Assembly (NCBI GenBank): GCA_963729715.1
Contig: CAVSPA010000004.1
Coordinates: 256,001 to 320,000, forward strand
Source: an uncultured delta proteobacterium
GTDB lineage: Bacteria; Desulfobacterota; Syntrophia; Syntrophales; UBA2185
Length of the DNA stretch: 64,000 nt
Reading direction: 5' to 3'
Shown here: positions 1 to 64,000 of the stretch, piece after piece
Layout: every line of letters begins with the position of its first letter
How positions within the stretch are numbered: the stretch's first letter is position 1
Position numbers and translations under genes: made by a program
Notes under the pieces: model-generated
What the model was told of the DNA's origin: nothing
The model's database searches: none
Seen by the model: only the letters and a program-made list of their open reading frames with translations

Positions 1-2
1 AG

Positions 3-443
<441 letters not shown>

Positions 444-602
444 GTAACAGACGGCATAGTATTAACTGCATATCACGCGGTGTATGTAACGCATTTTCAT
501 ATACGTCTCATCTTCCAGAGGTCTCTTGTCTCGCTTGCGGAGTCTTTTGCTAGTCATCCTACTTTTCCTGCTATTTCAATTTATCAAAGGGGTAAACGTT
601 AA

Positions 603-3600
603 ATGAAACCTGTCAATTTCGTCCATCTGCACGTTCATACACAGTACAGCCTGCTCGATGGAACTATTCGTCTCGACAATCTTTTCAAAAAAGCAAAGGA
701 ATACCAGATGCAGGCAGTAGCCATGACGGATCATGGCAATATTTTTGGCGCCATTGACTTTTATCAGCATGCGCAGAAGTACGGCATTAAGCCGATTATC
801 GGCTGCGAGCTATACGTTGCCCCCAAGAGCCGCTTCGATAAGAGTACACAAGCCACGGGGGAGGGCTTCCACCATTTGGTCGTTCTGGTTAAAAACGCGC
901 AGGGGTACAAAAATCTGATGAGGCTTGTTACAGCAGCCTACCTGGAGGGATTCTACTATCGACCGCGCGTAGACAAGGAACTCCTCGCAAAATATAGCGA
1001 AGGCCTTATCGGACTTAGCGCATGTCTCCACGGAGAGATAGCGAGCCTGCTGCTTAAGAGGAATAAGGAAGCGGCAATGGGGGTTGCTAGTGACTACAGG
1101 AAAATATTTGGCGGCGGCAATTTCTATCTCGAGGTCATGGAGAACGGTCTTCCTGAACAAAAGATTGTAAATAGTGGTCTTATTGAAGTGAGTCGGGAAC
1201 TTTCGATTCCCCTTGTGGCGACTAATGACTGCCACTATATCGATCGGGAAGATGCTGAAGCACACGAAGTCCTCCTATGTATACAGACGGGTAAGACCAT
1301 GGATGATACTGACCGGATGAAATTCAAGACAGACCAGTTTTACTTCCGCTCACCTGAAGCCATGACGCGCCTATTTCAGGACATTCCGGAGTCCGTTAAC
1401 AATACCGCAGTCATTGCGGAGAAATGTAATTTGACTTTTGATTTTGGCAATATTTATCTGCCAAATTTTGAGGTCGGTACGAATGAATCGCTTGATGAAC
1501 ATTTGTCAGGGCTCGCGAAAAAGGGATTGGATAAGTTGCTGCCCTTGATCATGAGGGGCGCAGAGGACAAGGGTGTATGCGAACAATACGAGAAGCGTCT
1601 GCAGGAAGAACTGGAGATGATCAAGTCTATGGGATTCGCCGGATATTTTCTTATTGTGTCTGATTTTGTGAATTATGCAAAGCAAAGAAATATCCCTGTG
1701 GGTCCCGGCAGAGGTTCTGCCGCCGGAAGTCTCGTTGCCTACGCATTAGGTATTACCAATATAGATCCTATACGGTATGGACTTTTTTTTGAGAGGTTCT
1801 TAAATCCGGACCGCATAAGCATGCCTGATATAGATATAGATTTCTGTCAGGACGGCCGCGATGAGATCATCAAGTACGTGACAGATAAATATGGGAGCGA
1901 TAAAGTTGCGCAGATCATTACATTCGGCAAAATGCAGGCAAAGGCGGTCATTAGGGACGTGGGGAGGGCACTGAACATATCATACGGTGAAGTGGATAGC
2001 ATTGCAAAGTTGATCCCCAATATCCTGAACATTTCGCTCGACATGGCGATCCAGATGGAGCCACGGCTTCAGGAAGAGGAGAAAAGAAATGAGAAAGTGA
2101 GAAGGCTCCTGTCCCTGTCAAGAGCCCTCGAGGGTTTAAACCGACATTCATCCACCCATGCCGCGGGTGTTGTCATATCCGATGTGCCCCTTGTCGAGCG
2201 TGTGCCGCTATGCAAGAGCCCTAAGGATGAAATTGTGACGCAATACTCCATGATGGATCTTCAGGCAGTGGGGCTAACGAAATTTGATTTTCTGGGACTG
2301 AAGACCCTTACAGTCATCAAGAACACACTTAAGTTTATAAAGGAGGGTAGGGGGGAGGAAATTGATATCGATAAAATTCCGCTCCAGGATCAAAAAACTT
2401 ATCAATTGTTAATGAAGGGTAATGCGGACGGCATATTTCAGCTGGAAAGTGCCGGTATGAAGGATATCCTCGTAAATATGAAACCCGACTGCATCGAGGA
2501 AATCATCGCTTTGATTGCCCTGTATAGACCGGGGCCGATGAATATGGTTCCGGAATTCATTTCGCGCAAACAGGGTAAGACAAAGATTGTTTATGAAATC
2601 TCCGAGCTGAAGGAAATATTGAAAGAGACATATGGCGTTATCGTGTACCAGGAACAGGTAATGCAAATAGCTGGCGCTGTCGGCGGCTATACTATGGCTG
2701 AAGCTGATATACTGCGCAAGGTCATGAGCAAGAAAAAGACATCGGAGATGGAGAAGGAGAGACCTAAATTTCTCGAAGGTGCAAGGCGCAGAAATGTACC
2801 CGAAAAAAAAGCGAGAAAAATCTGGCAGCAGATGGAGACATTTGCAGAATACGGATTTAACAAGTCCCACAGCACCGCTTACGCCATGATATCCTACCAA
2901 ACCGCCTATCTGAAAGCTAATTTTCCCGTTGAATTTATGGCAGCCCTGCTCACAAGTGAAAAGGACAACAGGGACAAGATCATCAAGTACATAAACAGCT
3001 GCAAAGATATGGGTATAAATGTGCTTCCTCCCGATATCAATGAATCGCAGAGCGATTTCAGCGTTATCGGCGAACACATCCGCTTCGGTCTCGCTGCCGT
3101 CAAGAATGTGGGGTTAGGTGCGATTGAATCGATTATATCTGTAAGGAAAGAGGAGGGGAAATTTGCGACTTTTGACGATTTCTGCACACGCGTAGATCTC
3201 AGGAAAATCAACAAGAGGATGATCGAAAGCCTGATCAAATGTGGAGTGTTTGATTCGCTTGGCTATAGAAGAAGTCAGCTGATGAAATACTATGAAGGTA
3301 TCATCGATACGGCCCAGAGGCGCCAAAAGGAAAAGTCGAGTGGTCAGACCAGTTTCTTTGACCACATGGACGGCGAAAAGATTGCGCATCTCGATATCAT
3401 GCAAGAATGTGCGATTTGTGACATACCCGAATGGGATCACAAGGAATTACTCGCCCATGAGAAAGAGACCCTCGGATTCTATATCACAGGTCATCCGCTT
3501 CTTCGATTTTCCGAAAAACTCCATGCCGTGGCCAATGCCGACAGCTCGAGCATCAATGATAGGAAGGATCGCGACACGGTTGCCTTTGGCGGTGTAGTGA

Positions 3601-4088
3601 GCAATATTCGAGAGGTGACTACAAAGAAGAAAGAGGTCATGGCCTATATTACCATCGAGGATCTCAGAGGCTCTGTCACGGTGATATGCTTTGCAGATCT
3701 GTACAATAAGGCATTTGGGCTTGTGCACTCCGAAGAGCCCGTCGTAATTAAAGGAACCATAGATGCAGGCGAGGAGGGGATCAAAGTAATCGCTTCTGAA
3801 ATTATCCCTCTCGGCGATGCAGTCGAACAGCCTTATGATGTGGTGCACTTCACTGTTGATGTTTCAAGTACATCTGCGGCAGACATCGAGTCTTTGCATA
3901 AATTACTCACTAATCACAAGGGAAAGTGCGGCGGCTTTATGCGTATCGTCAATGGCAATAGCGAAGTTATTGTTTACCTGGGAAGAGATTTGCAGATCGA
4001 ACTGACCGATAAATTGAAGGGAGATGCAGACAGCCTTCTCGGTGCAGGGTCGACACGTTTCAGCTACAGGACTATTGAGACGGAATAA
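603..4088 (+). CDS. dnaE: DNA polymerase III alpha subunit
   Basis: PHP domain (HLHVHT..SLLDG, TDHG), GRGSAAGS, catalytic PDIDIDF, FNKSHS, C-terminal OB fold. Confidence 0.98.
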   Translation: MKPVNFVHLHVHTQYSLLDGTIRLDNLFKKAKEYQMQAVAMTDHGNIFGAIDFYQHAQKYGIKPIIGCELYVAPKSRFDKSTQATGEGFHHLVVLVKNAQGYKNLMRLVTAAYLEGFYYRPRVDKELLAKYSEGLIGLSACLHGEIASLLLKRNKEAAMGVASDYRKIFGGGNFYLEVMENGLPEQKIVNSGLIEVSRELSIPLVATNDCHYIDREDAEAHEVLLCIQTGKTMDDTDRMKFKTDQFYFRSPEAMTRLFQDIPESVNNTAVIAEKCNLTFDFGNIYLPNFEVGTNESLDEHLSGLAKKGLDKLLPLIMRGAEDKGVCEQYEKRLQEELEMIKSMGFAGYFLIVSDFVNYAKQRNIPVGPGRGSAAGSLVAYALGITNIDPIRYGLFFERFLNPDRISMPDIDIDFCQDGRDEIIKYVTDKYGSDKVAQIITFGKMQAKAVIRDVGRALNISYGEVDSIAKLIPNILNISLDMAIQMEPRLQEEEKRNEKVRRLLSLSRALEGLNRHSSTHAAGVVISDVPLVERVPLCKSPKDEIVTQYSMMDLQAVGLTKFDFLGLKTLTVIKNTLKFIKEGRGEEIDIDKIPLQDQKTYQLLMKGNADGIFQLESAGMKDILVNMKPDCIEEIIALIALYRPGPMNMVPEFISRKQGKTKIVYEISELKEILKETYGVIVYQEQVMQIAGAVGGYTMAEADILRKVMSKKKTSEMEKERPKFLEGARRRNVPEKKARKIWQQMETFAEYGFNKSHSTAYAMISYQTAYLKANFPVEFMAALLTSEKDNRDKIIKYINSCKDMGINVLPPDINESQSDFSVIGEHIRFGLAAVKNVGLGAIESIISVRKEEGKFATFDDFCTRVDLRKINKRMIESLIKCGVFDSLGYRRSQLMKYYEGIIDTAQRRQKEKSSGQTSFFDHMDGEKIAHLDIMQECAICDIPEWDHKELLAHEKETLGFYITGHPLLRFSEKLHAVANADSSSINDRKDRDTVAFGGVVSNIREVTTKKKEVMAYITIEDLRGSVTVICFADLYNKAFGLVHSEEPVVIKGTIDAGEEGIKVIASEIIPLGDAVEQPYDVVHFTVDVSSTSAADIESLHKLLTNHKGKCGGFMRIVNGNSEVIVYLGRDLQIELTDKLKGDADSLLGAGSTRFSYRTIETE

Positions 4089-4126
4089 ACGTAGCAACAA
4101 AACCTGCCATCCAGACATATCTCACC

Positions 4127-4846
4127 ATGAACTATCAAGAAAGGACCTACAGAAACCGCATATCGCGCAATAGCCTTACACAGTTCCGTCTCTGTGTACG
4201 TGAAACAGACCTTTTAATACACAGCGATACCGACCTTTCCCAGAAAGCCCTCGAATCTGTTTATGCCTATCGCGGATTCATCGAGTCCTATATTAAGACC
4301 CATCCGGACTTTCTGACTTCCCTAGCCCCCATACATGATAATGATGTCGCTCCCCCGATCATAAGGGACATGCTAAAGGCATCGCTTGCGGCTGATGTAG
4401 GCCCAATGGCCACTGTCGCCGGTGCCATTTCGGAATATGTGGCTAACGACCTCCTCAAGCTGACGCAGAATATTATCATCGAAAACGGGGGTGATATTTA
4501 TTTAAAAAGTCAGGAAGAGGTAAGGGTCGCGGTGTTCGCCGGCAATTCGCCCTTAACCTACAAGATCGGTCTATTATTAAAACCGGAGCAGATGCCCCTC
4601 GGCGTTTGCACCTCGTCTGGAACTGTGGGACACTCGCTCAGCTTTGGAAAAGCAGATGCAGTCTGTGTTCTCTCCAGATCGTCCACCATGGCTGATGCAG
4701 CCGCCACTGCCATCGGAAATATGGTGAAAGGCAAAAGAGATATTCGGACCGCCCTTGAAAAGGGTATCAAAATAGAGGGGGTCCTGGGCGTCTTGATCGT
4801 GATAGCGGAGCATTTTGGCGTCATCGGGGACGTTGAGTTGATTTAG
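4127..4846 (+). CDS. UPF0280 / ApbE-like family protein
   Basis: VGPMATVAGAI, ENGGDI, TSSGTVGHSLSFG, ADAAATA motifs. Confidence 0.85.
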   Translation: MNYQERTYRNRISRNSLTQFRLCVRETDLLIHSDTDLSQKALESVYAYRGFIESYIKTHPDFLTSLAPIHDNDVAPPIIRDMLKASLAADVGPMATVAGAISEYVANDLLKLTQNIIIENGGDIYLKSQEEVRVAVFAGNSPLTYKIGLLLKPEQMPLGVCTSSGTVGHSLSFGKADAVCVLSRSSTMADAAATAIGNMVKGKRDIRTALEKGIKIEGVLGVLIVIAEHFGVIGDVELI

Positions 4847-4956
4847 CAGAATAATGCAGATCAGAGTGGATTGCGCTGGAAGACTTCTAGATTGCGTGTT
4901 GAGCGAAGTTTACATAATATATCTTATAAGACGTATAATACAGATCACAGAGATCG

Positions 4957-5901
4957 CTAAAAGCCTTCCTCTGCCAGTTGCCTTACGAGCCCTATTTGTC
5001 TCTCCGTCAGCTTCTTCGGCACATCGACGATTATTTTCACATATTGGTCCCCCTTTCCCGAACCTTTCAATGGAGGTACTCCGAAGCCTTTCATTCTGAT
5101 CTTTGTATTGTTCTGCGTTCCCGGCGGTATCTTTATTCGCTTAACCGTGCCTTCTATTGTCGGAATGTCGATGCTCGTTCCGAGAACGGCCTGAGAGAAA
5201 TTGATTGTCTTGTCTATATAGATGTCGTTGCCGTCTCTAGCAAAAATTGGGTGCGTGAGAATGGTGATATTTATGTAGAGATCACCCGGAGGGCCTCCAT
5301 CAATTCCGGGGCCTCCCTTACCGGCTAACCTCAGTTTCTTTCCGGAATTTATGCCTGGCGGTATCTTGAAATTTATCTCCTCGACGCTATCATCTTTTTG
5401 CAGGGCTAATTTCTTCTCTGCACCTAATACTGATTCTTCTAATGTTATTGACAAGTTATATTCGAAATCCTGTCCTTTCTGCGGGGCCCTGGAGAATCTC
5501 TGCCGTTCCCCGTCGAAGATATCGGAAAACGAACCGCCCTGTCCAAAAGTGAAGCCCCCTGCCCTGTTTGCTCTGAAATTTCTGGGTCCGGCAGCGCCTG
5601 CATCGCCAAAGCCGAAACCTCGCAGGATATCATTAAGATCGAAGCCGCGAAAAATATCCTCCTGCGTATATCGCTGTCTGTATTGATCGGCAGAACCGAA
5701 AGTGTCATATTCTTCTTTCTTCTTGGGATCACTGAGGACGGCATAGGCCTCACTTATCTTCTTAAATTTCTCCTCGGCTGCTTTATTATTCGGGTTCTTG
5801 TCAGGATGCCACTTAAGAGCCAGTTTTCTGTAGGCTTTCTTTATGTCTTCGGTGGTAGCGTTTTTATCCAGACCTAACATTTTGTAATAGTCTTCGGCCA
5901 T
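4957..5901 (-). CDS. DnaJ-class co-chaperone lacking the zinc finger (CbpA-like)
   Basis: J domain with HPD, G/F-rich linker, DnaJ C-terminal domain, no CxxCxGxG repeats. Confidence 0.92.
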
Positions 5902-6141
5902 AACCTACCTTTCTGATTTCTATTGGAATATCCTGAGAGAAATGAGTAAATTTTACGCACCTTTCAGCCTATATAACTTACCCATTCGCTTCAAATTGTC
6001 AAGGACCGGCATTGAGCGCCAATGTCAAAAAAGTTCTGTAGTCTATGAGAGAGCCGGTGCAATTCCGCAGTTACAAAAAGCTCAGTCTATTACAAAGGCA
6101 CATGATAATTATGAAAAGCTATCATTAATAGAGCATTATAC

Positions 6142-7086
6142 CTAGAATTTAAGGTTGAACATCAGGTAATTTGAAGAGGCCTTAGGATCATGCTGAAGCG
6201 ATACGGAGCCCATCTCTTTCAGATGCTCTATGAAGTCTTCCCGTATTTTCTCATTATATTTGTGGGCACTACTTACAGCACTGTAGATGTTGCCAGTGTA
6301 CCAGCCGAGCTCGAAGAACGTTACGATCCCCCCCGCGACATAATTCTCGTGGCGAAAAAGCTCTATGGCGCCGAATATGAATGTGCCGTTCAAAAGAAAC
6401 GCGACCAGTGCATCTGTTGGTCTGTCTGTGTAAAGATGGCCGGCACCTGGAAGAATAGCTGCAAGGGTGCCTGCCGTGGCAGGCGATTTCTTGGGCAGTT
6501 CATCAATATGCAGAAGCTCTGACGCTATGATACTTGCGGATCCCGAGAGCCGGCTGTCCTTAGGCACAATGGAAAATGTTTCTCTGGCCTTCAGCCATTC
6601 CTGCATCTCCATGTGGACGATGGCGCTCTCGTAGACGGCCTTATCGGAAAATTCAATAGATTTTGATTTGATTACGTCCTGAAAGGTTGAAAGTGCATCC
6701 ATATATAACCTCAGCTGCTTTTCCGCTATGCCCTTTAAATACAGGGCCCCGGGTGTCATTGGGCTTGTGGGATATTTTTTGATGAAAGTAGTGAGAGCCT
6801 CGCGAGTTTCCTGCCATCTCTTTGCTCTGTAATAACTTTCCCCGATTCTGTATGCACATGTCTCGACCAGCTTATTTTCGGGAAAGAAATGGATAAATCG
6901 CTTATACTCGCCGATGGCCCTATAATAATCCCCTTCTGCAAGGAGTGCTTCCGCGAAGGAGAATTGAGTATCGGCATTAATGATATGGGTATCGGACGCC
7001 CCTGCCACGTGTATAGGAATTAAGACAGGCGTAATCACCATCGCACAGATAACCAGCCACGCATGTATGCAATCAGCAGATTTCAT
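6142..7086 (-). CDS. Exported TPR (BamD/YfiO-like) protein with C-terminal TM2-like hydrophobic segment
   Basis: Signal peptide, TPR-like repeats, KSPATAGTLAAILPGAGHLY motif. Confidence 0.7.
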   Translation of the reverse strand: MKSADCIHAWLVICAMVITPVLIPIHVAGASDTHIINADTQFSFAEALLAEGDYYRAIGEYKRFIHFFPENKLVETCAYRIGESYYRAKRWQETREALTTFIKKYPTSPMTPGALYLKGIAEKQLRLYMDALSTFQDVIKSKSIEFSDKAVYESAIVHMEMQEWLKARETFSIVPKDSRLSGSASIIASELLHIDELPKKSPATAGTLAAILPGAGHLYTDRPTDALVAFLLNGTFIFGAIELFRHENYVAGGIVTFFELGWYTGNIYSAVSSAHKYNEKIREDFIEHLKEMGSVSLQHDPKASSNYLMFNLKF

Positions 7087-7176
7087 GAAAAATCGATTTA
7101 TAGACTCCTATCTTAATAGGAATGGTAGAATGAAGCATTGAAAACCACGGAAATGAGAATTTCAGGCCTTCCTCTC

Positions 7177-7782
7177 TTACGCTATTCGTCCCATATGAAA
7201 GGCTTTGAGGTTTACTTCGATGGCTTTCTTGGGAAAGGATCTGCGGATGACCTTCTCCCAAAGCGAAATATCAAACTGGGGCAGATAGGATGACAAAACT
7301 CCCAAGAGGGCAGTATTCTCTGTTCTTACGTCTCCCACTTTTAGAGCCATATTATTGGCATTAACAACTTTCACAATCTTGAAGATATTCCTTACTATGT
7401 CAATCACGTTGTCAGGATAAGTGGCGTTACCGAGGTTTACGGAGGGGGGATAGATCTCCCTTTCGCTAATAATTATACGGCCTCCCGGCTTCAGAAAATC
7501 AAGATAACGGAGCGTTTCCAATTTTTCAAATGAGACGAGGATATCGACGTCTCCTCTTCTTGCAATGGGAGAGTAGACCTTGTTGCCGTATCGCACATGG
7601 CTGGTTACACATCCGCCCCGCTGAGCCATCCCGTGGACCTCGCTTTTCTTGACATCCAGGCCGGCTTCCATCACCACGTGACATAAGATATCGCTTGCGC
7701 GGAGTATTCCCTGGCCGCCTACTCCGGCGAAAAGGATACTCCTGACATCACCGTCGATTTTCATAAAATCATATGACCTCAA
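7177..7782 (-). CDS. iorB: Indolepyruvate:ferredoxin oxidoreductase beta subunit
   Basis: GVGGQG, SEVHGMAQRGGCV; follows iorA. Confidence 0.95.
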   Translation of the reverse strand: MRSYDFMKIDGDVRSILFAGVGGQGILRASDILCHVVMEAGLDVKKSEVHGMAQRGGCVTSHVRYGNKVYSPIARRGDVDILVSFEKLETLRYLDFLKPGGRIIISEREIYPPSVNLGNATYPDNVIDIVRNIFKIVKVVNANNMALKVGDVRTENTALLGVLSSYLPQFDISLWEKVIRRSFPKKAIEVNLKAFHMGRIA

Positions 7783-9562
7783 TCACGGCACCGGCATTGC
7801 ATACCTGCTCGCATAGCGTGCAGCCTGTGCAAAGCTCACTATCAATGGATGCTACACCTTCCTGTTTCTTTGCATTCCTCTTGACTGTCTCACTTGGCAT
7901 ATCCTCGAATTTTATCCATGAGATTGCCGGACACCCAAGACCAATACAGGCCTTGCAACCGACACACTTATCCGTATCAACTTCGAATGTTTTTCGAACA
8001 CCTTTCATTTCTCTCTTGAACAACACGCAGGCTCTTTGCGATATTACGACGGAAGCACCCGGCCTTGCCAATTCTTCCTTTAGCACCTTCCGCGTCATCT
8101 TAATATCGTAAGGATCTATTACACGCACGCTGCCTATCCCCACCGCAGAGGCCAGCTTCTTAAAATCAAGCGCCTTTGTTTTTTCCCCCTGCAGGGTATA
8201 GCCGGTAGCCGGATGGTCCTGCATGCCCGTCATGGCTGTTGTTCTGTTATCGCAAATGACAATGACTGCGTCGCTCTTATTATAGGCCATATTCAAGAGC
8301 GGTGTGATGCCGGAATGAATGAATGTGGAATCCCCGATAACACCGACAACCTTTCCTTTACCTTTATCCTTTAATGCCTTGCTCATGCCATGCGCCATGC
8401 CGATACTCGCACCCATGCAGATACATGCATGAAGGCCTTCGAGAGGCTTCATGAAAGATAAAGTGTAACAGCCTATGTCACCTGCGACAAAGGTCTTTAG
8501 TTTTCCCAGCACATAGAATAATCCCCTGTGGGGACAGCCAGGACAGAGATTTGGCGGTCTCGGCGGGATCGTCACTTCCGCCATGATTGACTTGGAAATC
8601 TTTTTACGTTTAATGGCCGTATGAATCACGCCGGGATCAAATTCATTTGTGTAGGGAAAGATGTCTTTCCCTATCACCTTGACACCCATTGCCTTGACCT
8701 GCTCCTCAATAAATGGGTCGAGTTCTTCAATCACATAGATTTTTCTCACCTTCGAGGCAAATTGACGGATGAGGCCGGAAGGGAGCGGATAAACCATACC
8801 GAGTTTCAAATACGAGAAATCGGGAAAGGCATCTTTTGCGTAATTATAAGGCATACCGGCCGTAATAATGCCGATTTCAGGATCATTCAATTCTATCTTG
8901 TTTCCGGGAAAAGTTTCAGCAAATTCTCTGAGCCTATGAAGTCTATTTTCCACCTCTATCCTTCTGACACGGGCATATGCAGGGACCATGACATATTTTG
9001 CGGCATTGATTTGTATTGCCGTGCAATCCCTGGCACTTGACAGGTCACCCAAAGATACGACGGATTTTGAATGGGAAACACGTGTAGTTGTCCGGAAGAA
9101 AACGGGTGTATCAAATCTTTCACTCAAATCGAAAGCAATCCTGATGTAATCCTTGGCCTCCTGACTATCCGCAGGCTCAATCATAGGTATCTTTGCAAAT
9201 TTGGCATAATTTCGGTTATCCTGTTCATTTTCGGAACTGTGCAGCGAAGGGTCATCAGCAGTAATGATGACAAGCGCTCCGTTAGTTCCCGTATAGCTCA
9301 GTGTGAACAGCGGGTCCGCGGCGACATTGACGCCGACATGCTTCATGACAACCATGGCCTTTGCGCCGGCCAATGCAGCCCCTATACCTACTTCCAGAGC
9401 CACCTTTTCATTGGGAGACCATTCGGCATAAACGCCGTCGTACTTTGCAAAGTTCTCGACAATCTCAGTGCTCGGTGTTCCCGGATAACCAGCTACGAAA
9501 CGGACTCCGTGTTCGAAGGCGCCTCTTGCAATACTCTCATTTCCTGACATCAATACTTTCAT
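7769..9562 (-). CDS. iorA: Indolepyruvate:ferredoxin oxidoreductase alpha subunit
   Basis: MSGNESIARG, GYPGTPS, RPPNLCPGCPH, GDIGCY, TPP motif GDSTF..DN, C-terminal 2x[4Fe-4S]; start placed at MKVLM. Confidence 0.96.
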   Translation of the reverse strand: MKVLMSGNESIARGAFEHGVRFVAGYPGTPSTEIVENFAKYDGVYAEWSPNEKVALEVGIGAALAGAKAMVVMKHVGVNVAADPLFTLSYTGTNGALVIITADDPSLHSSENEQDNRNYAKFAKIPMIEPADSQEAKDYIRIAFDLSERFDTPVFFRTTTRVSHSKSVVSLGDLSSARDCTAIQINAAKYVMVPAYARVRRIEVENRLHRLREFAETFPGNKIELNDPEIGIITAGMPYNYAKDAFPDFSYLKLGMVYPLPSGLIRQFASKVRKIYVIEELDPFIEEQVKAMGVKVIGKDIFPYTNEFDPGVIHTAIKRKKISKSIMAEVTIPPRPPNLCPGCPHRGLFYVLGKLKTFVAGDIGCYTLSFMKPLEGLHACICMGASIGMAHGMSKALKDKGKGKVVGVIGDSTFIHSGITPLLNMAYNKSDAVIVICDNRTTAMTGMQDHPATGYTLQGEKTKALDFKKLASAVGIGSVRVIDPYDIKMTRKVLKEELARPGASVVISQRACVLFKREMKGVRKTFEVDTDKCVGCKACIGLGCPAISWIKFEDMPSETVKRNAKKQEGVASIDSELCTGCTLCEQVCNAGAVIEVI

Positions 9563-9626
9563 AGACACTGTTTGTCCCTGTAGCACAAAATAGAAAAGAT
9601 CACCTCAAATAATTGTGAGCTTATCT

Positions 9627-10310
9627 TCAGTTGATCGTTGATATTATCCTTTTTAAGAGAAGTTCCATGGAGGGATCGGCAGTGTTGTTTAGAGCTTTTT
9701 GATAGTACTCTAAGGCTTTATCTTTGTTATTCATCTCTTCGTATACCCGTGCCATGTTTCTGTAGGTCATCCCTTCAAAGCCGCCACCTGATTTTGCATT
9801 TGCCGCTTTCTCGAATGACTCCAGGGCATGCGGGAGGTCCACCTTTTTTTCGTAACAGTAACCTATGCTATTGTATGCAAGAATTTTCAGGTCGTTTCCA
9901 TCCGGAACTTCCTTGAGAAATTCCGTATATGCATTTATCGAGGCATCCATGTCTCCGAGGTTGTAGTGCATATTTCCCATTTGATAATATGACATCATGG
10001 CAGCCTTTGATCCGGGATATTGAGTTATGACGTCATTATACATTTTTATGCTATTTTGATCAGATGTAACTCCCTGACGGGCAGCTTTCATGCTGGTAAT
10101 ATTGGCTATCGCGTAAAGCCGCTGGCCTTTCTCCTCATAGTTCATCCTGTATAAGTACCAGCCGGAAAATATTATGATAATTGAGATTGCAATTCCCGAT
10201 GCCAGGTAGATCTTCGATCTATTTGCCGATATGTAGGCACTGGCCGTACTTAACGCGACCTGGAAGGAATCGGGTTGTTCAATTTCCTTTTTTGTGATTT
10301 TTTTTGCCAT
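9627..10310 (-). CDS. Membrane-anchored TPR protein (YfgM-like)
   Basis: N-terminal KKEIEQPDSF, one TM helix, TPR repeats. Confidence 0.75.
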   Translation of the reverse strand: MAKKITKKEIEQPDSFQVALSTASAYISANRSKIYLASGIAISIIIIFSGWYLYRMNYEEKGQRLYAIANITSMKAARQGVTSDQNSIKMYNDVITQYPGSKAAMMSYYQMGNMHYNLGDMDASINAYTEFLKEVPDGNDLKILAYNSIGYCYEKKVDLPHALESFEKAANAKSGGGFEGMTYRNMARVYEEMNNKDKALEYYQKALNNTADPSMELLLKRIISTIN

Positions 10311-10322
10311 ATAAATTTCCTA

Positions 10323-10739
10323 TCAAAATTTTATTTGTATTTGCTCGTTGACTTTTTCAAGGATGAAGGCTGGAATCCTCACTATCTTGCCCAGCCTGCT
10401 TGTGCAGGCATGCACCGTATAACCTTCAACAAGGGCTTTTCCCCTGTCTTCATCCCAGATCGTATAGACAAATTTCATGCTCGCCCTTTTGATATATTCC
10501 AATTCAGTTTCGACCACGATTACCTGGTCATATTTGGCTGGAAAACGGTAGTTGCAATACGCCTCCGTCAAAGGCAGATTATAACCCTGTGTTTCCATCT
10601 CAGCATATACTATGCCCACACTTCTGAGAAGTTCCGTCCGCCCAATTTCGAACCATTTGATATAATTCGTGTGATAGACGATGCCCATGGCATCGGTATC
10701 AGCGTAAATGACACGTATGCTAATTTGATTTCTCTTCAA
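10323..10739 (-). CDS. YbgC/FadM-family acyl-CoA thioesterase
   Basis: RVIYADTDAMGIVYHTNYIKWFEIGR hot-dog fold motif. Confidence 0.92.
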   Translation of the reverse strand: MKRNQISIRVIYADTDAMGIVYHTNYIKWFEIGRTELLRSVGIVYAEMETQGYNLPLTEAYCNYRFPAKYDQVIVVETELEYIKRASMKFVYTIWDEDRGKALVEGYTVHACTSRLGKIVRIPAFILEKVNEQIQIKF

Positions 10740-11949
10740 TAAATGCCTTCCAGTTCTTTATGAATCGATCCATTAGAAGGTGACCGGGTGAGACCATCAC
10801 ACCATTTTGCAATGCCGATTTCTCGCTGAACTCAGAACCGTTTCTCAAATTCTCATGTTCATCAGAAGACAATACCGCAAAGGGAGAGGGATCTACAGAA
10901 TGGGTCCTCAGGCTGATGGGCGTAGGGTGATCGCTTAAGACTAGCAACCGGAAGGGAGACAGTCCATTAATTTCATTCAAAATGGCGCCTACAATCATTT
11001 CATCAAAATCTTCAATCGCCCGGATCTTTCCAGCTACGTTGCCTTCATGTCCCATTTCGTCAGGGGCCTCGACATGGAGGAATACAAAAGTGGTGTCTCT
11101 TAGAGCGTCGAGAGCGCTTCTCGCCTTTCCAATATAGTTGGTATCTATGTAGCCTGTCGCACCGTCGACGTGTATGACTTTAAGGCCGGCGTAAATACCG
11201 ATGCCATTCAGAAGGTCAACAGCCGATATCATGCCCCCGTTCAAGCTATATTTGTCTGTCAGCTTGGCAAATTTCGGCGCCCTCCCCTGCCCCCAAAGCC
11301 ATATCGAATTTGCAGGTCTTTTGCCTTCTGTTATGCGTAGCCGGTTCACAGGATGACCACGCAAGAAAACTTGCGAACGCTCCATGAGGCCGTTTATTTC
11401 TTCCTTCCCTTTCCCTCGTGGTAGATAACCCTTGACCGCTTTGCCGGTGATGTCATGAGGCGGCGTTGTCTGAAGTAGTGCTTTACTATCCCTCCATACG
11501 CAGAGGTGTCTGTAACTCACACCAGGATAGAATTGAAAGATTGTGCTACCCAGCTCATCGTTGATGTCATTAATGATTATCTTGGCTTCTTCAGTCGTTA
11601 TATGCCCGGATGTAAAGTCTTCCATAATGTATTCGGCATCTCCGCCAAGGGTAACGAGATTGCAGCGGAAGGCTATGTCATCGACTCCAAGTTGAACTCC
11701 CATGTTGGCCGCCTCCAAAGGTCCGCGACCGGTATAGCATTCCACAGGGTCATAACCGAGTAGGCTCATGATCGCCACATCACTGCCTGGCGACAGACCG
11801 GCTGGTATGGTATCGATCAAGCCCAATGTTCCTGCTTTCGCGACCCTGTCCATATATGGGGTATGTGCGTATTCGAGCGGTGTCTTACCGTCGAGCTCCT
11901 TCAGGGGATAATCCGCCATACCATCGCCGAGGAGGATGATGTATTTCAT
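10720..11949 (-). CDS. apgM: Cofactor-independent phosphoglycerate mutase family (ApgM type)
   Basis: LGDGMAD, PGSDVA, GRGPLEA, HVEAPDEMGH, DHPTP metal-binding motifs. Confidence 0.9.
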   Translation of the reverse strand: MKYIILLGDGMADYPLKELDGKTPLEYAHTPYMDRVAKAGTLGLIDTIPAGLSPGSDVAIMSLLGYDPVECYTGRGPLEAANMGVQLGVDDIAFRCNLVTLGGDAEYIMEDFTSGHITTEEAKIIINDINDELGSTIFQFYPGVSYRHLCVWRDSKALLQTTPPHDITGKAVKGYLPRGKGKEEINGLMERSQVFLRGHPVNRLRITEGKRPANSIWLWGQGRAPKFAKLTDKYSLNGGMISAVDLLNGIGIYAGLKVIHVDGATGYIDTNYIGKARSALDALRDTTFVFLHVEAPDEMGHEGNVAGKIRAIEDFDEMIVGAILNEINGLSPFRLLVLSDHPTPISLRTHSVDPSPFAVLSSDEHENLRNGSEFSEKSALQNGVMVSPGHLLMDRFIKNWKAFIEEKSN

Positions 11950-12015
11950 TACAGTTTAATTTTTCCTCAAATAGATAAATGTGATGAGGTTAGAAAGGTC
12001 GTCTCCTCAAAAGCA

Positions 12016-13326
12016 TTACAACCTTTCGTCCTCAATTCTTATCAACATCGTCTTCCCGTGAATGATTTCAAGCTGGTCTATTTCCGTAATAGCTTTCTGA
12101 ACGTTTTCTTCCTTCGATTTGTGTGTAGTCATGACAATAGGAACAGGGCCTGCTTTCTGCCTGCCTTTTTGGATGACTGCGGCAATGCTTATGTCATGCG
12201 CGCCCAGAATTCCCGCTATTCTGGAGAGAACGCCCGGCCGGTCCAGCGCGGAAAGGCGGATATAGTAGTTTGTAACGATTTCTTCAAATGGCATTAGTGT
12301 GATATCATCGATTACATTCTCCCGGAGTGAACGTGCCGGCACGCGCCCTGATATGCCTCTTTGCAGATTACGCGCGATATCGATAACATCACTCACTACG
12401 GCGCTTGCCGTGGGCATCATTCCCGCACCCTGGCCATAGAGAAACACTGAATCCGCTGCATCACCGACAATATGAAATGCATTGAAATTTCCATTGACGT
12501 TTGCGAGAAGATGGCTAAGAGGGATCATCGTGGGATGAATCCTTGCCTCAATGCAGTCGCCCCTCATGATGGCAATGGCAAGCAGCTTGATCCGATACCC
12601 CAGTTCCCTGGCAAATTCGATGTCCTGCTGGCCGATGTTTGATATGCCCTCTCTATGAACATCCTCAAGCCTTACCCTCTTGCCGTATGCCAATGATAAT
12701 GTGATGGCAAGCTTATGAGCCGTATCGATACCTTCGATGTCGAATGTCGGATCGGCTTCTGCGAATCCGAGCTTCTGGGCTTCTTTCAAAACAACCTGGA
12801 AGGATTTCTTCTCATCCGTCATTTTGCTCAATACATAATTTGCCGTCCCGTTTATAATGCCGAAAATCGATTTGATATGGTTTGCCGCCAGACTTTCCTT
12901 CAGGGTCTTAATGATGGGGATTGTGCCGCCTACGCTGGCTTCGAAGCCGATGTCGACCTGTTCTGCCTCAGCAGCCTCGAATATTTCGTTTCCGTACGTA
13001 GCTAAAAGGGCTTTATTAGCGGTTACTACGTTCTTTTTTTTCCGGATAGCCTCAAGGATGAAAGACCGCGCAGGCTCATACCCGCCAATTAGCTCTATGA
13101 CTATAGATATTTCAGGATCGTTGAGGATCACTTTTGCATCTGCGGTCAATAAATCCTTATCTACGGCAACAAGTCTTGGCGTTGTAATATCAAGATCGGC
13201 AATCCTCTTTAAGAAGAGCCTCGCGCCGAGGCGATTTTCGATGACCTCACCGCTGTCTTGAAGGAGTTTTACAACCCCAGTTCCTATAGTGCCGAACCCG
13301 ATCAATCCGATAGTTATTGTTTTCAT
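12016..13326 (-). CDS. hom: Homoserine dehydrogenase with C-terminal ACT domain
   Basis: GFGTIG, VVTANK, FEASVGG, GFAEADP, DRPGVL (ACT). Confidence 0.97.
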   Translation of the reverse strand: MKTITIGLIGFGTIGTGVVKLLQDSGEVIENRLGARLFLKRIADLDITTPRLVAVDKDLLTADAKVILNDPEISIVIELIGGYEPARSFILEAIRKKKNVVTANKALLATYGNEIFEAAEAEQVDIGFEASVGGTIPIIKTLKESLAANHIKSIFGIINGTANYVLSKMTDEKKSFQVVLKEAQKLGFAEADPTFDIEGIDTAHKLAITLSLAYGKRVRLEDVHREGISNIGQQDIEFARELGYRIKLLAIAIMRGDCIEARIHPTMIPLSHLLANVNGNFNAFHIVGDAADSVFLYGQGAGMMPTASAVVSDVIDIARNLQRGISGRVPARSLRENVIDDITLMPFEEIVTNYYIRLSALDRPGVLSRIAGILGAHDISIAAVIQKGRQKAGPVPIVMTTHKSKEENVQKAITEIDQLEIIHGKTMLIRIEDERL

Positions 13327-13463
13327 AACTCCGTGTCCGTATCAAGCTCCAGATTTCTTGTATATCCGAACCCAACCGAATGGACAATTTTATTCCCCGG
13401 AACCAAATGCTCTTATTTCTATAACAGTTAACACATGCTTGTCAAAACAAATTAAGTTCTTCG

Positions 13464-15941
13464 CTAACCGGTTTTTGCGAGTTCAAACCTGCCTCCCCAT
13501 CTGTGAAGGAGGGCTTTTTTCAGCAATTCATACTTACCGTTATCCAGATCCGAAATGTTCTCCGCAAATGTGAAAGCATCTGCTCTTGCCTCAACGAGAA
13601 TGTGTGCGTCTCTTAGGATATGCGCAATACGGAAATCGGGAACTCCCGACTGTCTGGTTCCCATGAATTCGCCAGGACCTCTAATGGCTAAATCTTCTTC
13701 AGCGATTTTAAACCCGTCATTTGTCTCTTCCATGACCCGCAGCCTTCTTATTGAATCATCTGACCCTCTGCGGTGCGAGATTAATACGCAGAATGAGGGA
13801 ATATCGCTCCTGCCCACTCTCCCCCTCAGTTGATGCAATTGGGAAAGTCCGAACCTCTCCGCATGTTCTATCACTATTAGGGAGGCATGTGGTATGTCAA
13901 TCCCCACTTCGATCACTGTTGTGGAAACGAGGACGTTTATATCTCTGTTTAGGAAACCCGCCATCGTTTCATCCTTGTCCTTTCCTTTCATGCGGCCGTG
14001 GATAAGCCCCACCCGATGGTCAGGGAATATTTCCTTTTGCAGATGATCGGCCATTTTAGTCGCATCTCTGAGGTCCAGGTTTTCAGATTCTTCAACCAGC
14101 GGATAAACAACAAATATCTGGTTTCCCTTCCTGAGTTCCATCCTCATTATCTCGTATACCCTGTTGCGTTCCTCTTCAAAGAAAACCTTTGTCCGAATCT
14201 TTTTTCTGCCGGGGGGGCATTCATCGATGATCGAAATATCCAAATCTCCATATACGGTCATGGCAAGTGTCCTCGGAATGGGAGTGGCGGTCATAACCAG
14301 AACATCGGGATTTATGCCTTTCTGTCTTAACAATGCCCTCTGCACAACTCCGAACCGATGCTGTTCATCGATAACAACCAAACCCAGTTTGCTGAAAGTC
14401 ACATCCCTCTGGATCAACGCATGAGTTCCGCATATAATGTTAGTATATCCTTTCCTTACCCCGTCGAAAATTTTTTCTCTTTCCACATTCTTCATGGCGC
14501 TCGTCAGCAAAACAACCTTCAAATCAAGCTCGGAAGACCAGTCTTTGATGCGGTTATAGTGCTGCTCAGCAAGAATTTCAGTCGGCACCATTATAGCCGC
14601 CTGATAGCCGTTCTCACAAGCAGTGATCATCGCCGCCATGGAAACAACTGTCTTACCGCACCCTACATCGCCCTGGAGAAGTCTGTTCATGCTTGAGGGT
14701 TTCGCCATATCACATTCGATCTCTGCAATGACCCTCTTTTGGGCATCGGTCAATGTGAAGGGAAGAATCGTGTAAAATTTATGAAGGGTGTGTCCGTGTG
14801 TCTTGAATGCTATGCCACCTACCAAGGTATTGGCTTTCCTTTTTAAGGCCATGCCTAACTGGAGAAAAAAGAATTCGTCGTAAATAAGCCTCCGGTGGGC
14901 ATCCGAGCGCATGTCATTGTATGCTTCGATTCGCTCGTCAGTCGCGGGAAAATGGATGCTGCGCACGGCATTCTTAATATCCAGGAGATGGCGTCTCTCA
15001 CAAATTTCGTGAGGTATGGGGCTTAAGAGATATTCTGAATATTTATCGACGGCATGTGCCATTATCCTTCTTATATATTTTTGGTGAAGACCCTCTGTCT
15101 CTGAATAAACCGGTACGATTCTCTTGAAGTTAATAAAATCCTCCCCGCTTTCGTCATCGTCAAGAACCTCGAAGTCCGGGTGTACCATGTCCTTGCTGGT
15201 AAGGTAACTGCTCACTTCACCGGTCATTATGACTCGCATGCCTTTCTTGAAAATTTTTCTCAAGTAAGCTGGATTGCCTCGAAACCATTTTGCCGTAATG
15301 ATCCCGCTGCCATCTTCTATGGCCACTTCATATGCCTTTCTATTTCTGTACGATCTGTATAGAACGCTCACAACATGACCGATGACTGTCACCCTGCTTC
15401 CCACCATGACCGATTTAATATCCGTGACTGTACGCCTGTCTTCGTATCTACGCGGCACAAAATAAAGTAAATCGGCTACTGTTTTGAGACCTTTTTTCTC
15501 AAGAAGCGGCGCCATCTTGGGCCCCACGCCCTTTACAAACCTCAGAGGAATGGACAACTTCTCTAAACTTGTCTCGCTGTTCTTCAGATCATTTTGCTCC
15601 ATCTCTTCCTGCAGGGAAGAAATTCCGCGCGACGATTCTGCCGCGATCCCTCTGAACTTTTTTACAACGAGCATTGCCTTTTCTATGCGTTCCTTTTTAT
15701 CTTCGAGCGGCAATCCGTCAAAGCCGTCGATTGCTTCTTCAAAGACGGAAATCATATCTTTATATGTCGTATCTGCTTCCTCCGCACCTACATTTGTAAA
15801 CAAGACGCTCTTCAGCTGTTCTACGAAACATCTCATCGTTGTTTCAAAATCCTTTATAAGGTGCAGATATCTGTATGACTCTCTCGATGAGAATAATAAG
15901 GGAGCTTCTATCTTCTCGAGTATTGCAGTTAGTGATTCCAT
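13464..15941 (-). CDS. recG: ATP-dependent DNA helicase RecG with N-terminal extension
   Basis: Wedge domain, QGDVGCGKT, DEQHRFG, TATPIPRT, QLRGRVGR, RGPGE. Confidence 0.97.
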   Translation of the reverse strand: MESLTAILEKIEAPLLFSSRESYRYLHLIKDFETTMRCFVEQLKSVLFTNVGAEEADTTYKDMISVFEEAIDGFDGLPLEDKKERIEKAMLVVKKFRGIAAESSRGISSLQEEMEQNDLKNSETSLEKLSIPLRFVKGVGPKMAPLLEKKGLKTVADLLYFVPRRYEDRRTVTDIKSVMVGSRVTVIGHVVSVLYRSYRNRKAYEVAIEDGSGIITAKWFRGNPAYLRKIFKKGMRVIMTGEVSSYLTSKDMVHPDFEVLDDDESGEDFINFKRIVPVYSETEGLHQKYIRRIMAHAVDKYSEYLLSPIPHEICERRHLLDIKNAVRSIHFPATDERIEAYNDMRSDAHRRLIYDEFFFLQLGMALKRKANTLVGGIAFKTHGHTLHKFYTILPFTLTDAQKRVIAEIECDMAKPSSMNRLLQGDVGCGKTVVSMAAMITACENGYQAAIMVPTEILAEQHYNRIKDWSSELDLKVVLLTSAMKNVEREKIFDGVRKGYTNIICGTHALIQRDVTFSKLGLVVIDEQHRFGVVQRALLRQKGINPDVLVMTATPIPRTLAMTVYGDLDISIIDECPPGRKKIRTKVFFEEERNRVYEIMRMELRKGNQIFVVYPLVEESENLDLRDATKMADHLQKEIFPDHRVGLIHGRMKGKDKDETMAGFLNRDINVLVSTTVIEVGIDIPHASLIVIEHAERFGLSQLHQLRGRVGRSDIPSFCVLISHRRGSDDSIRRLRVMEETNDGFKIAEEDLAIRGPGEFMGTRQSGVPDFRIAHILRDAHILVEARADAFTFAENISDLDNGKYELLKKALLHRWGGRFELAKTG

Positions 15942-16038
15942 TGGATATCAAGTCTTAAAAGTGAACATTAATATAATGATTTCAAATACAAAGACTGAAC
16001 TCAGTTAACAGATATTCAATCTTTTCGCAAGTAAAGAA

Positions 16039-16067
16039 TTGACACGAGAAAGCAATTACGATACAAG
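16039..16067 (+). promoter_or_regulatory. Sigma70-type promoter of purMN
   Basis: TTGACA-17 bp-TACAAG upstream of purM. Confidence 0.5.
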
Positions 16068-16100
16068 TCATCCCCATCCCGGAGGGTCACCGTAAATAGT

Positions 16101-17144
16101 ATGCACGATAAAATGTCATATAAGGATGCAGGTGTTGATATAGACAAGGCCAATATCTTTGTCGACAGGATCAGGACCATTACGAAAGCAACTTTTCGCA
16201 AGGAAGTAATGAGTTCCATCGGCGGTTTTGGCGGGCTATTTCGCCTGGAGGCCGGGAAATATGATAATCCTGTTCTGGTATCGTCCACGGACGGCGTGGG
16301 GACAAAACTAAAAATTGCCCAGATGATGGAAAAGCACGACACTGTGGGCATCGATCTTGTGGCGATGTCCGTGAACGATGTCGTAGTCCAGGGAGCGGAG
16401 CCACTTTTTTTTCTGGACTACATCTCTACGGGCATGATCAATGTGGAAAGAGATATTAAGATCATCGAAGGCATTGTTAAAGGCTGCCAGGAGGCTGGTT
16501 GTGCCCTCATCGGGGGAGAGACAGCTGAGATGCCTGCATTTTATAGTGATGACGATTATGATCTCGCCGGATTCTGCGTCGGCATAGTGGAGGCCGAAAA
16601 AATAATTGACGGCTCGGGGATCCGCGTAGGGGACAGGATCATCGGCATTGCATCCAACGGCATCCATAGCAACGGCTTTTCCCTTGCGAGAAAGGTGCTG
16701 TTTGAAAATGGCAGAGTCAATATTGAAGATAAGCTCGACGGACTGCCCCACTCTATAGGGACAGAGCTTCTACGTCCGACAAAGATTTATGTGAAAGCCC
16801 TCTTGAATCTGATCAAGTACTTCAGCATCAGAGGTATAGTCCATATAACCGGCGGTGGATTCGTAGACAATATACCACGCATCTTGCCTAAGGCCTGTCG
16901 CGCCGTTATTCTCAGAGGCAGCTGGGATATACCACCGGTTTTTGAGATTATCAAGAAGATGGGAAACATTGATGATGCAGAAATGTACCGTGTGTTTAAC
17001 ATGGGTATAGGCATGATGATTGTTACGGCTCAAGAAGAAGCGTCCGAAGTAATGGAGCGACTCGAGACTTTGGAAATGCGGGCGTACGCCATCGGTTTCG
17101 TAGATCGGAAAGACGAAGACAAACCACCCGTATCGTTTATCTAA
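16101..17144 (+). CDS. purM: Phosphoribosylformylglycinamidine cyclo-ligase
   Basis: SYKDAGVDI, STDGVGTKL, GGETAEMP, HSNGFSL, FNMGIG. Confidence 0.98.
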   Translation: MHDKMSYKDAGVDIDKANIFVDRIRTITKATFRKEVMSSIGGFGGLFRLEAGKYDNPVLVSSTDGVGTKLKIAQMMEKHDTVGIDLVAMSVNDVVVQGAEPLFFLDYISTGMINVERDIKIIEGIVKGCQEAGCALIGGETAEMPAFYSDDDYDLAGFCVGIVEAEKIIDGSGIRVGDRIIGIASNGIHSNGFSLARKVLFENGRVNIEDKLDGLPHSIGTELLRPTKIYVKALLNLIKYFSIRGIVHITGGGFVDNIPRILPKACRAVILRGSWDIPPVFEIIKKMGNIDDAEMYRVFNMGIGMMIVTAQEEASEVMERLETLEMRAYAIGFVDRKDEDKPPVSFI

Positions 17145-17148
17145 CGGC

Positions 17149-17814
17149 ATGAAACAAAAAATCAAATTGGGAGTGCTCGTCTCAGGGAGCGGATCCAATC
17201 TTCAGGCGATCATAGATAATATAGAGAAGGGTCTCCTTGACGGGGAGATTAAGGTCATTATCAGCAATAACGCTCATGCTTATGCTCTGGTGCGGGCTAA
17301 GAGACATAATATTCCATGCGCGATTATCAAGCATTCCGATTTTAAAAGCCGGGAAGATTTTGACCGGAAGATGATCGATGTCCTTAATTCGTTTTGCGTC
17401 GATCTGGTAGTGATGGCCGGATTCATGAGACTCTTGACGCCTCTTTTCCTGAATGCGTTTCCCATGAGAATAATGAATATACACCCCGCGATCCTTCCCG
17501 CCTTTCCGGGTATTCATGCTCAGAAGAGAGCTGCCGACTATGGCGTAAGATTTTCAGGTTGTACGGTTCATTTTACCGATGAGGGAGTAGACTCCGGCCC
17601 TATCATTATTCAAGCGATAGTTCCGGCCTATGATGATGACACGGAAGATACTCTCGCTGCCAGAATATTGAAGGAAGAACACAGGATATATCCTCAAGCC
17701 ATTCAGTTTTATGCTGAAGGCAGAATCGAAGTAATCGGAAGAAAGGTCAGAATAAAAGGCAGTGAACGGATCCCGGAAACACCTCTTCATAATCCTCCCG
17801 TGACCGCCTTTTGA
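17149..17814 (+). CDS. purN: Phosphoribosylglycinamide formyltransferase
   Basis: SGSGSNLQA, NIHPAILPAF, GCTVHF, DSGPII. Confidence 0.98.
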   Translation: MKQKIKLGVLVSGSGSNLQAIIDNIEKGLLDGEIKVIISNNAHAYALVRAKRHNIPCAIIKHSDFKSREDFDRKMIDVLNSFCVDLVVMAGFMRLLTPLFLNAFPMRIMNIHPAILPAFPGIHAQKRAADYGVRFSGCTVHFTDEGVDSGPIIIQAIVPAYDDDTEDTLAARILKEEHRIYPQAIQFYAEGRIEVIGRKVRIKGSERIPETPLHNPPVTAF

Positions 17815-17916
17815 CTTTCCAGTTCTTATGGCCTGTATTTATCTTGAGAAATAGATTAGGAGCAAGAGGCATAGATGTCAGGCATTGCTGGCATTTCAAC
17901 ATCTTTTTCTTAGAAT

Positions 17917-19383
17917 ATGTATGATACTGTTGTCATCGGTAATGATTTAAGCTCCTTAGTCGCGGCTGCGATAATTTCACATCATGGCAGGAAGACGGTG
18001 CTCTTATGTGAAGGTGATGCGAGACATGTTTACTCGGATTATGGATACACTTTCAATATCGATCCCATGCCCCTGACCGGCTTTGGCCCGGGGGAGACAT
18101 GTTCACGCCTTCTTGCAAGTCTTGGCATTCCGGTCACAGAATGTTCAGGCCTGCAGTTATTGAATCCCGGTATTCAAATCATCCTTTCCGATCACAGGAT
18201 AGATTGCTTCAATGGCATGGAAGAACTCCTCAATGATATGGAAAGAGAATTTTTCGGCGAGAGAAGTGAGATTCGCAGGCTGTACACGTCCGTTCTGAAG
18301 ATTAGTAATCTTATCGAACAGCGGATGACAGAAAAACCGTATGTATTCCCAACTACCCTTGATGAGTTCATTTCTGTCCTGAAGGGCATCCCTGTAATTC
18401 TGAAAGAAAGATTATCGCTTACAAAAAGATCTAAAACGATTTCAAAAAATCCTTCCTTGGCCCGGGTATTCGAGGCAAAGAGCGCTGTTCTTTCAAACTG
18501 CAGCAACAGCGCCAAGAGCCCCGTTTCTATCTCGTCCGCGTATGCGCTGTCATTGCCACTGAAGGGACTGTATAATCATGTGGCCGGGAATGAGACACTC
18601 CGGGGATTACTGGAATCTGCATTTGAGACTTCCGGGGGTCATCTCATAAAGAACTGTTCTGTCATGAGGATTAACATTAATAGAGAAATTGATGTCGATG
18701 TTTCCATACCTGATACGTTATCTCAAATTAGCGGACGAAATCTTATCATGAGTACAAAGTGGGAGAAGCTCAAATTGCTTCTTCTCAATGACAGGAAATT
18801 CAAGCGCATGGAGCGGAGACTTAAATCGGTAAGATCGGCATACTATCCGTTTACCCTGCACATGGGCATACTCGATAGATGCATCCCCGCAAAAACGGCA
18901 ATTTATATTGCTATCGTCATCGATGAGAATAGACCCGTCATGGATGACAACCTTGTTTTTGTGGAGATAAGCGCGAGAGATTGCAAAGACCGAGCTCCAG
19001 CCGGCAAGAGGGCTCTAAGTGCAACTATTTTCTTGAGAGAGAGTCCCCTCGTATTAACAAATGACGAACTTAAGGAAGTTTCTCAAGTTGTCTTTTGCGC
19101 CCTCGAAAAGTTTCTTCCTTTCCTCAGGGAAAATCTCGATTTCCTCAATATCGGTATGTCTATTGAGCTCTCAAGAAAGTGTCAGGAGTTAGTAAACCAT
19201 AAATACGCGATGCAATCGGATTCATTCTTTGGAATGTCAAGCATATCCAATAAAACACCCCATCGTAACGTGTTTATGACGGGGGAAATGTTACTGGCGG
19301 GTCTAGGTTTCCAGGGAGAGATAATATCCGGCATAAATGCCGCCAATTTAGTCATATCAAAGGAGAGAGACAGGGATGGATGA
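17917..19383 (+). CDS. Phytoene desaturase-like oxidoreductase with degenerate FAD-binding motif
   Basis: YDTVVIGNDLSSLVAAA N-terminus, RAPAGKR, TPHRNVFMTGE..GLGFQG C-terminus. Confidence 0.65.
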   Translation: MYDTVVIGNDLSSLVAAAIISHHGRKTVLLCEGDARHVYSDYGYTFNIDPMPLTGFGPGETCSRLLASLGIPVTECSGLQLLNPGIQIILSDHRIDCFNGMEELLNDMEREFFGERSEIRRLYTSVLKISNLIEQRMTEKPYVFPTTLDEFISVLKGIPVILKERLSLTKRSKTISKNPSLARVFEAKSAVLSNCSNSAKSPVSISSAYALSLPLKGLYNHVAGNETLRGLLESAFETSGGHLIKNCSVMRININREIDVDVSIPDTLSQISGRNLIMSTKWEKLKLLLLNDRKFKRMERRLKSVRSAYYPFTLHMGILDRCIPAKTAIYIAIVIDENRPVMDDNLVFVEISARDCKDRAPAGKRALSATIFLRESPLVLTNDELKEVSQVVFCALEKFLPFLRENLDFLNIGMSIELSRKCQELVNHKYAMQSDSFFGMSSISNKTPHRNVFMTGEMLLAGLGFQGEIISGINAANLVISKERDRDG

Positions 19384-20683
19384 TAGATTTAAGGATTTTA
19401 CGATCCAGGATCTCGGGGAGAGGGCCATACCGTCGCCGGTAAATGTCAGTTATTATACTGCCGATAGCAAGCGCATTCTTCATAATATCTATCTTGAGCA
19501 TTATAAAGATGTGACTACTGCGGATGGCGTTCCCCTCTCACTTGAAGTGGCAGGTCCCCGGGAAAAGATTTTTTTTGACCCCGCGCAGACGAAGGCGGCC
19601 ATTGTCACCTGCGGCGGCCTCTGCCCCGGCATCAATGACGTCATCAGGGCAATTTTCATGGAATTGTTTCACCGTTACGGAGTGAAAAACGTCGTAGGCA
19701 TCAAATACGGGTTCCAGGGCTTAATACCGAAATACGGCCATCAGGTATTAGAACTGACGCCGGACATCGTCAAAGACATCCATACGTCCGGGGGAAGCAT
19801 ACTATCTTCATCGCGCGGCATGCAGGATTCGGCTGAGATGGTAAATACTCTAAAGCGCATGAACGTCGATATACTTTTCTGCATAGGAGGGGATGGCACT
19901 ATGAGGGGCGCCGGCTCCATTACAGAAGAGATAAGGAGGAGAAACCTCAACATAAGTGTAATAGGCATACCGAAGACTATCGACAACGACCTTAACCTTA
20001 TTCAGAAAACATTCGGATTTGATACGGCGATTTCCGAGGCGGTTAAAGCTATCGAGTGCGCCCATGCAGAGGCGAAGGGTGCACCAATGGGGATCGGCCT
20101 CGTCAAGATTATGGGGCGTCAGTCTGGCCATATAGCTTGCGGTGCGGCTCTGGCTCAGGGTGATGTCAATTTCGTGCTCATTCCCGAGGTTCACTTCGAC
20201 CTGCAGGGAGAGAACGGTTTTCTTAAGGCTCTTGAGTATCGTCTCAAGAGAAGCGGACATTGCGTGATCCTTGTGGCAGAAGGAGCCGGACAGGATCTCA
20301 TTCGTCAGGACAACGAAACTATTGAGAAAGATGCTTCGGGGAATATAAGGCTGCTTGACATCGGCACGTTCCTCAAAACGGAGATAGAAAAGCACTTGAA
20401 GAAAATAGGCTTGGAAATTAACCTCAAATATATAGACCCCAGTTACATGATTCGCAGCGTGCCGGCCAATGCGAGCGACAGCATTTATTGCGGCGCCCTC
20501 GGTCAATATGCTGTGCATGCAGGTATGGCAGGAAAAACAAACATGCTCGTAGGTCTGATAAAGGACGAATATGTTCACCTTCCCCTTCAGGTAGTTACCT
20601 CGGGATCAAAGGTCAATCCGGAGGGCAATATTTGGATGCGAGTACTCGAAACAACAGGGCAGCCGCCATCTATGAAGGCGTAA
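19376..20683 (+). CDS. pfkA: ATP-dependent 6-phosphofructokinase (group X type)
   Basis: TCGGLCPG, GGDGT (Gly, ATP-type), PKTIDND, MGRQSG, YIDPSY. Confidence 0.93.
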   Translation: MDDRFKDFTIQDLGERAIPSPVNVSYYTADSKRILHNIYLEHYKDVTTADGVPLSLEVAGPREKIFFDPAQTKAAIVTCGGLCPGINDVIRAIFMELFHRYGVKNVVGIKYGFQGLIPKYGHQVLELTPDIVKDIHTSGGSILSSSRGMQDSAEMVNTLKRMNVDILFCIGGDGTMRGAGSITEEIRRRNLNISVIGIPKTIDNDLNLIQKTFGFDTAISEAVKAIECAHAEAKGAPMGIGLVKIMGRQSGHIACGAALAQGDVNFVLIPEVHFDLQGENGFLKALEYRLKRSGHCVILVAEGAGQDLIRQDNETIEKDASGNIRLLDIGTFLKTEIEKHLKKIGLEINLKYIDPSYMIRSVPANASDSIYCGALGQYAVHAGMAGKTNMLVGLIKDEYVHLPLQVVTSGSKVNPEGNIWMRVLETTGQPPSMKA

Positions 20684-21005
20684 GGCGCAAGAGCGAAATT
20701 TTAATTTCTTGCAGAGTTCGAAGACAAGATGATTTACGCTGCCTTGATCTGAGAGGAGACATGCGCGGAATGTCCTGATTTTTTGCCATTCACGTCGCAT
20801 GCTATCATTGAAAATCCTTAAATACCCTGCCTGCTGGTAGTTTTTACCTACCATTTATCTACTTAATAATCCCCATTGTTTTCCATTATCAATGATGTCA
20901 GAAGGAAAGCGCCTAAGTGTAAGTAATTAAACTGGCACGGAAGAAAACGACGTCCGACTCCCAGAGACGAGGTTTTAATATGACGATAATGCCTTGGGAC
21001 CGCCC

Positions 21006-22865
21006 ATGAGCAAGAAATTACGAGTATTAATCCTTGAAGATGTCCCTACGGATGCGGAGTTGATGATAGAGGAGCTCGCGGATGCAGGCATGACGTTTGT
21101 TTCGAAGCGTGTCGTCACGAAGGCGTCCTTTGTCAATGCGATTGCTGATTTTTACCCGGACATTATTCTTTCCGATTATTCTCTGCCCTCATTTGACGGT
21201 CTTGCGGCCTTGAAGATCGCGAGGGAGAGATGTCCAGATGTGCCTTTTGTTTTTGTTTCGGGAGCGCTGGGCGAGGAGATGGCGATTGACCTTCTCAAGA
21301 AGGGTGCTACGGACTATGTTCTGAAGAACAGGTTATCGCGTTTGGAGCCGGCGGTATCGCGCGCGTTGCATGAGGTTGAGGAACGGCGCGAGCGAGAGCG
21401 TGCGGAGCATGCGCTGAAGGAATCGGAGGTCAGGTACCGGACGATATTTGAGAACACGGGGACGGCGACGGTGATCGTTGATGAAGATGCGACTATAGTT
21501 TTGGCGAACAGGCAGTTTGAGAGGTTGACGGGTTTTTCCCGGTCGGAGATCGAGGGGAAGAAGAAGTGGACGGAATTCGTGCTTGAGGATGATCTTCCGA
21601 AGTTGAAGCTCCTCTCGCGCGCGGTGGGCAAGCATTCCCGGACGCCCTCTGACGGCTGTGAATTCCGGATTGCTGACAGTAGCGGTGATATCCTCTATGT
21701 CCTGGCGAATGTGGCGATTATACCTTCTACAAAGAGAACCGTTATGTCTCTTCTTGACATTTCGAAGCTCAAGAAAGCCGAACGCGAGAGACGTGAAGCA
21801 TCGCTCTATGCCCGAAGTCTGATCGAGGCGGGCATTGATCCACTGATTACTATTAACGCTGATGGGAAGATCATGGATGTAAACAGTGCGGCTGAGGCTA
21901 CGACTGGTGTACCGCGCTTCGATCTTATCGGCAGCGACTTTGCGGATTATTTTACCGAGCCCGAAAAGGCTCAAGAAGTTTATCACGAGGTCTTCTCAAA
22001 GGGCGTTGTCCGCGATTACAGATTAGCGGTCCGGCATGTTTCCGGACGAGTGACGGAAGTACTTTACAACGCATCATTGTACCGTAGTGAGTCGGGAGAT
22101 ATACAGGGTGTGTTAGCTGTCGCGCGCGATATCACGGAGCGCGTGGAAGCTGAAAAAAAGATCTTGGCCAGCAATGAAATGTTGAGATCGCTGACCACTG
22201 AACTCGTGATGACGGAGGAGCGCGAACGGAGGCGCATCGCTGTCGATCTCCATGACAATATCGGGCAAACGCTGGCCCTTACAAAGATTAAAGTTGACTC
22301 TGTCATGGGTCAGACATCGACGGACGCACTAAGAAAACCGCTGACGGAGATCGGGGATATGATCGATGAGTCCATTCAGCAAACCAGATCTCTTATGACA
22401 GACCTGAGCCCACCGGTCCTCTATGAATTGGGTCTGACCGCTGCCATCCAGTGGCTTTGCGAACAAATCCAGGCCCAACACAATCTCCAGATACTCCTCA
22501 TGAATGATTTTAAAATCCAGAAAGTGGAAGAAGAAATACAGCTCTTGCTGTTCAGAGCGACGAAGGAACTGCTCACGAATATTGTCAAACATGCCGGAGC
22601 AAAACAAGCTCATGTGATGATTCAGAATCTCGGTAATAGGATCCGGATAACCGTCACAGATGACGGGATCGGCTTTGATGTCTCAGGGATCGGACAGGTG
22701 GCCAAACGTTCCGGAGGTTTTGGCCTGCTCAGCATTCACGAAAGGCTTAAATATCTCGGAGGTCTTTTTGAAATTGAGACGAAAAAGGGAATCGGTACCC
22801 GCATTTCACTCGTGGCGCCGCGAAGAAGGAAAAATAGAAAAGGGGGAATAAGACATGAGCATTAG
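21006..22865 (+). CDS. Cytoplasmic sensor histidine kinase, REC-PAS-PAS-HisKA_3-HATPase
   Basis: N-terminal receiver (ED..SDYSLP..K), two PAS domains, EERERRRIAVDLHD, NIVKHA, DDGIGF; no TM helix. Confidence 0.92.
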   Translation: MSKKLRVLILEDVPTDAELMIEELADAGMTFVSKRVVTKASFVNAIADFYPDIILSDYSLPSFDGLAALKIARERCPDVPFVFVSGALGEEMAIDLLKKGATDYVLKNRLSRLEPAVSRALHEVEERRERERAEHALKESEVRYRTIFENTGTATVIVDEDATIVLANRQFERLTGFSRSEIEGKKKWTEFVLEDDLPKLKLLSRAVGKHSRTPSDGCEFRIADSSGDILYVLANVAIIPSTKRTVMSLLDISKLKKAERERREASLYARSLIEAGIDPLITINADGKIMDVNSAAEATTGVPRFDLIGSDFADYFTEPEKAQEVYHEVFSKGVVRDYRLAVRHVSGRVTEVLYNASLYRSESGDIQGVLAVARDITERVEAEKKILASNEMLRSLTTELVMTEERERRRIAVDLHDNIGQTLALTKIKVDSVMGQTSTDALRKPLTEIGDMIDESIQQTRSLMTDLSPPVLYELGLTAAIQWLCEQIQAQHNLQILLMNDFKIQKVEEEIQLLLFRATKELLTNIVKHAGAKQAHVMIQNLGNRIRITVTDDGIGFDVSGIGQVAKRSGGFGLLSIHERLKYLGGLFEIETKKGIGTRISLVAPRRRKNRKGGIRHEH

Positions 22866-23508
22866 GGTTCTTCTTGCCGATGATCACAAAATTTTTCGAG
22901 ACGGCCTGCGCACTTTGATCGAAAAGGAAGACGGGATGGAGGTTATTGCTGAAGCGGAAAACGGCAGAAAAACAGTCAAGATTGCGGAGAAGCTGGCGCC
23001 CAACGTGGTTATCATGGACGTCACCATGCCTGACATGAATGGCATAGAGGCCACAAGAAAGATCGTAGCCTCCGCATCAAACACAAAAGTGATTGCCTTG
23101 TCGATGCATTCGGACCGCCGTTTCGTTATCGGCATGCTGGAAGCCGGTGCATCTGGCTACCTCTTGAAGGATTGTGCTTTTGGCGAGCTTGCCGGCGCAA
23201 TTCGGCAGGTCAGCTCAGGAAACACTTATCTGAGTCCGAGGATTGCGGATGTTGTTGTGAAAGCGTATCTGAACAAAGCGCCTAATTCTTCCTTGATAAC
23301 ACGAACGGTACTTACTTCACGGGAGAGAGAGATTCTGCAATTGCTTGCTGAGGGCCTCTCAGCCAAAGAGATTGCTGCACATTTGAATTTGAGCATCAAG
23401 ACTGTCGAGACGCATAGGCGTAATATCATGGAGAAACTCAATATTCACACCATCGCCGAGCTGACTAAATACGCTATTCGTGAAGGACTGGTTGCCCTCG
23501 AAACCTAG
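22855..23508 (+). CDS. NarL/FixJ-family response regulator
   Basis: LADDH receiver, LTSREREILQL..KTVETHR LuxR-type HTH; overlaps the kinase gene. Confidence 0.95.
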   Translation: MSIRVLLADDHKIFRDGLRTLIEKEDGMEVIAEAENGRKTVKIAEKLAPNVVIMDVTMPDMNGIEATRKIVASASNTKVIALSMHSDRRFVIGMLEAGASGYLLKDCAFGELAGAIRQVSSGNTYLSPRIADVVVKAYLNKAPNSSLITRTVLTSREREILQLLAEGLSAKEIAAHLNLSIKTVETHRRNIMEKLNIHTIAELTKYAIREGLVALET

Positions 23509-23734
23509 CCGAGTTCACCGGGCTGTGTATACGCCTGAAGCCGCTGCAAGGTTCGGTATAAGGACAGTTGTTGTTTGCGCTAAGTGTTCTGCAAAAATCT
23601 CATATATTTGCCCGCCTATTTCCCTTGAGCGGTGTTCTTTGTCCCCTCCCTGAATTTGATACACAGAAAAAACCCTTGCAAATCAAGCCGCGATGTTTTA
23701 GTAAACGGCCACATTTCTATATAGGAGATCAAAT

Positions 23735-23932
23735 ATGTCGAGAATTTGTGAGGTATGTGGGAAAAAGCCCGTTGTCGGTCACAACGTAAGCCATGCCAAT
23801 AATAAGACGAAAAGGACGTGGTATCCGAACCTTCAGAAACTCCGCTGTGTGGACAAGAAAACGGGTGCAATAAAGCGTACAAAAGTTTGTGCGAGATGTA
23901 TTCGTTCCGGTTTCGTGAAAAAAGCCCTGTAG
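23735..23932 (+). CDS. rpmB: 50S ribosomal protein L28
   Basis: [27 protein letters not shown], two CxxC; SD AGGAG. Confidence 0.98.
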
Positions 23933-24283
23933 CGGATGTGTTAAACTTGACGGCTCTCGTCGCCGAAAATATCGGGTACAGAAAACCTATTTAATCTTTT
24001 ACGGGAGCCTTTCTCTGACGTATCTGTCAATCTCTCTTTTGACTTTCGACAACAAACGTTTTTTGTCCAGAATCCACGCCGCCTTGCACACGGCGTGCTT
24101 CGAAATCCTTCCCTAAAAGGTCTCAAGTTAATTAGCGTCGTCAGGTTTGGGGCTGAATACGATTGCTTCGACGCCGTGATCTTGTCAGGGATTATTCTTT
24201 CCTTGACATAGTGACCTATATTGATATGATCTAAAAAATTATTTTAATACATGTAACAGAATGGATGTGCGACTGCAATCGTT

Positions 24284-26023
24284 ATGAAGGCAGCAACTTT
24301 ACCTACTACACAGTGGCGGCTATCGGAAGGCGATAGGGACATACAGGATATGCTGGCCAAGGAATTGCGGATTCACCGCATCGTCTCTCGAATATTAACG
24401 AGCCGCCGGATACTGACGCCCGACGACGCCAACAGATACCTCTATCCTTCCTTGAATAATCTGCATAATCCTCTCTTAATGAAGGACATGCAAAGGGGCG
24501 TTCAGCGGTTGATCCGGGCGATCAACGATCGCGAGAAGGTGGTTGTTTACGGCGACTACGATGCCGACGGCGTAACGTCAGTGGCTGTGCTCGTTAAATT
24601 CCTCCTTGATATCAATCATACGGTTACATATTACATCCCTGATCGTATTAAGGAAGGATACGGTTTAAACCGACCTGCAATTGACAGGATGACAGCGGAC
24701 GGAGCCACGCTGCTTATTACCGTCGATTGCGGCATGTCGGATCATGAGCAGATATCCTATGCACGCTCCTGTGGTATAGACACTATTGTATTGGATCACC
24801 ATGAAGTTCCCCAGAATCTCCCCCACGCCGTGGCAATAATCAATCAGAATCGTAAGGACTGCAATTTCCCCTTCAAGGGTCTTGCTGCTGTCGGCATAGT
24901 TTTTAATTTTCTCATTGCTCTCAGAGGAGGACTACGGAAAGACGGCTTTTGGGAAAACAAGAAATGTCCGAATCTGCGGGAATACCTCGACCTTGTGGCC
25001 CTGGGAACCATCGGCGATATCTGTCCCCTTGTGGACGAGAACAGGATATTTGCAAAAATCGGTCTCGACTTGATCACGGACTGCAAGAGGGTGGGGTTGC
25101 GGGCCTTAAAAGAAATTTGCGGCGTAGAAAATCAGGTCATAGACTCCGGCAAGGCTTCCTTCTGCCTGATTCCGAGGATTAATGCCGCGGGCCGCGTTGC
25201 ATCTGCAAATGACGCTGTCCGGCTTCTCTTGACCGAAAACATCGAGGAGGCGAGGTTAATCGCTCAGGATCTTGAGATCTACAACCGGAAGCGGCAGGCC
25301 ATGGAAAAGAATATACTAAACGAAATACTTGACGAAATTGAGCGTACGATAGATCCGGAAAAAGTCAGATCGCTTGTGTTTGCGTCAGAGAAGTGGCATC
25401 CGGGAGTCATTGGCATAGTGGCTTCAAAACTTGTGGACCGGTATTACAGACCCACTATCTTGATAAGTCTCAAAGACGGCATCGGCAAGGGTTCCGGAAG
25501 AAGTGTGGCCGATTTTAACATATATGAGGGCTTGAAAGAATGTGATTCTTTATTGTTGTCTTATGGAGGACACAGGTACGCGGCGGGGATATCTATAAGG
25601 GAAGAAGACATCAAAGAATTCTCCGGCATGCTCGAAGAGGTCATCGGCAAGGAGATTGACGTTTCTGATTTTGTTTCTCAAACCAACATTGATGCCATCT
25701 GCAGTCTCAGTGAAATAACCCACGAGCTCATATCGCAGATCGGGAGACTTGCTCCCTTCGGCAGCGGTAACCCTGAACCGGTCCTGTGTGTGAGAAATAT
25801 CAATGTCACCTCGCAGTCGGTGGTAGGCAATAACCACTTATGCATGCGTCTCACTGGTGACGGCATGTCATACAATTCCATCTGGTTCAACAAGGGTCAT
25901 TTTATCAATTTTCTTTCCGGGCCTGCGATCGATATCGCCTTCACGCCTCATATCAATAGCTGGAACGGTGTTTATGATATACAGCTCAAGATGAAAGATA
26001 TGTCAGTGCCCGCCAATCATTAA
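24284..26023 (+). CDS. recJ: ssDNA exonuclease RecJ
   Basis: GDYDADG, VDCG, DHH, PRINAAGR, GSGRS, GGH..AAG. Confidence 0.97.
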   Translation: MKAATLPTTQWRLSEGDRDIQDMLAKELRIHRIVSRILTSRRILTPDDANRYLYPSLNNLHNPLLMKDMQRGVQRLIRAINDREKVVVYGDYDADGVTSVAVLVKFLLDINHTVTYYIPDRIKEGYGLNRPAIDRMTADGATLLITVDCGMSDHEQISYARSCGIDTIVLDHHEVPQNLPHAVAIINQNRKDCNFPFKGLAAVGIVFNFLIALRGGLRKDGFWENKKCPNLREYLDLVALGTIGDICPLVDENRIFAKIGLDLITDCKRVGLRALKEICGVENQVIDSGKASFCLIPRINAAGRVASANDAVRLLLTENIEEARLIAQDLEIYNRKRQAMEKNILNEILDEIERTIDPEKVRSLVFASEKWHPGVIGIVASKLVDRYYRPTILISLKDGIGKGSGRSVADFNIYEGLKECDSLLLSYGGHRYAAGISIREEDIKEFSGMLEEVIGKEIDVSDFVSQTNIDAICSLSEITHELISQIGRLAPFGSGNPEPVLCVRNINVTSQSVVGNNHLCMRLTGDGMSYNSIWFNKGHFINFLSGPAIDIAFTPHINSWNGVYDIQLKMKDMSVPANH

Positions 26024-26078
26024 GAAGGCATACATCCCTTCATATTGATCCCTCCATTAAAAGGAAGTTCCTATCAAC

Positions 26079-26882
26079 CTATAGCCATCTTTTCCGACGG
26101 CGATATGACTTAACGTCGTTATATGATTTCAGAGTCCCTTCGGCACCCATGCCCAGGTAAAATTCTTTTATATCGGGATTCTCGACAAGATTCTTTGCAG
26201 CATCTTCCATCACTATCTTGCCGTTTTCCATTACATACCCGTAATCCGAAATTTGCAGGGCCATATTGGCGTTCTGCTCCACGAGGACAATGCTCGTCCC
26301 CTGTTCTGCGTTTATCTTTTTGATAATCTCGAATATCTCTTTGACGATCATGGGAGCAAGCCCGAGTGACGGTTCATCCAGGAGCAAGAGGGCGGGATGG
26401 GCCATCAACGCCCTTCCCATGACTATCATCTGGAGCTCTCCTCCGCTGCAGTACCCTGCGAGCATCTTTCTCCGTTTCACTATGCCGGGAAAATAGTTAT
26501 AAACCATTTCCAGATCCTTCTTATATGGCTTCCGCCAGCGGATAGCTGTCCCGACAATAAGATTTTCCTCCACAGTCAGATATTTGAAGGGCTGGCGTCC
26601 TTCGAGAACCTGAATTATTCCTTTACGCGTGATCACCTCCGGAGCGTGATTCTGGATAGGTTGTCCATCGTACGTTATTGTTCCATCCGTCACCTTGCCG
26701 TTCTCAGGCTTGAGCAATCCCGAGATGGCTTTCAGCGTCGTCGTCTTGCCTGCGCCGTTGCTCCCGATAAGCGACGTGATGGATTTTCTCTTAACGACGA
26801 GAGACACGCCCTTGAGTACCTGGATTACGTCCGAATAAACAACGGATATATTATTGATCTCAAGAATAGTACTGTCAGTCAT
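26079..26882 (-). CDS. ABC transporter ATPase (LivF-like)
   Basis: GSNGAGKTT, SGGELQ, LLLDEPSLGLAP, VEQN; start at MTDST. Confidence 0.93.
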   Translation of the reverse strand: MTDSTILEINNISVVYSDVIQVLKGVSLVVKRKSITSLIGSNGAGKTTTLKAISGLLKPENGKVTDGTITYDGQPIQNHAPEVITRKGIIQVLEGRQPFKYLTVEENLIVGTAIRWRKPYKKDLEMVYNYFPGIVKRRKMLAGYCSGGELQMIVMGRALMAHPALLLLDEPSLGLAPMIVKEIFEIIKKINAEQGTSIVLVEQNANMALQISDYGYVMENGKIVMEDAAKNLVENPDIKEFYLGMGAEGTLKSYNDVKSYRRRKRWL

Positions 26883-26893
26883 TTGAGAATGCC

Positions 26894-27964
26894 TCAATAG
26901 GCGAAAGGCCATAGTTTAAAGTTGGAACGAATGATGCGCCACACCTCAGCAAGGCCTCGCGGTTCGAAGAGAATAAAGAGAACTATGGATGTGCCAAAAA
27001 AGAATTCTCTTAGAGGAGCGATATTCAAACCGGATTCCGTGAGCACTCCTATGTTCATCATAACGCCCGTGAGCCACCGCAACAGTTCATTTAAAAATGT
27101 TATAAAGACTGCGCCGTATATGGAGCCTGAGATACTTCCCAAGCCTCCAATGATTACCATAGCTATGTATTCAACGGAAAGGCCCAGGGTGAACGGTTCA
27201 GACGTGATACTGACCATATAATAAGCCCATATGGCGCCGGCAAAACCGGCATAAAAAGAACTGATTCCAAAAGAAAGGAGCTTATATCTGAAGAGAGGAA
27301 TACCCATGCCTTCTGCGGCCCTGTCGTTATCGCGAATAGCGATGAAGGCCCTGCCATACTTCGTCCGTATGAGATTGACTGCGAACCATATCATGACCAT
27401 GAGGCAGCAGAATATCAGAAAAAAGAAACTACGATCACTCTCCAATTCGACTCCGAAAATATTCGGCCGCGGCAGGGTTATCCCCATAGTGCCCTTCGTA
27501 AGGGTTTCCCAGTGGACTAAGGCATATTCGATGATGATTTGGCCTGCGAGCGTTGCAATTGTGAGATAGAGGCCCTTGAGGCGACCCGAAGGAATGCCGA
27601 ATATCATGCCTACCATAGCCGAGACCAAGCCCGCCACGGGCAGGGTAATGAGAAAGGGCATGTTTACCGACGTGGCCAGTATCGCGGCGGCGTAAGCCCC
27701 GACTCCTATGAAAGCCCCGTGGCCGAGAGATATCTGTCCCGCATATCCGATGAGGATATTCAGCCCTATCGCCGCGATGGACGCTATCCCCACCATGTTC
27801 AGAACATGGAGAAAGTACGGACTGACAATATAGGGCAAAACAACAAAGAGGAAGAACATGCCTATCCCCGTCCACAGCCTGCCAAAGTCTGTTTCAAAGA
27901 TGGTAATTTCCTGTTCATATCGCTCTTTATAATTGCCGCAAGTGTGGAAGTTCATTTTTTTCAT
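26894..27964 (-). CDS. ABC transporter permease (LivM-like)
   Basis: GYAGQISLGH, GLYLTIATL, GRAFIAIRDN, IIGGLGS. Confidence 0.93.
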   Translation of the reverse strand: MKKMNFHTCGNYKERYEQEITIFETDFGRLWTGIGMFFLFVVLPYIVSPYFLHVLNMVGIASIAAIGLNILIGYAGQISLGHGAFIGVGAYAAAILATSVNMPFLITLPVAGLVSAMVGMIFGIPSGRLKGLYLTIATLAGQIIIEYALVHWETLTKGTMGITLPRPNIFGVELESDRSFFFLIFCCLMVMIWFAVNLIRTKYGRAFIAIRDNDRAAEGMGIPLFRYKLLSFGISSFYAGFAGAIWAYYMVSITSEPFTLGLSVEYIAMVIIGGLGSISGSIYGAVFITFLNELLRWLTGVMMNIGVLTESGLNIAPLREFFFGTSIVLFILFEPRGLAEVWRIIRSNFKLWPFAY

Positions 27965-27971
27965 TGCCGCC

Positions 27972-28850
27972 TCACACCCTTTCAATTTCTGCGAGACCGA
28001 AAAGGCCATACGGCTTCACCATAAGTATGACCACGAGGATCACGTACGGCACAACGTCGCTTAGCGATGGTGAAATGTAGCCGCCGGTGAAGGTTTCCAG
28101 AAGTCCAATGATAATACCCCCGATGATAGCCCCGCCGATGCTGTCCAATCCGCCGAGAATGACGACGGGGAACACTTTCAGGCCGATGGCGCTGAGGTCA
28201 TGGACGTTAATGCCGTTTATGATGCCCAGAACTATGCCGCTCATACCGGCCACAAGCGCGGCAATGGCCCAGGATAAAGCAAACACCCTTTGCACATGTA
28301 CACCCAGCGAAAGGGCCGCCTTTTGATTGTCGGCGACGGACCTCATGAATATTCCCTGCGATGAGTACTTAAAAAATAATCCGAAGAGAATGAGAAACAT
28401 TATCCCGATTATGAGGGCAGCCGTATAGACAGGCGGTATGTTAATCACGTGCCACTCTATACCGAGGAATTCGGGCAGAAAATCGGGATAGGTCTGCAGA
28501 TTGCCTCCCCAAAAGAGAAGCATGAGGCCTTTAAACATCGACGCCAGTCCCACTGTCAGCATTATTACGTAGATCAGGGGTTCGCCGATAAGGGGACGCA
28601 GGAAGAAGCGCTCTATGATGAATCCGAGGATAAAGCATGCGGCAAGGGTTACCAGGAAAGCGACAACTACCGGCAATTTCACCCATGTTACCATGGCGAG
28701 AAAGAAGAAAGCTCCGAAAGCAAGCAATTCGCCGTGGGCAAAATTGAGGACGCTTGAGGATTTGAATATCATAACAAAACCCATGGCAGACAGGCCATAT
28801 AGGAATCCTATACTTATGCCGTTTATGAAGAGTTGAAGAAAAAAATTCAT
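27972..28850 (-). CDS. ABC transporter permease (LivH-like)
   Basis: LNFAHGE, RSVADN..AALSLG, ILGGLDS, KPYGLFG. Confidence 0.93.
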   Translation of the reverse strand: MNFFLQLFINGISIGFLYGLSAMGFVMIFKSSSVLNFAHGELLAFGAFFFLAMVTWVKLPVVVAFLVTLAACFILGFIIERFFLRPLIGEPLIYVIMLTVGLASMFKGLMLLFWGGNLQTYPDFLPEFLGIEWHVINIPPVYTAALIIGIMFLILFGLFFKYSSQGIFMRSVADNQKAALSLGVHVQRVFALSWAIAALVAGMSGIVLGIINGINVHDLSAIGLKVFPVVILGGLDSIGGAIIGGIIIGLLETFTGGYISPSLSDVVPYVILVVILMVKPYGLFGLAEIERV

Positions 28851-28860
28851 ACACTATCCC

Positions 28861-30810
28861 TCAGTTGAGATTAATAACTCTGACCCGCGTTTCAATTTCA
28901 CCAACCTGACCGTCCCGATACTGGATTTTTGTTTTGACATCAACCTCATCCCTGCCCGCATACATGGCCTCAATAAGCTGGAGATACAGGCCATAAATGA
29001 ATCTCCTTCGAACTTTTCCCGTTCTCGTCAGCTCTTCATCATCGGCGTCGAGGAGCTTATAGAGCAATATGAACTTGCGAACCTTCATGAGGTCCGGCAG
29101 GTTGCTATTCACCTTTCTCACCTCGTTAAGTATCAGTTCCTCAACCGCTGTCTGTTGCGAGAGGTCTATATATGTTGTGTATGGAATCATGCGCTCCTCA
29201 GCCCAATTCCCGACATTACCCATGTCTATATTGATGAGTGCAGTGATGTAAGGGCGCCCCTCGCCGAACATCACCGCTTCCTTGATATACGGACTGAACT
29301 TGAGACGCGTCTCTATGAAGTCCGGTGAAAACGCCGCCCCTTCCTTATTCTTTATAATGTCTCCTTTACGGCCGATGATCACAAGATGACCCTCTTTGTC
29401 TATGTAACCGGCGTCGCCGGTTCTGAGCCAGCCGCTGCTAAAGGCCTCTTCCGTAGCTTTAAAATCGTTATGGTAGCCGACAAAGTTTGAATCGCTCTGT
29501 ACAAGCACCTCCTGATCATCTGCAATCTTAACCAGGGTTCTCGGCAAGGGTTTCCCCACAGACTCGAGCTTGATTTCGCAATCGGGCTGGACCTGGAATA
29601 TCCCCCCTGCCTCGGTCAGGCCGTAACACTGCTTGAGATTCAAGCCGATTGCACGGAAAAAATGGATCACATCGGGACTGATGGGATGACCGCCCGTGAA
29701 GGCGCTCTTGAAACCTGCACATCCGACTCTATCAAGCAACGGCCGGTATATTCCCAATGCTGCGATACGAAGAAGAAAATTTAGATGACCGGGAACCGCC
29801 TCTCCTTTCGATTGCAGCTCGACAGCCTTCTTTCCGATTTCCACCGACATAGAGAAAAGCTTACGCCTGAGAAATCCGGCATCGTCCATTTTCACCATAA
29901 TGCGCGAAGCGAGATCTTCCCAGAATCGGGACGATGTGATGATGATCGAGGGGCCTATCTCGCGAAAGTCTTCGTCTATCGTCTCCGGCATTTCCGGGAA
30001 ATTTACTGCCATGCCCCCCAGGAGTGCCACTCCGACCCCGCACATCTGGTCAACAATCCAGGCTGGCGGAGATATTGAGATCCAGTTGTCGCCGGAAGTG
30101 ATGGGTAAGGATTCTATCCAATTCCTTGCCATTTCTATGATATTGCGATGCGACAGCATGGCGAGTTTGGAAATGCCCGTGGTGCCGGACGTCTGAATCA
30201 TAATTGCTACATTATCGCGTCTGCCCTTCTGCAATTCCCTGAGGAATAGATCCGGATTTTCACAGTCAATCTTTTCGCCCATCTCCAATAGATCGGAAAA
30301 ACTCACAAGCCATGGATTATCCCTGTATGCTCTCATACCCGTGGGATCTATGTAGATGACTCGGCGAACGTGAGACAGTCGTTCACGCGTCTCAATCAGC
30401 TTATCGACCTGTTCCTGGTTTTCCGCGATAACGTAAGCCGCCTTAATGCGGCTGAGGGCATGACATAATTCTTCGGGCACGGAAGAGGTAAATAGATTAA
30501 GCGACACCCCACCGACGGACTGGCAACCGATTTCAGAAAAGAGCCATTCCGGGATATTGTTCGTGACTATGCCGATGTTTTCCCCTCTTTTCAGCCCGAT
30601 GTTGTTCAAGCCGAGGCCTGTGTGTTTCATATAGCGGTAGTAATCGAGCCAGCTATAGGTCTGCCAAATGCCGTACGCCTTTTCTCGAATAGCCGTCGCT
30701 TTGGAGCCAAGCCGCTCCGCTTGTCTCATCAGAATCCGTGGCAGCGTATACGGGGTTACGGTTGCCCACTCTGTATCTTCCGCCTGCTTTCTATTTACCA
30801 CCGCACACAC
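28861..30810 (-). CDS. AMP-forming acyl-CoA ligase (long-chain-type family) embedded in the ABC operon
   Basis: TSGTTG..K P-loop, YGLTE, RTGDAG, IIGRK, TRTGKVRR. Confidence 0.9.
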   Translation of the reverse strand: MCAVVNRKQAEDTEWATVTPYTLPRILMRQAERLGSKATAIREKAYGIWQTYSWLDYYRYMKHTGLGLNNIGLKRGENIGIVTNNIPEWLFSEIGCQSVGGVSLNLFTSSVPEELCHALSRIKAAYVIAENQEQVDKLIETRERLSHVRRVIYIDPTGMRAYRDNPWLVSFSDLLEMGEKIDCENPDLFLRELQKGRRDNVAIMIQTSGTTGISKLAMLSHRNIIEMARNWIESLPITSGDNWISISPPAWIVDQMCGVGVALLGGMAVNFPEMPETIDEDFREIGPSIIITSSRFWEDLASRIMVKMDDAGFLRRKLFSMSVEIGKKAVELQSKGEAVPGHLNFLLRIAALGIYRPLLDRVGCAGFKSAFTGGHPISPDVIHFFRAIGLNLKQCYGLTEAGGIFQVQPDCEIKLESVGKPLPRTLVKIADDQEVLVQSDSNFVGYHNDFKATEEAFSSGWLRTGDAGYIDKEGHLVIIGRKGDIIKNKEGAAFSPDFIETRLKFSPYIKEAVMFGEGRPYITALINIDMGNVGNWAEERMIPYTTYIDLSQQTAVEELILNEVRKVNSNLPDLMKVRKFILLYKLLDADDEELTRTGKVRRRFIYGLYLQLIEAMYAGRDEVDVKTKIQYRDGQVGEIETRVRVINLN

Positions 30811-30816
30811 CTTCTT

Positions 30817-31644
30817 CTATGCACTCGCAGAATCGCCGAGATATGCCTTGATGACTTCCGGATGTTTACGAATCTCATGCGGGTCCCCCTCGGCAAGCTT
30901 CTCCCCGAAGTTCAAGACCACAATCCGCTCGGAGATGCTCATGACTACGGACATATCATGTTCCACGAGAACCATCGTTTGGCCCCATGCGCGGTTCATC
31001 TCTGTCAGGAAGCGCACCATGTCTTCCTTTTCTTCGAGGTTCATTCCCGCGAATGGTTCATCCAATATCAATAGTGCGGGTTCCAAGGCCAGTGCCCGAC
31101 CGAGTTCGACTCTCTTCATCAAACCGTAGGGCAATGACCCCACCCTCTTCTTTCTGATGGCCTGGATCTCGAGGAAATCTACCAGCTCTTCGATGACACG
31201 TCGTTGATGGACCTCTTCCTTCCGTACGGATGGTGAAAAAATACTGGCGCCCGCAATTCCATACTTACAGTGATTGTGGCGCGCAAGAAGCATATTCGAT
31301 AGAACAGTCATGCCCGGAAAGAGCTCGATGTTTTGAAAGGTCCTGCCAATTCCTATGCGGACAAGATGATGAGGGGAAAGATTTGTTATGTCCTTCCCGT
31401 TAAATACGATGCGGCCCTCTTGCGGCCTGTAAAAGCCGGTCATGCAATTCAACAGGCTCGTCTTTCCGGCGCCATTCGGCCCGATAACGGCCACCAACTC
31501 TCCCGTACGCACGGACATATCAACGTCATTGAGCGCCTTGACGCCGCCGAAGCTTAAGGAAAGGTTTCTTACCTCAAGCTCTGCAGCCTTCTCAACCGGA
31601 CTTCTTGATGCGAATATAGCAGGTTTTCCTCGATATGCTTTCAT
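30817..31644 (-). CDS. ABC transporter ATPase (LivG-like)
   Basis: GPNGAGKT, RTFQN, LPYG..KRVELGRAL, VEHDM. Confidence 0.93.
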   Translation of the reverse strand: MKAYRGKPAIFASRSPVEKAAELEVRNLSLSFGGVKALNDVDMSVRTGELVAVIGPNGAGKTSLLNCMTGFYRPQEGRIVFNGKDITNLSPHHLVRIGIGRTFQNIELFPGMTVLSNMLLARHNHCKYGIAGASIFSPSVRKEEVHQRRVIEELVDFLEIQAIRKKRVGSLPYGLMKRVELGRALALEPALLILDEPFAGMNLEEKEDMVRFLTEMNRAWGQTMVLVEHDMSVVMSISERIVVLNFGEKLAEGDPHEIRKHPEVIKAYLGDSASA

Positions 31645-31657
31645 AAATCCAAAGTTG

Positions 31658-32863
31658 CTATTTCAATAACTTGATCTTTTCCTTCAATGGATTAAAGAAA
31701 TTTGTCAAAGGGGTGAAGGAGCCGTCCTCGCCCACCTTTACGATTCTCGCCTTGAATGATGCCCCGTGATCGGTTTGCGTATACGTAACATTGGGGACGA
31801 GGCCGCCGAAATCCTCGTTCCTGAAAGACTCCATTGCCTTATTGATCGTTTCTCTATTGATCTCTTTATATTTTTGATTGGCGCGGATAAATGCCCTCTC
31901 CATGATCATGCCGACAACGATACCTTCCCAGTACGATGCATCGAATTTTTCGACCGTCCTGTAACGCTTCCACAACTCAGTCATTACCTTAATGCCCCGA
32001 CTCTTGTCAGAGGGAACGCCTCCGGGAAACTGGATACGCAGCCTGTCCCTTATAAGGCCTTTGCCGAGCTTGAAGAAATCCGGGTCCGTCGACGTCCACG
32101 TGCCGAGGAATACGGGGTTATAATTTATACGGTCCGCGCTCTTAAAGGCCGTGACAATGGCCGCAGGAAGCATTTGCATGAATATGTATTCCGCACCTTT
32201 TCTCTGCAAACGGAGCAACTCAGTGGTCAAATCCACAGTCTTGGGAGGAAATTCTTCGATGGCCACAATATTCATATTGATCTTCTTTGCGTATTCTCTA
32301 CAGGGCTCGTGAATGGAGCGGCCATAGGCATTATTGTATGTAAGAAGACCCACCTTGGGCGCCTCCTTTCCTTTGTGGATGGCGCGTATATATTCCAGTA
32401 TGGCATAACTGTCCATCCGATAGCTCCCAAAGGGGAGATACATATAACTCACCGGGGGTTCAAGGAGTTCCCAGCTTGTCGAGTAATTGATGGTGGGGAT
32501 CCTGTATTGCTGAATGATCGGTTTGACTGCCAGGCCTTCTCCGGCTCCCCACGTGGCCATCATATCCACGCGATCCTGGATGGCAAATCTCTTGGCGGCG
32601 GCAACGGCCTCCGGAACCTTGTATTCCGTATCGACGAGGATCATTTCAATCCTGTTTCCACCGACGCCCCCCTTCACCTCGTTCACGTAACGGAAATAAT
32701 CCTGCTGTCCCCTTGCATGGAACTGTCCCCACGAGGATGCAGGACCGGTCATGTTTATTGCCGCACCAACCTTTATTGTATTGGCGTGAAGAGCTGTATT
32801 AGAGAGACAGACAGCGAGACCTATTATGGCTGAGCAGATACTTACGGTAGATCCTGTTTTCAT
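31658..32863 (-). CDS. ABC substrate-binding protein (LivJ/K-like type I PBP; aromatic/organic acid-binding type likely)
   Basis: Signal peptide, IKVG..MTGP, N.KGGVGG, DTEYKVPEA; SD GGAGG. Confidence 0.9.
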   Translation of the reverse strand: MKTGSTVSICSAIIGLAVCLSNTALHANTIKVGAAINMTGPASSWGQFHARGQQDYFRYVNEVKGGVGGNRIEMILVDTEYKVPEAVAAAKRFAIQDRVDMMATWGAGEGLAVKPIIQQYRIPTINYSTSWELLEPPVSYMYLPFGSYRMDSYAILEYIRAIHKGKEAPKVGLLTYNNAYGRSIHEPCREYAKKINMNIVAIEEFPPKTVDLTTELLRLQRKGAEYIFMQMLPAAIVTAFKSADRINYNPVFLGTWTSTDPDFFKLGKGLIRDRLRIQFPGGVPSDKSRGIKVMTELWKRYRTVEKFDASYWEGIVVGMIMERAFIRANQKYKEINRETINKAMESFRNEDFGGLVPNVTYTQTDHGASFKARIVKVGEDGSFTPLTNFFNPLKEKIKLLK

Positions 32864-32882
32864 ACGTGTCCTCCATCAAAAT

Positions 32883-32911
32883 AAAAAAGGCCTGGAAAAT
32901 TCACGGCCTTT
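32883..32911 (-). terminator. Second terminator hairpin of the Phe leader
   Basis: Minus strand AAAGGCC-gtgaattttcca-GGCCTTTTTT followed by ATTTTG. Confidence 0.65.
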
Positions 32912-32914
32912 CGC

Positions 32915-32953
32915 AAAAAAAAGCCGTCGGCAGTATTTGGTCTGCCCACGGCT
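32915..32953 (-). terminator. Attenuator terminator of the Phe leader
   Basis: Minus strand AGCCGTGGGCAG-accaaata-CTGCCGACGGC then T8. Confidence 0.9.
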
Positions 32954-32973
32954 ACATTTAAGAAAATCTCAGG

Positions 32974-33048
32974 TCATGAGCGCGGCAGGCAGACCTCACT
33001 AAAGAAACCAAAAAAGACAAAAAAACTTTCTGCCTGCATGTGCGTCAT
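32974..33048 (-). CDS. Phe-rich attenuation leader peptide MTHMQAESFFVFFGFFSEVCLPRS (24 aa)
   Basis: SD AAGGA before ATG; 6 Phe codons in 8; overlaps antiterminator arm; terminator follows. Confidence 0.88.
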   Translation of the reverse strand: MTHMQAESFFVFFGFFSEVCLPRS

Positions 33049-33086
33049 ATCCTTTATTCCGAGTGCTTATCTACAGTATACTCAGC

Positions 33087-33115
33087 CTTATAAAGCCAAT
33101 TGAGACCTGTGTCAA
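33087..33115 (-). promoter_or_regulatory. Sigma70-type promoter of the Phe leader/ABC operon
   Basis: Minus strand TTGACA-17 bp-TATAAG, about 40 nt before the leader ATG. Confidence 0.75.
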
Positions 33116-33134
33116 GAAAAAATCTTCACTAATT

Positions 33135-34499
33135 TCATTCTGCCCCAAGCTTTTCTATCCTGTAACGCAGTGAATCAAAACTCACTTGGAGAATCTCAGC
33201 AGCCTTGGTCTTGGAGCCCTTCGCTTTCTTAAGAGCTTTTTCTATGAGATGCTTTTCGTACTTTGCCACTTCTTCGTTGAGGTTCAAGCCGTCATCGGGT
33301 ATATCAGTATCAGCAAACCCTCTCACATCCTGGAGGCTGCCTGCCAGATGAAGGTTCTCCGGGAGGATTATGTTAGATGTCTCGAGGGCAACACTTCGTT
33401 CAATAATATTTTCAAGCTCCCTCACGTTTCCTGGAAAAGGATATTTCATCAGAAGCTCCAGTGCATACGAAGATATTGTCCTGACTTCTTTACCGAACTC
33501 CTTAGAACATTTTTCGATGAAATGCCTTGTTAAGACCGGTATATCCTCTCTCCTCTCTTTCAAGGGCGGAATGTTTATAGGTATGACATTTAGGCGAAAA
33601 TATAGATCTTCCCTGAAGGAACCGTCTCTAACTTTTTCTTCGAGATTCTTGTTCGTCGCCGAGATGATTCTGACATCGATCTTCTTCTCTTCCGCCCCCC
33701 CTACCCTTCGAAATGTCTTTTCCTGAACGACTCTGAGAAGTTTTACTTGAAGAAGCGGCGGTAAGTCACCTATCTCGTCGAGAAATATAGTGCCGCCGCG
33801 TGCGATCTCAAAGAGCCCTGATTTATCTCCGTAGGCGCCTGTAAATGCGCCTTTCACGTAGCCGAACAATTCGCTCTCGAGGAGGCTTTCGGGAACGCCG
33901 CCGCAATTAATCACTTCAAAAGGCATATTCTTTCTCGGACTATTTTCATGGATGGCCCTCGCTACAAGCTCTTTGCCTGTTCCGCTCTCCCCCAAAATCA
34001 GGACATTGGTGGGCGTTTCCGCCACCTTCTTAATGAGTGAATACACCTTAAGCATTCCCTTGCTCTTGCCGATCATATTTCCGAAAGATACCGCATCTTC
34101 CACTTCTTTAATGAATAAAGCATCTTCTCTTTTTACACCTTTTTTATCGAGGGCACTGCTGATAATGGTCTTTATATCTTCGATGTTGAAGCCCTTCTCG
34201 ATATAGTCATAGGCACCTTCCTTCATGGCCGAGACAGCCGTCTCAGGAGATGCGTAAGCGGTAATTAATATTACCATCGCCTCTTGGGTAATCTCTTTGA
34301 CCGCTTTCAAAAATTCTATGCCGTCTACCTTAGGCATCTTCAAGTCAGTGAGGATAAGATCAAATTTCTCTTTTTTGCAACGGTTCAGCGCTTTTGTTGC
34401 GTCAGGTGCGGTTGTCACATCATACCCTTCCCTGGTGAGCATGATCTCGAGAAATTCCCTTATTCCCTCATCGTCATCCACTACTAAAATTTTTGCCAC
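33135..34499 (-). CDS. pilR: Sigma54-dependent response regulator (PilR-like)
   Basis: REC, GESGTGKE, GAFTGA, FPGNVREL, Fis-type HTH; follows PilS-like kinase. Confidence 0.82.
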   Translation of the reverse strand: MAKILVVDDDEGIREFLEIMLTREGYDVTTAPDATKALNRCKKEKFDLILTDLKMPKVDGIEFLKAVKEITQEAMVILITAYASPETAVSAMKEGAYDYIEKGFNIEDIKTIISSALDKKGVKREDALFIKEVEDAVSFGNMIGKSKGMLKVYSLIKKVAETPTNVLILGESGTGKELVARAIHENSPRKNMPFEVINCGGVPESLLESELFGYVKGAFTGAYGDKSGLFEIARGGTIFLDEIGDLPPLLQVKLLRVVQEKTFRRVGGAEEKKIDVRIISATNKNLEEKVRDGSFREDLYFRLNVIPINIPPLKERREDIPVLTRHFIEKCSKEFGKEVRTISSYALELLMKYPFPGNVRELENIIERSVALETSNIILPENLHLAGSLQDVRGFADTDIPDDGLNLNEEVAKYEKHLIEKALKKAKGSKTKAAEILQVSFDSLRYRIEKLGAE

Positions 34500-34538
34500 G
34501 TACTCTCTCCTTGTGAAGAAAACCGATGATCACGGAAT

Positions 34539-36221
34539 TTAACTGCTTCCTCCAATCAAGGGCAAAGATACCATACAGATTGTCCCTTTTCCGACGCCCT
34601 TTCTAATCAAAATTCTTCCCGTGTATCCTTCGATGATTCTATTGACTATTGCAAGACCAAGGCCTGTTCCTCTCTCCCTCGTCGTGAAAAACGGTTCAAA
34701 TATCTTGTCCAGATATTTATCATCAATGCCATAACCCGTGTCACTCACCCGTATCTCCAGGGATTCACCGAGTGCACCGTCATATATCTTTCGCGTTTCT
34801 ACAGAGAGCTCGCCTCCTTCAGGCATAGATTGAACGGCATTCATGACAAGGTTCCATATAACTTCTCTTATTTCCGTCCTGTTGGCATAAACACCGAGAT
34901 TATCCGAGAATTCAAGACGAACCTTAATATCATCGTTCCAATCAGGCAGATACTGAATAGATTCTATCACGCCTTCGATGATTTCTTTCATGAAAACCGT
35001 CTCGCGTTCACCCGGCGCAGGTCTTGCGAGCAATAGAAAATCCTTTATGACGTGATCCAGCTGATCCTTGCCCCTGAGAATGATCTGCATGAGCTTTTCA
35101 TCTACCTCGGATAATTGCAGATCCCTCTTCAAAATCTGGATCGATCCGCTCAGAGAGGCAAGGGGATTTCTCATCTCATGTGCAAGACCAGCCGCCATTT
35201 CACCGATAATGGCCAGTCTCTTACTCTTTTCCAAGGCCTCTTCCATTTCTATCAGAGAAGTGATGTCCTGGAAAATTACAATGTCGCCTATCCTTTTTCC
35301 CTTGCTGTCTTTGAGAGTCGAAACCAGGCAGCTCAATATAAGCCGATTGTTCTTTTCACGGATAAATTCTATATTATATCTGTTTTTCGATGATCGTTTG
35401 TCATCATCTTCTTTGGTCTTCTCACGCACTTCGGCGAATCCGGGAAATACTTCGACGATATTTCTATTTTCGACGTCGGCAAAAGCAAATCCGGAGATTT
35501 CCTCAGCGGCTCTGTTAAAGGATTTTATTCTCCCCTGACGGTTGATCGTCATGATACCGGTCTCAACTGACTCGATGATACTCCTGTGCAATAAATCAAG
35601 TTGATCGAATGCAGTCTCTTTTTCGGCAAGAAGCGTCCGCACCTTTCTTTCCTGCTCAACTACGAAGCTCGCAAGGAGGCCGATAATGTAAAAAGACAGC
35701 AGGTGGACAAATATTCGCGAAAAGACATATCCGGCACCCATATCATAGTCATGAACAGCCAGCGCGTTTATGGGATGGATGACACCGTAATACTCCAAAT
35801 CCAGCAGCAAACCATATAGAATGCCCGAGGCTGAGGCGATGATGAGTCCGCCCCGCCTTTCCAAGAACAAGACCGAATATATGATGACCAAAGGATAGAA
35901 AACAGAATATATACTGCTAATTCCACCCGTTATGTACACAAGGAATGTTATTAAGGCTGCATCGGTGAGGGCCTGGATATATATGTTTAATCTATTCTTC
36001 TTGACGAACTTCAGAAGGAGAACATAAATTAAGGAAAGGAAGTAGGTTATCGCGCAAAGTGCGTAAAGCGATGTCAGCGCTTTCTCGGGAAATATTTCCG
36101 TTTTTTGGAACTTGATGAATGTTGTTACCATTAACAGGAAGGTAACGATTGCCACCCTCGACAGCATCAACCAGCGAAGTCTCGTTTCTATACCTTCTTC
36201 CTGCAATAATTGCTCACTCAT
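34539..36221 (-). CDS. pilS: Membrane sensor kinase (PilS-like)
   Basis: RLRWLMLSRV start, multi-TM region with TGGISSIYS, PAS, AHEMRNPL, PFFTT..GTGLGL. Confidence 0.82.
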   Translation of the reverse strand: MSEQLLQEEGIETRLRWLMLSRVAIVTFLLMVTTFIKFQKTEIFPEKALTSLYALCAITYFLSLIYVLLLKFVKKNRLNIYIQALTDAALITFLVYITGGISSIYSVFYPLVIIYSVLFLERRGGLIIASASGILYGLLLDLEYYGVIHPINALAVHDYDMGAGYVFSRIFVHLLSFYIIGLLASFVVEQERKVRTLLAEKETAFDQLDLLHRSIIESVETGIMTINRQGRIKSFNRAAEEISGFAFADVENRNIVEVFPGFAEVREKTKEDDDKRSSKNRYNIEFIREKNNRLILSCLVSTLKDSKGKRIGDIVIFQDITSLIEMEEALEKSKRLAIIGEMAAGLAHEMRNPLASLSGSIQILKRDLQLSEVDEKLMQIILRGKDQLDHVIKDFLLLARPAPGERETVFMKEIIEGVIESIQYLPDWNDDIKVRLEFSDNLGVYANRTEIREVIWNLVMNAVQSMPEGGELSVETRKIYDGALGESLEIRVSDTGYGIDDKYLDKIFEPFFTTRERGTGLGLAIVNRIIEGYTGRILIRKGVGKGTICMVSLPLIGGSS

Positions 36222-36443
36222 TTTATGACAACACCTGTGTCCGATCCATCCTGCGGACTGCTTTTTTTGAAGTAAGAAATGCGGGACAGATGCAAGGTCT
36301 GCTGTATCTGTCGTTCATGGTAAGCTATAACATTTCAAAAAATTAATCTAACGAAATTACAATGTTTATTAACTAATATCCCTGTCCCTAGACCCATTGC
36401 TCGAGAGCAGTTTAGCAAATATTCAGTCATTTTTAACCCCGAA

Positions 36444-36593
36444 GTAAAGAACCCCGTGCTTCCGCACGGGGCATTAAAACTCAAAATCTAACTGCTTGGG
36501 AGCTTTTCTTCATGCTTATGATACTCAATTCCTAAAGAACGGAAACCCTTTCCTCCCCGTGCTTCCGCACGGGGTATCCAGGGTTTGATTTTC
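36444..36593 (+). mobile_element. About 150-bp non-autonomous IS200/IS605-superfamily-like element (MITE)
   Basis: Identical hairpin CCCCGTGC-TTCC-GCACGGGG at 36452-36471 and 36555-36574; begins GTAAAGAACCCC, ends TTCCTCCCC..GGGGTATCC..TTTTC before ATGAA. Confidence 0.6.
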
Positions 36594-36627
36594 ATGAATC
36601 TTTTAACGAGCCGCTTTGGTCTATACC

Positions 36628-37351
36628 ATGGAGCAGCTATTAATTCCCCTTCTCTGTGCATTTGTCGCCGTGATTGCCATTGGTCATTTTTGGCGCATCG
36701 CCGACCTCCCGTTATTGATATCCCTCCTTCTCGTCTTGCTGCTTCTCCTTGCGGCATCAATAAAGAAATCGGCAAAACTGATTGCCATCCTCGTCATCCT
36801 TAATCAGTATCTTTAGCGGGAACATATAAGGACTTCATGAGGATCATAAAGGAGAAGAAGAGGACCTACAGGCTCGTGTCTGAAAGGGCGGGCGACATTA
36901 GACTCAATAATGTTAAGATCAGTATATTGAATCCGGGAGGCATGATTGAGTTGAAAGACGACCTTCCCAGGCGGTTCGATAAGACAAACAACGATGCTAT
37001 TGTCATGAAGATAGAAATGGGAAATGTGAGCGTTCTTCTGCCTGCCGATATCTCTGAGCCATCGGAGATGCGCATTGTCGATGCGCATAGGGATATCAGG
37101 AGCCAGGTTATGTTTGCCCCTCATCATGGGGGATTCACTTCGAGCACCGTAGCATTTCTAAAGAGAGTACAACCAGAAATTGCAGTGATAAGCTGCGGCA
37201 GAGAAAACGTATATAACGACCCCACCCGGACGTTCTTAGGAAATACTTCCGGCGAGGAACGAGGGTACTGAGAACCTACATAGACGGCGCCATCAACATA
37301 ACGATAGACGGCACTGATGTGACATACAATGTCTATGAAGACGGCTTATAG
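36628..37351 (+). pseudogene. comEC: ComEC/Rec2 competence gene remnant
   Basis: Hydrophobic N-terminus stops at 36816; then MBL-domain tail (NNDAIV, PADI, APHHG, AVISCG); frameshift near 37222 resumes HPDVLRKY..RTYIDGAI to TAG 37351; central domain missing. Confidence 0.85.
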
Positions 37352-37542
37352 ATCAAGTAAGCGCCCGCTTAACATAAGCTCCGCCGCCTTTTCGCACATG
37401 CCAAGAGCGAATTAATTATTGCACTTCAAGGCTTTATGTGTTATCGAACAACTCCTTTTAGCATAATTAAGAATACTGTTAAATGCATCTTGCATCGGCA
37501 AGAATAAACATCATGATGAGCAGGAGTGAACGGCCAGAAATT

Positions 37543-38808
37543 ATGGAAATTATCACCGCCGTAAGAGGATTTAAGGATATCCTTCCCGCGGAAGCGGGAA
37601 AATGGCAACAGATCGAGAAAATAGCGCGCGAAGTCCTTGCTAATTTCGGTTTCCGGGAAATAAGGGTTCCCATCCTCGAGAAGACAGAACTTTTCAAAAG
37701 AAGCATTGGTGAATCCACGGATATAGTCGAGAAAGAGATGTACACATTTCTCGATCGCGGGGATGAATATCTGACCCTGCGTCCTGAGGCGACGGCTTCC
37801 ATCGTGCGTGCATACCTTGAACATGTCATGTATGCACAGGATCCCGTGGCGAGGCTTTTTACCATCGGCCCGATGTTCAGGCGTGAAAGGCCGCAAAGCG
37901 GGAGATTTAGGCAGTTTCACCAGATCAACGCCGAACTTCTCGGACTCGATGATCCCCGCACAGACGCCGAAGTGATTCTCATGCTCATGCAGTTTCTCAT
38001 GCGCATAGAGATATCCGATCTGCATCTCATGATAAATTCCCTCGGATGCAGGGAATGCCGTCCTGCATTTAGAAAGGCACTGAGCAGCTTCTTGGCTGGA
38101 AAAGAAGAGCAGCTTTGCAGCGACTGTCGGAGGCGCCTTTCCATAAACCCCTTGCGGGTTTTCGATTGCAAGACGGCAAACTGCATTGAGGTCATCAATC
38201 ATGCCCCACGAATCCTCGACTTTCTATGCCCGGGCTGTATGGATCATTTTACAAAGGTAAAAGAGGCCCTGCGCACGTTTGCGATAGCTTTTGAAGTGAA
38301 TCCAAAGATGGTTCGCGGTCTCGACTACTACGCAAAAACGACCTTCGAAGTGGTGACAGAGCATCTCGGTGCGCAGAACGCGGTCGCTGGCGGAGGTCGC
38401 TATGATGGCCTCATTAAGGACCTGGGCGGCCCGGATGCGCCCGGAATCGGATTCGCCGTCGGATTGGAAAGGCTGATATCAATTTCACCTTTTGTGGATG
38501 CGAATTTCTTGATATCACCACAATTGTTCATTGCGGCCCTCGGAGATAGAGCGCAGGAAATGGCCTTCTCTCTTTGCAACCGCTTGCGCACGCGCGGAAT
38601 TCAAACAGAGATGGATTATTCAGGGAAGAGCCTCAAGAGCCAGATGAAAAGAGCGGACAAGCTCTCTTCCCGTTACGCTCTTATCCTCGGTGAAAGAGAA
38701 ATAACGGAAAACAAGGCCGAGTTCAGGGACATGCAAAAGGGCACGCAGGAAACCATAGGCCTTGATGATCCGGAAAAAACCATAATGAAGATCCTCAAAG
38801 GGAGTTGA
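37543..38808 (+). CDS. hisS: Histidyl-tRNA synthetase
   Basis: [41 protein letters not shown]. Confidence 0.98.
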
Positions 38809-38815
38809 TAGCACC

Positions 38816-40591
38816 GTGTCTGATTTTGTGACGGTTAAAAAAAGAACGCATTATTGCGGAAATCTGACGATTTCCAATGTCGGTGAGGAAGTAATCCTCA
38901 TGGGTTGGGTAAACAGAAGGAGAGATCATGGAGGCGTCATATTCATTGACCTTCGTGATCGCGAGGGCCTTGCCCAGATCGTCTTCAACCCCGATATCAG
39001 TCCTGAGAGCCACAGGGGCGCACAGGCTATCAGAAGCGAATTTGTCCTCTCTGTGCGCGGCACGGTGCAAGGAAGACCGGCGGGAATGGAAAATCCTGAT
39101 TTGGAAAGCGGCGCAATTGAAGTTACGGTTACGGAGCTCGAGATTCTGAGCGAAGCCAAGACGCCGCCGTTTGTCCTGAACGAAGACGCGGAGGTGTCTG
39201 AAACAGTCCGTTTGAGGTACCGCTATCTTGATCTGAGACGCCCGGAGATACAGAAGAATCTTATCCTCCGGAGTAAGATCGCAGCCGAAACGCGCCGCTA
39301 TTATCAAGAGAACGGATTCATTGAAGTGGAAACGCCGTTTCTTACGAAAAGCACTCCGGAGGGCGCACGGGACTATCTCGTTCCGAGCCGGGTTAATCCG
39401 GGCATGTTCTACGCCCTGCCCCAGTCGCCGCAGCTCTTTAAACAGCTTCTGATGATTTCGGGATTCGACAGGTATTACCAGATTGTCAAGTGTTTCCGGG
39501 ACGAAGATCTGAGGGCCGACAGGCAACCTGAATTTACGCAGATTGATGTTGAGATGTCATTTATAGCAGAGGATGATATCTATCGAATCACTGAAGGGCT
39601 GATTGCTCATCTCTTCGGGACCTGTCTCAATGCGGAATTGCAAATCCCGTTTCCTAAACTGTCCTATGCGGATGCCATGGAGATGTACGGCCGGGACAAC
39701 CCCGATATCCGTTTTGCCCTCGAATTAAAAGACCTCACAGACATCGTCAGAAACTCGGCGCTAAAGGTGTTTCAGGAAGTTGCCAGCACAGGCGGTGTGA
39801 TCAAGGCGATTAAGATAGAGGACGGGAAGAGTCTCACCCGGAAAGACCTCGATGGTCTTACTGACTATGTGAGCACCTATGGAGCAAAGGGTCTTGCGTG
39901 GGCGAGAGTTAATCCTGACGGATGGACATCGCCGATCTTTAAATTTCTGACGCCGTCTGAAGTCAAGGATATCAATGACAGAATGGATGTAAAAGAAGGA
40001 AATGTAATTGTTTTTCTTGCCGACTCGCCGTCCATCGTCAATGACGCGATGGGCAATCTAAGGAACCACCTTGCGAGAAAATTGAATCTCGTTAACCACA
40101 AACAGTATTCGTTCACATGGGTAAATAAATTTCCCCTGTTTGAGTATAGTGAGGCGGAAAAGAGATACGTATCCAAGCACCACCCCTTCACCTCCCCTGT
40201 CACGGAAGATATTCCCCTTCTTGGAACAGACCCCGGCAAGGTGAGAGCGAGGGCCTATGACCTCGTTCTCAATGGGATCGAGATAGGGGGGGGGAGCATC
40301 CGTATACACAGGCAGGATATCCAGTCCCTGATTTTCCGGACCCTCGGCATGGGAGACGAGGAAGCGAGGAGGAAGTTCGGCTTCCTGCTTGAAGCACTCG
40401 AATACGGCACGCCGCCGCATGGAGGCATCGCGATAGGTTTTGACAGGCTGGTTATGATAATGTCGGGCGTCGAGAGCATCAGAGATGTAATTGCATTTCC
40501 GAAGACGCAGAAGGCGACATGTCTCCTGACGGATGCCCCATCCGAAGTAAGTATCGAGCAGCTTATGGAACTTTCCCTGAAAATTGTGTGA
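38816..40591 (+). CDS. aspS: Aspartyl-tRNA synthetase (probably non-discriminating)
   Basis: [43 protein letters not shown]. Confidence 0.98.
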
Positions 40592-40715
40592 TCTTCCAAG
40601 ATAATTTCTGTTGACAAGGCAATCCTTTTTTTATTAATCTGAAGTATAAGAAAGACAACGTCTGATTGGTTCTTGCTGACTTGCTAGGCGATAATAGAGG
40701 CGTGAGGAAAAGAAC

Positions 40716-41231
40716 ATGGTAAACTATCGAGGTAACGGCGCCTTCATAAATGCGTCCCTTACTCTTGTCCTTATTTTTGTTTTTTCGGCGTGCGCGACGG
40801 CGCCTACGAAAACTGCGGAACCCGAACAAGGGGTTGCCGCCGAGCAGAGAGTGGGGGTGCCGGCCCACGAAGCCAAGACTTCTGCACCGACGGAAAGACC
40901 GTTTGTCGGGAAACGTGATAACGTAGCAGCAAGAGAAAGTGCGGAGGAAGGGGCTGTTGCCTGTCTTTGCGAACAATACACCGTGAGAAAAGGCGATTCC
41001 CTGTGGTGGATAGCCAGATACAAAGACATATACAATGATCCGTTACTCTGGCCCATCATTTATGAGGCTAATAAGGAAATTATTAAAGACCCCAAACTGC
41101 TGTATCCGGGCCAGGAACTGGGCATACCGAGGGAAGGATACGGGATGGAGCAGATCAAGAACATAAGGAAGAAGGCAGGCGCAGCTAAGCCGTATCTGCC
41201 TCCACAGCAGGCAAATTTGCCGGTGGACTGA
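40716..41231 (+). CDS. LysM-domain lipoprotein
   Basis: Lipobox FSAC; YTVRKGDSLWWIA..WPIIYEAN..YPGQEL. Confidence 0.88.
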   Translation: MVNYRGNGAFINASLTLVLIFVFSACATAPTKTAEPEQGVAAEQRVGVPAHEAKTSAPTERPFVGKRDNVAARESAEEGAVACLCEQYTVRKGDSLWWIARYKDIYNDPLLWPIIYEANKEIIKDPKLLYPGQELGIPREGYGMEQIKNIRKKAGAAKPYLPPQQANLPVD

Positions 41232-41253
41232 AACCCGTGGCATATTCCCAACG

Positions 41254-41287
41254 AGGGCACAACTGGTTTCAGCGTGCCCTTTTTTTT
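41254..41287 (+). terminator. Intrinsic terminator
   Basis: AGGGCAC..GTGCCCT stem followed by T run. Confidence 0.8.
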
Positions 41288-41310
41288 AGGATAAAATCGG
41301 AGCTATCACT

Positions 41311-43200
41311 ATGGCAAAATGGAACAAAGAAAAGAGAGTCCTCGACCACGAACATACAAGCTTTTGGAGACATGAACTGAGGGAAGTCGAGGAGCCAAAT
41401 TTACAGAAAGGTGTTTTCCCTTATGACGAGGTGAGCAGGATTGACTTCGATCATAAGATTATCCCGATAACACCGGCGGAAGAAATTATTATTACGGATA
41501 CAACATTCAGGGACGGGCAGCAGGCAAGACCGCCGTACACGGTAAAGCAGATTGTCGACTTATACGCCTTGATGAGCAGGCTGGGGGGGCCGAACGGCGT
41601 CATCAGACAGGCCGAATTTTTTCTCTACAGCAAGAAAGACCGGGATGCCGTGGACAAATGTCTCGAGATGGGACTGAAGTACCCGGAGATTACCGGCTGG
41701 ATAAGGGCGCAGAAGGAAGATGTCAAGCTCGTGAAAGAGTCCGGGCTGAAGGAAACAGGAATACTGACATCGGTCTCCGATTACCATATTTTCCTGAAGC
41801 TTAATACGACGAGGAAGAAGGCTCTCGATTCTTACCTTGAAATCGTAAGAGCTATTCTCGATGAGGGCATCGTGCCGAGATGTCACTTTGAAGATCTCAC
41901 AAGAGGGGAGATTTATGGATTTTGCGTTCCCTTTGCCGTTGAGCTGATGAAGCTCCGTGAAGAAAGCGGCATCGACATCAAGATCAGGCTTTGTGACACC
42001 ATGGGCTATGGGGTGACCTATCCCGGCGCGTCACTGCCCCGCAGTGTTGATAAATTGATCAGAGCCTTTATTGATGATGCAGGCGTGCCCGGTCATTTGC
42101 TGGAATGGCACGGCCATAACGATTTCCATAAGGCCCTGATAAATGCCACGACGGCCTGGCTCTACGGCTGTGGCGGCGCAAACGGTACAATGCTCGGACT
42201 GGGAGAAAGGACCGGCAATGCCCCGATAGAAGGTCTCATTATCGAGTATATAGGACTCAAGGGTACGAACAACGGCATCGACACTACCGCTATCACGGAT
42301 ATAGCCGACTATTTTGAACATGAAATAGGGGTGAAAATTCCCGCCAATTATCCGCTCGTGGGTGCGGAATTCAACATTACCAAGGCCGGCATCCATGCCG
42401 ACGGGTTGATCAAGAACGAAGAGATATATAATATCTTCGACACGACGAAGATATTGAACAGGCCCATCGTAACAATGATTACCGATAAGTCCGGGAAGGC
42501 CGGCATCGCCCACTGGGTCAATACACGTCTCAGCGCGAAGGGGGAGGCTGTAATCGATAAGAAACACCCCGGCGTTTCCAAGATCCATAAATGGGTTACG
42601 GAACAGTACGATGCGGGGAGGGCGACCGGCATATCCCACGAAGAACTCGAGAAATTGGTCCGCAAATACCTTCCTGAACTGTTCATGTCTGATCTCGAGA
42701 AGATCAAGTACATGGCTACGCATGCGGCCATGGACGTCGTGAAACGGGTGACAGAGCACCCCGTCATGAAGTCCATGAAACCGGAGCTCCAGGAACCGAT
42801 CATGCAACAGACGATCGAAGAAAACCCGTCCATACAGTTTTCCTACGTCGTAGATATGAACGGGAAGAAGACAACGAGAAACATCACCAATATCGGAGAC
42901 AGGGCAAAATATGAAAATTACGGAATCGGCACCGATCAGTCAGACCGCGAGTGGTTCATCAAGCCCCTGCAGAGCGGCAAGATGTATGTTACCAATTTCT
43001 ATATATCGAAAATGACGGGGGCCCTGTGCATAACCGTGTCGGCTCCGATCATCGATGACGACGAGGAGATGGTGGGCATCTTCGGAGTGGACATAAAGTT
43101 TGAAGACTGGGTAAAAAGCGTTGAGCAAATGGCAGAAGCGACCCAAATCGCGCTCCGGGAAGAGTATGATGCGAAAAGCAAGTCGGACCGCTGGGTCTAA
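41311..43200 (+). CDS. Re-citrate synthase-like DRE-TIM metallolyase with C-terminal Cache-like domain
   Basis: TDTTFRDGQQARPPY, HGHNDF, LGERTGN, AGIHADG; tail REWF..VTNFYISKMTGALCITVSAPI..GIFGVD. Confidence 0.82.
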   Translation: MAKWNKEKRVLDHEHTSFWRHELREVEEPNLQKGVFPYDEVSRIDFDHKIIPITPAEEIIITDTTFRDGQQARPPYTVKQIVDLYALMSRLGGPNGVIRQAEFFLYSKKDRDAVDKCLEMGLKYPEITGWIRAQKEDVKLVKESGLKETGILTSVSDYHIFLKLNTTRKKALDSYLEIVRAILDEGIVPRCHFEDLTRGEIYGFCVPFAVELMKLREESGIDIKIRLCDTMGYGVTYPGASLPRSVDKLIRAFIDDAGVPGHLLEWHGHNDFHKALINATTAWLYGCGGANGTMLGLGERTGNAPIEGLIIEYIGLKGTNNGIDTTAITDIADYFEHEIGVKIPANYPLVGAEFNITKAGIHADGLIKNEEIYNIFDTTKILNRPIVTMITDKSGKAGIAHWVNTRLSAKGEAVIDKKHPGVSKIHKWVTEQYDAGRATGISHEELEKLVRKYLPELFMSDLEKIKYMATHAAMDVVKRVTEHPVMKSMKPELQEPIMQQTIEENPSIQFSYVVDMNGKKTTRNITNIGDRAKYENYGIGTDQSDREWFIKPLQSGKMYVTNFYISKMTGALCITVSAPIIDDDEEMVGIFGVDIKFEDWVKSVEQMAEATQIALREEYDAKSKSDRWV

Positions 43201-45170
43201 TAACTGCTGTCTTCGTCTATCATCCACTGATCATACGGGCATGCCTCCCTATGCCGCGAAGACGGGGATACTTCCCTGATAAATCTCGATGGGATCTGGT
43301 TTACGCTGCCGATCCCCCTTGCGTAGCTCACCTGCGGATAGCAAAGATAAAGCTGATCTTTTGCCCTGGTTGTCGCTACGTAAAAAAGTCTTCTTTCCTC
43401 TTCCTCGCCCTCCTCGTCCTTCAGGCTGCGGGCCAGGGGCAGCATCCCGTCTGCGCACCAGATCATCAGGACGACTGACCATTCGAGCCCCTTCGCCTGA
43501 TGAATCGAGCTGAGTATGACCTTGTCTCCATCTGTGTCACCCGGTTTGGCTTCATTCGTTTCCGTCATGTTTGTCATCAGCGACAGTTCGCTTAGAAAAT
43601 CCTCCATGGAATGATACCTGGCGGAGAAATTCGCGAATTGTTCGAGATCATCTACCCGTAAAGCAGCGTCAGTATATTTCTCCTGTAAATAATCTTGATA
43701 TCCGCTCTCTAGGAGAATCTCGATAATCGCGGCCGGACTCGCACCGGGAAGAGAATCGATGATTCTCGAAAGCGTTTGACGGCACAGAGCAAGGGACTCT
43801 TTTTGCGCTTTTGTGACCACCTTGGCAAAATCATCGCCCATGGCCGCTTCGAGGGGGTTTTTCCTTTGCACAAGAAACTTCCATAATTTATCCGACGTTG
43901 CTTTTCCTATCTTGCTGTAAAGTCCGAGCACCCTCTTCCAGGCCAGTTCGTCGAAAGGATTCACGATGACTCTCATGTAGGCGGTTACATCTTTGATATG
44001 GGCCTGTTCGAAGAAGCGAATGCCGGAACGGATTTCAAAAGGGATTCCTCTGCGCACCATCTCCATTTGCAGCTCCATAGAGTGATAGTGCGCGCGGTAA
44101 AGGACCGCTATTTCATTGATAGGTACACCTTCACCGAGCAGTTCAAGTATTCTCTGGGCTACAAAATTGGCCTGCTGAATAACGTCGCGGAGCGGTATGA
44201 GGACGGGTCTTATTCCCGTCATACGCACGGAGCGCAGATTCTTCTGATACTGTCTGTAATTATTTTCTATACTCACGTTCGCAAGATGCAGGATCTCCGG
44301 CGTGCTGCGGTAGTTTGTCTCAAGCTTGAAGACCTTGCAGCCGGGATGCCTTTCGGGAAACATGATTATGTTGGCGAAATTAGCTCCTCGAAAGGCGTAA
44401 ATGCTCTGAGAATCGTCTCCGACAGCGAGAACGTTCATATGGGTCGAGGCCAGAAGATCGACAATTTGAGCCTGTATTACATTCGTGTCCTGATATTCAT
44501 CGACAAGCACATGTGAAAACTTCTCTGCATACCGCTGCAATACCGGGGGATGATCCATGAGAAGCTTTCTTGTGTTGATGAGAAGATCATCGAAGTCCAT
44601 GACGTTCAGGATTTTCTTGCGCTGTTCATACTGCGCTGCCGCTGACATTATTTCGTCGAGGCGATTGCAGAAATACGGGTACCTTGTCCGTACGACATCT
44701 TCAAAGGTTGTTTCCGTATTAAAAGAGAAACTGATTATATCACGGAGCACATCCCCTTTCGGAAATTTCTCGCTTTTGGTATCGATGCCGATCTCGGAGA
44801 TGCATGTATTGATGAGTTGCGTTGAATCCTCGCTGTCGAGAATGGAAAAGTTCCGTTCGTAACCCAAGAGAAGGGAATTTGCCCGTAGAATGCGGTGGGC
44901 AATATGATGGAAGGTGCCGCCCCACATGCCGCCTATATCGAATTCGGTAAGGGACGTAACCCGCGAAAGCATCGTGCGCGCGGCCTTGTTGGTGAAGGTT
45001 GCTAGCAGAATCCTGTCAGGACTCATGCCGGATTCTATCAAGCGCGCCACACGGTAAGTCAGTGTCCGTGTCTTGCCGCTCCCGGCGCCAGCAATAACAA
45101 GAACCGGGCCATCACCCTCCATCACTACACGCAGTTGTTCCGGATTAAGTTCTCTTTCGTAATGGATCAT
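43197..45170 (-). CDS. UvrD/PcrA-family SF1 helicase
   Basis: AGAGSGKT, TFTNKAA, DEYQD, NYRS, HQAKGLEW, EERRLFYV. Confidence 0.95.
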   Translation of the reverse strand: MIHYERELNPEQLRVVMEGDGPVLVIAGAGSGKTRTLTYRVARLIESGMSPDRILLATFTNKAARTMLSRVTSLTEFDIGGMWGGTFHHIAHRILRANSLLLGYERNFSILDSEDSTQLINTCISEIGIDTKSEKFPKGDVLRDIISFSFNTETTFEDVVRTRYPYFCNRLDEIMSAAAQYEQRKKILNVMDFDDLLINTRKLLMDHPPVLQRYAEKFSHVLVDEYQDTNVIQAQIVDLLASTHMNVLAVGDDSQSIYAFRGANFANIIMFPERHPGCKVFKLETNYRSTPEILHLANVSIENNYRQYQKNLRSVRMTGIRPVLIPLRDVIQQANFVAQRILELLGEGVPINEIAVLYRAHYHSMELQMEMVRRGIPFEIRSGIRFFEQAHIKDVTAYMRVIVNPFDELAWKRVLGLYSKIGKATSDKLWKFLVQRKNPLEAAMGDDFAKVVTKAQKESLALCRQTLSRIIDSLPGASPAAIIEILLESGYQDYLQEKYTDAALRVDDLEQFANFSARYHSMEDFLSELSLMTNMTETNEAKPGDTDGDKVILSSIHQAKGLEWSVVLMIWCADGMLPLARSLKDEEGEEEERRLFYVATTRAKDQLYLCYPQVSYARGIGSVNQIPSRFIREVSPSSRHREACPYDQWMIDEDSSY

Positions 45171-46191
45171 GGGGATAGAATCCCGTTTCCCTCGCATATT
45201 CGAATTGTCTCTGCCAGGGAATATTCGGATGAGCCCTATCGAACGCTTCTGCGCCTATTAGATTCAGAGATTCAGCATCGATCCTCACCGGATGATATCC
45301 GCCCATGAAACCAAGATCGGGGGACATCATGGGATGCTCTCCGGGCAGACAATCGCACTCTGTGGCTATGTTAATCAAGGCGTTTATCAATAAGGTCCTG
45401 CCGGCAATGCGCTTCCATACGGCTGCCGCTGTTTCGATCAATTTCTCCTGGAAAATCTTATCTTCTATATTCCACAATATCTTCAGCGCCATTTCCGGAC
45501 AGAGAGCAATGCATTGCGCACAGCCGATACATGTGTCGTGATCATAGATGGGATATCCTTCATCGTCAAGCCGCGCTGCCCCCGACGGACACACTTCAAT
45601 GCACGTGCCGCAGCGTGTGCACACCTCCCTTTTCATGTACGGGCGCACTTCCGAATGCATACGCTGCTTCTGCGCCCGGGAAGCGAAACCCATGGATATG
45701 TTCTTGATGGCTCCGCCGAAAACTGCGGCCATATGCCCTTTGAAATGAGAAAAGATTACGAAGCCGTCTGTTTTCTCCACAAGGGAGGCGACTTGGACTG
45801 TCTTAAAATGCTTGAAGCCGGCGGGTATATCTGCAATGTCCCTGCCTTCGGGACCGTCCGCTATCATCACCGGGCAGCCGAGGAACTTTTCCGTATAGCC
45901 GTGTTCGTGGGCCGTCTTTAAGGAATCGCCTGCGATGCGGCGGCCTCCCGAGTAAAGCGCCGTTGTATCGAAGACAAAGGGCTTCGTACCTTGTATCTGG
46001 AGCCACTGTGTAATCTCCCTTGCATAATCGGGTGGCAGGAAGCTGTGATTGCCTTTCTCTCCCCAGTGAAGTTTGATCCCCACTTTATCCCCTTTTTTGA
46101 ACGGGCTTTTCAACTGCTCAAGCAGGGAGCAGAGTTCCCTTGCATAGAGATCAGCCGAGCCCTTAACCTTACGAAACAGAATATCAGCCAT
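45145..46191 (-). CDS. DUF362 domain protein with 2x[4Fe-4S] ferredoxin domain
   Basis: KLHWGE, SHFKGH, GGAIKN, two CxxCxxCxxxCP, CDC; SD GAGGAG before MADIL. Confidence 0.88.
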   Translation of the reverse strand: MADILFRKVKGSADLYARELCSLLEQLKSPFKKGDKVGIKLHWGEKGNHSFLPPDYAREITQWLQIQGTKPFVFDTTALYSGGRRIAGDSLKTAHEHGYTEKFLGCPVMIADGPEGRDIADIPAGFKHFKTVQVASLVEKTDGFVIFSHFKGHMAAVFGGAIKNISMGFASRAQKQRMHSEVRPYMKREVCTRCGTCIEVCPSGAARLDDEGYPIYDHDTCIGCAQCIALCPEMALKILWNIEDKIFQEKLIETAAAVWKRIAGRTLLINALINIATECDCLPGEHPMMSPDLGFMGGYHPVRIDAESLNLIGAEAFDRAHPNIPWQRQFEYARETGFYPHDPLRKRT

Positions 46192-46303
46192 GATGCTTCT
46201 CCTCATATCAATTAAAATGGATGGACTGTATAATAGACTTAACACACCCTGTCAAGTGTGATGCAGCACAGAGATTTCTCGTCCGGGAGCAATCGTCATG
46301 ATG

Positions 46304-47341
46304 TCAGGAAGGCTTTCCCTTCATGTATATCGCTCTTGCAGGATACGGAATCTCAATCCCTTCCTCCCTATAGCGCTTATGCAGCTTTTTTATCAACTTA
46401 TGCTTGAGCGTATTGACCGACAAATGCCCTTCCACGAAGAGCAACACTGAATTGGACACCCGACTTACCAAACTTGTAAAAACTGACGGCCGGCTCAAAA
46501 TCTGCGACGCCTCCTTGCACATCCTTCATGACTCCACGGGCCACTTCAACCGTCACTCCTTCAACCTTGTCAAGGTCGCTCTCATAGCTTACACCGACAT
46601 CTACGGATGTCGATATTTCCTCGCTCAGTATGTTGTAATTCGTAACAATTGCCGATGCCAGTTTGGCATTGGGAACAATTACTGTGTTATTCTCCAGCGT
46701 CATGATCGTCGTATACCGCCATGTTATGTCCTGACATAACCTTCTTCACCGCTTCCGAGTTTCAGATAGTGCCCCGGCTTCACTTTACCGGAGGCTATTA
46801 CGTGAATCCCGGCAAAGAGATTGGAAAGCCTATCCTGAAGGGCAAGAGCTACGGCGAGTCCGCCTACGCCCAATGCCGTCAATATCGGTGTGATTGATAT
46901 TCCGAGAGACTCAAGAATGATGAGCATGCCGATAACGAGAACCAGAACTCTCGTCAAATTCGTAAACATCGACGTCGATACGAAAGTCCCGCCCGCCTTC
47001 CTGCTATACTGGTTGACAAAGCCGACACAAATGCGTGAAATGATCAAGGTAACGGAAAAAATGACGATGACGAGGAGAAGCATATTGAGGAAAACGAGGG
47101 TATCGTGGCCTATGTCGGTGCTTTCCAATGCCCCGTAGATACCTGCGGCAAGGAAGAGGAGCGTGGTAGTCCCATGGAGTGCCCGAACAAATATGTCATC
47201 ACTCTCCCATTTTGTTCTGGCAGCCACACTCTTGATTTCCCGGAGAATAATTCTTTCGAATATGAACCCGAGAAGAAATCCTCCCGCGATGAACATAAAA
47301 GGGAGAATCATCTTCTTGGCCGCCAGGATGTAAGTGATCAT
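46304..47341 (-). pseudogene. MscS-family mechanosensitive channel with two frameshifts
   Basis: LGVGGLAVALALQD..EEGYV / DITWRYTTI..IVPNAKL / KHKLIKKLHKRYREEGIEIPYP in successive different frames. Confidence 0.88.
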
Positions 47342-47511
47342 CTGTTTCTACCCCGCGAGAAGAAAATGTCCTGAATATGATTTCTATGTGCTACACTTTA
47401 ACAGTACAAATTGTTTGGAAGAAAATCAATGAACAAATTCGGAAATCTTATCAATAAATCATAAAGAACTAATGATTTTGGGCCGTGGTAAACGGTAGTG
47501 AGAAAATAATA

Positions 47512-47540
47512 TTGACAAGACATCCATGCACTGGTATAAA
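47512..47540 (+). promoter_or_regulatory. Sigma70 promoter of the trp operon
   Basis: TTGACA-17 bp-TATAAA with TG extended -10. Confidence 0.8.
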
Positions 47541-47570
47541 AGCACAAAATATCGGAAGGACAGTCTATAA

Positions 47571-47642
47571 TTGAACTACTTATTTTTAACAATCATCAAC
47601 TGGTGGTGGCAGAATCCAATGCAGGGGTTTGTCCACCGCTGA
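47571..47642 (+). CDS. trpL: Trp attenuation leader peptide MNYLFLTIINWWWQNPMQGFVHR (23 aa, TTG start)
   Basis: SD GGAAGGA; three tandem TGG at 47601-47609; precedes terminator and trpE. Confidence 0.9.
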   Translation: MNYLFLTIINWWWQNPMQGFVHR

Positions 47643-47664
47643 TTTATTTCGTTGACTAAAGCAT

Positions 47665-47700
47665 AGCCGTGGAGACCTCGTCGGACTCCGCGGCTTTTTT
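47665..47700 (+). terminator. trp attenuator terminator
   Basis: AGCCGTGGAG..CTCCGCGGCT stem with T run; antiterminator arm TCCACCGCT at 47632-47640. Confidence 0.9.
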
Positions 47701-47713
47701 GTTATTGGAGCAC

Positions 47714-47750
47714 AAGAAAGGCCGCAATTGTAAGCGGCCTTTCTTATTTT
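47714..47750 (+). terminator. Second terminator-like hairpin of the trp leader
   Basis: Perfect 12-bp stem AAGAAAGGCCGC-aattgtaa-GCGGCCTTTCTT then ATTTT. Confidence 0.7.
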
Positions 47751-47789
47751 AGCTGAAGCACAAAAGTAGAACGGAAGGAACTTTCGAGA

Positions 47790-49286
47790 ATGTACTACCC
47801 GGCCTTTGACCAGTTTGTGAAATTTGCCGAAGAGGGAAACCTCATCCCCGTGTACAGGGAGATACTCGCCGACATAGATACGCCGGTCTCCGCCCTCATG
47901 AAGCTCAGTACGAAAGCCCATGTCTTTCTTCTGGAGAGCGTAGAGGGGGGCGAGAAATGGGGGCGCTATACATTTCTCGGTTCAGACCCGCGCATTGTCT
48001 TCAAGGTCAGGGGTGACGATGTGCTGATATCTGAAAACAGCAAGAGCAGAGTCCAGAGACACGAAGGGAATCCTCTCAGATATCTGAAGGATTTATTGAA
48101 CTCCTATCGGCCTGTTCTCGTGGATGGGCTGCCGCGGTTTTACGGCGGCGCCGTGGGATTTCTCGGCTACGATATGGTTCGCTATTTTGAAAAAATCCCT
48201 GCCCGTGCTTTGAACGACGTGAAGATGGACGATGCAGTCTTCCTCATCACGGATACGCTGATTGTCTTTGACAATATCAGGCACACGATCAAAGTGGTCT
48301 CATGCGCGGCAACCGAAGGCACCGCGTCCCTCAAAGATGTTTACGACGAGACCATCGATAAGATAGACAGGCTGATAGCAATCATCAGAGCGCCTGTTGA
48401 AGCAACGGAGCGCTACAGAAAGGTGGAAAACGAGGTACCCCTCGGGTCTAATATGTCGGCGGAAGACTTTAAGGCAACGGTCGAGAAGGCCAAGGAATAC
48501 ATCGTCGCCGGCGACATCATACAGGTCGTTCTGTCCCAGCGTTTTCAGGCGAAGAACGGGATAGACCCGCTCGACCTCTACAGGGCGCTCCGTTATGTGA
48601 ACCCCTCCCCTTACCTCTTCTTTCTCAAGCTTGATGAGACGTTTTTGATAGGCTCCTCGCCTGAGGTCATGGTCAGGCTTGACGAAGGAGTCGCGGAACT
48701 CCGGCCCATTGCAGGAACTCGCAGAAGAGGAAGAAACGAGCAGGAAGACAGGCAGTTTGCCCATGAGCTCCTCGAGGATCCGAAAGAAAGGGCCGAACAC
48801 GTGATGCTTGTTGACCTAGGGAGAAATGACCTGGGAAGAATAGCACGGACAGGCAGTGTGCAGGTCAATCAGCTTATGGTCGTGGAGCGGTATTCACACG
48901 TCATGCATCTTGTCACGAACATCCAGGCGCAATTGGCCCCCGGAAAAGATTGTTTTGATCTCCTTGCGGCATCGTTTCCCGCCGGCACACTATCCGGTGC
49001 GCCTAAGGTCAGGGCCATGGAGATCATCGATGAACTGGAGCCGACCAGACGCGGCATTTACGGGGGAGCCGTCGGTTACTTCAGTTACACGGGCAATATG
49101 GACCTCTGCATAACCATCCGAACCATGCTGGTCAAAGACGGAAAGATTTTCATACAGGTGGGCGCCGGCATCGTAGCCGATTCCGACCCGGAGAAGGAAT
49201 ATCAGGAAACGGTAAATAAGGGCGAAGCGATGATGCAGGCCATACGCCTTGCCGCGTCCGGTTTCGAACTGAGAAAGAATATCTGA
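47790..49286 (+). CDS. trpE: Anthranilate synthase component I
   Basis: LLES, NPSPY, GSSPE, PIAGT, AEHVMLVDLGRND, GAPK. Confidence 0.97.
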   Translation: MYYPAFDQFVKFAEEGNLIPVYREILADIDTPVSALMKLSTKAHVFLLESVEGGEKWGRYTFLGSDPRIVFKVRGDDVLISENSKSRVQRHEGNPLRYLKDLLNSYRPVLVDGLPRFYGGAVGFLGYDMVRYFEKIPARALNDVKMDDAVFLITDTLIVFDNIRHTIKVVSCAATEGTASLKDVYDETIDKIDRLIAIIRAPVEATERYRKVENEVPLGSNMSAEDFKATVEKAKEYIVAGDIIQVVLSQRFQAKNGIDPLDLYRALRYVNPSPYLFFLKLDETFLIGSSPEVMVRLDEGVAELRPIAGTRRRGRNEQEDRQFAHELLEDPKERAEHVMLVDLGRNDLGRIARTGSVQVNQLMVVERYSHVMHLVTNIQAQLAPGKDCFDLLAASFPAGTLSGAPKVRAMEIIDELEPTRRGIYGGAVGYFSYTGNMDLCITIRTMLVKDGKIFIQVGAGIVADSDPEKEYQETVNKGEAMMQAIRLAASGFELRKNI

Positions 49287-49297
49287 GGGAGCAACGC

Positions 49298-49885
49298 ATG
49301 ATTCTGATGATCGACAATTATGATTCCTTTACATACAACCTCGTTCAATATCTCGGCCAACTCGACCAGGCGGTTGCAGTCTATCGCAATGACGAGATAA
49401 CCCTAAATGACATAAGAAACATCGCCCCCGAAGCCATCTTTCTCTCCCCCGGCCCGTGTACGCCGAAAGAGGCGGGGATCACTGTCGATGTCATCAGGGA
49501 ATTTCATAAATCAATACCTATCATGGGGGTATGTCTCGGGCACCAGGCCATCGGCTATGCCTTCGGAGGCAATGTGGTCAGGGCAGACAGGCTCATGCAC
49601 GGGCAGACCTCCCCCATCATCAACGATGGAAAGACGATCTTCAAAGGCCTCCCCAATCCCTTCATCGCCGGTCGCTACCACTCCCTGCTGATTGAGCAAG
49701 CCTCGCTGCCCTCATGTCTCATGATCAGTGCGAGGACAGAGGAAGGAGAAATAATGGGCGTGAGGCATCAGGAGTATGCTGTGGAGGGGATACAGTTCCA
49801 TCCTGAATCCATCCTGACACCGCAGGGAAAACGGATATTGAGGAATTTTTTGGAGTTAATTATAAAAAAGGAGAGACTGCAATGA
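49298..49885 (+). CDS. trpG: Anthranilate synthase component II
   Basis: [27 protein letters not shown]. Confidence 0.96.
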
Positions 49886-50892
49886 TTAAGGAAGCAATTG
49901 CCAAGGTAGTAAACCGCGAAGACCTCAATGAGCCTAAAATGATGGAGGTCATGGATGAAGTCATGGACGGCAAAGCGACGCCCGCGCAGATAGCCGCTTT
50001 TATGACCGGCCTCAGGGTCAAGGGTGAAACCGTTGCCGAGGTTACAGGCGCTACCCGCATCATGCGCAGAAAAGCCACGAGGATAGACGCCCGGTCCTCG
50101 ATCATTGTGGATACCTGCGGGACCGGCGGCGACGGCATGCAGACTTTCAATATCTCCACTACCGCCGCCTTCGTCGTGTCTGCTGCAGGCTTGACGGTTG
50201 CCAAGCACGGGAATCGTGCTGTCTCGAGCGGGTGTGGGAGCGCCGACGTTCTGGAAGCATTGGGCGTCAAGATCGATGCCCAGCCGGAGATTGTCGAAGA
50301 GTGCATCCATCAGATCGGCATTGGTTTTCTCTTCGCGCCTAAACTACACAGTGCGATGAAATATGCCATCGGCCCACGCAGGGAGATCGGGATACGGACG
50401 ATATTCAACATGCTTGGACCTTTGACAAATCCCGCCGGCGCTACATCTCAGCTCATCGGCGTCTATGATGCAAGACTTACGGAGATGTTTGCCGGCGTTC
50501 TTAAGAACCTTGGCACAAAGGCGGCCTTCGTGGTTCATGGCTCGGACGGTCTGGATGAGGCAACCGTAACCGGGAAGACACGCGTCACGGAACTAAGGGG
50601 CGGTCTTATCACCACCTATGATATCGATCCGCAGTTCTTCTTCGGCGACATTTTTCCAGGCGAGGCGCTTCTCGGTGGTGACGCATCGGTGAATGCAGAG
50701 ATTACAAAGAGTGTATTGACCGGTGCCGCCGGGGCCTGCAGAAACATTGTTCTTCTCAACGCGGCTTTGGCAATTATGGCGGGCGAAAGGGCCAAAACCA
50801 TCAAGGATGGAATCGAGATAGCCAGGGAATGCATAGACGGCGGCGCCGCCGTAAAAAAACTACAGGCCTTGATCGAGCTCAGCAACAGTTGA
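49882..50892 (+). CDS. trpD: Anthranilate phosphoribosyltransferase
   Basis: [23 protein letters not shown]. Confidence 0.98.
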
Positions 50893-50905
50893 ACGGATTG
50901 TCAAC

Positions 50906-51682
50906 ATGATTTTAGAAAGGATTATCGAAGTAAAGAAGGATGAAATCGCTGATCTGAAAAGGAGAAGGCCGCTTCAGGAGTTGAAACATGCTATTGCCGA
51001 CATCCCTTGCCCTCGCAATTTCTCTGAAGCCATAAGCGGACGGCAATGCGCTATCGTTGCGGAAATCAAGAGGCGCTCGCCCTCAAAGGGAATCTTGAGA
51101 AAGGATTTTGATCCTGTCCGGTTTGCCCTCATCTACGAAGAGAGCGGCGCTGCGGCTGCCTCCGTCCTCACCGATAAGGCATTCTTTGGCGGTGATGAAG
51201 CTAATCTCGCTGATATAAGAATATGCGTCGGTCTGCCTCTCCTGAGAAAAGATTTCATCATCGACCTCTATCAGATTTATGAGACCCGTTATCTCCAGGC
51301 GGATGCAATCCTGCTCATTGCAGGAATCCTCGAAAGGGAGCAGCTGAGAGAATACGCCGGTATTGCACAATCTCTCGGTCTTTCGGTACTCTGCGAGGTG
51401 CACTCTGAGGAAGAGTTGGACAAGGCGCTCGCCTCCCGGGCCAGGATCATAGGGATTAATAACAGGGATCTCACAACCTTTTCGGTGGATTTGAATACCA
51501 GCATAAGTCTCGCTGTCTCCGTTCCCGCGGACAGGATCATCGTAAGCGAAAGCGGGATCCGGTCCAGAAGCGACATTGAGACCTTAATGAATGCCGGCAT
51601 TCATGCATTTCTGATCGGCGAGACACTGATGACGTCTGACGATATGGGGAAGAAGTTGCAAGAGCTTCTGGGCAACATATAA
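50906..51682 (+). CDS. trpC: Indole-3-glycerol phosphate synthase
   Basis: AEIKRRSPSKG, LRKDF, GINNRDL, SESGI. Confidence 0.98.
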   Translation: MILERIIEVKKDEIADLKRRRPLQELKHAIADIPCPRNFSEAISGRQCAIVAEIKRRSPSKGILRKDFDPVRFALIYEESGAAAASVLTDKAFFGGDEANLADIRICVGLPLLRKDFIIDLYQIYETRYLQADAILLIAGILEREQLREYAGIAQSLGLSVLCEVHSEEELDKALASRARIIGINNRDLTTFSVDLNTSISLAVSVPADRIIVSESGIRSRSDIETLMNAGIHAFLIGETLMTSDDMGKKLQELLGNI

Positions 51683-51701
51683 AGAACAGAAAGAACGAAT
51701 A

Positions 51702-52370
51702 ATGGAAATAAAGATCTGCGGGATTACAAATATGGAAGACGCAGTCATGGCCTTTGCATACGGTGCGGATGCACTGGGCTTTATCTTTTATGAGAAGAGC
51801 CCGCGATACGTGAGCCCGGAAACAGCGATGTGCGTCATACGGAATCTCCCGGACGATATTTCAAAAGTAGGCGTCTTTGTGAATCATGATAGCCACGCCG
51901 TGAGAGAAATATATGACTTCTGCGGGCTTGACATGATTCAGCTTCACGGTGATGAATCACCTGCCTACTGCCGCGAATTCCCGCAATCCATCCTCATCAA
52001 GGCAATCTCTCCCGGTAGCGAAGAAAACCTCGGCAGCGTAAAGCAATACCGCGTCAAAGCGATCATAATAGACACGCGTGAACTTGGACTCTACGGGGGA
52101 ACTGGGAAGAAATCCAATTGGAAACTTGCAGCCAAATTGAAGGAAATGCACCCGCTCGTCCTCTCGGGGGGATTGAACGCTGGCAATGTTCGGGAGGCAA
52201 TCAGAACAGTTTCACCGCATGCCGTAGATGTCAACAGCGGCGTTGAACTATCTGCCGGGAAAAAGGATCCCGAGAAAGTTCAGAGCATCATTGAGACTGT
52301 CCGCACTGCCGGGAACGAGAGCGCCATAAAAATATTTACGAGGAGAAATCATGCACAAGTCACTCCCTGA
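51702..52370 (+). CDS. trpF: Phosphoribosylanthranilate isomerase
   Basis: [24 protein letters not shown]. Confidence 0.97.
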
Positions 52371-53544
52371 TAAGAAAGGACACTTCGGAATCTTCGGCGG
52401 CCGCTATGTAGCGGAAACTCTTATGCCTGCTCTCATACAGCTTGAGGAGGTCTATAAGGCAGCGAGAAAAGACAGACAGTTCAGGGACGAAATCGCCTAT
52501 TACCTTAGTGAATACGCAGGCAGGGAGACCCCGCTCTATTATGCAAAACGTCTCACGGAAGAGCTGGGTGGGGCAAGGATTTACCTCAAGCGCGAGGACC
52601 TCAGTCATACGGGCTCGCACAAGATAAACAATACTCTCGGCCAGGGACTTCTTGCGAGGCGTATGGGCAAAAAGAGGGTCATCGCGGAGACAGGCGCCGG
52701 TCAGCATGGCGTAGCCACGGCGACGGTGGCGGCTCTTTTCGGCATGGAATGCATGATCTTTATGGGAGAGGAGGATATCAGACGGCAGGCCCCCAATGTA
52801 TTTCGTATGAAAATACTCGGCGCCGAGGTCGTGCCTGTGTCATCGGGAACGGCGACCCTCAAAGACGCCATGAATGAGGCGATGCGGCACTGGGTGGCTA
52901 GGGTAAGGGATACCTTCTATGTGATAGGCACTACGGCAGGGCCTCATCCTTACCCGATGATGGTCCGTGAATTTCAAAGTGTCATCGGGAAGGAGACAAA
53001 AAGGCAGATCATGAAGATTGAAGGCCGGCTTCCCGACGTCCTGATTGCCTGCATAGGCGGCGGCAGCAATGCCATGGGACTCTTCTATCCCTTTAAAGAC
53101 GCGACCAATGTTGAGATGATAGGAGTAGAAGCGGCGGGAAAGGGCATTACGACACGATACCATGCGGCAAGCATATCCGCCGGTAGCATCGGCGTCCTTC
53201 ATGGCAACAAGACCTACCTTCTTCAGGATGCAAATGGCCAGATTCGGGATGCCTACTCCATTGCCGCGGGACTCGACTATCCCGGAGTCGGCCCCGAGCA
53301 CGGCCATTTCCGCGATACAGGAAGGGCAACTTACGTGAGCGCTGACGACGATGAGGCAATCGCGGCCTTTATGCTCGTCTCCAGACTGGAAGGCATTATC
53401 CCCGCCATGGAGAGCGCCCACGCATTGGCGCACGCTTTTAAGCTCGCCCCCGCACTCGGCAAGAATAAGATCATCGTTGTGAACCTCTCCGGTAGGGGAG
53501 ATAAGGATGCGGAGATAATCTCACAGATCATCGACAAAAAATAG
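52351..53544 (+). CDS. trpB: Tryptophan synthase beta chain
   Basis: [32 protein letters not shown]. Confidence 0.98.
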
Positions 53545-53570
53545 TTCGTTCAAAATGGGGAGATGCTATT

Positions 53571-54368
53571 ATGACACGAAGAATCGAACGAAAGTTCCGA
53601 GACCTCAAGCAAAAAAAGGAGAAGGGGCTGGTTGTATATCTCACGGCCGGGGATCCCGACATGCAGACTACCCGCGGCCTTATACTCGCTCTTGAAGAAT
53701 CGGGTGTGGACATCATCGAAATCGGCGTTCCCTTTTCCGATCCAACTGCGGACGGCCCAGTGATCCAGGCTGCTTCGCAGAGGTCTCTCGATAAGGGAAC
53801 AACGCTCACCTGCATCCTTGATATGATAGAATCCCTAAGAACAGTCAGTGAGATTCCCGTTGTCCTCTTCGGTTATTATAATCCCATTTATTCGTTCGGC
53901 AATGAACGATTCGCGGCAAGGGCGAAGCGGGCGGGTGTGGACGGCATTCTTGTCATTGATCTGCCGCCGGAGGAATCGCATGAACTGAGGCGACACACTG
54001 ACCGGGCGGGTCTCGATTTCATTTCTCTCATCGCGCCCACAACCAGCGACAATCGCATCGCAGGAATTGCAGACAGTGCGTCCGGGTTTCTCTACTATAT
54101 CTCCATTACGGGAGTTACAGGAACGGCGCAGCCCCTGATGCAGAATATTGGAGTCGACGTAGAGCGCATCCGCAAAATAAGCGTCCTGCCCCTCGTGATC
54201 GGCTTCGGTATTTCAGTACCGCTGCAGGCCGCAGAGATCGCCTCCTGCGCTGATGGCGTCGTTATCGGGAGCGCTTTTGTGCGTCTCATTGAGGAATACG
54301 GCACCAAAGACGGCCTGATGCGTGTCGCATCGTCCTTCGTAAGGGATATCAAAAAAGCGCTTTCATAG
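53571..54368 (+). CDS. trpA: Tryptophan synthase alpha chain
   Basis: [33 protein letters not shown]. Confidence 0.98.
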
Positions 54369-54390
54369 GCGAGGACGCTCGCTTAAACAC

Positions 54391-54693
54391 TCAAGAAGCG
54401 CCGGCGCTCTTTTTCTCGGTCTGCTCCCTGGCACAGAAATCCAGCGCCTTACTGACCTTCTCTTTACTTTCGTTGTAAAATTCGTTCTAAAATTCCTTGC
54501 CGCGGCTGGCAAACTCATCCATCTTAGTACACGTTTCATCAAGTTGATGCCTGGCTTTGTCCCGCAGTTCCTGAAATGATTTTGCAATTTCCTCACGAGT
54601 TTCTTCTCCGCGTCTTGGGGCGTAGAGTATTCCAAGAGCCGCACCGACGAGACCTCCCACTACAAATCCCTTTATCCAGTCTTCTGCCGCCAT
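54391..54693 (-). CDS. YtxH-like (general stress) protein with in-frame TAG at 54487-54489
   Basis: GFVVGGLVGAALGILYAPRRGEETR signature; frame stays open after the TAG to TGA at 54391. Confidence 0.8.
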
Positions 54694-54792
54694 TTGATCT
54701 TTACCTCCAATCATTAGAATAAGGCCTTAACTGAGGCCATAATTTTTAAAAATAGCGACCTATGCAGCGATTCGCAATCAGGGATGTCCTCA

Positions 54793-56114
54793 CGAATTGC
54801 CTCACATTAAATGTTACCCAAGGTTGTGAATAAAAGAGATCGTTGACTCATAATTCGATGTTACCGAACATCGACTTCCGAAAGGAGGGTAATCGATGAG
54901 TCCACGATCGAAAAAAGAGTACACCAGGGCAATCCATTTACGCTATAAAAATGCTTCCCGCCATGAAAAAACAATTATCCTGAACGAGTTCTGCACAACG
55001 TGCGGATACCATAGGAAACATGCCATACGCCTTCTCAGGAGATTTAAACGCTTCACAAAGCCAAGACCGAAGAAGCGAGGGAAGCCTCCCGTTTATCAAA
55101 ATGAGGAGATTCTGAAGCCCTTAAAACAGATATGGCTGGCAGCGAATCTCCCCTGTTCAAAACGCCTAAAAGCTATTTTACCGCTCTGGCTGCCAAGCTA
55201 TGTCCAACTCTTTGGTAAACTTCCTCCCACGGTTGTTGAAGCCCTGGTGAAAATCTCCCCGGCCACCATAGACAGGCTCCTTCAACCTACCCGTATACAA
55301 TACAAGAAACGTGGCAGATCCACTACAAAGCCAGGGACCCTCCTGAGAAAACAAATCCCTATACAAACAAACCAGTGGGATGAATCAAAACCGGGATTCC
55401 TTGAAGCCGATACCGTAGCCCATTGTGGCGAGTCATTGCTGGGAATGTACGCATATACCATAGACTGCGTGGACATCGCCACCGGATGGACAGAACAAAG
55501 AGCTGTGTGGGGTAAAGGAGAAACAGGTGTCCTTCAACAAATCAAAGACATAGAAAAAACGCTCCCCTTCCCACTCCTTGGCTTCGATTGCGATAACGGA
55601 TCAGAGTTCTTAAATTATCACCTCGTGAGGCATTTTACCCAACGAAAACACCCCGTAAAATTCACCCGCAGCAGACCGTACCACAAAGATGACAACGCAC
55701 ATGTAGAACAGAAGAACTGGACCCATGTGCGTCAATGGCTCGGCTACCAGAGATTAGATAATCCACGGGCCGTACCCCTTCTTAATAACCTCTACCGTAA
55801 CGAATGGAGGCTCTTCCATAACTTCTTCTGCCCCTCCGTGAAACTCATTGCCAAAGAACGTATCGGTTCTAAAACTGTCAAACAACATGACAAACCGAAA
55901 ACACCTTATCAGAGAGTCATGGACTCTCCTCATTTGCCTGAAACAGTAAAACTCTCACTCTCTAAACAACTTGAAAATCTTAACCCCTTTCTGCTAAGAA
56001 AAACCATGGAAACAAAACTTAAAAAAATCTCCTCCCTCTGAGTAACATATATTATGAGTCAACGTTCCTCACATGAAGCTATCCTTCGGTAACATTTATT
56101 TATGAGGCAATAGG
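54793..56114 (+). mobile_element. Insertion sequence, about 1.32 kb, single DDE transposase, two-tier inverted repeats
   Basis: Left ATTGCCTCACATTAAATGTTACCCAAGG vs right (revcomp) ATTGCCTCATAAATAAATGTTACCGAAGG; inner pair CGTTGACTCATAAT..ATGTTAC; CTCA(C) on both flanks; exact ends uncertain by 1-3 bp. Confidence 0.88.
54896..56041 (+). CDS. Integrase-core (rve) DDE transposase
   Basis: PGFLEADTVAHCG, DCDNGSEF, SRPYHKDDNAHVEQKN; SD AAGGAGG. Confidence 0.93.
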   Translation: MSPRSKKEYTRAIHLRYKNASRHEKTIILNEFCTTCGYHRKHAIRLLRRFKRFTKPRPKKRGKPPVYQNEEILKPLKQIWLAANLPCSKRLKAILPLWLPSYVQLFGKLPPTVVEALVKISPATIDRLLQPTRIQYKKRGRSTTKPGTLLRKQIPIQTNQWDESKPGFLEADTVAHCGESLLGMYAYTIDCVDIATGWTEQRAVWGKGETGVLQQIKDIEKTLPFPLLGFDCDNGSEFLNYHLVRHFTQRKHPVKFTRSRPYHKDDNAHVEQKNWTHVRQWLGYQRLDNPRAVPLLNNLYRNEWRLFHNFFCPSVKLIAKERIGSKTVKQHDKPKTPYQRVMDSPHLPETVKLSLSKQLENLNPFLLRKTMETKLKKISSL

Positions 56115-56242
56115 CTCACTTCATGCTTCGAAAATCCTGATCTACAGGTCGCCACTGCGCTTGATATGAACAATGTCCTTGACTGAAATGCTGCTGCGTG
56201 GTTATTAAGCAATCAGATCGAGACAAACACATCAAAGGGTTC

Positions 56243-56848
56243 ATGCGGTATACCATCTTCGACATCCCAATCTTACGCAATGTGCTGCAGGTCCTTGCCA
56301 TAATTGCTCTCTGGATCTTCGGATGGCGGAGAGCAGGCCGGATGCCGGACGCACCCAAATTCGTCACGATAGCCGCTCCCCATACGTCAAACTGGGACTT
56401 ACCCGTGGGACTCGCCATAATCCTGGCATTCAAGGCCAAGATATACTGGCTCGGCAAGGAGCGTATTTTTAAGTGGCCTTTCGCCACCTTTTTCAAATGG
56501 CTGGGAGGTATTCCCGTAAATCGTTCAATATCGGGTGATGTGGTCGCGCAAACCATCCAGGCCTTTAGGGAACAGGAGAGAATGATAATGGTGGTTGCTC
56601 CCGAAGGAACACGGAAGAAGGCCAACCATTGGAAGACCGGATTCTATTACATTGCCACGGGCGCTAATGTCCCTCTTGTGATGGGTTTTATTGATTATGC
56701 GCGAAAGGAGGGAGGTTTCGGCCCAATGCTGATGCCTACCGGGGATATCGAGGCAGATATGGAAAAGATTCGGGCCTTCTATCAGAATATAACGGGCAAG
56801 ATGCCCGGCAAAGCAACCCCTGTAATGATCTCGCCCCGGGACAAGTGA
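56243..56848 (+). CDS. PlsC-like lysophospholipid acyltransferase
   Basis: APHTSNWD (HxxxxD), APEGTR, WKTGFY. Confidence 0.9.
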   Translation: MRYTIFDIPILRNVLQVLAIIALWIFGWRRAGRMPDAPKFVTIAAPHTSNWDLPVGLAIILAFKAKIYWLGKERIFKWPFATFFKWLGGIPVNRSISGDVVAQTIQAFREQERMIMVVAPEGTRKKANHWKTGFYYIATGANVPLVMGFIDYARKEGGFGPMLMPTGDIEADMEKIRAFYQNITGKMPGKATPVMISPRDK

Positions 56849-56923
56849 GCGCTGATAATAAAGGCTGGCAGTGTCTCTGCGCATGCGTCTCTTGCAGAGA
56901 GGCAAATATAGACGTCTTATAAT

Positions 56924-57316
56924 TCATTCTCCGTAGACGCCGCTGCAAATGACAAGGTCATCCACCTTTCTGAAATAGGTTGTCTTGGGCCATACTTCTT
57001 TGGTAACCGGGTTATACCATTTGTAAGTTACCCAGCCGCTCCCTTCGCTATTTGCCGCATCGAGAATCTCCCGGATAAAGCTTTTTCCGTCTGCGTCCTT
57101 GAGTTCACTGAAATCCTCTCCGACGAATCTTTCATTCACCCCGTGTGCAAGCATGGTTCCCCTCGGGTTCAAGACGTATATATACATTTCGTCCTGGACG
57201 AACTGTCCGCTCGGATTCGTATATTCAGCCAAGGCGATTCTCTTACCCGATGTCTTATAGAAGGCGGCGGCCTTCTCCACCCAGCGCTTGGCATCCTCTT
57301 TTGACCTCTTGCTCAT
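56924..57316 (-). CDS. Stand-alone single Cache domain protein
   Basis: YIYV..GTMLAH, KDADGKSFI, GWVTYKWYNP, K..Y, CSGVY; no signal peptide or TM. Confidence 0.85.
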   Translation of the reverse strand: MSKRSKEDAKRWVEKAAAFYKTSGKRIALAEYTNPSGQFVQDEMYIYVLNPRGTMLAHGVNERFVGEDFSELKDADGKSFIREILDAANSEGSGWVTYKWYNPVTKEVWPKTTYFRKVDDLVICSGVYGE

Positions 57317-57393
57317 GGTGTACCTCCCCTATCAAGCTCTTGCATCAACAAAAAAAATAAATATTCGTAATGAGGCAACGCCTCAAATACTAT

Positions 57394-58560
57394 CTAACCC
57401 TCTTTCAGCCATTGTTTGATGATTTTCGCGCAGTCATCACCGGCATTATCGTACAGGCCGATGATCTTTCTTTCATGAATGGCTCGCTGAACGGAATCTG
57501 ATGCGTGCGCGGCGTTCTGCAGAATATTCTGCCCGTAGTCCGAACGAATAGTACCTGCGGCTGCTTTGGCGGGGTCGGATTCGCCCAATCTACTGCGGAT
57601 CTTCCCTACTGCGCTATATCCCCGATAAAGAAGCGCCAGCGATGGGTTTATGCCGGGCTTTTCGCGATCTTCGGGCGCCACGCTCGCGGGATCAACCCCC
57701 GTCAGATATTGCACGGTCTGGGTAAACTCATATTGGGCATTCGTTTCGTTGATTATGGCCGCCATGGCATTGTATTCTTCATCCGTAATATCAAACCCAA
57801 AGAGACCGCATATCCGTTCTTTTATTTTTTCAGCTATGTGTTTCTTCAGCTTTCGTTTGAATGTGCCTCTCAGGAAGCCATAGAATGCCTCGCCTTGCGC
57901 CGCGCTCATCTGGACAACTCTGGCTCCAACTATCCTGAGGCCTGTCTTTGAAAACATGTCGATCATATTACCGGTATGAACGGAATGCTTGAAAAAATTA
58001 TCCGGCTTCAAAATGACCAGCGTCGTTTCCCCTTCAGCGGAGTCTTCGTAAATACCCGAGTCATTGAATCCGAGCTCTGCAAACAGCTCCAGGTTGTTTT
58101 TTGCATATTTAAGATTCGTGGGCACAAGAACAGCCGGCTCGAAATACCTGATCGTGCCGTCGGGATTGGTTATGAAATCGCAGTAAGTGCCGCGAATCGT
58201 CCCAAGCCTGGCTTCAGATTCTGCTTCCGTCGTGAGTTTTCCGACTACATCGTAGACGCGCTCCACGGCATTATCGCCCTCAAACAAAAGAAACAGACAG
58301 CGGTTAGTCTGACGGTGAATATTTTCACGACGCAGATTCTGATCGATATAATCAACGAGCGCCTTCTCTATCTTGGGTTCGATGCCGAGACTTTTCACCC
58401 GCCGCATGTATTCATCCACAAACTCATCCGATGGCCGCATCATCCTGACGCCCACCAGATCGCAGCCTGAGAACGACATGAGTCTGGCAATGATATTTCC
58501 CGTACGCGACTTCATGAGACTGTATGGCGTTATTAGCACATATGTCAGTTCTGTTGCCAT
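57394..58560 (-). CDS. Nucleoside diphosphate kinase with two tandem NDK domains
   Basis: C-domain TLVILKPD, GTIRSDYG, NAAHASDS; N-domain TYVLITPY, GTIRGTY, no catalytic His. Confidence 0.82.
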   Translation of the reverse strand: MATELTYVLITPYSLMKSRTGNIIARLMSFSGCDLVGVRMMRPSDEFVDEYMRRVKSLGIEPKIEKALVDYIDQNLRRENIHRQTNRCLFLLFEGDNAVERVYDVVGKLTTEAESEARLGTIRGTYCDFITNPDGTIRYFEPAVLVPTNLKYAKNNLELFAELGFNDSGIYEDSAEGETTLVILKPDNFFKHSVHTGNMIDMFSKTGLRIVGARVVQMSAAQGEAFYGFLRGTFKRKLKKHIAEKIKERICGLFGFDITDEEYNAMAAIINETNAQYEFTQTVQYLTGVDPASVAPEDREKPGINPSLALLYRGYSAVGKIRSRLGESDPAKAAAGTIRSDYGQNILQNAAHASDSVQRAIHERKIIGLYDNAGDDCAKIIKQWLKEG

Positions 58561-58896
58561 TTGTTGTGCCCCTATTCTCCAGCGGTAAGGATACCTATTA
58601 TCTTTAATATCATTTTCACCATTATTTCACAAGAGCACATAAGAAGATTCTCGGCGCTCTAGACATTATTTATGCTTCGTCACTCATCCTCTCTTCCTCG
58701 CAATCGGCAGGCGCACTTTAAGACAATTGACGGTTTACCGATTCAGATAAAAGAATATTGAACCCCACGGTGATCTAAGGTATTTAGTAAACATAAATCG
58801 GTCTTATGATGAATTGCGGAATATCCCTAAGATTAATATAATTCTTTTTTAGAGAATATGAATGTTGCGACTTTCTCAGGAACAGGAGGGATTAAA

Positions 58897-59457
58897 ATGA
58901 AGACAAAATTTAGAGGTAAGATGACTTTGGCCGTATTTATGCTCGGGATTATCGTAAGCGTGCCTCTCCATACAGCTTTTGCTGCCACAGCGAAGGAGAT
59001 CAACACGAGTGTCGATGTGGCTCTCGAGCGTTTTACCAAAGAGGTGAAAGGGGCGAATGAATTTCTCAAGGCAGCCAAGGGTGTTCTTGTCATACCGAAT
59101 GTCATCCAGGCCGGATTAATTATCGGCGGCGAGTATGGTGAAGGCGCCCTCCGGATCGGCGGACAAGCCGTAGATTACTATAATTTAACAACCGCCTCTT
59201 TCGGCTATCAGATAGGGGCCCAGCGAAAGGATGTCGTCCTTATTTTCATGGACGAAACGGCCCTGAAAAAATTCCGCAACAGCGACAACTGGCAGGCCGG
59301 TGTCGACGGCACGGTAACGGTTATGGAATATGGCGCCGAGGGTTCGATAGACACGACAAAATTCAAGCAGCCCATCGTCGCGTTCGTAGTCGGTCAGAAA
59401 GGACTGATGGCGGGCGCCACGATACAAGGCTCGAAATTTACCAAGCTGAAGAAATAG
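58897..59457 (+). CDS. Exported Ysc84/SYLF-like protein
   Basis: Signal peptide; AKGVLVIP..AG.IIGGEYGEG, SFGYQIG, KGLMAG...GSKF. Confidence 0.85.
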   Translation: MKTKFRGKMTLAVFMLGIIVSVPLHTAFAATAKEINTSVDVALERFTKEVKGANEFLKAAKGVLVIPNVIQAGLIIGGEYGEGALRIGGQAVDYYNLTTASFGYQIGAQRKDVVLIFMDETALKKFRNSDNWQAGVDGTVTVMEYGAEGSIDTTKFKQPIVAFVVGQKGLMAGATIQGSKFTKLKK

Positions 59458-59651
59458 GAATCAGAACTGGTGTTCTCATTGCCGGACTTGTGGGGACCGC
59501 GGCGATTTCGGACATTGCGGCATCCGGCTGTGATCCTCCCCGCAATTAAATATCATGGGCGGTCTGTAAGAATATATATCAGGCTTCGTTCTTGAGAATC
59601 TATTTGAACAGAACGTTGACTTGCATATATTCGATGAGGAGGTAGCGCGTC

Positions 59652-59772
59652 ATGGCGCCCAGTCAATTCACCCGGCTCAATGCCTGCGGTCTCCAGGGAG
59701 AAACTCTCCGACAAGGAAATCAAAGAGATTTAAAAATACATTATCGATTCACTGGCAACGAAGCGATCCTGA
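59652..59772 (+). pseudogene. Possible relic of a small c-type cytochrome gene
   Basis: SD GAGGAGGT and ATG, then out-of-frame PGSMPAVSREKLSDKEIKEI*KYIIDSL; no CxxCH retained. Confidence 0.4.
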
Positions 59773-59861
59773 TCTTTCATTTTTTGATTGTAGAGTTACT
59801 ATAGGATGCGTTTCTTTGGCGTGTCTCCAAGGCAATTATGAAAGGATGCATTCCATCGCTG

Positions 59862-60356
59862 TCAATGGGAGAATATACTTAGGAAAGATTTTTCTTCTGA
59901 CGTCCAGAAGCGCCTCTTGGACTTAAAGGTGATGGATGATTTTATCGTGTCGTAACGATACCTGCTCTTGACGTGGAAATTCATTCCGTCTATCTTGATT
60001 ACAAATATATCAAAACCTTGCTCGAAGGTAACATCTTTTACCTTCTCGTAGGGGATGTGATAAGTCTTTCTCTCCCCGATGAAGGGGTTCTTCTCTATCA
60101 CAAATTCATTTCGAAGAACATAGAGTTTGTCTGTATTAAACCATACACCTCCCCAGAATGTCTTTGCTTCAGTCAGGATAATGTCATAGTTTGGAGTAAA
60201 ATCGACACGCTCAAGGTAATCTTTTTGGGAGAATAAGTGCATTAGAAAGAAAACAACGCCGTTCACAAGCACGATCAGGATAGTGAAAGACAAAATGGTA
60301 CGAGGGGACACCTTGACGCGAACTGAATTATCTCTTCCGGATTTTCGACTGGGCAT
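59862..60356 (-). CDS. Hypothetical single-TM protein
   Basis: 164 aa ORF, one hydrophobic helix, beta-rich tail (IPYEKVKDV, PH-like by eye). Confidence 0.6.
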   Translation of the reverse strand: MPSRKSGRDNSVRVKVSPRTILSFTILIVLVNGVVFFLMHLFSQKDYLERVDFTPNYDIILTEAKTFWGGVWFNTDKLYVLRNEFVIEKNPFIGERKTYHIPYEKVKDVTFEQGFDIFVIKIDGMNFHVKSRYRYDTIKSSITFKSKRRFWTSEEKSFLSIFSH

Positions 60357-60661
60357 TATTCCGGACCTCTGTTCATGGGTTTCATCTGCATTTCACTTGG
60401 CGATGGAGCCAATTGTACCACATGTCCAAGCAAAATATCAAAGTATTGGATGCCGCCCCGCCTGAGCTGCGCTTCATACGTCAAGAAAAATGAATAGGGC
60501 CACTAAGAGAAGCTTGTACAGAAAAGATAAGACTTCATTTTGCATTGCGGACTTTACGAGTTCCAACATGTCCTTCTATTCGGCACGTCCGACGCTATAC
60601 TTTAGAAGTTTGCAGCATGAAGTGGAAAGATATTTCTCTTCACGAATTGGATGGAAGATGA

Positions 60662-61555
60662 CTATTTGAATTCGACTGTAACAGGATTATTTGTTTCGAC
60701 CTTCAATCCATCGACATTTTTGAACAACGCCCTCGTTTCTCCGACGGACAGCGGGTTCGCAACGAGCACCTGCTTGAAGAGTGTGCCAGTAGTCATGAGC
60801 TTACCGATATCCATCTCGACGAGAGTGACGGTTGAGCCATCCCTGTAGGTAGCATTCGTATTTATGATAGTCCCTTCGAACTGGAGGGAGATTTTCACTT
60901 TCATATCCTGAAAAATGTTTTTCATCATCTCCGGCGACTGGGCGGATGCTCCCTTACCTGATTTACCTTCAACAGTTTTGCCGTTATCCGGTGCACCTGA
61001 CTTATCGCCTGACATCACTTTTTGCGCCGGCAGTGTAATGATAAGCTTCGTGGGGAGGCCTTTCGTGAACTTGAACAGCAGATATTCCGCTTTTTACGAA
61101 TCTCTCCTTTCCAGCTTCGTGCCTCGATCCTGATCTACCCTCACCTCGCTGATATCCTGAAAGGCATAAACGGCATTGCAACCGCTGGCTGTATCCGTCT
61201 TGACCGGTTTGGCCGATACAAACGTCACTGTGGCGCCAAAAGTGTCAGCCTGCTTTTCCGTGTCCTTCACCATCTTCGCGATGAGATCATCGCGCGTTTC
61301 CGTCGTCTCTCTCTTGGAGACGCCTTTGGCCGCATCTTTATTATCTTGAGCGCCCTCCTCTTTTCTATGGGCTGCCATTGTGCCTGCAATCGATTCCATA
61401 ATATCGAACATGCTGCTTGATAACAGAAAGGTCTCTTCAATAGTTCCGCTCCCATCCGTCTTTACATGAATGACAATCGTGTCCTGAATACAACCGGATA
61501 TGGATAAAATCATCAGCATGGGAATCCCTGCATAAAAAAAACGTTTCATGAGCAT
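60662..61555 (-). pseudogene. Uncharacterised lipoprotein split by in-frame TAA at 61094-61096
   Basis: Lipobox ISGC, VKTDGSG; after TAA the same frame continues KAEYLLFKFTKG.. into ORF 60662-61018. Confidence 0.75.
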
Positions 61556-61712
61556 CTCCTCTTCCCGGAATCGATATAACGCCGGATAACTTCTTCGACG
61601 ATAACCATGCCGGCAAATATTTTCTCATCTCCGCATCACCCATTATTCCGCTAAACAGGTGATATCTTTATCGCTGTAATTAAACGCTCTCCAACTCTCT
61701 GAATTTAATCCC

Positions 61713-61741
61713 TTGACAAATCGGACGCAAAGCCGTATGTT
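61713..61741 (+). promoter_or_regulatory. Sigma70-type promoter of ychF
   Basis: TTGACA-17 bp-TATGTT. Confidence 0.55.
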
Positions 61742-61785
61742 TCACGCATTTTGCAGAACCATATATAAGGAGAAAGAGACATCGT

Positions 61786-62853
61786 ATGAAAATGGGAATC
61801 ATAGGTTTGCCTAATTCCGGCAAGACCACAATCTTTAATGCCCTCACGAAAATGGAGGCGAACGTCAGTACTTACTCAGATGCAAAGGCGGAACCCAATG
61901 TGGCCGTCGTTTCGGTCGACGACGATCGGCTCCATAGCCTCAGCGATATGTATAAACCGAAGAAGACTACCGGCGCCACGATTGAAATGATCGATTTTCC
62001 CGGACTCAAGGAAGGTGCCGCCAAGAACGGCCTTTTTACCGGCAGCTCCATGGGATGGATCAAGAGTATCGACGCCCTAGCCCTGGTTGTCCGTAACTTT
62101 TATAATGATTTAAATGGCGATCCGAGACCGCTTCGTGATATTGACGAGATCGCGACGGAGCTTCTGCTCGCCGATCTAATACTTCTCGAAAACAGGCTTG
62201 AGAAAATTGCCTGGTACCAGAAGCGGGGGCAAAAAACCAATGCCCTTGCTCTCGAAGAAAAAGCCCTCCAAAACATTGCAGAGCACCTCAACAACAATGA
62301 ACCCATACGGAACATCGATCTCGATGAGGACGAGGAAACTATAATACGCGGATTTCAATTTCTCACGAAGAAGCCGATCCTTCTTATTCTGAATTCGGAT
62401 GAGGCGGTCTTCGGGCGCAATGAGAATCTAACCACCGAAATCGAAGCAGGCTACAACGTCATTGAATTCGCCGGTCGCTTCGAAATGGAATTATCCCGCC
62501 TCAATGATGAAGAAGCTAAAATCTTCATGCAAGATATGGGCATAAGAAAGTCGGCACGCGAGAGATTGACGCAATTCGCCTACAAGACGCTCGGCTACGT
62601 GAGCTTTTTCACCGTCGGCGAGGATGAAGTCCGGGCATGGAGTATCTGCGGCGGAGATACGGCGGTGAATGCAGCCGGCGCCATCCATACCGATCTCGCA
62701 CGCGGATTTATCCGTGCCGAGTGCTTTACCTATGACGAATTAATCGAATGCGGATCGGAAAAGCGAGTGCGCGAGAACGGTCACTTCCGACTCGAAGGAA
62801 AAGATTACATCGTCCGGGACGGCGACATCCTCAGTATTCGCTTCAGCGTTTGA
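61786..62853 (+). CDS. ychF: YchF-family ATPase
   Basis: GLPNSGKTT, FLTKKP, FFTVGEDEVRAW, IHTDLARGFIRAE, RLEGKDY. Confidence 0.93.
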   Translation: MKMGIIGLPNSGKTTIFNALTKMEANVSTYSDAKAEPNVAVVSVDDDRLHSLSDMYKPKKTTGATIEMIDFPGLKEGAAKNGLFTGSSMGWIKSIDALALVVRNFYNDLNGDPRPLRDIDEIATELLLADLILLENRLEKIAWYQKRGQKTNALALEEKALQNIAEHLNNNEPIRNIDLDEDEETIIRGFQFLTKKPILLILNSDEAVFGRNENLTTEIEAGYNVIEFAGRFEMELSRLNDEEAKIFMQDMGIRKSARERLTQFAYKTLGYVSFFTVGEDEVRAWSICGGDTAVNAAGAIHTDLARGFIRAECFTYDELIECGSEKRVRENGHFRLEGKDYIVRDGDILSIRFSV

Positions 62854-63049
62854 TAAAGCAACACCGGGACGGAAGGCACGTCGTTAACGAGTCCACCTAC
62901 CTATACGTGAGTGGCATCAAGATATCAATATTCAGCATTTCCCTTTGAAAGCTTGAATCTTTCAAAGAGGCGATATGCCAGCTTAGTCCAGAGGACAAAA
63001 TTAAAATCCGGACTCGTTTTTCGAGAGGCAGGTTTAGTAGGAATCTTGC

Positions 63050-64000
63050 CTATTCAGCCAAGAAGGATTTAATCCTCGCCTCCGCCTTCACTATATCGGT
63101 TAATCCGCCAATATGACCCTCGAAAGACGGCAATTCGAAGAGAGACGCACTGCCTCCGGCCTTATTCAGGGCTTCGGTAAATTCCCGCGAATAGTAGGGG
63201 TAGATGAGAACATCTGTGCTGCTCGGAACCATCAAGATCTTCGATTTAATCCGCTTTAGGGCTTCTTCATAGGAACCATAGCCGTACCCGATATCATGCA
63301 GTTCATTGGCTTTAGCTAGGTAGATTAATGAATTCGCATCAGCCGATTTCGCCCTGGCAAAGCTGGTCTTATCCAGTGCATCTTCTACGAGAAACTTATT
63401 TCCCATCGCAGCGTAAGGATCCTTTTTAGCGTCTGCTGTTTTTCGACCGAAGGCCCTATCTGCCCACCACGGGCTTCGAGCTATCAGGGTAATTATTTTC
63501 AGAGAATAGGCAACTCCATCTATAGGCTCTTCCTTTCCATAATAGTCGCCTTTGTTCCATTTAGGATCGAGCATAACGGCGTCGGCCCACACCTTCACCC
63601 AAGCCAGTGTCCAGGCATACGCCTTGGGAGTTGCAATAACTGGAATAATTTTCTCGACAACGTCCGGATAGGACACTGCCCATTCCACGGACTGAATACC
63701 GCCCATGGATGCCCCTGCCACGCCTTTAAGCTTTGCAATACCGAGAGACTTTATCAGCTCATATTGAATTCTTACCATGTCCCTGATACTGATAACGGGA
63801 AAGGACATTCCGTAAGGTTTTCCAGTCATTGGATTGATTGAGGCCGGACCGGTGGTTGTCACCATGGGGTCTTTTGTATTGATGTTGCAAAGCGTGTCTG
63901 TGCTTATAATGAAATATTTGTCCGTATCGAACGCTTTTCCGGGACCAATAACGCTGTCCCAGTAACCGGGGACCATTTCGGCTAGCGAATATTTCCCGGC
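63050..64000 (-). CDS. Homoserine O-acetyltransferase (MetX)-family alpha/beta hydrolase, 5' end outside window
   Basis: GYWD..IGPGKAFDT, GASMGG nucleophile, STD, GH; frame open to base 64000. Confidence 0.85.
   Translation of the reverse strand, partial: AGKYSLAEMVPGYWDSVIGPGKAFDTDKYFIISTDTLCNINTKDPMVTTTGPASINPMTGKPYGMSFPVISIRDMVRIQYELIKSLGIAKLKGVAGASMGGIQSVEWAVSYPDVVEKIIPVIATPKAYAWTLAWVKVWADAVMLDPKWNKGDYYGKEEPIDGVAYSLKIITLIARSPWWADRAFGRKTADAKKDPYAAMGNKFLVEDALDKTSFARAKSADANSLIYLAKANELHDIGYGYGSYEEALKRIKSKILMVPSSTDVLIYPYYSREFTEALNKAGGSASLFELPSFEGHIGGLTDIVKAEARIKSFLAE

What the first reader, a model, noticed from the sequence alone, without database searches (positions are those of the whole stretch)
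26079..33115. Phenylalanine-sensing attenuator in front of a liv-type ABC transporter / acyl-CoA ligase operon
Seen: on the minus strand a TTGACA-17-TATAAG promoter, an SD and a 24-codon leader MTHMQAESFFVFFGFFSEVCLPRS (33048-32974) with 6 Phe in 8 codons. Mutually exclusive helices follow. Segment 1 GCAGGCAGA (33037-33029) pairs with segment 2 GGTCTGCCTGCCGC (32995-32982). Segment 2 alternatively pairs with segment 3 GCCGTGGGCAGACC. Segment 3 alternatively forms a terminator with a U8 tail. Established: this is the geometry of ribosome-mediated attenuation as in E. coli pheL/pheM, normally found on biosynthesis or tRNA synthetase operons. Inference: the operon is induced by Phe starvation, so an annotation as branched-chain amino acid or long-chain fatty acid uptake would be misleading. 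The substrate is more likely phenylacetate or another Phe precursor, activated by the embedded ligase. I do not know of a description of this regulation on such an operon.
Basis: partly seen in the sequence, partly recalled or inferred. Interest (0 to 1): 0.9.

Follow-up and report, generated by a model that had tools for sequence, protein, structure and literature searches.

The report
Phenylalanine-sensing attenuator on an uptake operon
A short phenylalanine-rich leader gene and switchable RNA hairpins, conserved across a whole order of syntrophic bacteria, most likely turn on a transporter and acyl-CoA ligase operon when phenylalanine runs short, which suggests the operon salvages an aromatic acid to make phenylalanine.

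Summary
Minus strand 33115-32864 holds a conserved sigma-70-type promoter and a 24-codon leader ORF with 6 Phe in 8 codons. The first operon gene starts at 32863.

The organism is a Syntrophales MAG. A covariance model of the leader hit 141 of 151 Syntrophales genomes. All 75 orthologous loci with enough upstream DNA carry a Phe-rich small ORF. Folding with a ribosome placed on the first Phe codon gives the antiterminator; a ribosome at the stop codon gives the terminator.

The same genome has paralogous attenuators on the aro-pheA-tyrA operon (F/Y/W codons), on trpEGDCFBA (WWW) and on ilvB. Codon content therefore tracks the operon's product.

The substrate is not shown. Indirect evidence favours an aryl-carboxylate precursor such as phenylacetate:
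- a PaaK-family ligase adjoins the operon in 17 of 29 long loci;
- second Phe leaders precede another acyl-CoA ligase;
- WWW leaders precede iorAB in 18 of 25 relatives.

Direct Phe import remains a live rival. My searches found no description of this element. It is a classical mechanism on a new kind of target.

The parts
33110..33115 (-). -35 hexamer TTGACA of the leader promoter
   Evidence: Read. CTTGAC(A/T) is present in 21 of 21 aligned upstream regions from several families.
33087..33092 (-). -10 hexamer TATAAG, 17-nt spacer
   Evidence: TATAxx is conserved at the same spacing in most of the 21 aligned sequences.
32974..33048 (-). Leader ORF, 24 codons plus stop, MTHMQAESFFVFFGFFSEVCLPRS
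   Evidence: Orthologous small ORFs with consensus ..FFxFFxFF(S/G)xVCL(P/L)RS* occur in the loci.
33001..33024 (-). Regulatory block of 8 codons with 6 Phe (TTT TTT GTC TTT TTT GGT TTC TTT)
   Evidence: TTT/TTC alternate and the x codons vary while Phe is kept (379 TTT and 79 TTC in 75 leaders).
33029..33037 (-). Segment 1 (GCAGGCAGA), pairs with segment 2
   Evidence: 73% of cells are paired across 31 sequences, and 4 pairs have changes on both sides.
32985..32995 (-). Segment 2 (GGTCTGCCTGC), pairs with segment 1 or segment 3
   Evidence: The 2:3 helix is paired in 97.4% of cells (31 sequences) and 94.9% (70 sequences); slid controls give 31-44%.
32915..32953 (-). Terminator 1: segment 3 AGCCGTGGGCAG(ACC), loop, segment 4 CTGCCGACGGCT, U8
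   Evidence: -21.3 kcal/mol, z -3.9. 94.7% paired, with 6 pairs and 32 cells changed on both sides; 0 of 500 shuffles reach that cell count. RNAalifold predicts this hairpin independently.
32883..32911 (-). Terminator 2: AAAGGCC...GGCCTTTTTT (segments 5 and 6). Segment 5 can instead pair with segment 4 plus the U-tract.
   Evidence: -9.7 to -11.7 kcal/mol. 75.5% paired across 31 sequences. The 4:5 alternative is 92.6% paired at -10.7 kcal/mol. It is a perfect 10-bp stem in some relatives and is missing in some lineages.
32870..32874 (-). RBS GGAGG of the first structural gene
   Evidence: conserved in the alignment.
31658..32863 (-). Substrate-binding protein (Peripla_BP_6, HAAT type), 401 aa
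   Evidence: Pfam E 7e-47. LivJ-type NCBIfam model 43.5 bits against a cut-off of 477. Model pLDDT 89.5. Nearest folds are 3lkb (valine-bound) and 4n03 (fatty-acid binder).
30817..31644 (-). ABC ATPase, LivG-like
   Evidence: 263 bits, cut-off 362.
28861..30810 (-). Embedded AMP-binding acyl-CoA ligase, 649 aa
   Evidence: Pfam AMP-binding plus AMP-binding_C_3. The best NCBIfam model is FadD11 at 253 bits against a cut-off of 950.
27972..28850 (-). Permease, LivH-like (BPD_transp_2)
26894..28009 (-). Permease, LivM-like (BPD_transp_2)
26079..26912 (-). ABC ATPase, LivF-like; last gene of the operon (recJ is convergent at 24284-26023)

Best explanation
This is a ribosome-mediated leader-peptide transcription attenuator specific for phenylalanine. 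It controls a six-gene operon: HAAT-type binding protein, LivG-like ATPase, a 649-aa acyl-CoA ligase, two permeases and a LivF-like ATPase.

Proposed mechanism:
- Transcription starts at a conserved TTGACA-17-TATAAG promoter directly after the stop codon of the upstream regulator gene.
- A ribosome translates the 24-codon leader.
- With enough Phe-tRNA it reaches the stop codon and covers segment 2. Segment 3 then pairs with segment 4 and transcription ends at U8. A second hairpin with a U-tail catches what escapes.
- When Phe-tRNA is scarce the ribosome stalls on the FFxFFxFF codons. It covers segment 1 and leaves segment 2 free to pair with segment 3.
- The freed segment 4 can then pair with segment 5 and disable the second terminator, so the operon is transcribed.

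What is shown by sequence, folding and comparative data: the anatomy, its conservation and its consistency with this switch. My odds that this is a working Phe attenuator are about 0.9.

What is inferred: the 4:5 relay (about 0.5) and the function of the operon. The function I think most likely (about 0.5) is uptake and CoA activation of an aryl-carboxylate precursor of Phe of the phenylacetate type. Indolepyruvate-type ferredoxin oxidoreductase (iorAB, present in the window at 7177-9586) would then carboxylate it to phenylpyruvate, and transamination would give Phe.
For: Anatomy and energies.

Constrained folds:
- A ribosome on Phe codon 1 gives 2:3 and no terminator 1.
- A ribosome at the stop codon gives terminator 1.

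Conservation:
- A DNA search matched 30 of 41 related genomes.
- Covariance model R1 matched 141 of 151 Syntrophales genomes at E<=1e-3. By my count from the table, about 110 have a best E<=1e-12.
- Phe-rich leader ORFs occur in 75 of 75 analysable loci; the chance rate for at least 4 Phe is 2.4%.
- Synonymous TTT/TTC changes and variable x codons are seen.
- The promoter is conserved in 21 of 21 sequences.
- Terminator 1 shows compensatory pairs and is found by RNAalifold.
- 2:3 is kept at 95-97% by one-sided compatible changes.

Linkage to the operon:
- The binding-protein gene follows in 31 of 31 loci.
- Four loci with about 2.5 kb of upstream DNA lack the PilR-like gene yet keep the leader, as do others.

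Codon-to-product logic in the same genome:
- Leader GFYYWNYYF precedes aroF-aroB-pheA-aroDE-aroA-aroK-aroC-tyrA.
- A WWW leader precedes trpEGDCFBA.
- A Val/Ile/Leu-rich leader precedes ilvB.

Substrate clues:
- A PaaK-family ligase sits next to the operon on the same strand in 11 of 18 Syntrophales loci and 6 of 11 loci from other orders. In one of these it lies upstream instead of downstream.
- A FadD/4CL-type ligase follows livF in 4 of those 11 other-order loci.
- Second Phe leaders precede a monocistronic 516-aa acyl-CoA ligase in 5 of the 10 additional R1 model hits examined.
- WWW leaders precede an iorAB paralog in 18 of 25 Syntrophales loci.
- A true IorA (710 bits, cut-off 650.9) lies in the window.
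- COG0683-type binding proteins of R. palustris bound aromatic or fatty acids, not Leu/Ile/Val, and one sits beside a p-coumarate-CoA ligase (PMC3223731, passages read).
Against: There are no expression data; no RNA run was listed.

On the structure:
- The 2:3 and 4:5 helices show no two-sided compensatory changes. Their support is conservation plus compatible changes only.
- In the window's own sequence 4:5 (-10.7) and 5:6 (-9.7) are nearly equal. The stalled-ribosome MFE still draws terminator 2.
- Some lineages lack terminator 2.
- The leader's first ATG has a poorly spaced SD in this genus.

On the substrate:
- The closest solved relative of the binding protein holds valine (3lkb, E 8e-34).
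- The genome has a full de novo route including pheA.
- The window's own genus lacks the operon-linked PaaK-type ortholog. It has only 33-35% identical paralogs.
- The PaaK-type proteins score far below the PaaK equivalog cut-offs: 204-224 bits against 700, and 167-192 against 646.
- The window's iorAB has no leader.
- Orthologous operons in other orders lack the Phe leader, 0 of 9.
Confidence: 0.6

Rival explanations
1. The attenuator is the same, but the transporter imports phenylalanine itself (or aromatic amino acids). The embedded ligase would have an unrelated or accessory role.
For: The nearest solved relative of the binding protein is an amino-acid binder with bound valine (3lkb; E 8e-34; TM 0.83-0.87). 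Inducing an importer of the missing amino acid is the simplest logic. From recall, not from any call: the E. coli LIV-I/LS system also carries Phe.
Against: An acyl-CoA ligase sits inside the operon in 29 of 29 long loci. Further ligases (PaaK-type, FadD-type) are linked to it or carry their own Phe leader. Free Phe needs no CoA activation. The second-best fold match is a fatty-acid binder (4n03). The LivJ-type NCBIfam model scores 43.5 bits against a cut-off of 477.
Confidence: 0.22
2. The operon is a general fatty-acid or hydrophobic-acid uptake and activation system for growth substrates. The Phe codons would serve as a gauge of general starvation or energy state, not of Phe supply.
For: The ligase is of the FadD11 / long-chain type. 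4n03, a fatty-acid binder, is the second-best fold match. From recall: Syntrophales live on fatty and aromatic acids. Phe is among the costliest amino acids.
Against: In the same genome leader codons match operon products: F/Y/W for aro, W for trp, V/I/L for ilvB. The PaaK family points to aryl-acetates rather than fatty acids. The pure-Phe block has been kept across the order.
Confidence: 0.1
3. The small ORF is not translated. The region would be only the terminators of the upstream regulator gene, a conserved sRNA, or a protein- or ligand-binding leader whose T-rich stretch reads as Phe by accident.
For: There are no expression or ribosome data. The upstream PilR-like gene has no terminator of its own before the leader. 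T-rich DNA easily yields Phe codons.
Against: The (TTY TTY NNN)x3 periodicity, the in-frame start and the stop placed just after segment 2 are kept in 75 of 75 loci, against 0.2% of random segments with at least 5 Phe. The leader is present where the upstream gene differs. Paralogous leaders switch to W or Y/F/W codons on trp and aro operons. No Rfam family matches.
Confidence: 0.05

Closest known systems
E. coli pheL-pheA and pheM-pheST leader-peptide attenuators (recalled; the abstract of PMC3082878 was seen in the listings)
   Same: A short leader ORF with a run of Phe codons. Helices 1:2, 2:3 and 3:4 with a U-tract. Read-through on Phe-tRNA shortage.
   Different: The target is an ABC importer and acyl-CoA ligase operon, not a biosynthetic or synthetase gene. 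Segment 1 lies upstream of the Phe codons. There are two tandem terminators. There is no sequence or model similarity: no Rfam Phe_leader hit. It occurs in Syntrophales, not Gammaproteobacteria.
his operon leader of Salmonella / E. coli (six segments A:B, C:D, E:F against B:C, D:E; recalled)
   Same: Six segments with a proposed relay of alternative pairings (2:3, then 4:5). The only Rfam signal was a weak, insignificant one to His_leader (19.1 bits, E 3.7).
   Different: Here the middle hairpin (3:4) itself carries a U-tract and is a terminator. In some related aromatic leaders of other orders it lacks the U-tract, as in his (L123, L129, L135). It does not reach the Rfam gathering score of 49.
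Paralogous attenuators of the same genome and phylum (aro-pheA-tyrA, trp, ilvB leaders)
   Same: They share the promoter style, the GGTCTGCC-type segment 2, the GCCGTGG/CCACGGC terminator stems and the tandem terminators. Model R1 hits the aro leader at 48 bits.
   Different: Their regulatory codons are F/Y/W, WWW or V/I/L, and their targets are biosynthetic operons.
R. palustris CouP-type HAAT binding proteins next to aryl-CoA ligases (PMC3223731, passages read)
   Same: A COG0683 'branched-chain amino acid' type ABC system linked to a CoA ligase, handling aromatic or fatty acids rather than Leu/Ile/Val.
   Different: Those systems are catabolic, and the passages read report no leader peptide. 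Sequence similarity to the R. palustris binders is weak (E 1e-6 to 1e-7).
Aryl-acid route to aromatic amino acids through indolepyruvate oxidoreductase in methanogens and rumen anaerobes (recalled: Porat et al. 2004, Allison 1965; not read here)
   Same: Phenylacetate to phenylacetyl-CoA, then reductive carboxylation to phenylpyruvate, then Phe. iorAB and PaaK-family genes are present.
   Different: I recall no transporter and no attenuator control described for that route. Here the link is by gene neighbourhood and leader codons only.

Membership tests
Ribosome-mediated leader-peptide transcription attenuators (trp/phe/his class) | Promoter-proximal short ORF with translation start signals | tested here: met
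   ATG at 33048 lies 39 nt after the -10 hexamer. SD-like GGA/AAGGA is present but poorly spaced in this genus. Relatives have good SDs, such as AAGGAG-7-ATG in L019 and GGGAG-7-ATG in L016.
Ribosome-mediated leader-peptide transcription attenuators (trp/phe/his class) | Cluster of codons for one amino acid in the leader | tested here: met
   6 Phe in 8 codons. At least 4 Phe in 9 codons in 75 of 75 loci, against 96 of 4000 random segments.
Ribosome-mediated leader-peptide transcription attenuators (trp/phe/his class) | Mutually exclusive antiterminator and terminator helices sharing one segment | tested here: met
   2:3 and 3:4 share 32949-32939. Both are kept in about 95% of cells across 70 sequences.
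Ribosome-mediated leader-peptide transcription attenuators (trp/phe/his class) | Intrinsic terminator (GC-rich hairpin plus U-tract) before the first structural gene | tested here: met
   Terminator 1 has U8 and compensatory changes. Terminator 2 has U6.
Ribosome-mediated leader-peptide transcription attenuators (trp/phe/his class) | Leader stop codon placed so that a terminating ribosome masks segment 2 | tested here: met
   The stop lies 9 nt after segment 2, or directly before it in the short variants. The constrained fold agrees.
Ribosome-mediated leader-peptide transcription attenuators (trp/phe/his class) | Read-through depends on translation of the leader and on charged tRNA | not testable with these tools
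   This needs Term-seq, reporters or in vitro coupled assays. No RNA run was listed.
Rfam leader families (Phe_leader, His_leader and others) | Score at or above the family's gathering threshold | tested here: not met
   The only match was His_leader at 19.1 bits against a gathering score of 49, E 3.7. Phe_leader did not match.
HAAT (LIV-type) ABC importer | Peripla_BP_6 binding protein, two BPD_transp_2 permeases and two ABC ATPases in one operon | tested here: met
   Pfam hits for all five components.
LivJ/LivK Leu/Ile/Val-binding protein (NCBIfam NF011933) | Whole-protein score above the curated cut-off | tested here: not met
   43.5 bits against 477.
Long-chain fatty-acid-CoA ligase FadD11 (NF038343) | Whole-protein score above the curated cut-off | tested here: not met
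   253 bits against 950. Only the AMP-binding superfamily domains are secure.
Phenylacetate-CoA ligase PaaK (for the operon-linked gene in relatives) | Equivalog score (TIGR02155 / NF041878) above the cut-off | tested here: not met
   167-192 bits against 646, and 191-224 bits against 700, for 6 proteins. Family-level likeness holds: the best solved relatives are phenylacetate-CoA ligases 2y27 and 4r1l, E about 1e-42.
Indolepyruvate ferredoxin oxidoreductase IorA (TIGR03336), window 7769-9586 | Equivalog score above the cut-off | tested here: met
   710 bits against 650.9. IorB is adjacent.

The most novel reading that the evidence does not exclude
Syntrophales may run an attenuator-wired aryl-acid salvage regulon.
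- A mis-annotated 'branched-chain amino acid' ABC importer with embedded and adjacent CoA ligases would be switched on by Phe-codon leaders.
- The reductive carboxylase iorAB would be switched on by Trp-codon leaders.
- These energy-starved syntrophs could then rebuild Phe and Trp from fermentation end products such as phenylacetate and indoleacetate instead of paying for the shikimate pathway.
- The leader would use two tandem terminators coupled by a pairing relay (2:3 frees segment 4, and 4:5 disarms the second terminator).

If true, this would name the long-missing uptake and activation genes of the aryl-acid route.
Probability: 0.45. Interest if true: 0.8.

Novelty: new variant of a known kind. 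Interest (0 to 1): 0.72.

Why it matters
Regulation gives a functional label where homology fails. This six-gene operon type occurs in most sampled Syntrophales genomes and, in my phylum sample, in several other families of the same phylum. It would routinely be annotated as branched-chain amino acid or long-chain fatty-acid transport. A pure-Phe leader ties it to phenylalanine supply.

Together with Phe leaders on further acyl-CoA ligases and Trp leaders on iorAB in relatives, it makes an old observation testable with named genes. From recall: anaerobes can build aromatic amino acids from aryl acids, and I know of no transporter or dedicated ligase defined for this route in bacteria.

The finding also extends leader-peptide attenuation to uncultured Syntrophales and to an uptake and activation operon. 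It adds a two-terminator design. Finally, it provides a family of paralogous attenuators (Phe, F/Y/W, Trp, Val) useful for studying how such switches are re-aimed by changing codons.

Tried and rejected
- Rfam scan of 32000-34000 at E<=10: no significant family.
- Simple promoter and terminator scan: reported neither element because of its own rules.
- Earlier findings of this scan: nothing to show.
- Sigma-54 promoter for the upstream PilR-like activator: I looked by eye only. TGGC-N..-GC in 33098-33084 has the wrong spacing. No formal scan was run.
- Terminators as mere ends of the pilSR-like genes: rejected because the leader persists without them.
- RNA evidence: no RNA holder was listed.
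- Binding-protein specificity by sequence and fold: ambiguous. The top matches are a valine-bound protein and a fatty-acid binder. I could not identify ligand-contact residues with these tools.
- Regex parsing of all four terminator arms: worked in only 20 of 107 sequences. The pattern itself forces near-complementarity, so I do not count it as evidence.
- Leader upstream of the window's iorA and of the second IOR-like gene of the genome: none.
- Ortholog of the operon-linked PaaK-type gene in the window's genome: none found, only 33-35% identical paralogs.
- Genome-wide small-ORF scan: very noisy. Only hits confirmed by a second line of evidence were kept.
- Neighbours of the second-leader ligase genes: nothing informative.

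Full report
**What is in the sequence**

On the minus strand the 454-aa sigma-54-type response-regulator gene (33135-34499, PilR/AtoC-like) ends at 33135. Downstream of it lie, in order:
- TTGACA at 33115-33110, a 17-nt spacer and TATAAG at 33092-33087.
- A 24-codon ORF from ATG 33048 to TGA 32976-32974, MTHMQAESFFVFFGFFSEVCLPRS, whose codons 9-16 (33024-33001) hold six Phe.
- Segment 1 (33037-33029), segment 2 (32995-32985) and segment 3 (32953-32939).
- The 3' arm of a hairpin followed by T8 (32933-32915).
- A second hairpin, AAAGGCC...GGCCTTTTTT (32911-32883).
- GGAGG (32874-32870) and the ATG at 32863.

The second hairpin was not in the finding. Folding confirms 1:2 (9 bp), 2:3 (-25.7 kcal/mol, z -3.3) and 3:4 (-21.3 kcal/mol, z -3.9). 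Rfam holds nothing that matches; the only signal is His_leader at 19 bits against a gathering score of 49.

**The operon**

Six minus-strand genes follow:
- Peripla_BP_6 binding protein (31658-32863).
- LivG-like ATPase (30817-31644).
- A 649-aa AMP-binding ligase (28861-30810).
- Two BPD_transp_2 permeases.
- LivF-like ATPase (26079-26912).

A convergent recJ closes the unit. None of the specific NCBIfam models is reached. The LivJ type scores 43.5 bits against 477, and FadD11 scores 253 bits against 950.

**Who carries it**

Record titles of the closest loci are Syntrophales, Syntrophaceae and Smithellaceae MAGs.
- The intergenic DNA itself matched 30 of 41 related genomes. Outside the genus only the stretch from about 33036 to 32870 matched.
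- A covariance model built from 70 leaders matched 141 of 151 sampled Syntrophales genomes. Among genomes at least 90% complete and at most 5% contaminated it matched 108 of 116. By my count from the table, about 110 had a best E<=1e-12.
- In a sample of the phylum it matched 64 of 151 genomes. Only one high hit outside the order (L121) was a Phe leader on the same operon. The other 15 loci I looked at had Tyr/Phe/Trp-rich leaders.
- Orthologous operons in other orders (binding protein 57-67% identical) lacked the leader in 9 of 9 cases, apart from that one lineage.

**Is the leader a gene?**

In the 31 loci and the 80 loci the T-rich block keeps the period (TTY TTY NNN)x3. The consensus is M-x(5-12)-FFxFFxFF-(S/G)-x-VCL(P/L)RS-stop.
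- I corrected by hand some cases that the scripts mis-picked: L007, L008, L012, L019, L023, L031, and the group L053, L062, L066, L086.
- Of the 81 sequences analysed, six were dropped for having under 250 nt upstream.
- All 75 others have a small ORF with at least 4 Phe in 9 codons. 67 have at least 5 and 46 have at least 6.
- The same procedure on 4000 random 336-nt pieces of this genome gave 96, 7 and 1.
- Phe is written TTT 379 times and TTC 79 times. The x positions wander among V, A, S, T, G, Y, C and I.
- Short variants end with FFFFD-stop immediately before segment 2.
- Many relatives have well-spaced SD sequences. In the window's genus the SD of the first ATG is poorly spaced.

**Structures across relatives**

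On 31 sequences the terminator state is paired in 73% (1:2), 95% (3:4) and 75.5% (5:6) of cells. Ten pairs have changes on both sides.

On 70 sequences:
- 3:4 is 94.7% paired, with six pairs and 32 cells changed on both sides. 0 of 500 shuffles reach that cell count.
- RNAalifold finds this hairpin on its own.
- The antiterminator 2:3 is paired in 97.4% and 94.9% of cells, against 31-44% for slid controls. It varies only by one-sided compatible changes. That is what one expects of a segment held by two partners, but it is weaker evidence than covariation.

The promoter hexamers are conserved in 21 of 21 aligned upstream regions.

**Linkage**

The binding-protein gene follows the leader in 31 of 31 loci. 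The PilS/PilR-like pair precedes it in 24. Three loci are too short to tell. Four loci with about 2.5 kb upstream (L023, L027, L028, L030) have other genes there, as do several loci. The hairpins are therefore not simply the ends of the regulator genes.

**How it should work**

A ribosome placed on the first Phe codon covers segment 1 and leaves segment 2 free. The constrained minimum-energy fold then has 2:3 and no terminator 1. A ribosome placed at the stop codon covers segment 2, and the fold has terminator 1. This is the classical starvation-induces-read-through logic.

For the second terminator I propose a relay: once 2:3 forms, segment 4 plus the U-tract (ACGGCUUUU) can pair with AAAGGCCGU of segment 5.
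- For the relay:
  - 92.6% of cells are paired across 31 sequences.
  - Its energy is -10.7 kcal/mol against -9.7 for 5:6.
  - In the paralogous aro leader all four arms carry GCCATGG/CCATGGC in place of GCCGTGG/CCACGGC.
  - In three related leaders of other orders the first hairpin has no U-tract, so the signal must be passed on, as in the his leader.
- Against the relay:
  - It shows no two-sided covariation.
  - The energies are nearly equal, and the stalled-ribosome fold still draws terminator 2.
  - Some lineages lack terminator 2.

I rate the relay at about even odds.

**A family of attenuators**

Model R1 also hit G000:C6:210961-211100 (48 bits).
- There a leader MNTNGLIKGFYYWNYYFLLVCLLLGRN, with the same architecture, precedes aroF-aroB-pheA-aroDE-aroA-aroK-aroC-tyrA.
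- In the window itself a WWW leader (47571-47642) with two hairpins precedes trpEGDCFBA.
- A Val/Ile/Leu-rich leader precedes ilvB.

Leader codons thus track operon products. I found no pure-Phe leader elsewhere in this genome.

**What the operon does**

This is not shown.
- Sequence and fold place the binding protein closest to a valine-bound Thermus protein (3lkb). A fatty-acid binder (4n03) comes second, and the aromatic-acid binders of R. palustris are further off.
- The six-gene order is kept in 18 of 18 long Syntrophales loci and 11 of 11 loci from other orders. Two of the loci are fragmentary.
- A PaaK-family ligase of about 415 aa lies next to the operon on the same strand in 11 of the 18 and 6 of the 11. 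It often sits within 13-80 nt after livF, and once lies directly upstream of the binding-protein gene.
- These proteins resemble phenylacetate-CoA ligases (2y27 and 4r1l, E about 1e-42) but stay well below the PaaK equivalog cut-offs.
- A FadD/4CL-type ligase follows livF in four other-order loci.
- Five of ten extra model hits that I fetched are second Phe leaders (for example MKSFLNNFAGGFFGFFSRVCLRCFID) in front of a monocistronic 516-aa acyl-CoA ligase.
- An iorA paralog found in 25 of 151 Syntrophales genomes has a WW(W)-containing small ORF upstream in 18 of 25. Two of these (L210, L213) were confirmed as IorA, and in both a PaaK-family gene lies just upstream.
- The window has a true iorAB (7177-9586) without a leader.
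- The genome also has the full de novo pathway.

Three kinds of acid-activating enzyme under Phe control, and the reductive carboxylase under Trp control, fit salvage of aryl acids better than import of free Phe. They remain guilt by association, and the window's own genus lacks the linked PaaK-type gene.

**Literature**

Searches returned no description of this element or of Phe attenuation on such an operon. The search terms were:
- leader peptide / attenuation / Syntrophus (0 papers);
- leader peptide / phenylalanine / attenuator / ABC transporter / acyl-CoA;
- Syntrophus aciditrophicus / ABC transporter / phenylalanine;
- attenuation / leader peptide / deltaproteobacteria / aromatic amino acid;
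- leader peptide / transcription attenuation / amino acid transporter / comparative genomics / terminator.

I saw listings and abstracts only, with two exceptions. PMC2965389 (passages) notes many predicted attenuators before ABC transporter genes, but the terms Syntrophus and phenylalanine do not occur in its main text. PMC3223731 (passages) is cited above. Subscription papers are not covered. The comparative study of proteobacterial attenuators by Vitreschak et al. 2004 is recalled and was not read.

**Verdict**

The interpretation as a Phe-responsive ribosome-mediated attenuator is strongly supported by comparative evidence. The idea that the operon feeds an aryl-acid precursor into Phe is plausible and now has independent circumstantial support, but it needs biochemistry.

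Noticed in passing
window 47513-47790 (+), then 47790-54368: The trp operon has its own attenuator. TTGACA-17-TATAAA lies at about 47513. A leader ORF with WWW (47571-47642, TTG start) follows, then hairpin AGCCGTGGAGACC..CCGCGGCTTTTTT and a second hairpin AAAGGCCGC..GCGGCCTTTC, then trpE, G, D, C, F, B and A (all above or near NCBIfam cut-offs).
   Followed up: partly
G000:C6:210869-219667 (locus L137 370-9167): A paralogous attenuator has the leader MNTNGLIKGFYYWNYYFLLVCLLLGRN (F/Y/W codons) and two terminators whose four arms all read GCCATGG/CCATGGC. It precedes aroF-aroB-pheA-aroDE-aroA-aroK-aroC-tyrA. Similar Y/F/W leaders occur widely in other orders of the phylum (L122-L136), some with a first hairpin that lacks a U-tract.
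   Followed up: partly
L210, L213, L220-L246 (Syntrophales genomes such as G093 and G066): Small ORFs with WWW or WWWW, often followed by a terminator, lie upstream of an iorA paralog in 18 of 25 loci. In the two loci examined further (G093, G066), a PaaK-family gene lies just upstream and iorB follows. This suggests Trp-starvation control of indolepyruvate oxidoreductase.
   Followed up: partly
L161, L162, L163, L164, L166: Second copies of the Phe-type leader (for example MSMTAISTADSYFCFFRRVCLLCS) with tandem terminators sit in front of a single 516-aa FadD/4CL-type acyl-CoA ligase gene.
   Followed up: partly
G000:C5:673085-672900 (-); L207, L209, L214: Val/Ile/Leu-rich leaders with terminator GCCGCGGGCCCC..CCGCGGCTTTTTT precede ilvB. 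In G045 (L207) a Val-rich leader precedes a pyruvate:ferredoxin oxidoreductase gene (690 bits over the first 430 aa).
   Followed up: partly
window 7177-9586 (-): iorB (201 aa) and iorA (605 aa, 710 bits against the cut-off of 650.9) lie about 16.5 kb from the operon on the same strand. They directly follow a TPR-protein gene and have no leader.
   Followed up: yes
window 33135-36221 (-): A PilS-like (6TM_PilS + PAS + HisKA) kinase and a sigma-54 response regulator (best models AtoS/AtoC, below cut-off) are syntenic with the leader and operon in most families. I saw no sigma-54 promoter between them and the operon. Whether they regulate it is open.
   Followed up: no
G000:C5:670555-670460 (-): A small ORF with IIIIIGIII is followed by a hairpin and lies about 2.4 kb downstream of the ilvB leader. 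It may be another leader (Ile). It was seen only in the noisy scan.
   Followed up: no
G001 (L010 and L031): One MAG holds two copies of the whole PilS-PilR-leader-operon region at about 80% identity on different contigs. This may be strain mixture or contamination in the bin rather than duplication.
   Followed up: no

Follow-up and report, generated by a model that had tools for sequence, protein, structure and literature searches.

In the his leader of Salmonella, six segments (A–F) alternate between E:F pairing when the leader is translated and B:C plus D:E pairing when the ribosome is stalled (PMC4046918), and in ermK of Bacillus licheniformis two adjacent terminators have been reported under one leader (PMC4335068). 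In classical attenuator models, helix 2:3 forms ahead of the completion of segment 4 (PMC1183508, section 12). Tandem riboswitches are characterized in PMC9481103 as 'pseudo-cooperative', with read-through transcripts meeting a second decision point and a steeper response as the outcome.

Here we analyzed a Phe leader in a 64,000-nucleotide stretch of Syntrophales DNA (the window), in which a terminator hairpin (T1, segments 3 and 4) is followed by a second hairpin (T2, segments 5 and 6). Comparison with related leaders confirms the predicted leader, with T1 and a second hairpin bearing its own U-tract, as a real and conserved feature. As in Salmonella his, a leader peptide with a cognate codon run precedes six alternating segments (1:2/3:4/5:6 versus 2:3/4:5), and the his D:E pairing corresponds to 4:5 here. 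The initial annotation had set this layout against a textbook model of four segments, which is apt for trp but not for Salmonella his, with its six segments and one terminator (PMC4046918). Unlike his as described there, in which only the last hairpin is a terminator, the middle hairpin here also has a U-tract (at least seven U in eight bases in 55 of 66 related leaders with both hairpins), and the two hairpins share basal sequence.

The likeness to ermK, seen here by sequence only, lies in two adjacent predicted intrinsic terminators under one leader peptide; unlike ermK, which is reported to respond to antibiotic (macrolide) stalling before a single resistance gene, the present leader has amino-acid control codons and no resistance gene follows. 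The 1:2, 2:3 and 3:4 logic is that of E. coli trpL and pheL (PMC4615214; PMC1183508, section 12), the Phe-codon run being shared with pheL; in contrast to these leaders, with one terminator and biosynthetic genes, two predicted terminators and transporter genes are present here. Serial decision points are also found in tandem riboswitches, where every terminator has its own independent sensor, whereas here one sensor would govern both by direct pairing. No separate sensor of the tandem riboswitch or T-box kind precedes each terminator, the gap being 3 bases and without an Rfam match. A codon-run ORF, a terminator before the first gene and an antiterminator, as in leader-peptide attenuators, are all recognizable, and by these features the locus appears to work like a classical attenuator and to be neither a his-type nor an ermK-type member.

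Each part therefore has a precedent, the six segments in the his leader and the pair of terminators in that of ermK, and within the literature searched the combination appears new. The parts of PMC5418344, PMC2965389, PMC4615214, PMC4833913 and PMC11857589 that were accessible are without this two-terminator design. Our literature search, in which subscription journals were poorly covered, found nothing on amino-acid attenuators with two sequence-matched, cross-pairing terminators and nothing on attenuators of this order. A comparative survey of 2010 (Lopatovskaya, Seliverstov, Lyubetsky) reportedly predicted attenuators in deltaproteobacteria and may include these leaders.

Layout of the phenylalanine leader

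On the minus strand, the leader is flanked by a sigma-54-type regulator gene and an ABC transporter operon, as judged from the ORF list and domain matches. The leader comprises the following features.

33087..33115, minus strand: putative and probable sigma-70 promoter (TTGACA, 17 nt, TATAAG), read from the sequence
32974..33048, minus strand: leader ORF of 24 codons, MTHMQAESFFVFFGFFSEVCLPRS, with an alternative start at 33039
33029..33037, minus strand: segment 1, pairing with segment 2 as a putative protector hairpin (1:2, -15.9 kcal/mol)
33001..33024, minus strand: control codons, 6 Phe in 8 codons (ORF translation)
32982..32995, minus strand: segment 2, 5' arm of antiterminator 2:3 (-25.7 kcal/mol)
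32939..32953, minus strand: segment 3, 3' arm of 2:3 and also 5' arm of T1
32915..32933, minus strand: segment 4 and U8 tract, 3' arm of T1 (-21.3 kcal/mol) and partner of segment 5 when T1 is open
32900..32911, minus strand: segment 5, 5' arm of T2, pairing with segment 4 (4:5, -12.2 kcal/mol)
32878..32896, minus strand: segment 6 and U6-A-U4 tract, 3' arm of T2 (helix prediction)
32869..32875, minus strand: UGGAGGA, the ribosome-binding site for the first gene, whose ATG at 32863 follows after 6 bases

The promoter is absent from the output of a consensus promoter/terminator scan; among 80 orthologous upstream regions, 46 contain a loose form of its pattern, a count made without a chance control. 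Helix 1:2 is a perfect 9 bp in the window and beats shuffled sequences at the 5% level or better in 41/65 orthologues. Helix 2:3 overlaps the end of the leader ORF and excludes T1 in masked folding of the window.

The T1 stem spans 32953-32922 (minus strand, -21.3 kcal/mol) and its U8 tract 32922-32915; three bases (GCG, 32914-32912) separate this tract from T2, whose arms are AAAGGCCGU at 32911-32903 and GGCCUUUUUU at 32892-32883 (minus strand). The initial annotation had thus placed the second hairpin correctly, 3 nt past the T1 U-tract, and its count of 9 bp between the 5' arm of that hairpin and the 3' arm of T1 also holds, one G-U pair included (segment 4 at 32927-32919); ViennaRNA adds a tenth pair (-12.2). 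T2 reaches -11.2 kcal/mol with its A-U pairs, and its G-C core alone -6.4 to -6.6 kcal/mol. At -6.4 versus -10.2 or -11.7 in congeneric leaders, this core is the weakest among the leaders tabulated, because an A stands at 32901 where nine congeneric leaders have G; this A, which costs T2 about 4 kcal/mol, is either a private change or an assembly variant. Neither T1 nor T2 appears in the consensus terminator scan output, and an Rfam search of 30000-36000 gave no match at E<=1.

Taken by itself, the window does not set the 4:5 pairing apart from chance: when the 47 bases that follow T1 were shuffled 2000 times, an equally good pairing with segment 4 arose 447 times. This result is in keeping with a different explanation, in which T2 is a duplicated T1 that acts as a weak constitutive terminator (a fixed dampener) and 4:5 is a by-product of the duplication, of common descent or of exchange between the copies. 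Since segments 5 and 6 look like segments 3 and 4, respectively, any duplication would be expected to yield cross-pairing. The divergence of upper stems and loops, with only the basal bases staying matched, speaks against this explanation, as does the comparison of relatives below, and we regard it as quite unlikely.

The downstream operon

Two entries describe the genes downstream of the leader.

31658..32863, minus strand: first gene, LivK-type ABC substrate-binding protein (PF13458, E 7e-47)
26079..31644, minus strand: remainder of the operon, encoding an ABC ATPase, an AMP-binding acyl-CoA ligase-like protein, two permeases and a second ATPase

The closest solved chain to the binding protein is 3lkb_A (E 8e-34). 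PF00005, PF12399, PF00501 and PF02653 were matched in the first three genes after the binding protein, and the last two operon genes are named from their translations alone. The acyl-CoA ligase-like protein stays under all NCBIfam cut-offs listed, the best being FadD11. The presence of a Phe leader before a transporter operon suggests that the transported substrate may be Phe, or an aromatic acid from which Phe would be made after activation.

Conservation among orthologous leaders

A total of 102 loci with the binding-protein gene were collected; five lacked usable upstream DNA, and the remainder gave 80 distinct leaders, one of them hand-anchored. The script located the leader ORF in 65 of the 66 leaders that carry both terminators; most orthologous leaders are Phe-rich with a VC(L/P)xxS-like tail. 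Counting T2 as full when a hairpin of -6 or better is followed by at least six U in eight bases, we found a full T2 in 66/80 distinct leaders (hereafter dual leaders), a hairpin without such a tract in four and no hairpin in ten. Ten of the 14 leaders without a full T2 belong to one clade that includes Smithellaceae records, according to a quick tree of 79 proteins.

In this clade (L063, L064, L066, L069, L073, L076, L077, L080, L097, L120) T1 is the sole terminator-like hairpin and is followed by a nine-U tract. Five Smithellaceae-type loci have another Phe-rich ORF upstream, which was left uncounted, as it seems by eye to overlap the promoter.

All five positions of the 4:5 core are paired in 66/66 dual leaders. 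In comparison, the 5:6 pairs at two of five core positions hold in only 47/66 and 54/66. The reason is that bases have been lost or altered in segment 6 but retained in segment 5, where they now pair with segment 4 only; these segment 6 defects are spread over several separate clades (quick tree, read by eye). The segment 5 core has three variants among the dual leaders, and segment 6 has 16. Placing segment 5 where it matches segment 4 best sets the register of the comparison and not the asymmetry between segments 5 and 6. Such one-sided drift argues against 4:5 as a mere by-product of duplication, and three leaders have a base of segment 4 without a match in T1 (3:4) yet paired in 4:5. A point in favor of duplication is that a shortened segment 5 remnant persists, directly after the T1 U-tract, in the clade that lost segment 6.

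The covariation alignment comprised 54 of the 66 dual leaders. Paired cells amounted to 97.2% for 2:3, 97.1% for 4:5, 94.7% for 3:4 and 90.2% for 5:6, and changes on both sides were found in 2/10, 1/7, 3/12 and 3/7 pairs, respectively. Direct covariation for 4:5 within the phe family is therefore thin, with both-side changes in a single pair.

The U-tracts bear on a further alternative, namely a his-type relay with one effective terminator per leader, in which 3:4 is mainly a relay hairpin and 5:6 the true stop, with roles reversed in lineages without T2; the pairings would be as described here, and the effects of the two sites would not be multiplied. In addition to the alternating layout shared with Salmonella his (PMC4046918), this alternative is favored by a shorter unbroken U run after T1 in the dual leaders (mean 6.4, at most four in eight of the 66) than in the 14 leaders without T2 (8.5), and by the share with at least seven U in eight bases, 55/66 for T1 versus 65/66 for T2, the T2 set having been preselected for at least six. 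Nevertheless, T1 of the window has a U8 tract and -21.3 kcal/mol against only -6.4 for the T2 core, both U-tracts are kept by most dual leaders, and 10 of the 14 single-terminator leaders form one clade. We consider one effective terminator per leader improbable, and two coupled terminators the likely arrangement.

The same design before other operons

A whole-genome scan gave 2264 terminator-like sites, from which 79 loose tandem pairs of hairpin plus U-tract were obtained. When these 79 are ordered by cross-pairing, ranks 1, 3, 4 and 7 go to the leaders of aroF, trpE, ilvB and the present transporter. Equally good pairing with each segment 4 was seen for only 5-6 of the 124-125 other intergenic terminator arms. 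The trpE leader lies within the window itself.

47571..47745, plus strand: Trp leader (47571-47642), T1 (47666-47694) and T2 (47717-47745), before trpE at 47790

Starting with TTG, the Trp leader peptide carries three Trp codons and precedes trpE-trpG-trpD-trpC-trpF-like genes; the TrpE of the window scores above the TIGR00564 cut-off, and the leader design is conserved in relatives. The aroF leader (G000 C6:211049, plus strand; L146) is a Tyr/Phe/Trp leader with dual terminators before DAHP synthase, and the ilvB leader (G000 C5:672926, minus strand; L147) a Val/Ile/Leu leader with dual terminators before acetolactate synthase. In each case the amino acid of the control codons fits the genes: Trp with TrpE, aromatic amino acids with DAHP synthase, and Val/Ile/Leu with acetolactate synthase.

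For a survey of these classes, the 30 best loci each for trpE, aroF and ilvB were taken from 71 genomes of the order. The script scored 22 trpE, 27 aroF and 25 ilvB loci as dual; read by eye, L157 and L164 (trp) and L216, L217, L219 and L230 (ilv) are also dual, and T2 of L160 was misassigned by the script. What computation shows is the sequence, the helices, their conservation and the return of the design in four classes of operon.

Segment 5 is class-specific, with A opposite U in 17/27 aro and C opposite G in 25/25 ilv leaders. Where the T1 tail has changed from U to C (L216, L217 and L219), segments 3, 5 and 6 carry matching changes. The 4:5 match stops past the core (position +1 in 3/25 ilv, position +2 in 1/22 trp leaders); therefore, T2 is not simply a fresh copy of T1. 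With the classes pooled, 272/280 4:5 cells are paired versus 239.7 after permutation, a value reached in 0/2000 permutations, although this result rests on few class-level events among kin, which are not independent. Within classes the same permutation is weak (309 of 2000 for aro, 61 for trp and 85 for phe), and 9/27 aro leaders have one 4:5 core mismatch, a point in favor of the duplication explanation. A general preference of the genome for one terminator stem was rejected: the shared stem motif occurs in 9/126 intergenic terminators, seven of which are attenuator hairpins, and is therefore no general terminator preference, which also weighs against the duplication explanation. In our view T2 probably did arise as a copy of T1, of which only the basal 5-7 bases were kept matched to segment 4.

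Taken together, the presence of T2 in 66/80 leaders, the intact 4:5 core in 66/66 and the recurrence of the design at trpE, aroF and ilvB, where segment 5 has changed to match, support the six-segment coupling of two terminators that had been proposed from the window alone, and we judge this coupling to be likely. Points against it are the weak covariation within classes, the aro mismatches, the 14 phe leaders without a full T2 and two Leu leaders of this genome that have one terminator each.

Related leaders, both dual and single, were also seen beyond Syntrophales, in further families of the phylum. A loose phylum-wide pattern matches 203/401 genomes, a figure that is no count of the dual design because many chance matches are included: among 30 of these loci read by eye, 17 are a leader plus two hairpins, one has one hairpin and 12 are chance-like.

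Predicted folding and proposed mechanism

Ribosome-masked folding, suggested in the initial annotation as a check, bears out the proposed flip between 2:3 plus 4:5 and 3:4 plus 5:6 for the window, and less so for the relatives. With the window masked at the middle Phe codon, the 2:3 plus 4:5 fold is obtained (P(4:5)=0.94, P(T1)=0.08, P(5:6)=0.05), and with the mask at the stop codon P(T1)=P(T2)=1.00. In the off state, T1 forms in 65/65 phe, 21/21 trp, 27/27 aro and 24/25 ilv leaders. In the stalled state at equilibrium, 4:5 exceeds 0.5 in only 29/65 phe, 1/21 trp, 3/27 aro and 7/25 ilv leaders, T1 exceeds 0.5 in 33/65 homologues, and the full T2 is more stable than 4:5 in 22/66 phe leaders.

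As equilibrium favors 4:5 in a minority of homologues, the on state would depend on the order of synthesis, and the calculations suggest that the switch is kinetic rather than set by equilibrium in most of them. When segment 3 is held and the two lowest pairs of T2 are left out, 4:5 prevails in 60/65 phe, 21/21 trp, 23/27 aro and 25/25 ilv leaders; the omitted pairs represent those still inside the polymerase, and the comparison favors 4:5 by design. According to rough path estimates, the barrier from 4:5 to 5:6 is 13.5 kcal/mol in the window and has a median of 11.6 (minimum 7.3); the path to T1 plus T2 costs 8.0 kcal/mol once segment 3 is released.

These findings are best described by a ribosome-sensed transcription attenuator with a relay-coupled second terminator, which we hold to be the probable reading. 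With ample Phe-tRNA, the ribosome would reach the leader stop codon and cover segment 2, allowing 3:4 (T1) to form; with T1 formed, segment 5 would be free, and 5:6 (T2) would stop polymerases leaking through T1. With the ribosome stalled on the Phe codons, 2:3 would form first and leave segment 4 free to catch the emerging segment 5 before segment 6 exists. Segment 5 being captured by segment 4, neither terminator would then form and the transporter operon would be read. Termination at both sites, its dependence on Phe, the kinetic order and a lower leak are what we infer from the predicted structures.

Beyond catching leak, T2 might re-test the same ribosome, a tentative extension that we find somewhat doubtful. 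If the ribosome moved on after the polymerase had passed T1, segment 3 would be released and could retake segment 4; segment 5 would thereby be freed and T2 would terminate, against a barrier of 8.0 kcal/mol as compared to 13.5 while 2:3 holds. The modeled path estimates support the relay and allow this second look. Were the latter true, only a longer stall would allow expression, the response to the single sensor would be steeper, and a shared attenuator module with swapped control codons would serve many amino-acid operons of one phylum in this way.

When 4:5 is forced, the freed segment 6 can pair with the ribosome-binding site, which raises the alternative that 5:6 mainly controls translation of the first gene or mRNA stability, for instance by keeping segment 6 off that site. 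An anti-SD helix of -8.7 kcal/mol is possible in the window, and the median unpaired probability of the ribosome-binding site is 0.25 with 4:5 and 0.68 with 5:6. The direction of this effect is wrong for a switch opened by starvation; moreover, the U-rich tail right after the T2 stem is kept (at least seven U in 65/66), and the start codon lies far downstream in the trp and aro leaders of this genome. A main role in translation or stability is accordingly very unlikely. For the coupled attenuator, refolding to 5:6 after read-through would free the ribosome-binding site.

Significance of the dual design

Two termination checkpoints under one sensor would cost about 40 extra bases. The dual design is usual for the Phe-transporter, trp, aro and ilv leaders of the Syntrophales sampled and is also present in other families of the phylum; its recurrence before several amino-acid operons suggests a conserved variation on the classic ribosome-sensed attenuator. 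Natural leaders with and without T2 offer a direct comparison of what a second coupled terminator gains, be it lower leak or a steeper response. In addition, for unnamed transporters and enzymes of these mostly uncultured anaerobes, the conserved leader points to the amino acid that each probably serves.

Further leaders and repeats

L143, L144, L145, L127 and L244 share this leader module, their control codons being for Trp, Tyr or Phe, and the genes that follow are, by eye, indolepyruvate oxidoreductase-, acyl-CoA synthetase-, 2-hydroxyacyl-CoA dehydratase- and hydrolase-like, which suggests that aromatic acids are salvaged into amino acids at these loci. Tyr-rich leaders with dual terminators precede a different LivK-type binding protein (L138-L142). 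Dual terminators also follow Phe/Tyr leaders from other families of the phylum (L240, L242, L243, L246-L254), which precede the gene for a conserved protein of ~397 aa, aminotransferase-like by reading.

Two Leu-rich leaders of this genome (G000 C7:102575, plus strand, and C5:309427, minus strand) have a single terminator of the same stem family; by eye, the former stands before a LeuA-like gene and the latter before a 2-oxoacid:ferredoxin oxidoreductase-like operon, a hint that Leu may be made there by reductive carboxylation. At C5:743388, a candidate Trp leader followed by two hairpins was dropped, as it looks by eye like a tRNA gene. At G000 C16:37239 a two-way terminator has the attenuator-type basal stem and is without a convincing leader.

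Finally, G000 has at least nine copies of a ~140-base repeat that contains two related hairpins and is probably the end of an insertion sequence (e.g. C4:292458, C4:450566, C5:182146 and C7:113475), the copy at C4:292458 lying at about 36458 in the window.

What the first reader, a model, noticed from the sequence alone, without database searches (positions are those of the whole stretch)
47512..47789. trp leader has the same double-terminator relay, with a compensatory change
Seen: promoter, WWW leader, antiterminator arm TCCACCGCT overlapping the stop codon, terminator AGCCGTGGAG..CTCCGCGGC-U6, then a 12-bp hairpin (47714-47745) with a U-rich tail. Segment 4 GCGGCUUUUUU (47690-47700) can pair over 11 bp with AGAAAGGCCGC (47715-47725). 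The Phe leader has ACGGC:GCCGU at the equivalent position and the trp leader has GCGGC:GCCGC, an A-U to G-C covariation. Both first terminators begin AGCCGTGG and both second hairpins contain AAAGGCCG. Inference: a lineage-specific attenuator scaffold is reused with different sensor codons, so more copies may exist for other amino acids. Trp attenuation itself is well established.
Basis: partly seen in the sequence, partly recalled or inferred. Interest (0 to 1): 0.8.

Follow-up and report, generated by a model that had tools for sequence, protein, structure and literature searches.

The report
Tryptophan attenuator with two relayed terminators
In front of the tryptophan genes sits a classic ribosome-sensed switch with two terminator-shaped hairpins in a row, and the strand freed from the first can pair with the second, so one stalled ribosome likely opens both; the same layout recurs before several amino-acid operons in many families of this bacterial phylum.

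Summary
Real, and wider than claimed. A promoter-like site, a Trp-Trp-Trp leader ORF, an antiterminator arm and two U-tailed hairpins precede trpEGDCFBA; the 3' arm of hairpin 1 can pair with the 5' arm of hairpin 2. This genome has four such leaders (trpE, a Phe-leader transporter operon, DAHP synthase, ilvB). Hairpin 2 is kept in 111 of 116 parsed orthologous leaders from Syntrophales. A model built from them hits 84 of 151 genomes of the phylum; a trpE-anchored survey found two hairpins in 32 of 45 Trp leaders. The 4:5 pairing is better conserved than a duplication control, modestly so across the phylum. The single A-U/G-C change cited is one event with a counter-example, weak alone. Likely mechanism: a six-segment attenuator (1:2, 3:4, 5:6 versus 2:3, 4:5), like the Salmonella his leader but with two terminators, lowering leak in an operon for which no TrpR was found. 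No transcription data. No Rfam family; eight literature searches found no description, but the key comparative paper could not be read. The scan reported this design before on other genomes and on this window's Phe leader. A new variant of a known mechanism.

The parts
47512..47540 (+). sigma-70-type promoter-like site (TTGACA, 17 nt, TATAAA)
   Evidence: sequence; same spacing in 26 related trp leaders; function inferred
47554..47560 (+). Shine-Dalgarno-like GGAAGGA of the leader ORF
   Evidence: sequence; inferred
47571..47642 (+). leader ORF, 23 aa, UUG start, Trp codons 47601-47609
   Evidence: Trp run and stop position conserved, other genera start with AUG or GUG
47602..47613 (+). segment 1 (Trp codons), pairs with segment 2 when no ribosome is bound
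   Evidence: fold -19.8 kcal/mol, z -2.7
47624..47640 (+). segment 2, antiterminator arm ending in the stop codon
   Evidence: 2:3 fold -17.2 kcal/mol
47665..47700 (+). terminator 1: segment 3 (47665-47679), segment 4 (47686-47700), U6 tail
   Evidence: -21.1 kcal/mol, z -4.3; conserved
47714..47750 (+). terminator 2: segment 5 (47714-47725), segment 6 (47734-47745), U-rich tail to 47750
   Evidence: core -13.7, full 12 bp -21.4 kcal/mol; present in 26 of 27 trp leaders
47690..47725 (+). alternative 4:5 relay helix (47690-47700 with 47715-47725)
   Evidence: -15.6 kcal/mol; conservation
47790..54368 (+). regulated operon trpE-trpG-trpD-trpC-trpF-trpB-trpA
   Evidence: NCBIfam matches
32877..33115 (-). 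sister leader of the same design: promoter 33115-33087, Phe-rich ORF 33048-32974, terminator 1 32953-32922, hairpin 2 32908-32889 with U tail, before a periplasmic binding protein / liv-type ABC transporter / acyl-CoA ligase operon

Best explanation
This is a leader-peptide transcription attenuator with six pairing segments and two terminator-shaped hairpins in series, in which a ribosome stalled on the Trp codons is predicted to open both through a relay: segment 2 takes segment 3, the freed segment 4 takes segment 5, so that neither terminator would form. With Trp plentiful the ribosome would run to the stop codon and cover segment 2; 3:4 forms and stops most polymerases, and because segment 4 is then tied up, 5:6 forms and catches those that escape. 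If the ribosome resumes between the two sites, 4:5 is predicted to give way to 3:4 and re-arm terminator 2, a second checkpoint. The likely purpose is low basal read-through in operons that have no repressor. Shown: the anatomy, its conservation, the complementarities and computed energies. Inferred: promoter use, translation of the leader, termination at both sites, folding order and the gain in tightness.
For: Anatomy. Four copies in this genome, each behind a leader with codons matching the downstream pathway. Hairpin 2 in 111 of 116 parsed gene-anchored leaders (trp 26/27, Phe 27/30, DAHP synthase 29/30, ilvB 29/29), mean 6.4-7.5 U in its 9-nt tail, 10-37 nt behind terminator 1; in most it ends 20-70 nt before the start codon, too close for a new promoter, so some antitermination is needed. 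Segment 5 follows segment 4 between families of leaders (GCCGUG, GCCAUG, GCCGC) and within the DAHP synthase set (L212). At the five base-proximal stem positions, mismatches are 5 of 435 for 4:5, 20 of 435 for 5:6 and 34 of 435 for the duplication control 3:6 (87 distinct rows); on alignment A3, 92.3% of 4:5 cells pair against 80.1% for 3:6. In Phe leaders segment 5 stays complementary to segment 4 (0 of 21 mismatches at positions 3-4) where its own partner has decayed (10 and 9 of 21). Several lineages changed the hairpin-2 stem by C-G to U-A swaps that keep 4:5 as G-U (L041-L043, L057, L321, L326, L337, L396). In family f29 terminator 1 has a different sequence yet segment 5 still pairs with segment 4. 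Phylum trpE survey not based on the model: mean 4:5 duplex -16.3 against -13.8 for shuffled partners (0 of 10,000), 24 of 29 beyond the 5th percentile of genomic background. Energies here: 2:3+4:5 -32.8, 2:3+5:6 -30.9, 3:4+5:6 -34.8; barrier to form 5:6 is 9.6 with 4:5 present and 2.9 without; barrier from 4:5 back to 3:4 once 2:3 is lost is 2.8 kcal/mol. No TrpR (PF01371) found in this genome, 100% complete. A model paper links an extra hairpin to low basal read-through in the repressor-less his operon (PMC1183508, passages and section 12).
Against: No RNA data. Segments 3 and 5 are near-copies, as are 4 and 6, so much of the 4:5 match would also follow from duplication; the 3:6 control also beats its shuffles (0 of 500; p 0.012). 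In ilvB leaders 3:6 is stronger than 4:5 in 20 of 23 rows. Across the phylum 4:5 beat 3:6 in 23 of 29 and, with a second parse, 21 of 32 loci and 13 of 18 families; both parses mis-anchored several rows. Mismatches in 4:5 occur (L009, L203, L211, L213, L215, L318). In the DAHP synthase set 5:6 is stronger than 4:5 in 28 of 29, and the full 12-bp trp hairpin 2 (-21.4) is stronger than 4:5 (-15.6), so the relay must work kinetically. Hairpin 2 is dispensable: 13 of 45 phylum trp leaders have one terminator, as do four other leaders of this genome. Related genomes are not independent samples.
Confidence: 0.65

Rival explanations
1. The relay is real but only one site terminates: hairpin 2 is the working terminator and hairpin 1 is a pause or protector hairpin, as in the his leader.
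For: In some phylum lineages hairpin 1 has a poor U tail and hairpin 2 a good one (L365, L372, L378, L379 of f44; L333 of f59; L369 of f35). There the relay is the only apparent route to control.
Against: In Syntrophales hairpin 1 is usually the stronger one (101 of 111) and keeps a mean of 6.8-7.3 U in 8 nt; here it has U6 and -21.1 kcal/mol. Leaders with hairpin 1 alone exist.
Confidence: 0.15
2. Hairpin 2 is a duplicate of terminator 1 kept as an unregulated, leaky second terminator or as an mRNA-stabilising or processing hairpin; the 4:5 match is a by-product.
For: Segments 3/5 and 4/6 are near-identical in many leaders; the 3:6 control is also well paired (80.1%); hairpin 2 is lost in some lineages.
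Against: 4:5 has fewer mismatches than 5:6 and 3:6; segment 5 is conserved where segment 6 decays (Phe set); G-U-compatible swaps; f29 leaders in which the hairpins are unlike each other still pair 4:5; an unregulated terminator just before trpE would cap induction.
Confidence: 0.13
3. The conserved GCCRYGG arms are a protein-recognition motif (for example for NusA or a dedicated antiterminator), or hairpin 2 serves to stop antisense transcription from the operon.
For: The arm sequence is conserved across a phylum, more than pairing alone strictly requires; a protein-recognised terminator motif was proposed for the rimP leader (PMC2965389, section 7); here hairpin 2 also reads as a terminator on the minus strand.
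Against: Four mutually exclusive helices share the same bases, which by itself fixes the sequence; the core differs between leader families and tolerates G-U swaps; the A-rich flank needed for the minus strand is not kept (e.g. L023, L053, L057).
Confidence: 0.07

Closest known systems
E. coli trpL attenuator (four segments; Rfam Trp_leader RF00513)
   Same: Trp-codon leader ORF, 1:2 / 2:3 / 3:4 alternatives, U-tailed terminator before trpE (mechanism as described in PMC1183508).
   Different: Two more segments and a second U-tailed hairpin; 16.9 bits against a gathering score of 41; no TrpR found.
Salmonella / E. coli his leader (hisL)
   Same: An extra hairpin and a chain of alternative pairings; the six-segment scheme A:B, C:D, E:F versus B:C, D:E is recalled (the primary paper was not held); the extra hairpin and its proposed role in lowering basal read-through are in PMC1183508.
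   Different: In his the extra hairpin lies before the single terminator; here the middle hairpin also has a full U tail, so both can be terminators. Sensor codons are Trp, Phe/Tyr or Val/Ile/Leu. No His_leader match was listed.
rimP leader of Gammaproteobacteria with a tandem terminator (PMC2965389)
   Same: Two terminators in tandem in a 5' leader with a conserved stem motif (section 7).
   Different: No leader peptide; the two stems are inverse to each other, not relayed; protein control proposed.
Rfam trpB motif RF04312 (PMC11109978)
   Same: Hairpins with antiterminator and terminator before trpB or transporters.
   Different: Firmicutes and Fusobacteria, two hairpins, riboswitch candidate (passage); 22.4 bits against 59.

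Membership tests
Ribosome-mediated (leader-peptide) transcription attenuators | short ORF with a run of codons for the pathway's amino acid | tested here: met
   WWW before trpEGDCFBA; Trp run in related leaders, one has W-R-W
Ribosome-mediated (leader-peptide) transcription attenuators | mutually exclusive 1:2, 2:3 and 3:4 helices placed so that a ribosome at the stop codon covers segment 2 | tested here: met
   folds; stop codon overlaps segment 2, 23 nt before terminator 1
Ribosome-mediated (leader-peptide) transcription attenuators | intrinsic terminator (GC stem plus U tail) before the first gene | tested here: met
   two of them
Ribosome-mediated (leader-peptide) transcription attenuators | amino-acid-dependent termination in vivo or in vitro | not testable with these tools
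Rfam Trp_leader RF00513 | score at or above the gathering threshold | tested here: not met
   16.9 of 41 bits; none at gathering in the window or in 19 related loci
his-type six-segment leader | three hairpins OFF against two hairpins ON, linked by a relay helix | tested here: met
   computed and conserved; function untested
his-type six-segment leader | only the last hairpin is a terminator | tested here: not met
   middle hairpin has a full U tail in Syntrophales; some other families approach the his state
his-type six-segment leader | His codons, his operon, Rfam His_leader match | tested here: not met
   Trp codons, trp operon; no such match listed
T-box or riboswitch | Rfam aptamer or T-box fold | tested here: not met
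   no gathering-level match; best weak hits far below threshold

The most novel reading that the evidence does not exclude
A phylum-wide class of two-checkpoint attenuators: one stalled ribosome must hold for the transcription of two terminators in series, which multiplies the block on leak and lengthens the decision window, replacing repressor control of amino-acid operons in Desulfobacterota. Extant leaders would show an evolutionary series from one terminator, through two relayed terminators, to a his-like form in which only the second terminates, and the same RNA chassis would be reused behind antibiotic- or stress-sensing ORFs in Chloroflexota.
Probability: 0.4. Interest if true: 0.75.

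Novelty: new variant of a known kind. Interest (0 to 1): 0.56.

Why it matters
[quoted passage not shown] The model built here also labels transporters and enzymes by the amino acid their leader senses, and the cassette is a ready design for tight synthetic RNA switches.

Tried and rejected
Rfam: nothing at gathering level in the window or in 19 related loci; 18 weak hits at the leader, none near threshold. Sequencing runs: no RNA holder listed, so no reads were laid. The covariance model was not used as evidence for 4:5 pairing, since it favours the training stems; the trpE-anchored survey was made for that. Two automatic parses of the phylum leaders each mis-anchored several rows by extending stems into U tails; both are reported. 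One search gave no result for the ilvB leader (anchor not found). Direct pairing of segment 2 with segment 5 was weaker than 2:3 in all 32 rows, though within about 2 kcal/mol in five. Sequestration of the trpE ribosome-binding site by hairpin 2 was rejected: the site lies 28 nt beyond it. Literature: eight term searches for this design or its comparators and one for the trpB motif gave no description of relayed double terminators in leader-peptide attenuators of this phylum. Lopatovskaya et al. 2010 (cited in PMC4833913 for chains of RNA helices) and Johnston et al. 1980 were not held; the former may already describe some of these leaders. Supplements were not read. R-scape and a tree-aware covariation test were not run.

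Full report
Setting. The window is G000:C4:256001-320000. The finding lies before trpE-trpG-trpD-trpC-trpF-trpB-trpA (47790-54368). Records of the GTDB pattern scan with almost the same leader peptide and TrpE start are titled Syntrophales, Syntrophaceae and Smithella (L069, L134, L067), which places the host in Syntrophales, phylum Thermodesulfobacteriota in NCBI (Desulfobacterota in GTDB, recalled).

Observation. Computed folds: 1:2 -19.8, 2:3 -17.2, 3:4 -21.1, 4:5 -15.6, 5:6 -13.7 for the G-C core and -21.4 with its U tail paired. The whole leader folds into 1:2, 3:4 and 5:6 (z -5.05), as does the Phe leader (z -2.8). Rfam has no family for it.

Chance. A sequence-blind scan of the genome gave 1095 terminator-like hairpins, 325 intergenic, and 21 tandem pairs. 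The three pairs with the strongest 4:5 duplex are leaders before DAHP synthase (C6:211049, -18.5, reached by 0.04% of random pairs), trpE (-14.3, 0.9%) and ilvB (C5:672926, -12.9, 1.7%) (genes). Their ORFs carry F/Y/W and V/I/L runs. The covariance model later gave exactly these and the Phe leader as four strong hits, the next at E 0.009 (they are in its training set). Four other leaders of the genome have one terminator only (Leu before a leuA-like gene and before a 2-oxoacid oxidoreductase operon, Ile before a cimA-like gene and before the second ilvB; leuA and cimA named by recalled motif, not by a search).

Orthologues in the order. For each of the four genes I searched 61 genomes (matches in 54, 58, 61 and 61) and read the 30 best loci of each, 120 in all, so close relatives are over-represented and this genome is included. 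Three trp loci were cut by contig ends and one ilvB leader was not parsed; of 116 with terminator 1, 111 have hairpin 2 (L056 was set aside by eye as unconvincing and L230 re-anchored by hand). Segment 5 follows segment 4 from family to family. At the five positions nearest the stem base, mismatches are 5 of 435 for 4:5, 20 of 435 for 5:6 and 34 of 435 for 3:6, the pairing that duplication alone would make as good as 4:5. On the joint alignment A3 (109 rows) paired cells are 92.3% (4:5), 94.5% (5:6) and 80.1% (3:6); all three beat their shuffles, which ignore kinship. The ilvB set goes against the trend: 3:6 is the stronger duplex in 20 of 23 rows.

Across the phylum. Model R1 matched 84 of 151 genomes at E <= 0.001. 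All 29 new top loci have a short ORF with a W, F/Y or V/I/L run by eye, 25 of them outside the order, before trpE, TrpB-like PLP enzymes, DAHP synthases, aldolase-family enzymes, an aminotransferase, ilvB, binding proteins or a metallo-hydrolase. Because the model favours its training stems, I also anchored on trpE: 127 of 151 genomes matched, I read 110 loci, 56 had a Trp-containing short ORF by script and I picked 45 as leader-plus-terminator by eye. Twenty-nine have a second hairpin by rule, three more by eye, 13 have one. For the 29, the mean 4:5 duplex is -16.3 against -13.8 with shuffled partners (0 of 10,000), the control 3:6 is -13.1 against -12.1 (p 0.012), and 4:5 is the stronger in 23; a second parse gave 21 of 32 loci and 13 of 18 families. 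Informative cases: stems of hairpin 2 changed by C-G to U-A swaps that remain G-U partners of segment 4 (L321, L326, L337, L396; in the order L041-L043, L057), and family f29, whose two hairpins are unlike each other but still pair 4:5. In f44, f35 and one f59 leader, hairpin 1 has a poor U tail and hairpin 2 a good one. Outside the phylum, four Chloroflexota records and one Bacillota record show the two-hairpin layout behind short ORFs without an amino-acid run; these were not followed further.

Mechanism. Inferred from the anatomy and from established attenuation (PMC1183508, passages and section 12 read). Stall on UGG frees segment 2; 2:3 forms as segment 3 emerges; segment 4 stays single, passes the first U tract and pairs with segment 5 before segment 6 is made. 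Computed: 2:3+4:5 (-32.8) is favoured over 2:3+5:6 core (-30.9), and the barrier to 5:6 rises from 2.9 to 9.6 kcal/mol; for the Phe and DAHP synthase leaders 2:3+4:5 is the minimum-energy fold at the stage when segment 5 is out. Without a stall, 3:4 forms and leaves 5:6 free, so two terminators act in series. If 2:3 is lost midway, 4:5 yields to 3:4 over a 2.8 kcal/mol barrier. These are static nearest-neighbour estimates with rough ribosome footprints, not kinetics; 4:5 is at least as stable as the 5:6 core in 19 of 26 trp, 16 of 27 Phe, 12 of 29 ilvB and only 1 of 29 DAHP synthase leaders. No TrpR was found in the genome, which fits a need for low leak, as argued for the his operon in PMC1183508.

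Comparison. It works like a leader-peptide attenuator and meets the three sequence-testable features of that kind. It is not a member of Rfam Trp_leader by score. Its topology matches the his leader (six-segment scheme recalled), from which it differs in having a U tail on the middle hairpin. A tandem terminator is described for the rimP leader, without peptide or relay (PMC2965389, passages and section 7). PMC11109978, PMC5864092, PMC3896937 and PMC4833913 were read as passages only and those passages describe no such relay. The searches listed under Tried and rejected found no description; one key paper could not be read.

Earlier notes of this scan. Five findings on other genomes and one on this window's Phe leader report the same design. 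I had reached the reading and the his comparison before looking (note 1); they are repeats, not independent support.

Verdict. Observation confirmed; interpretation partly supported. A real, conserved, phylum-wide variant of ribosome-mediated attenuation with a probable relay between two terminators (0.65). New variant of a known kind; interest 0.56.

Noticed in passing
G000:C6:211044-211133 (+) and G000:C5:672850-672931 (-); L061, L062: Two more double-terminator leaders: F/Y/W codons before DAHP synthase, V/I/L codons before ilvB.
   Followed up: yes
G000:C7:102575 (+), C5:309427 (-), C6:46154 (+), C5:670423 (-); L063-L066: Single-terminator leaders: Leu runs before a leuA-like gene and a 2-oxoacid:ferredoxin oxidoreductase operon; Ile runs before a cimA-like gene and a second ilvB.
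   Followed up: partly
window 33005-32990 (-) and L187: Phe and DAHP synthase leaders share segment 2 and the upper terminator stem, so they probably descend from one leader; in the Phe leader segment 1 lies upstream of the sensor codons.
   Followed up: partly
window 47568-47573: In this genus the trp leader starts at UUG directly after an in-frame UAA; other genera use AUG or GUG. L009 has Trp-Arg-Trp in place of three Trp.
   Followed up: partly
L105, L127, L133 (Anaerolineae), L165 (Chloroflexales), L082 (Bacillota): Same two-hairpin layout behind short ORFs with no amino-acid run; L127 and L082 precede ABC ATPases that look like ABC-F proteins (not tested), suggesting sensing of ribosome stalling by drugs or stress.
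   Followed up: partly
L365, L372, L378, L379, L333, L369: Hairpin 1 has a degenerate U tail while hairpin 2 keeps one: a his-like end state.
   Followed up: partly
window about 36458-36590 (+) and seven further places in G000: A repeated intergenic element with two hairpins and no 4:5 complementarity, eight near-identical copies among the tandem pairs.
   Followed up: no
L016, L024, L187-L193, L313, L316, L320: Palindromic insertions of 60-250 nt between the last terminator and the start codon in several leaders.
   Followed up: no
L279, L283, L285, L288, L291, L264, L270, L290: Aromatic-codon leaders of this design before a class I/II aminotransferase, DeoC/LacD-family aldolases and a metallo-hydrolase, which hints at their pathways.
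   Followed up: partly
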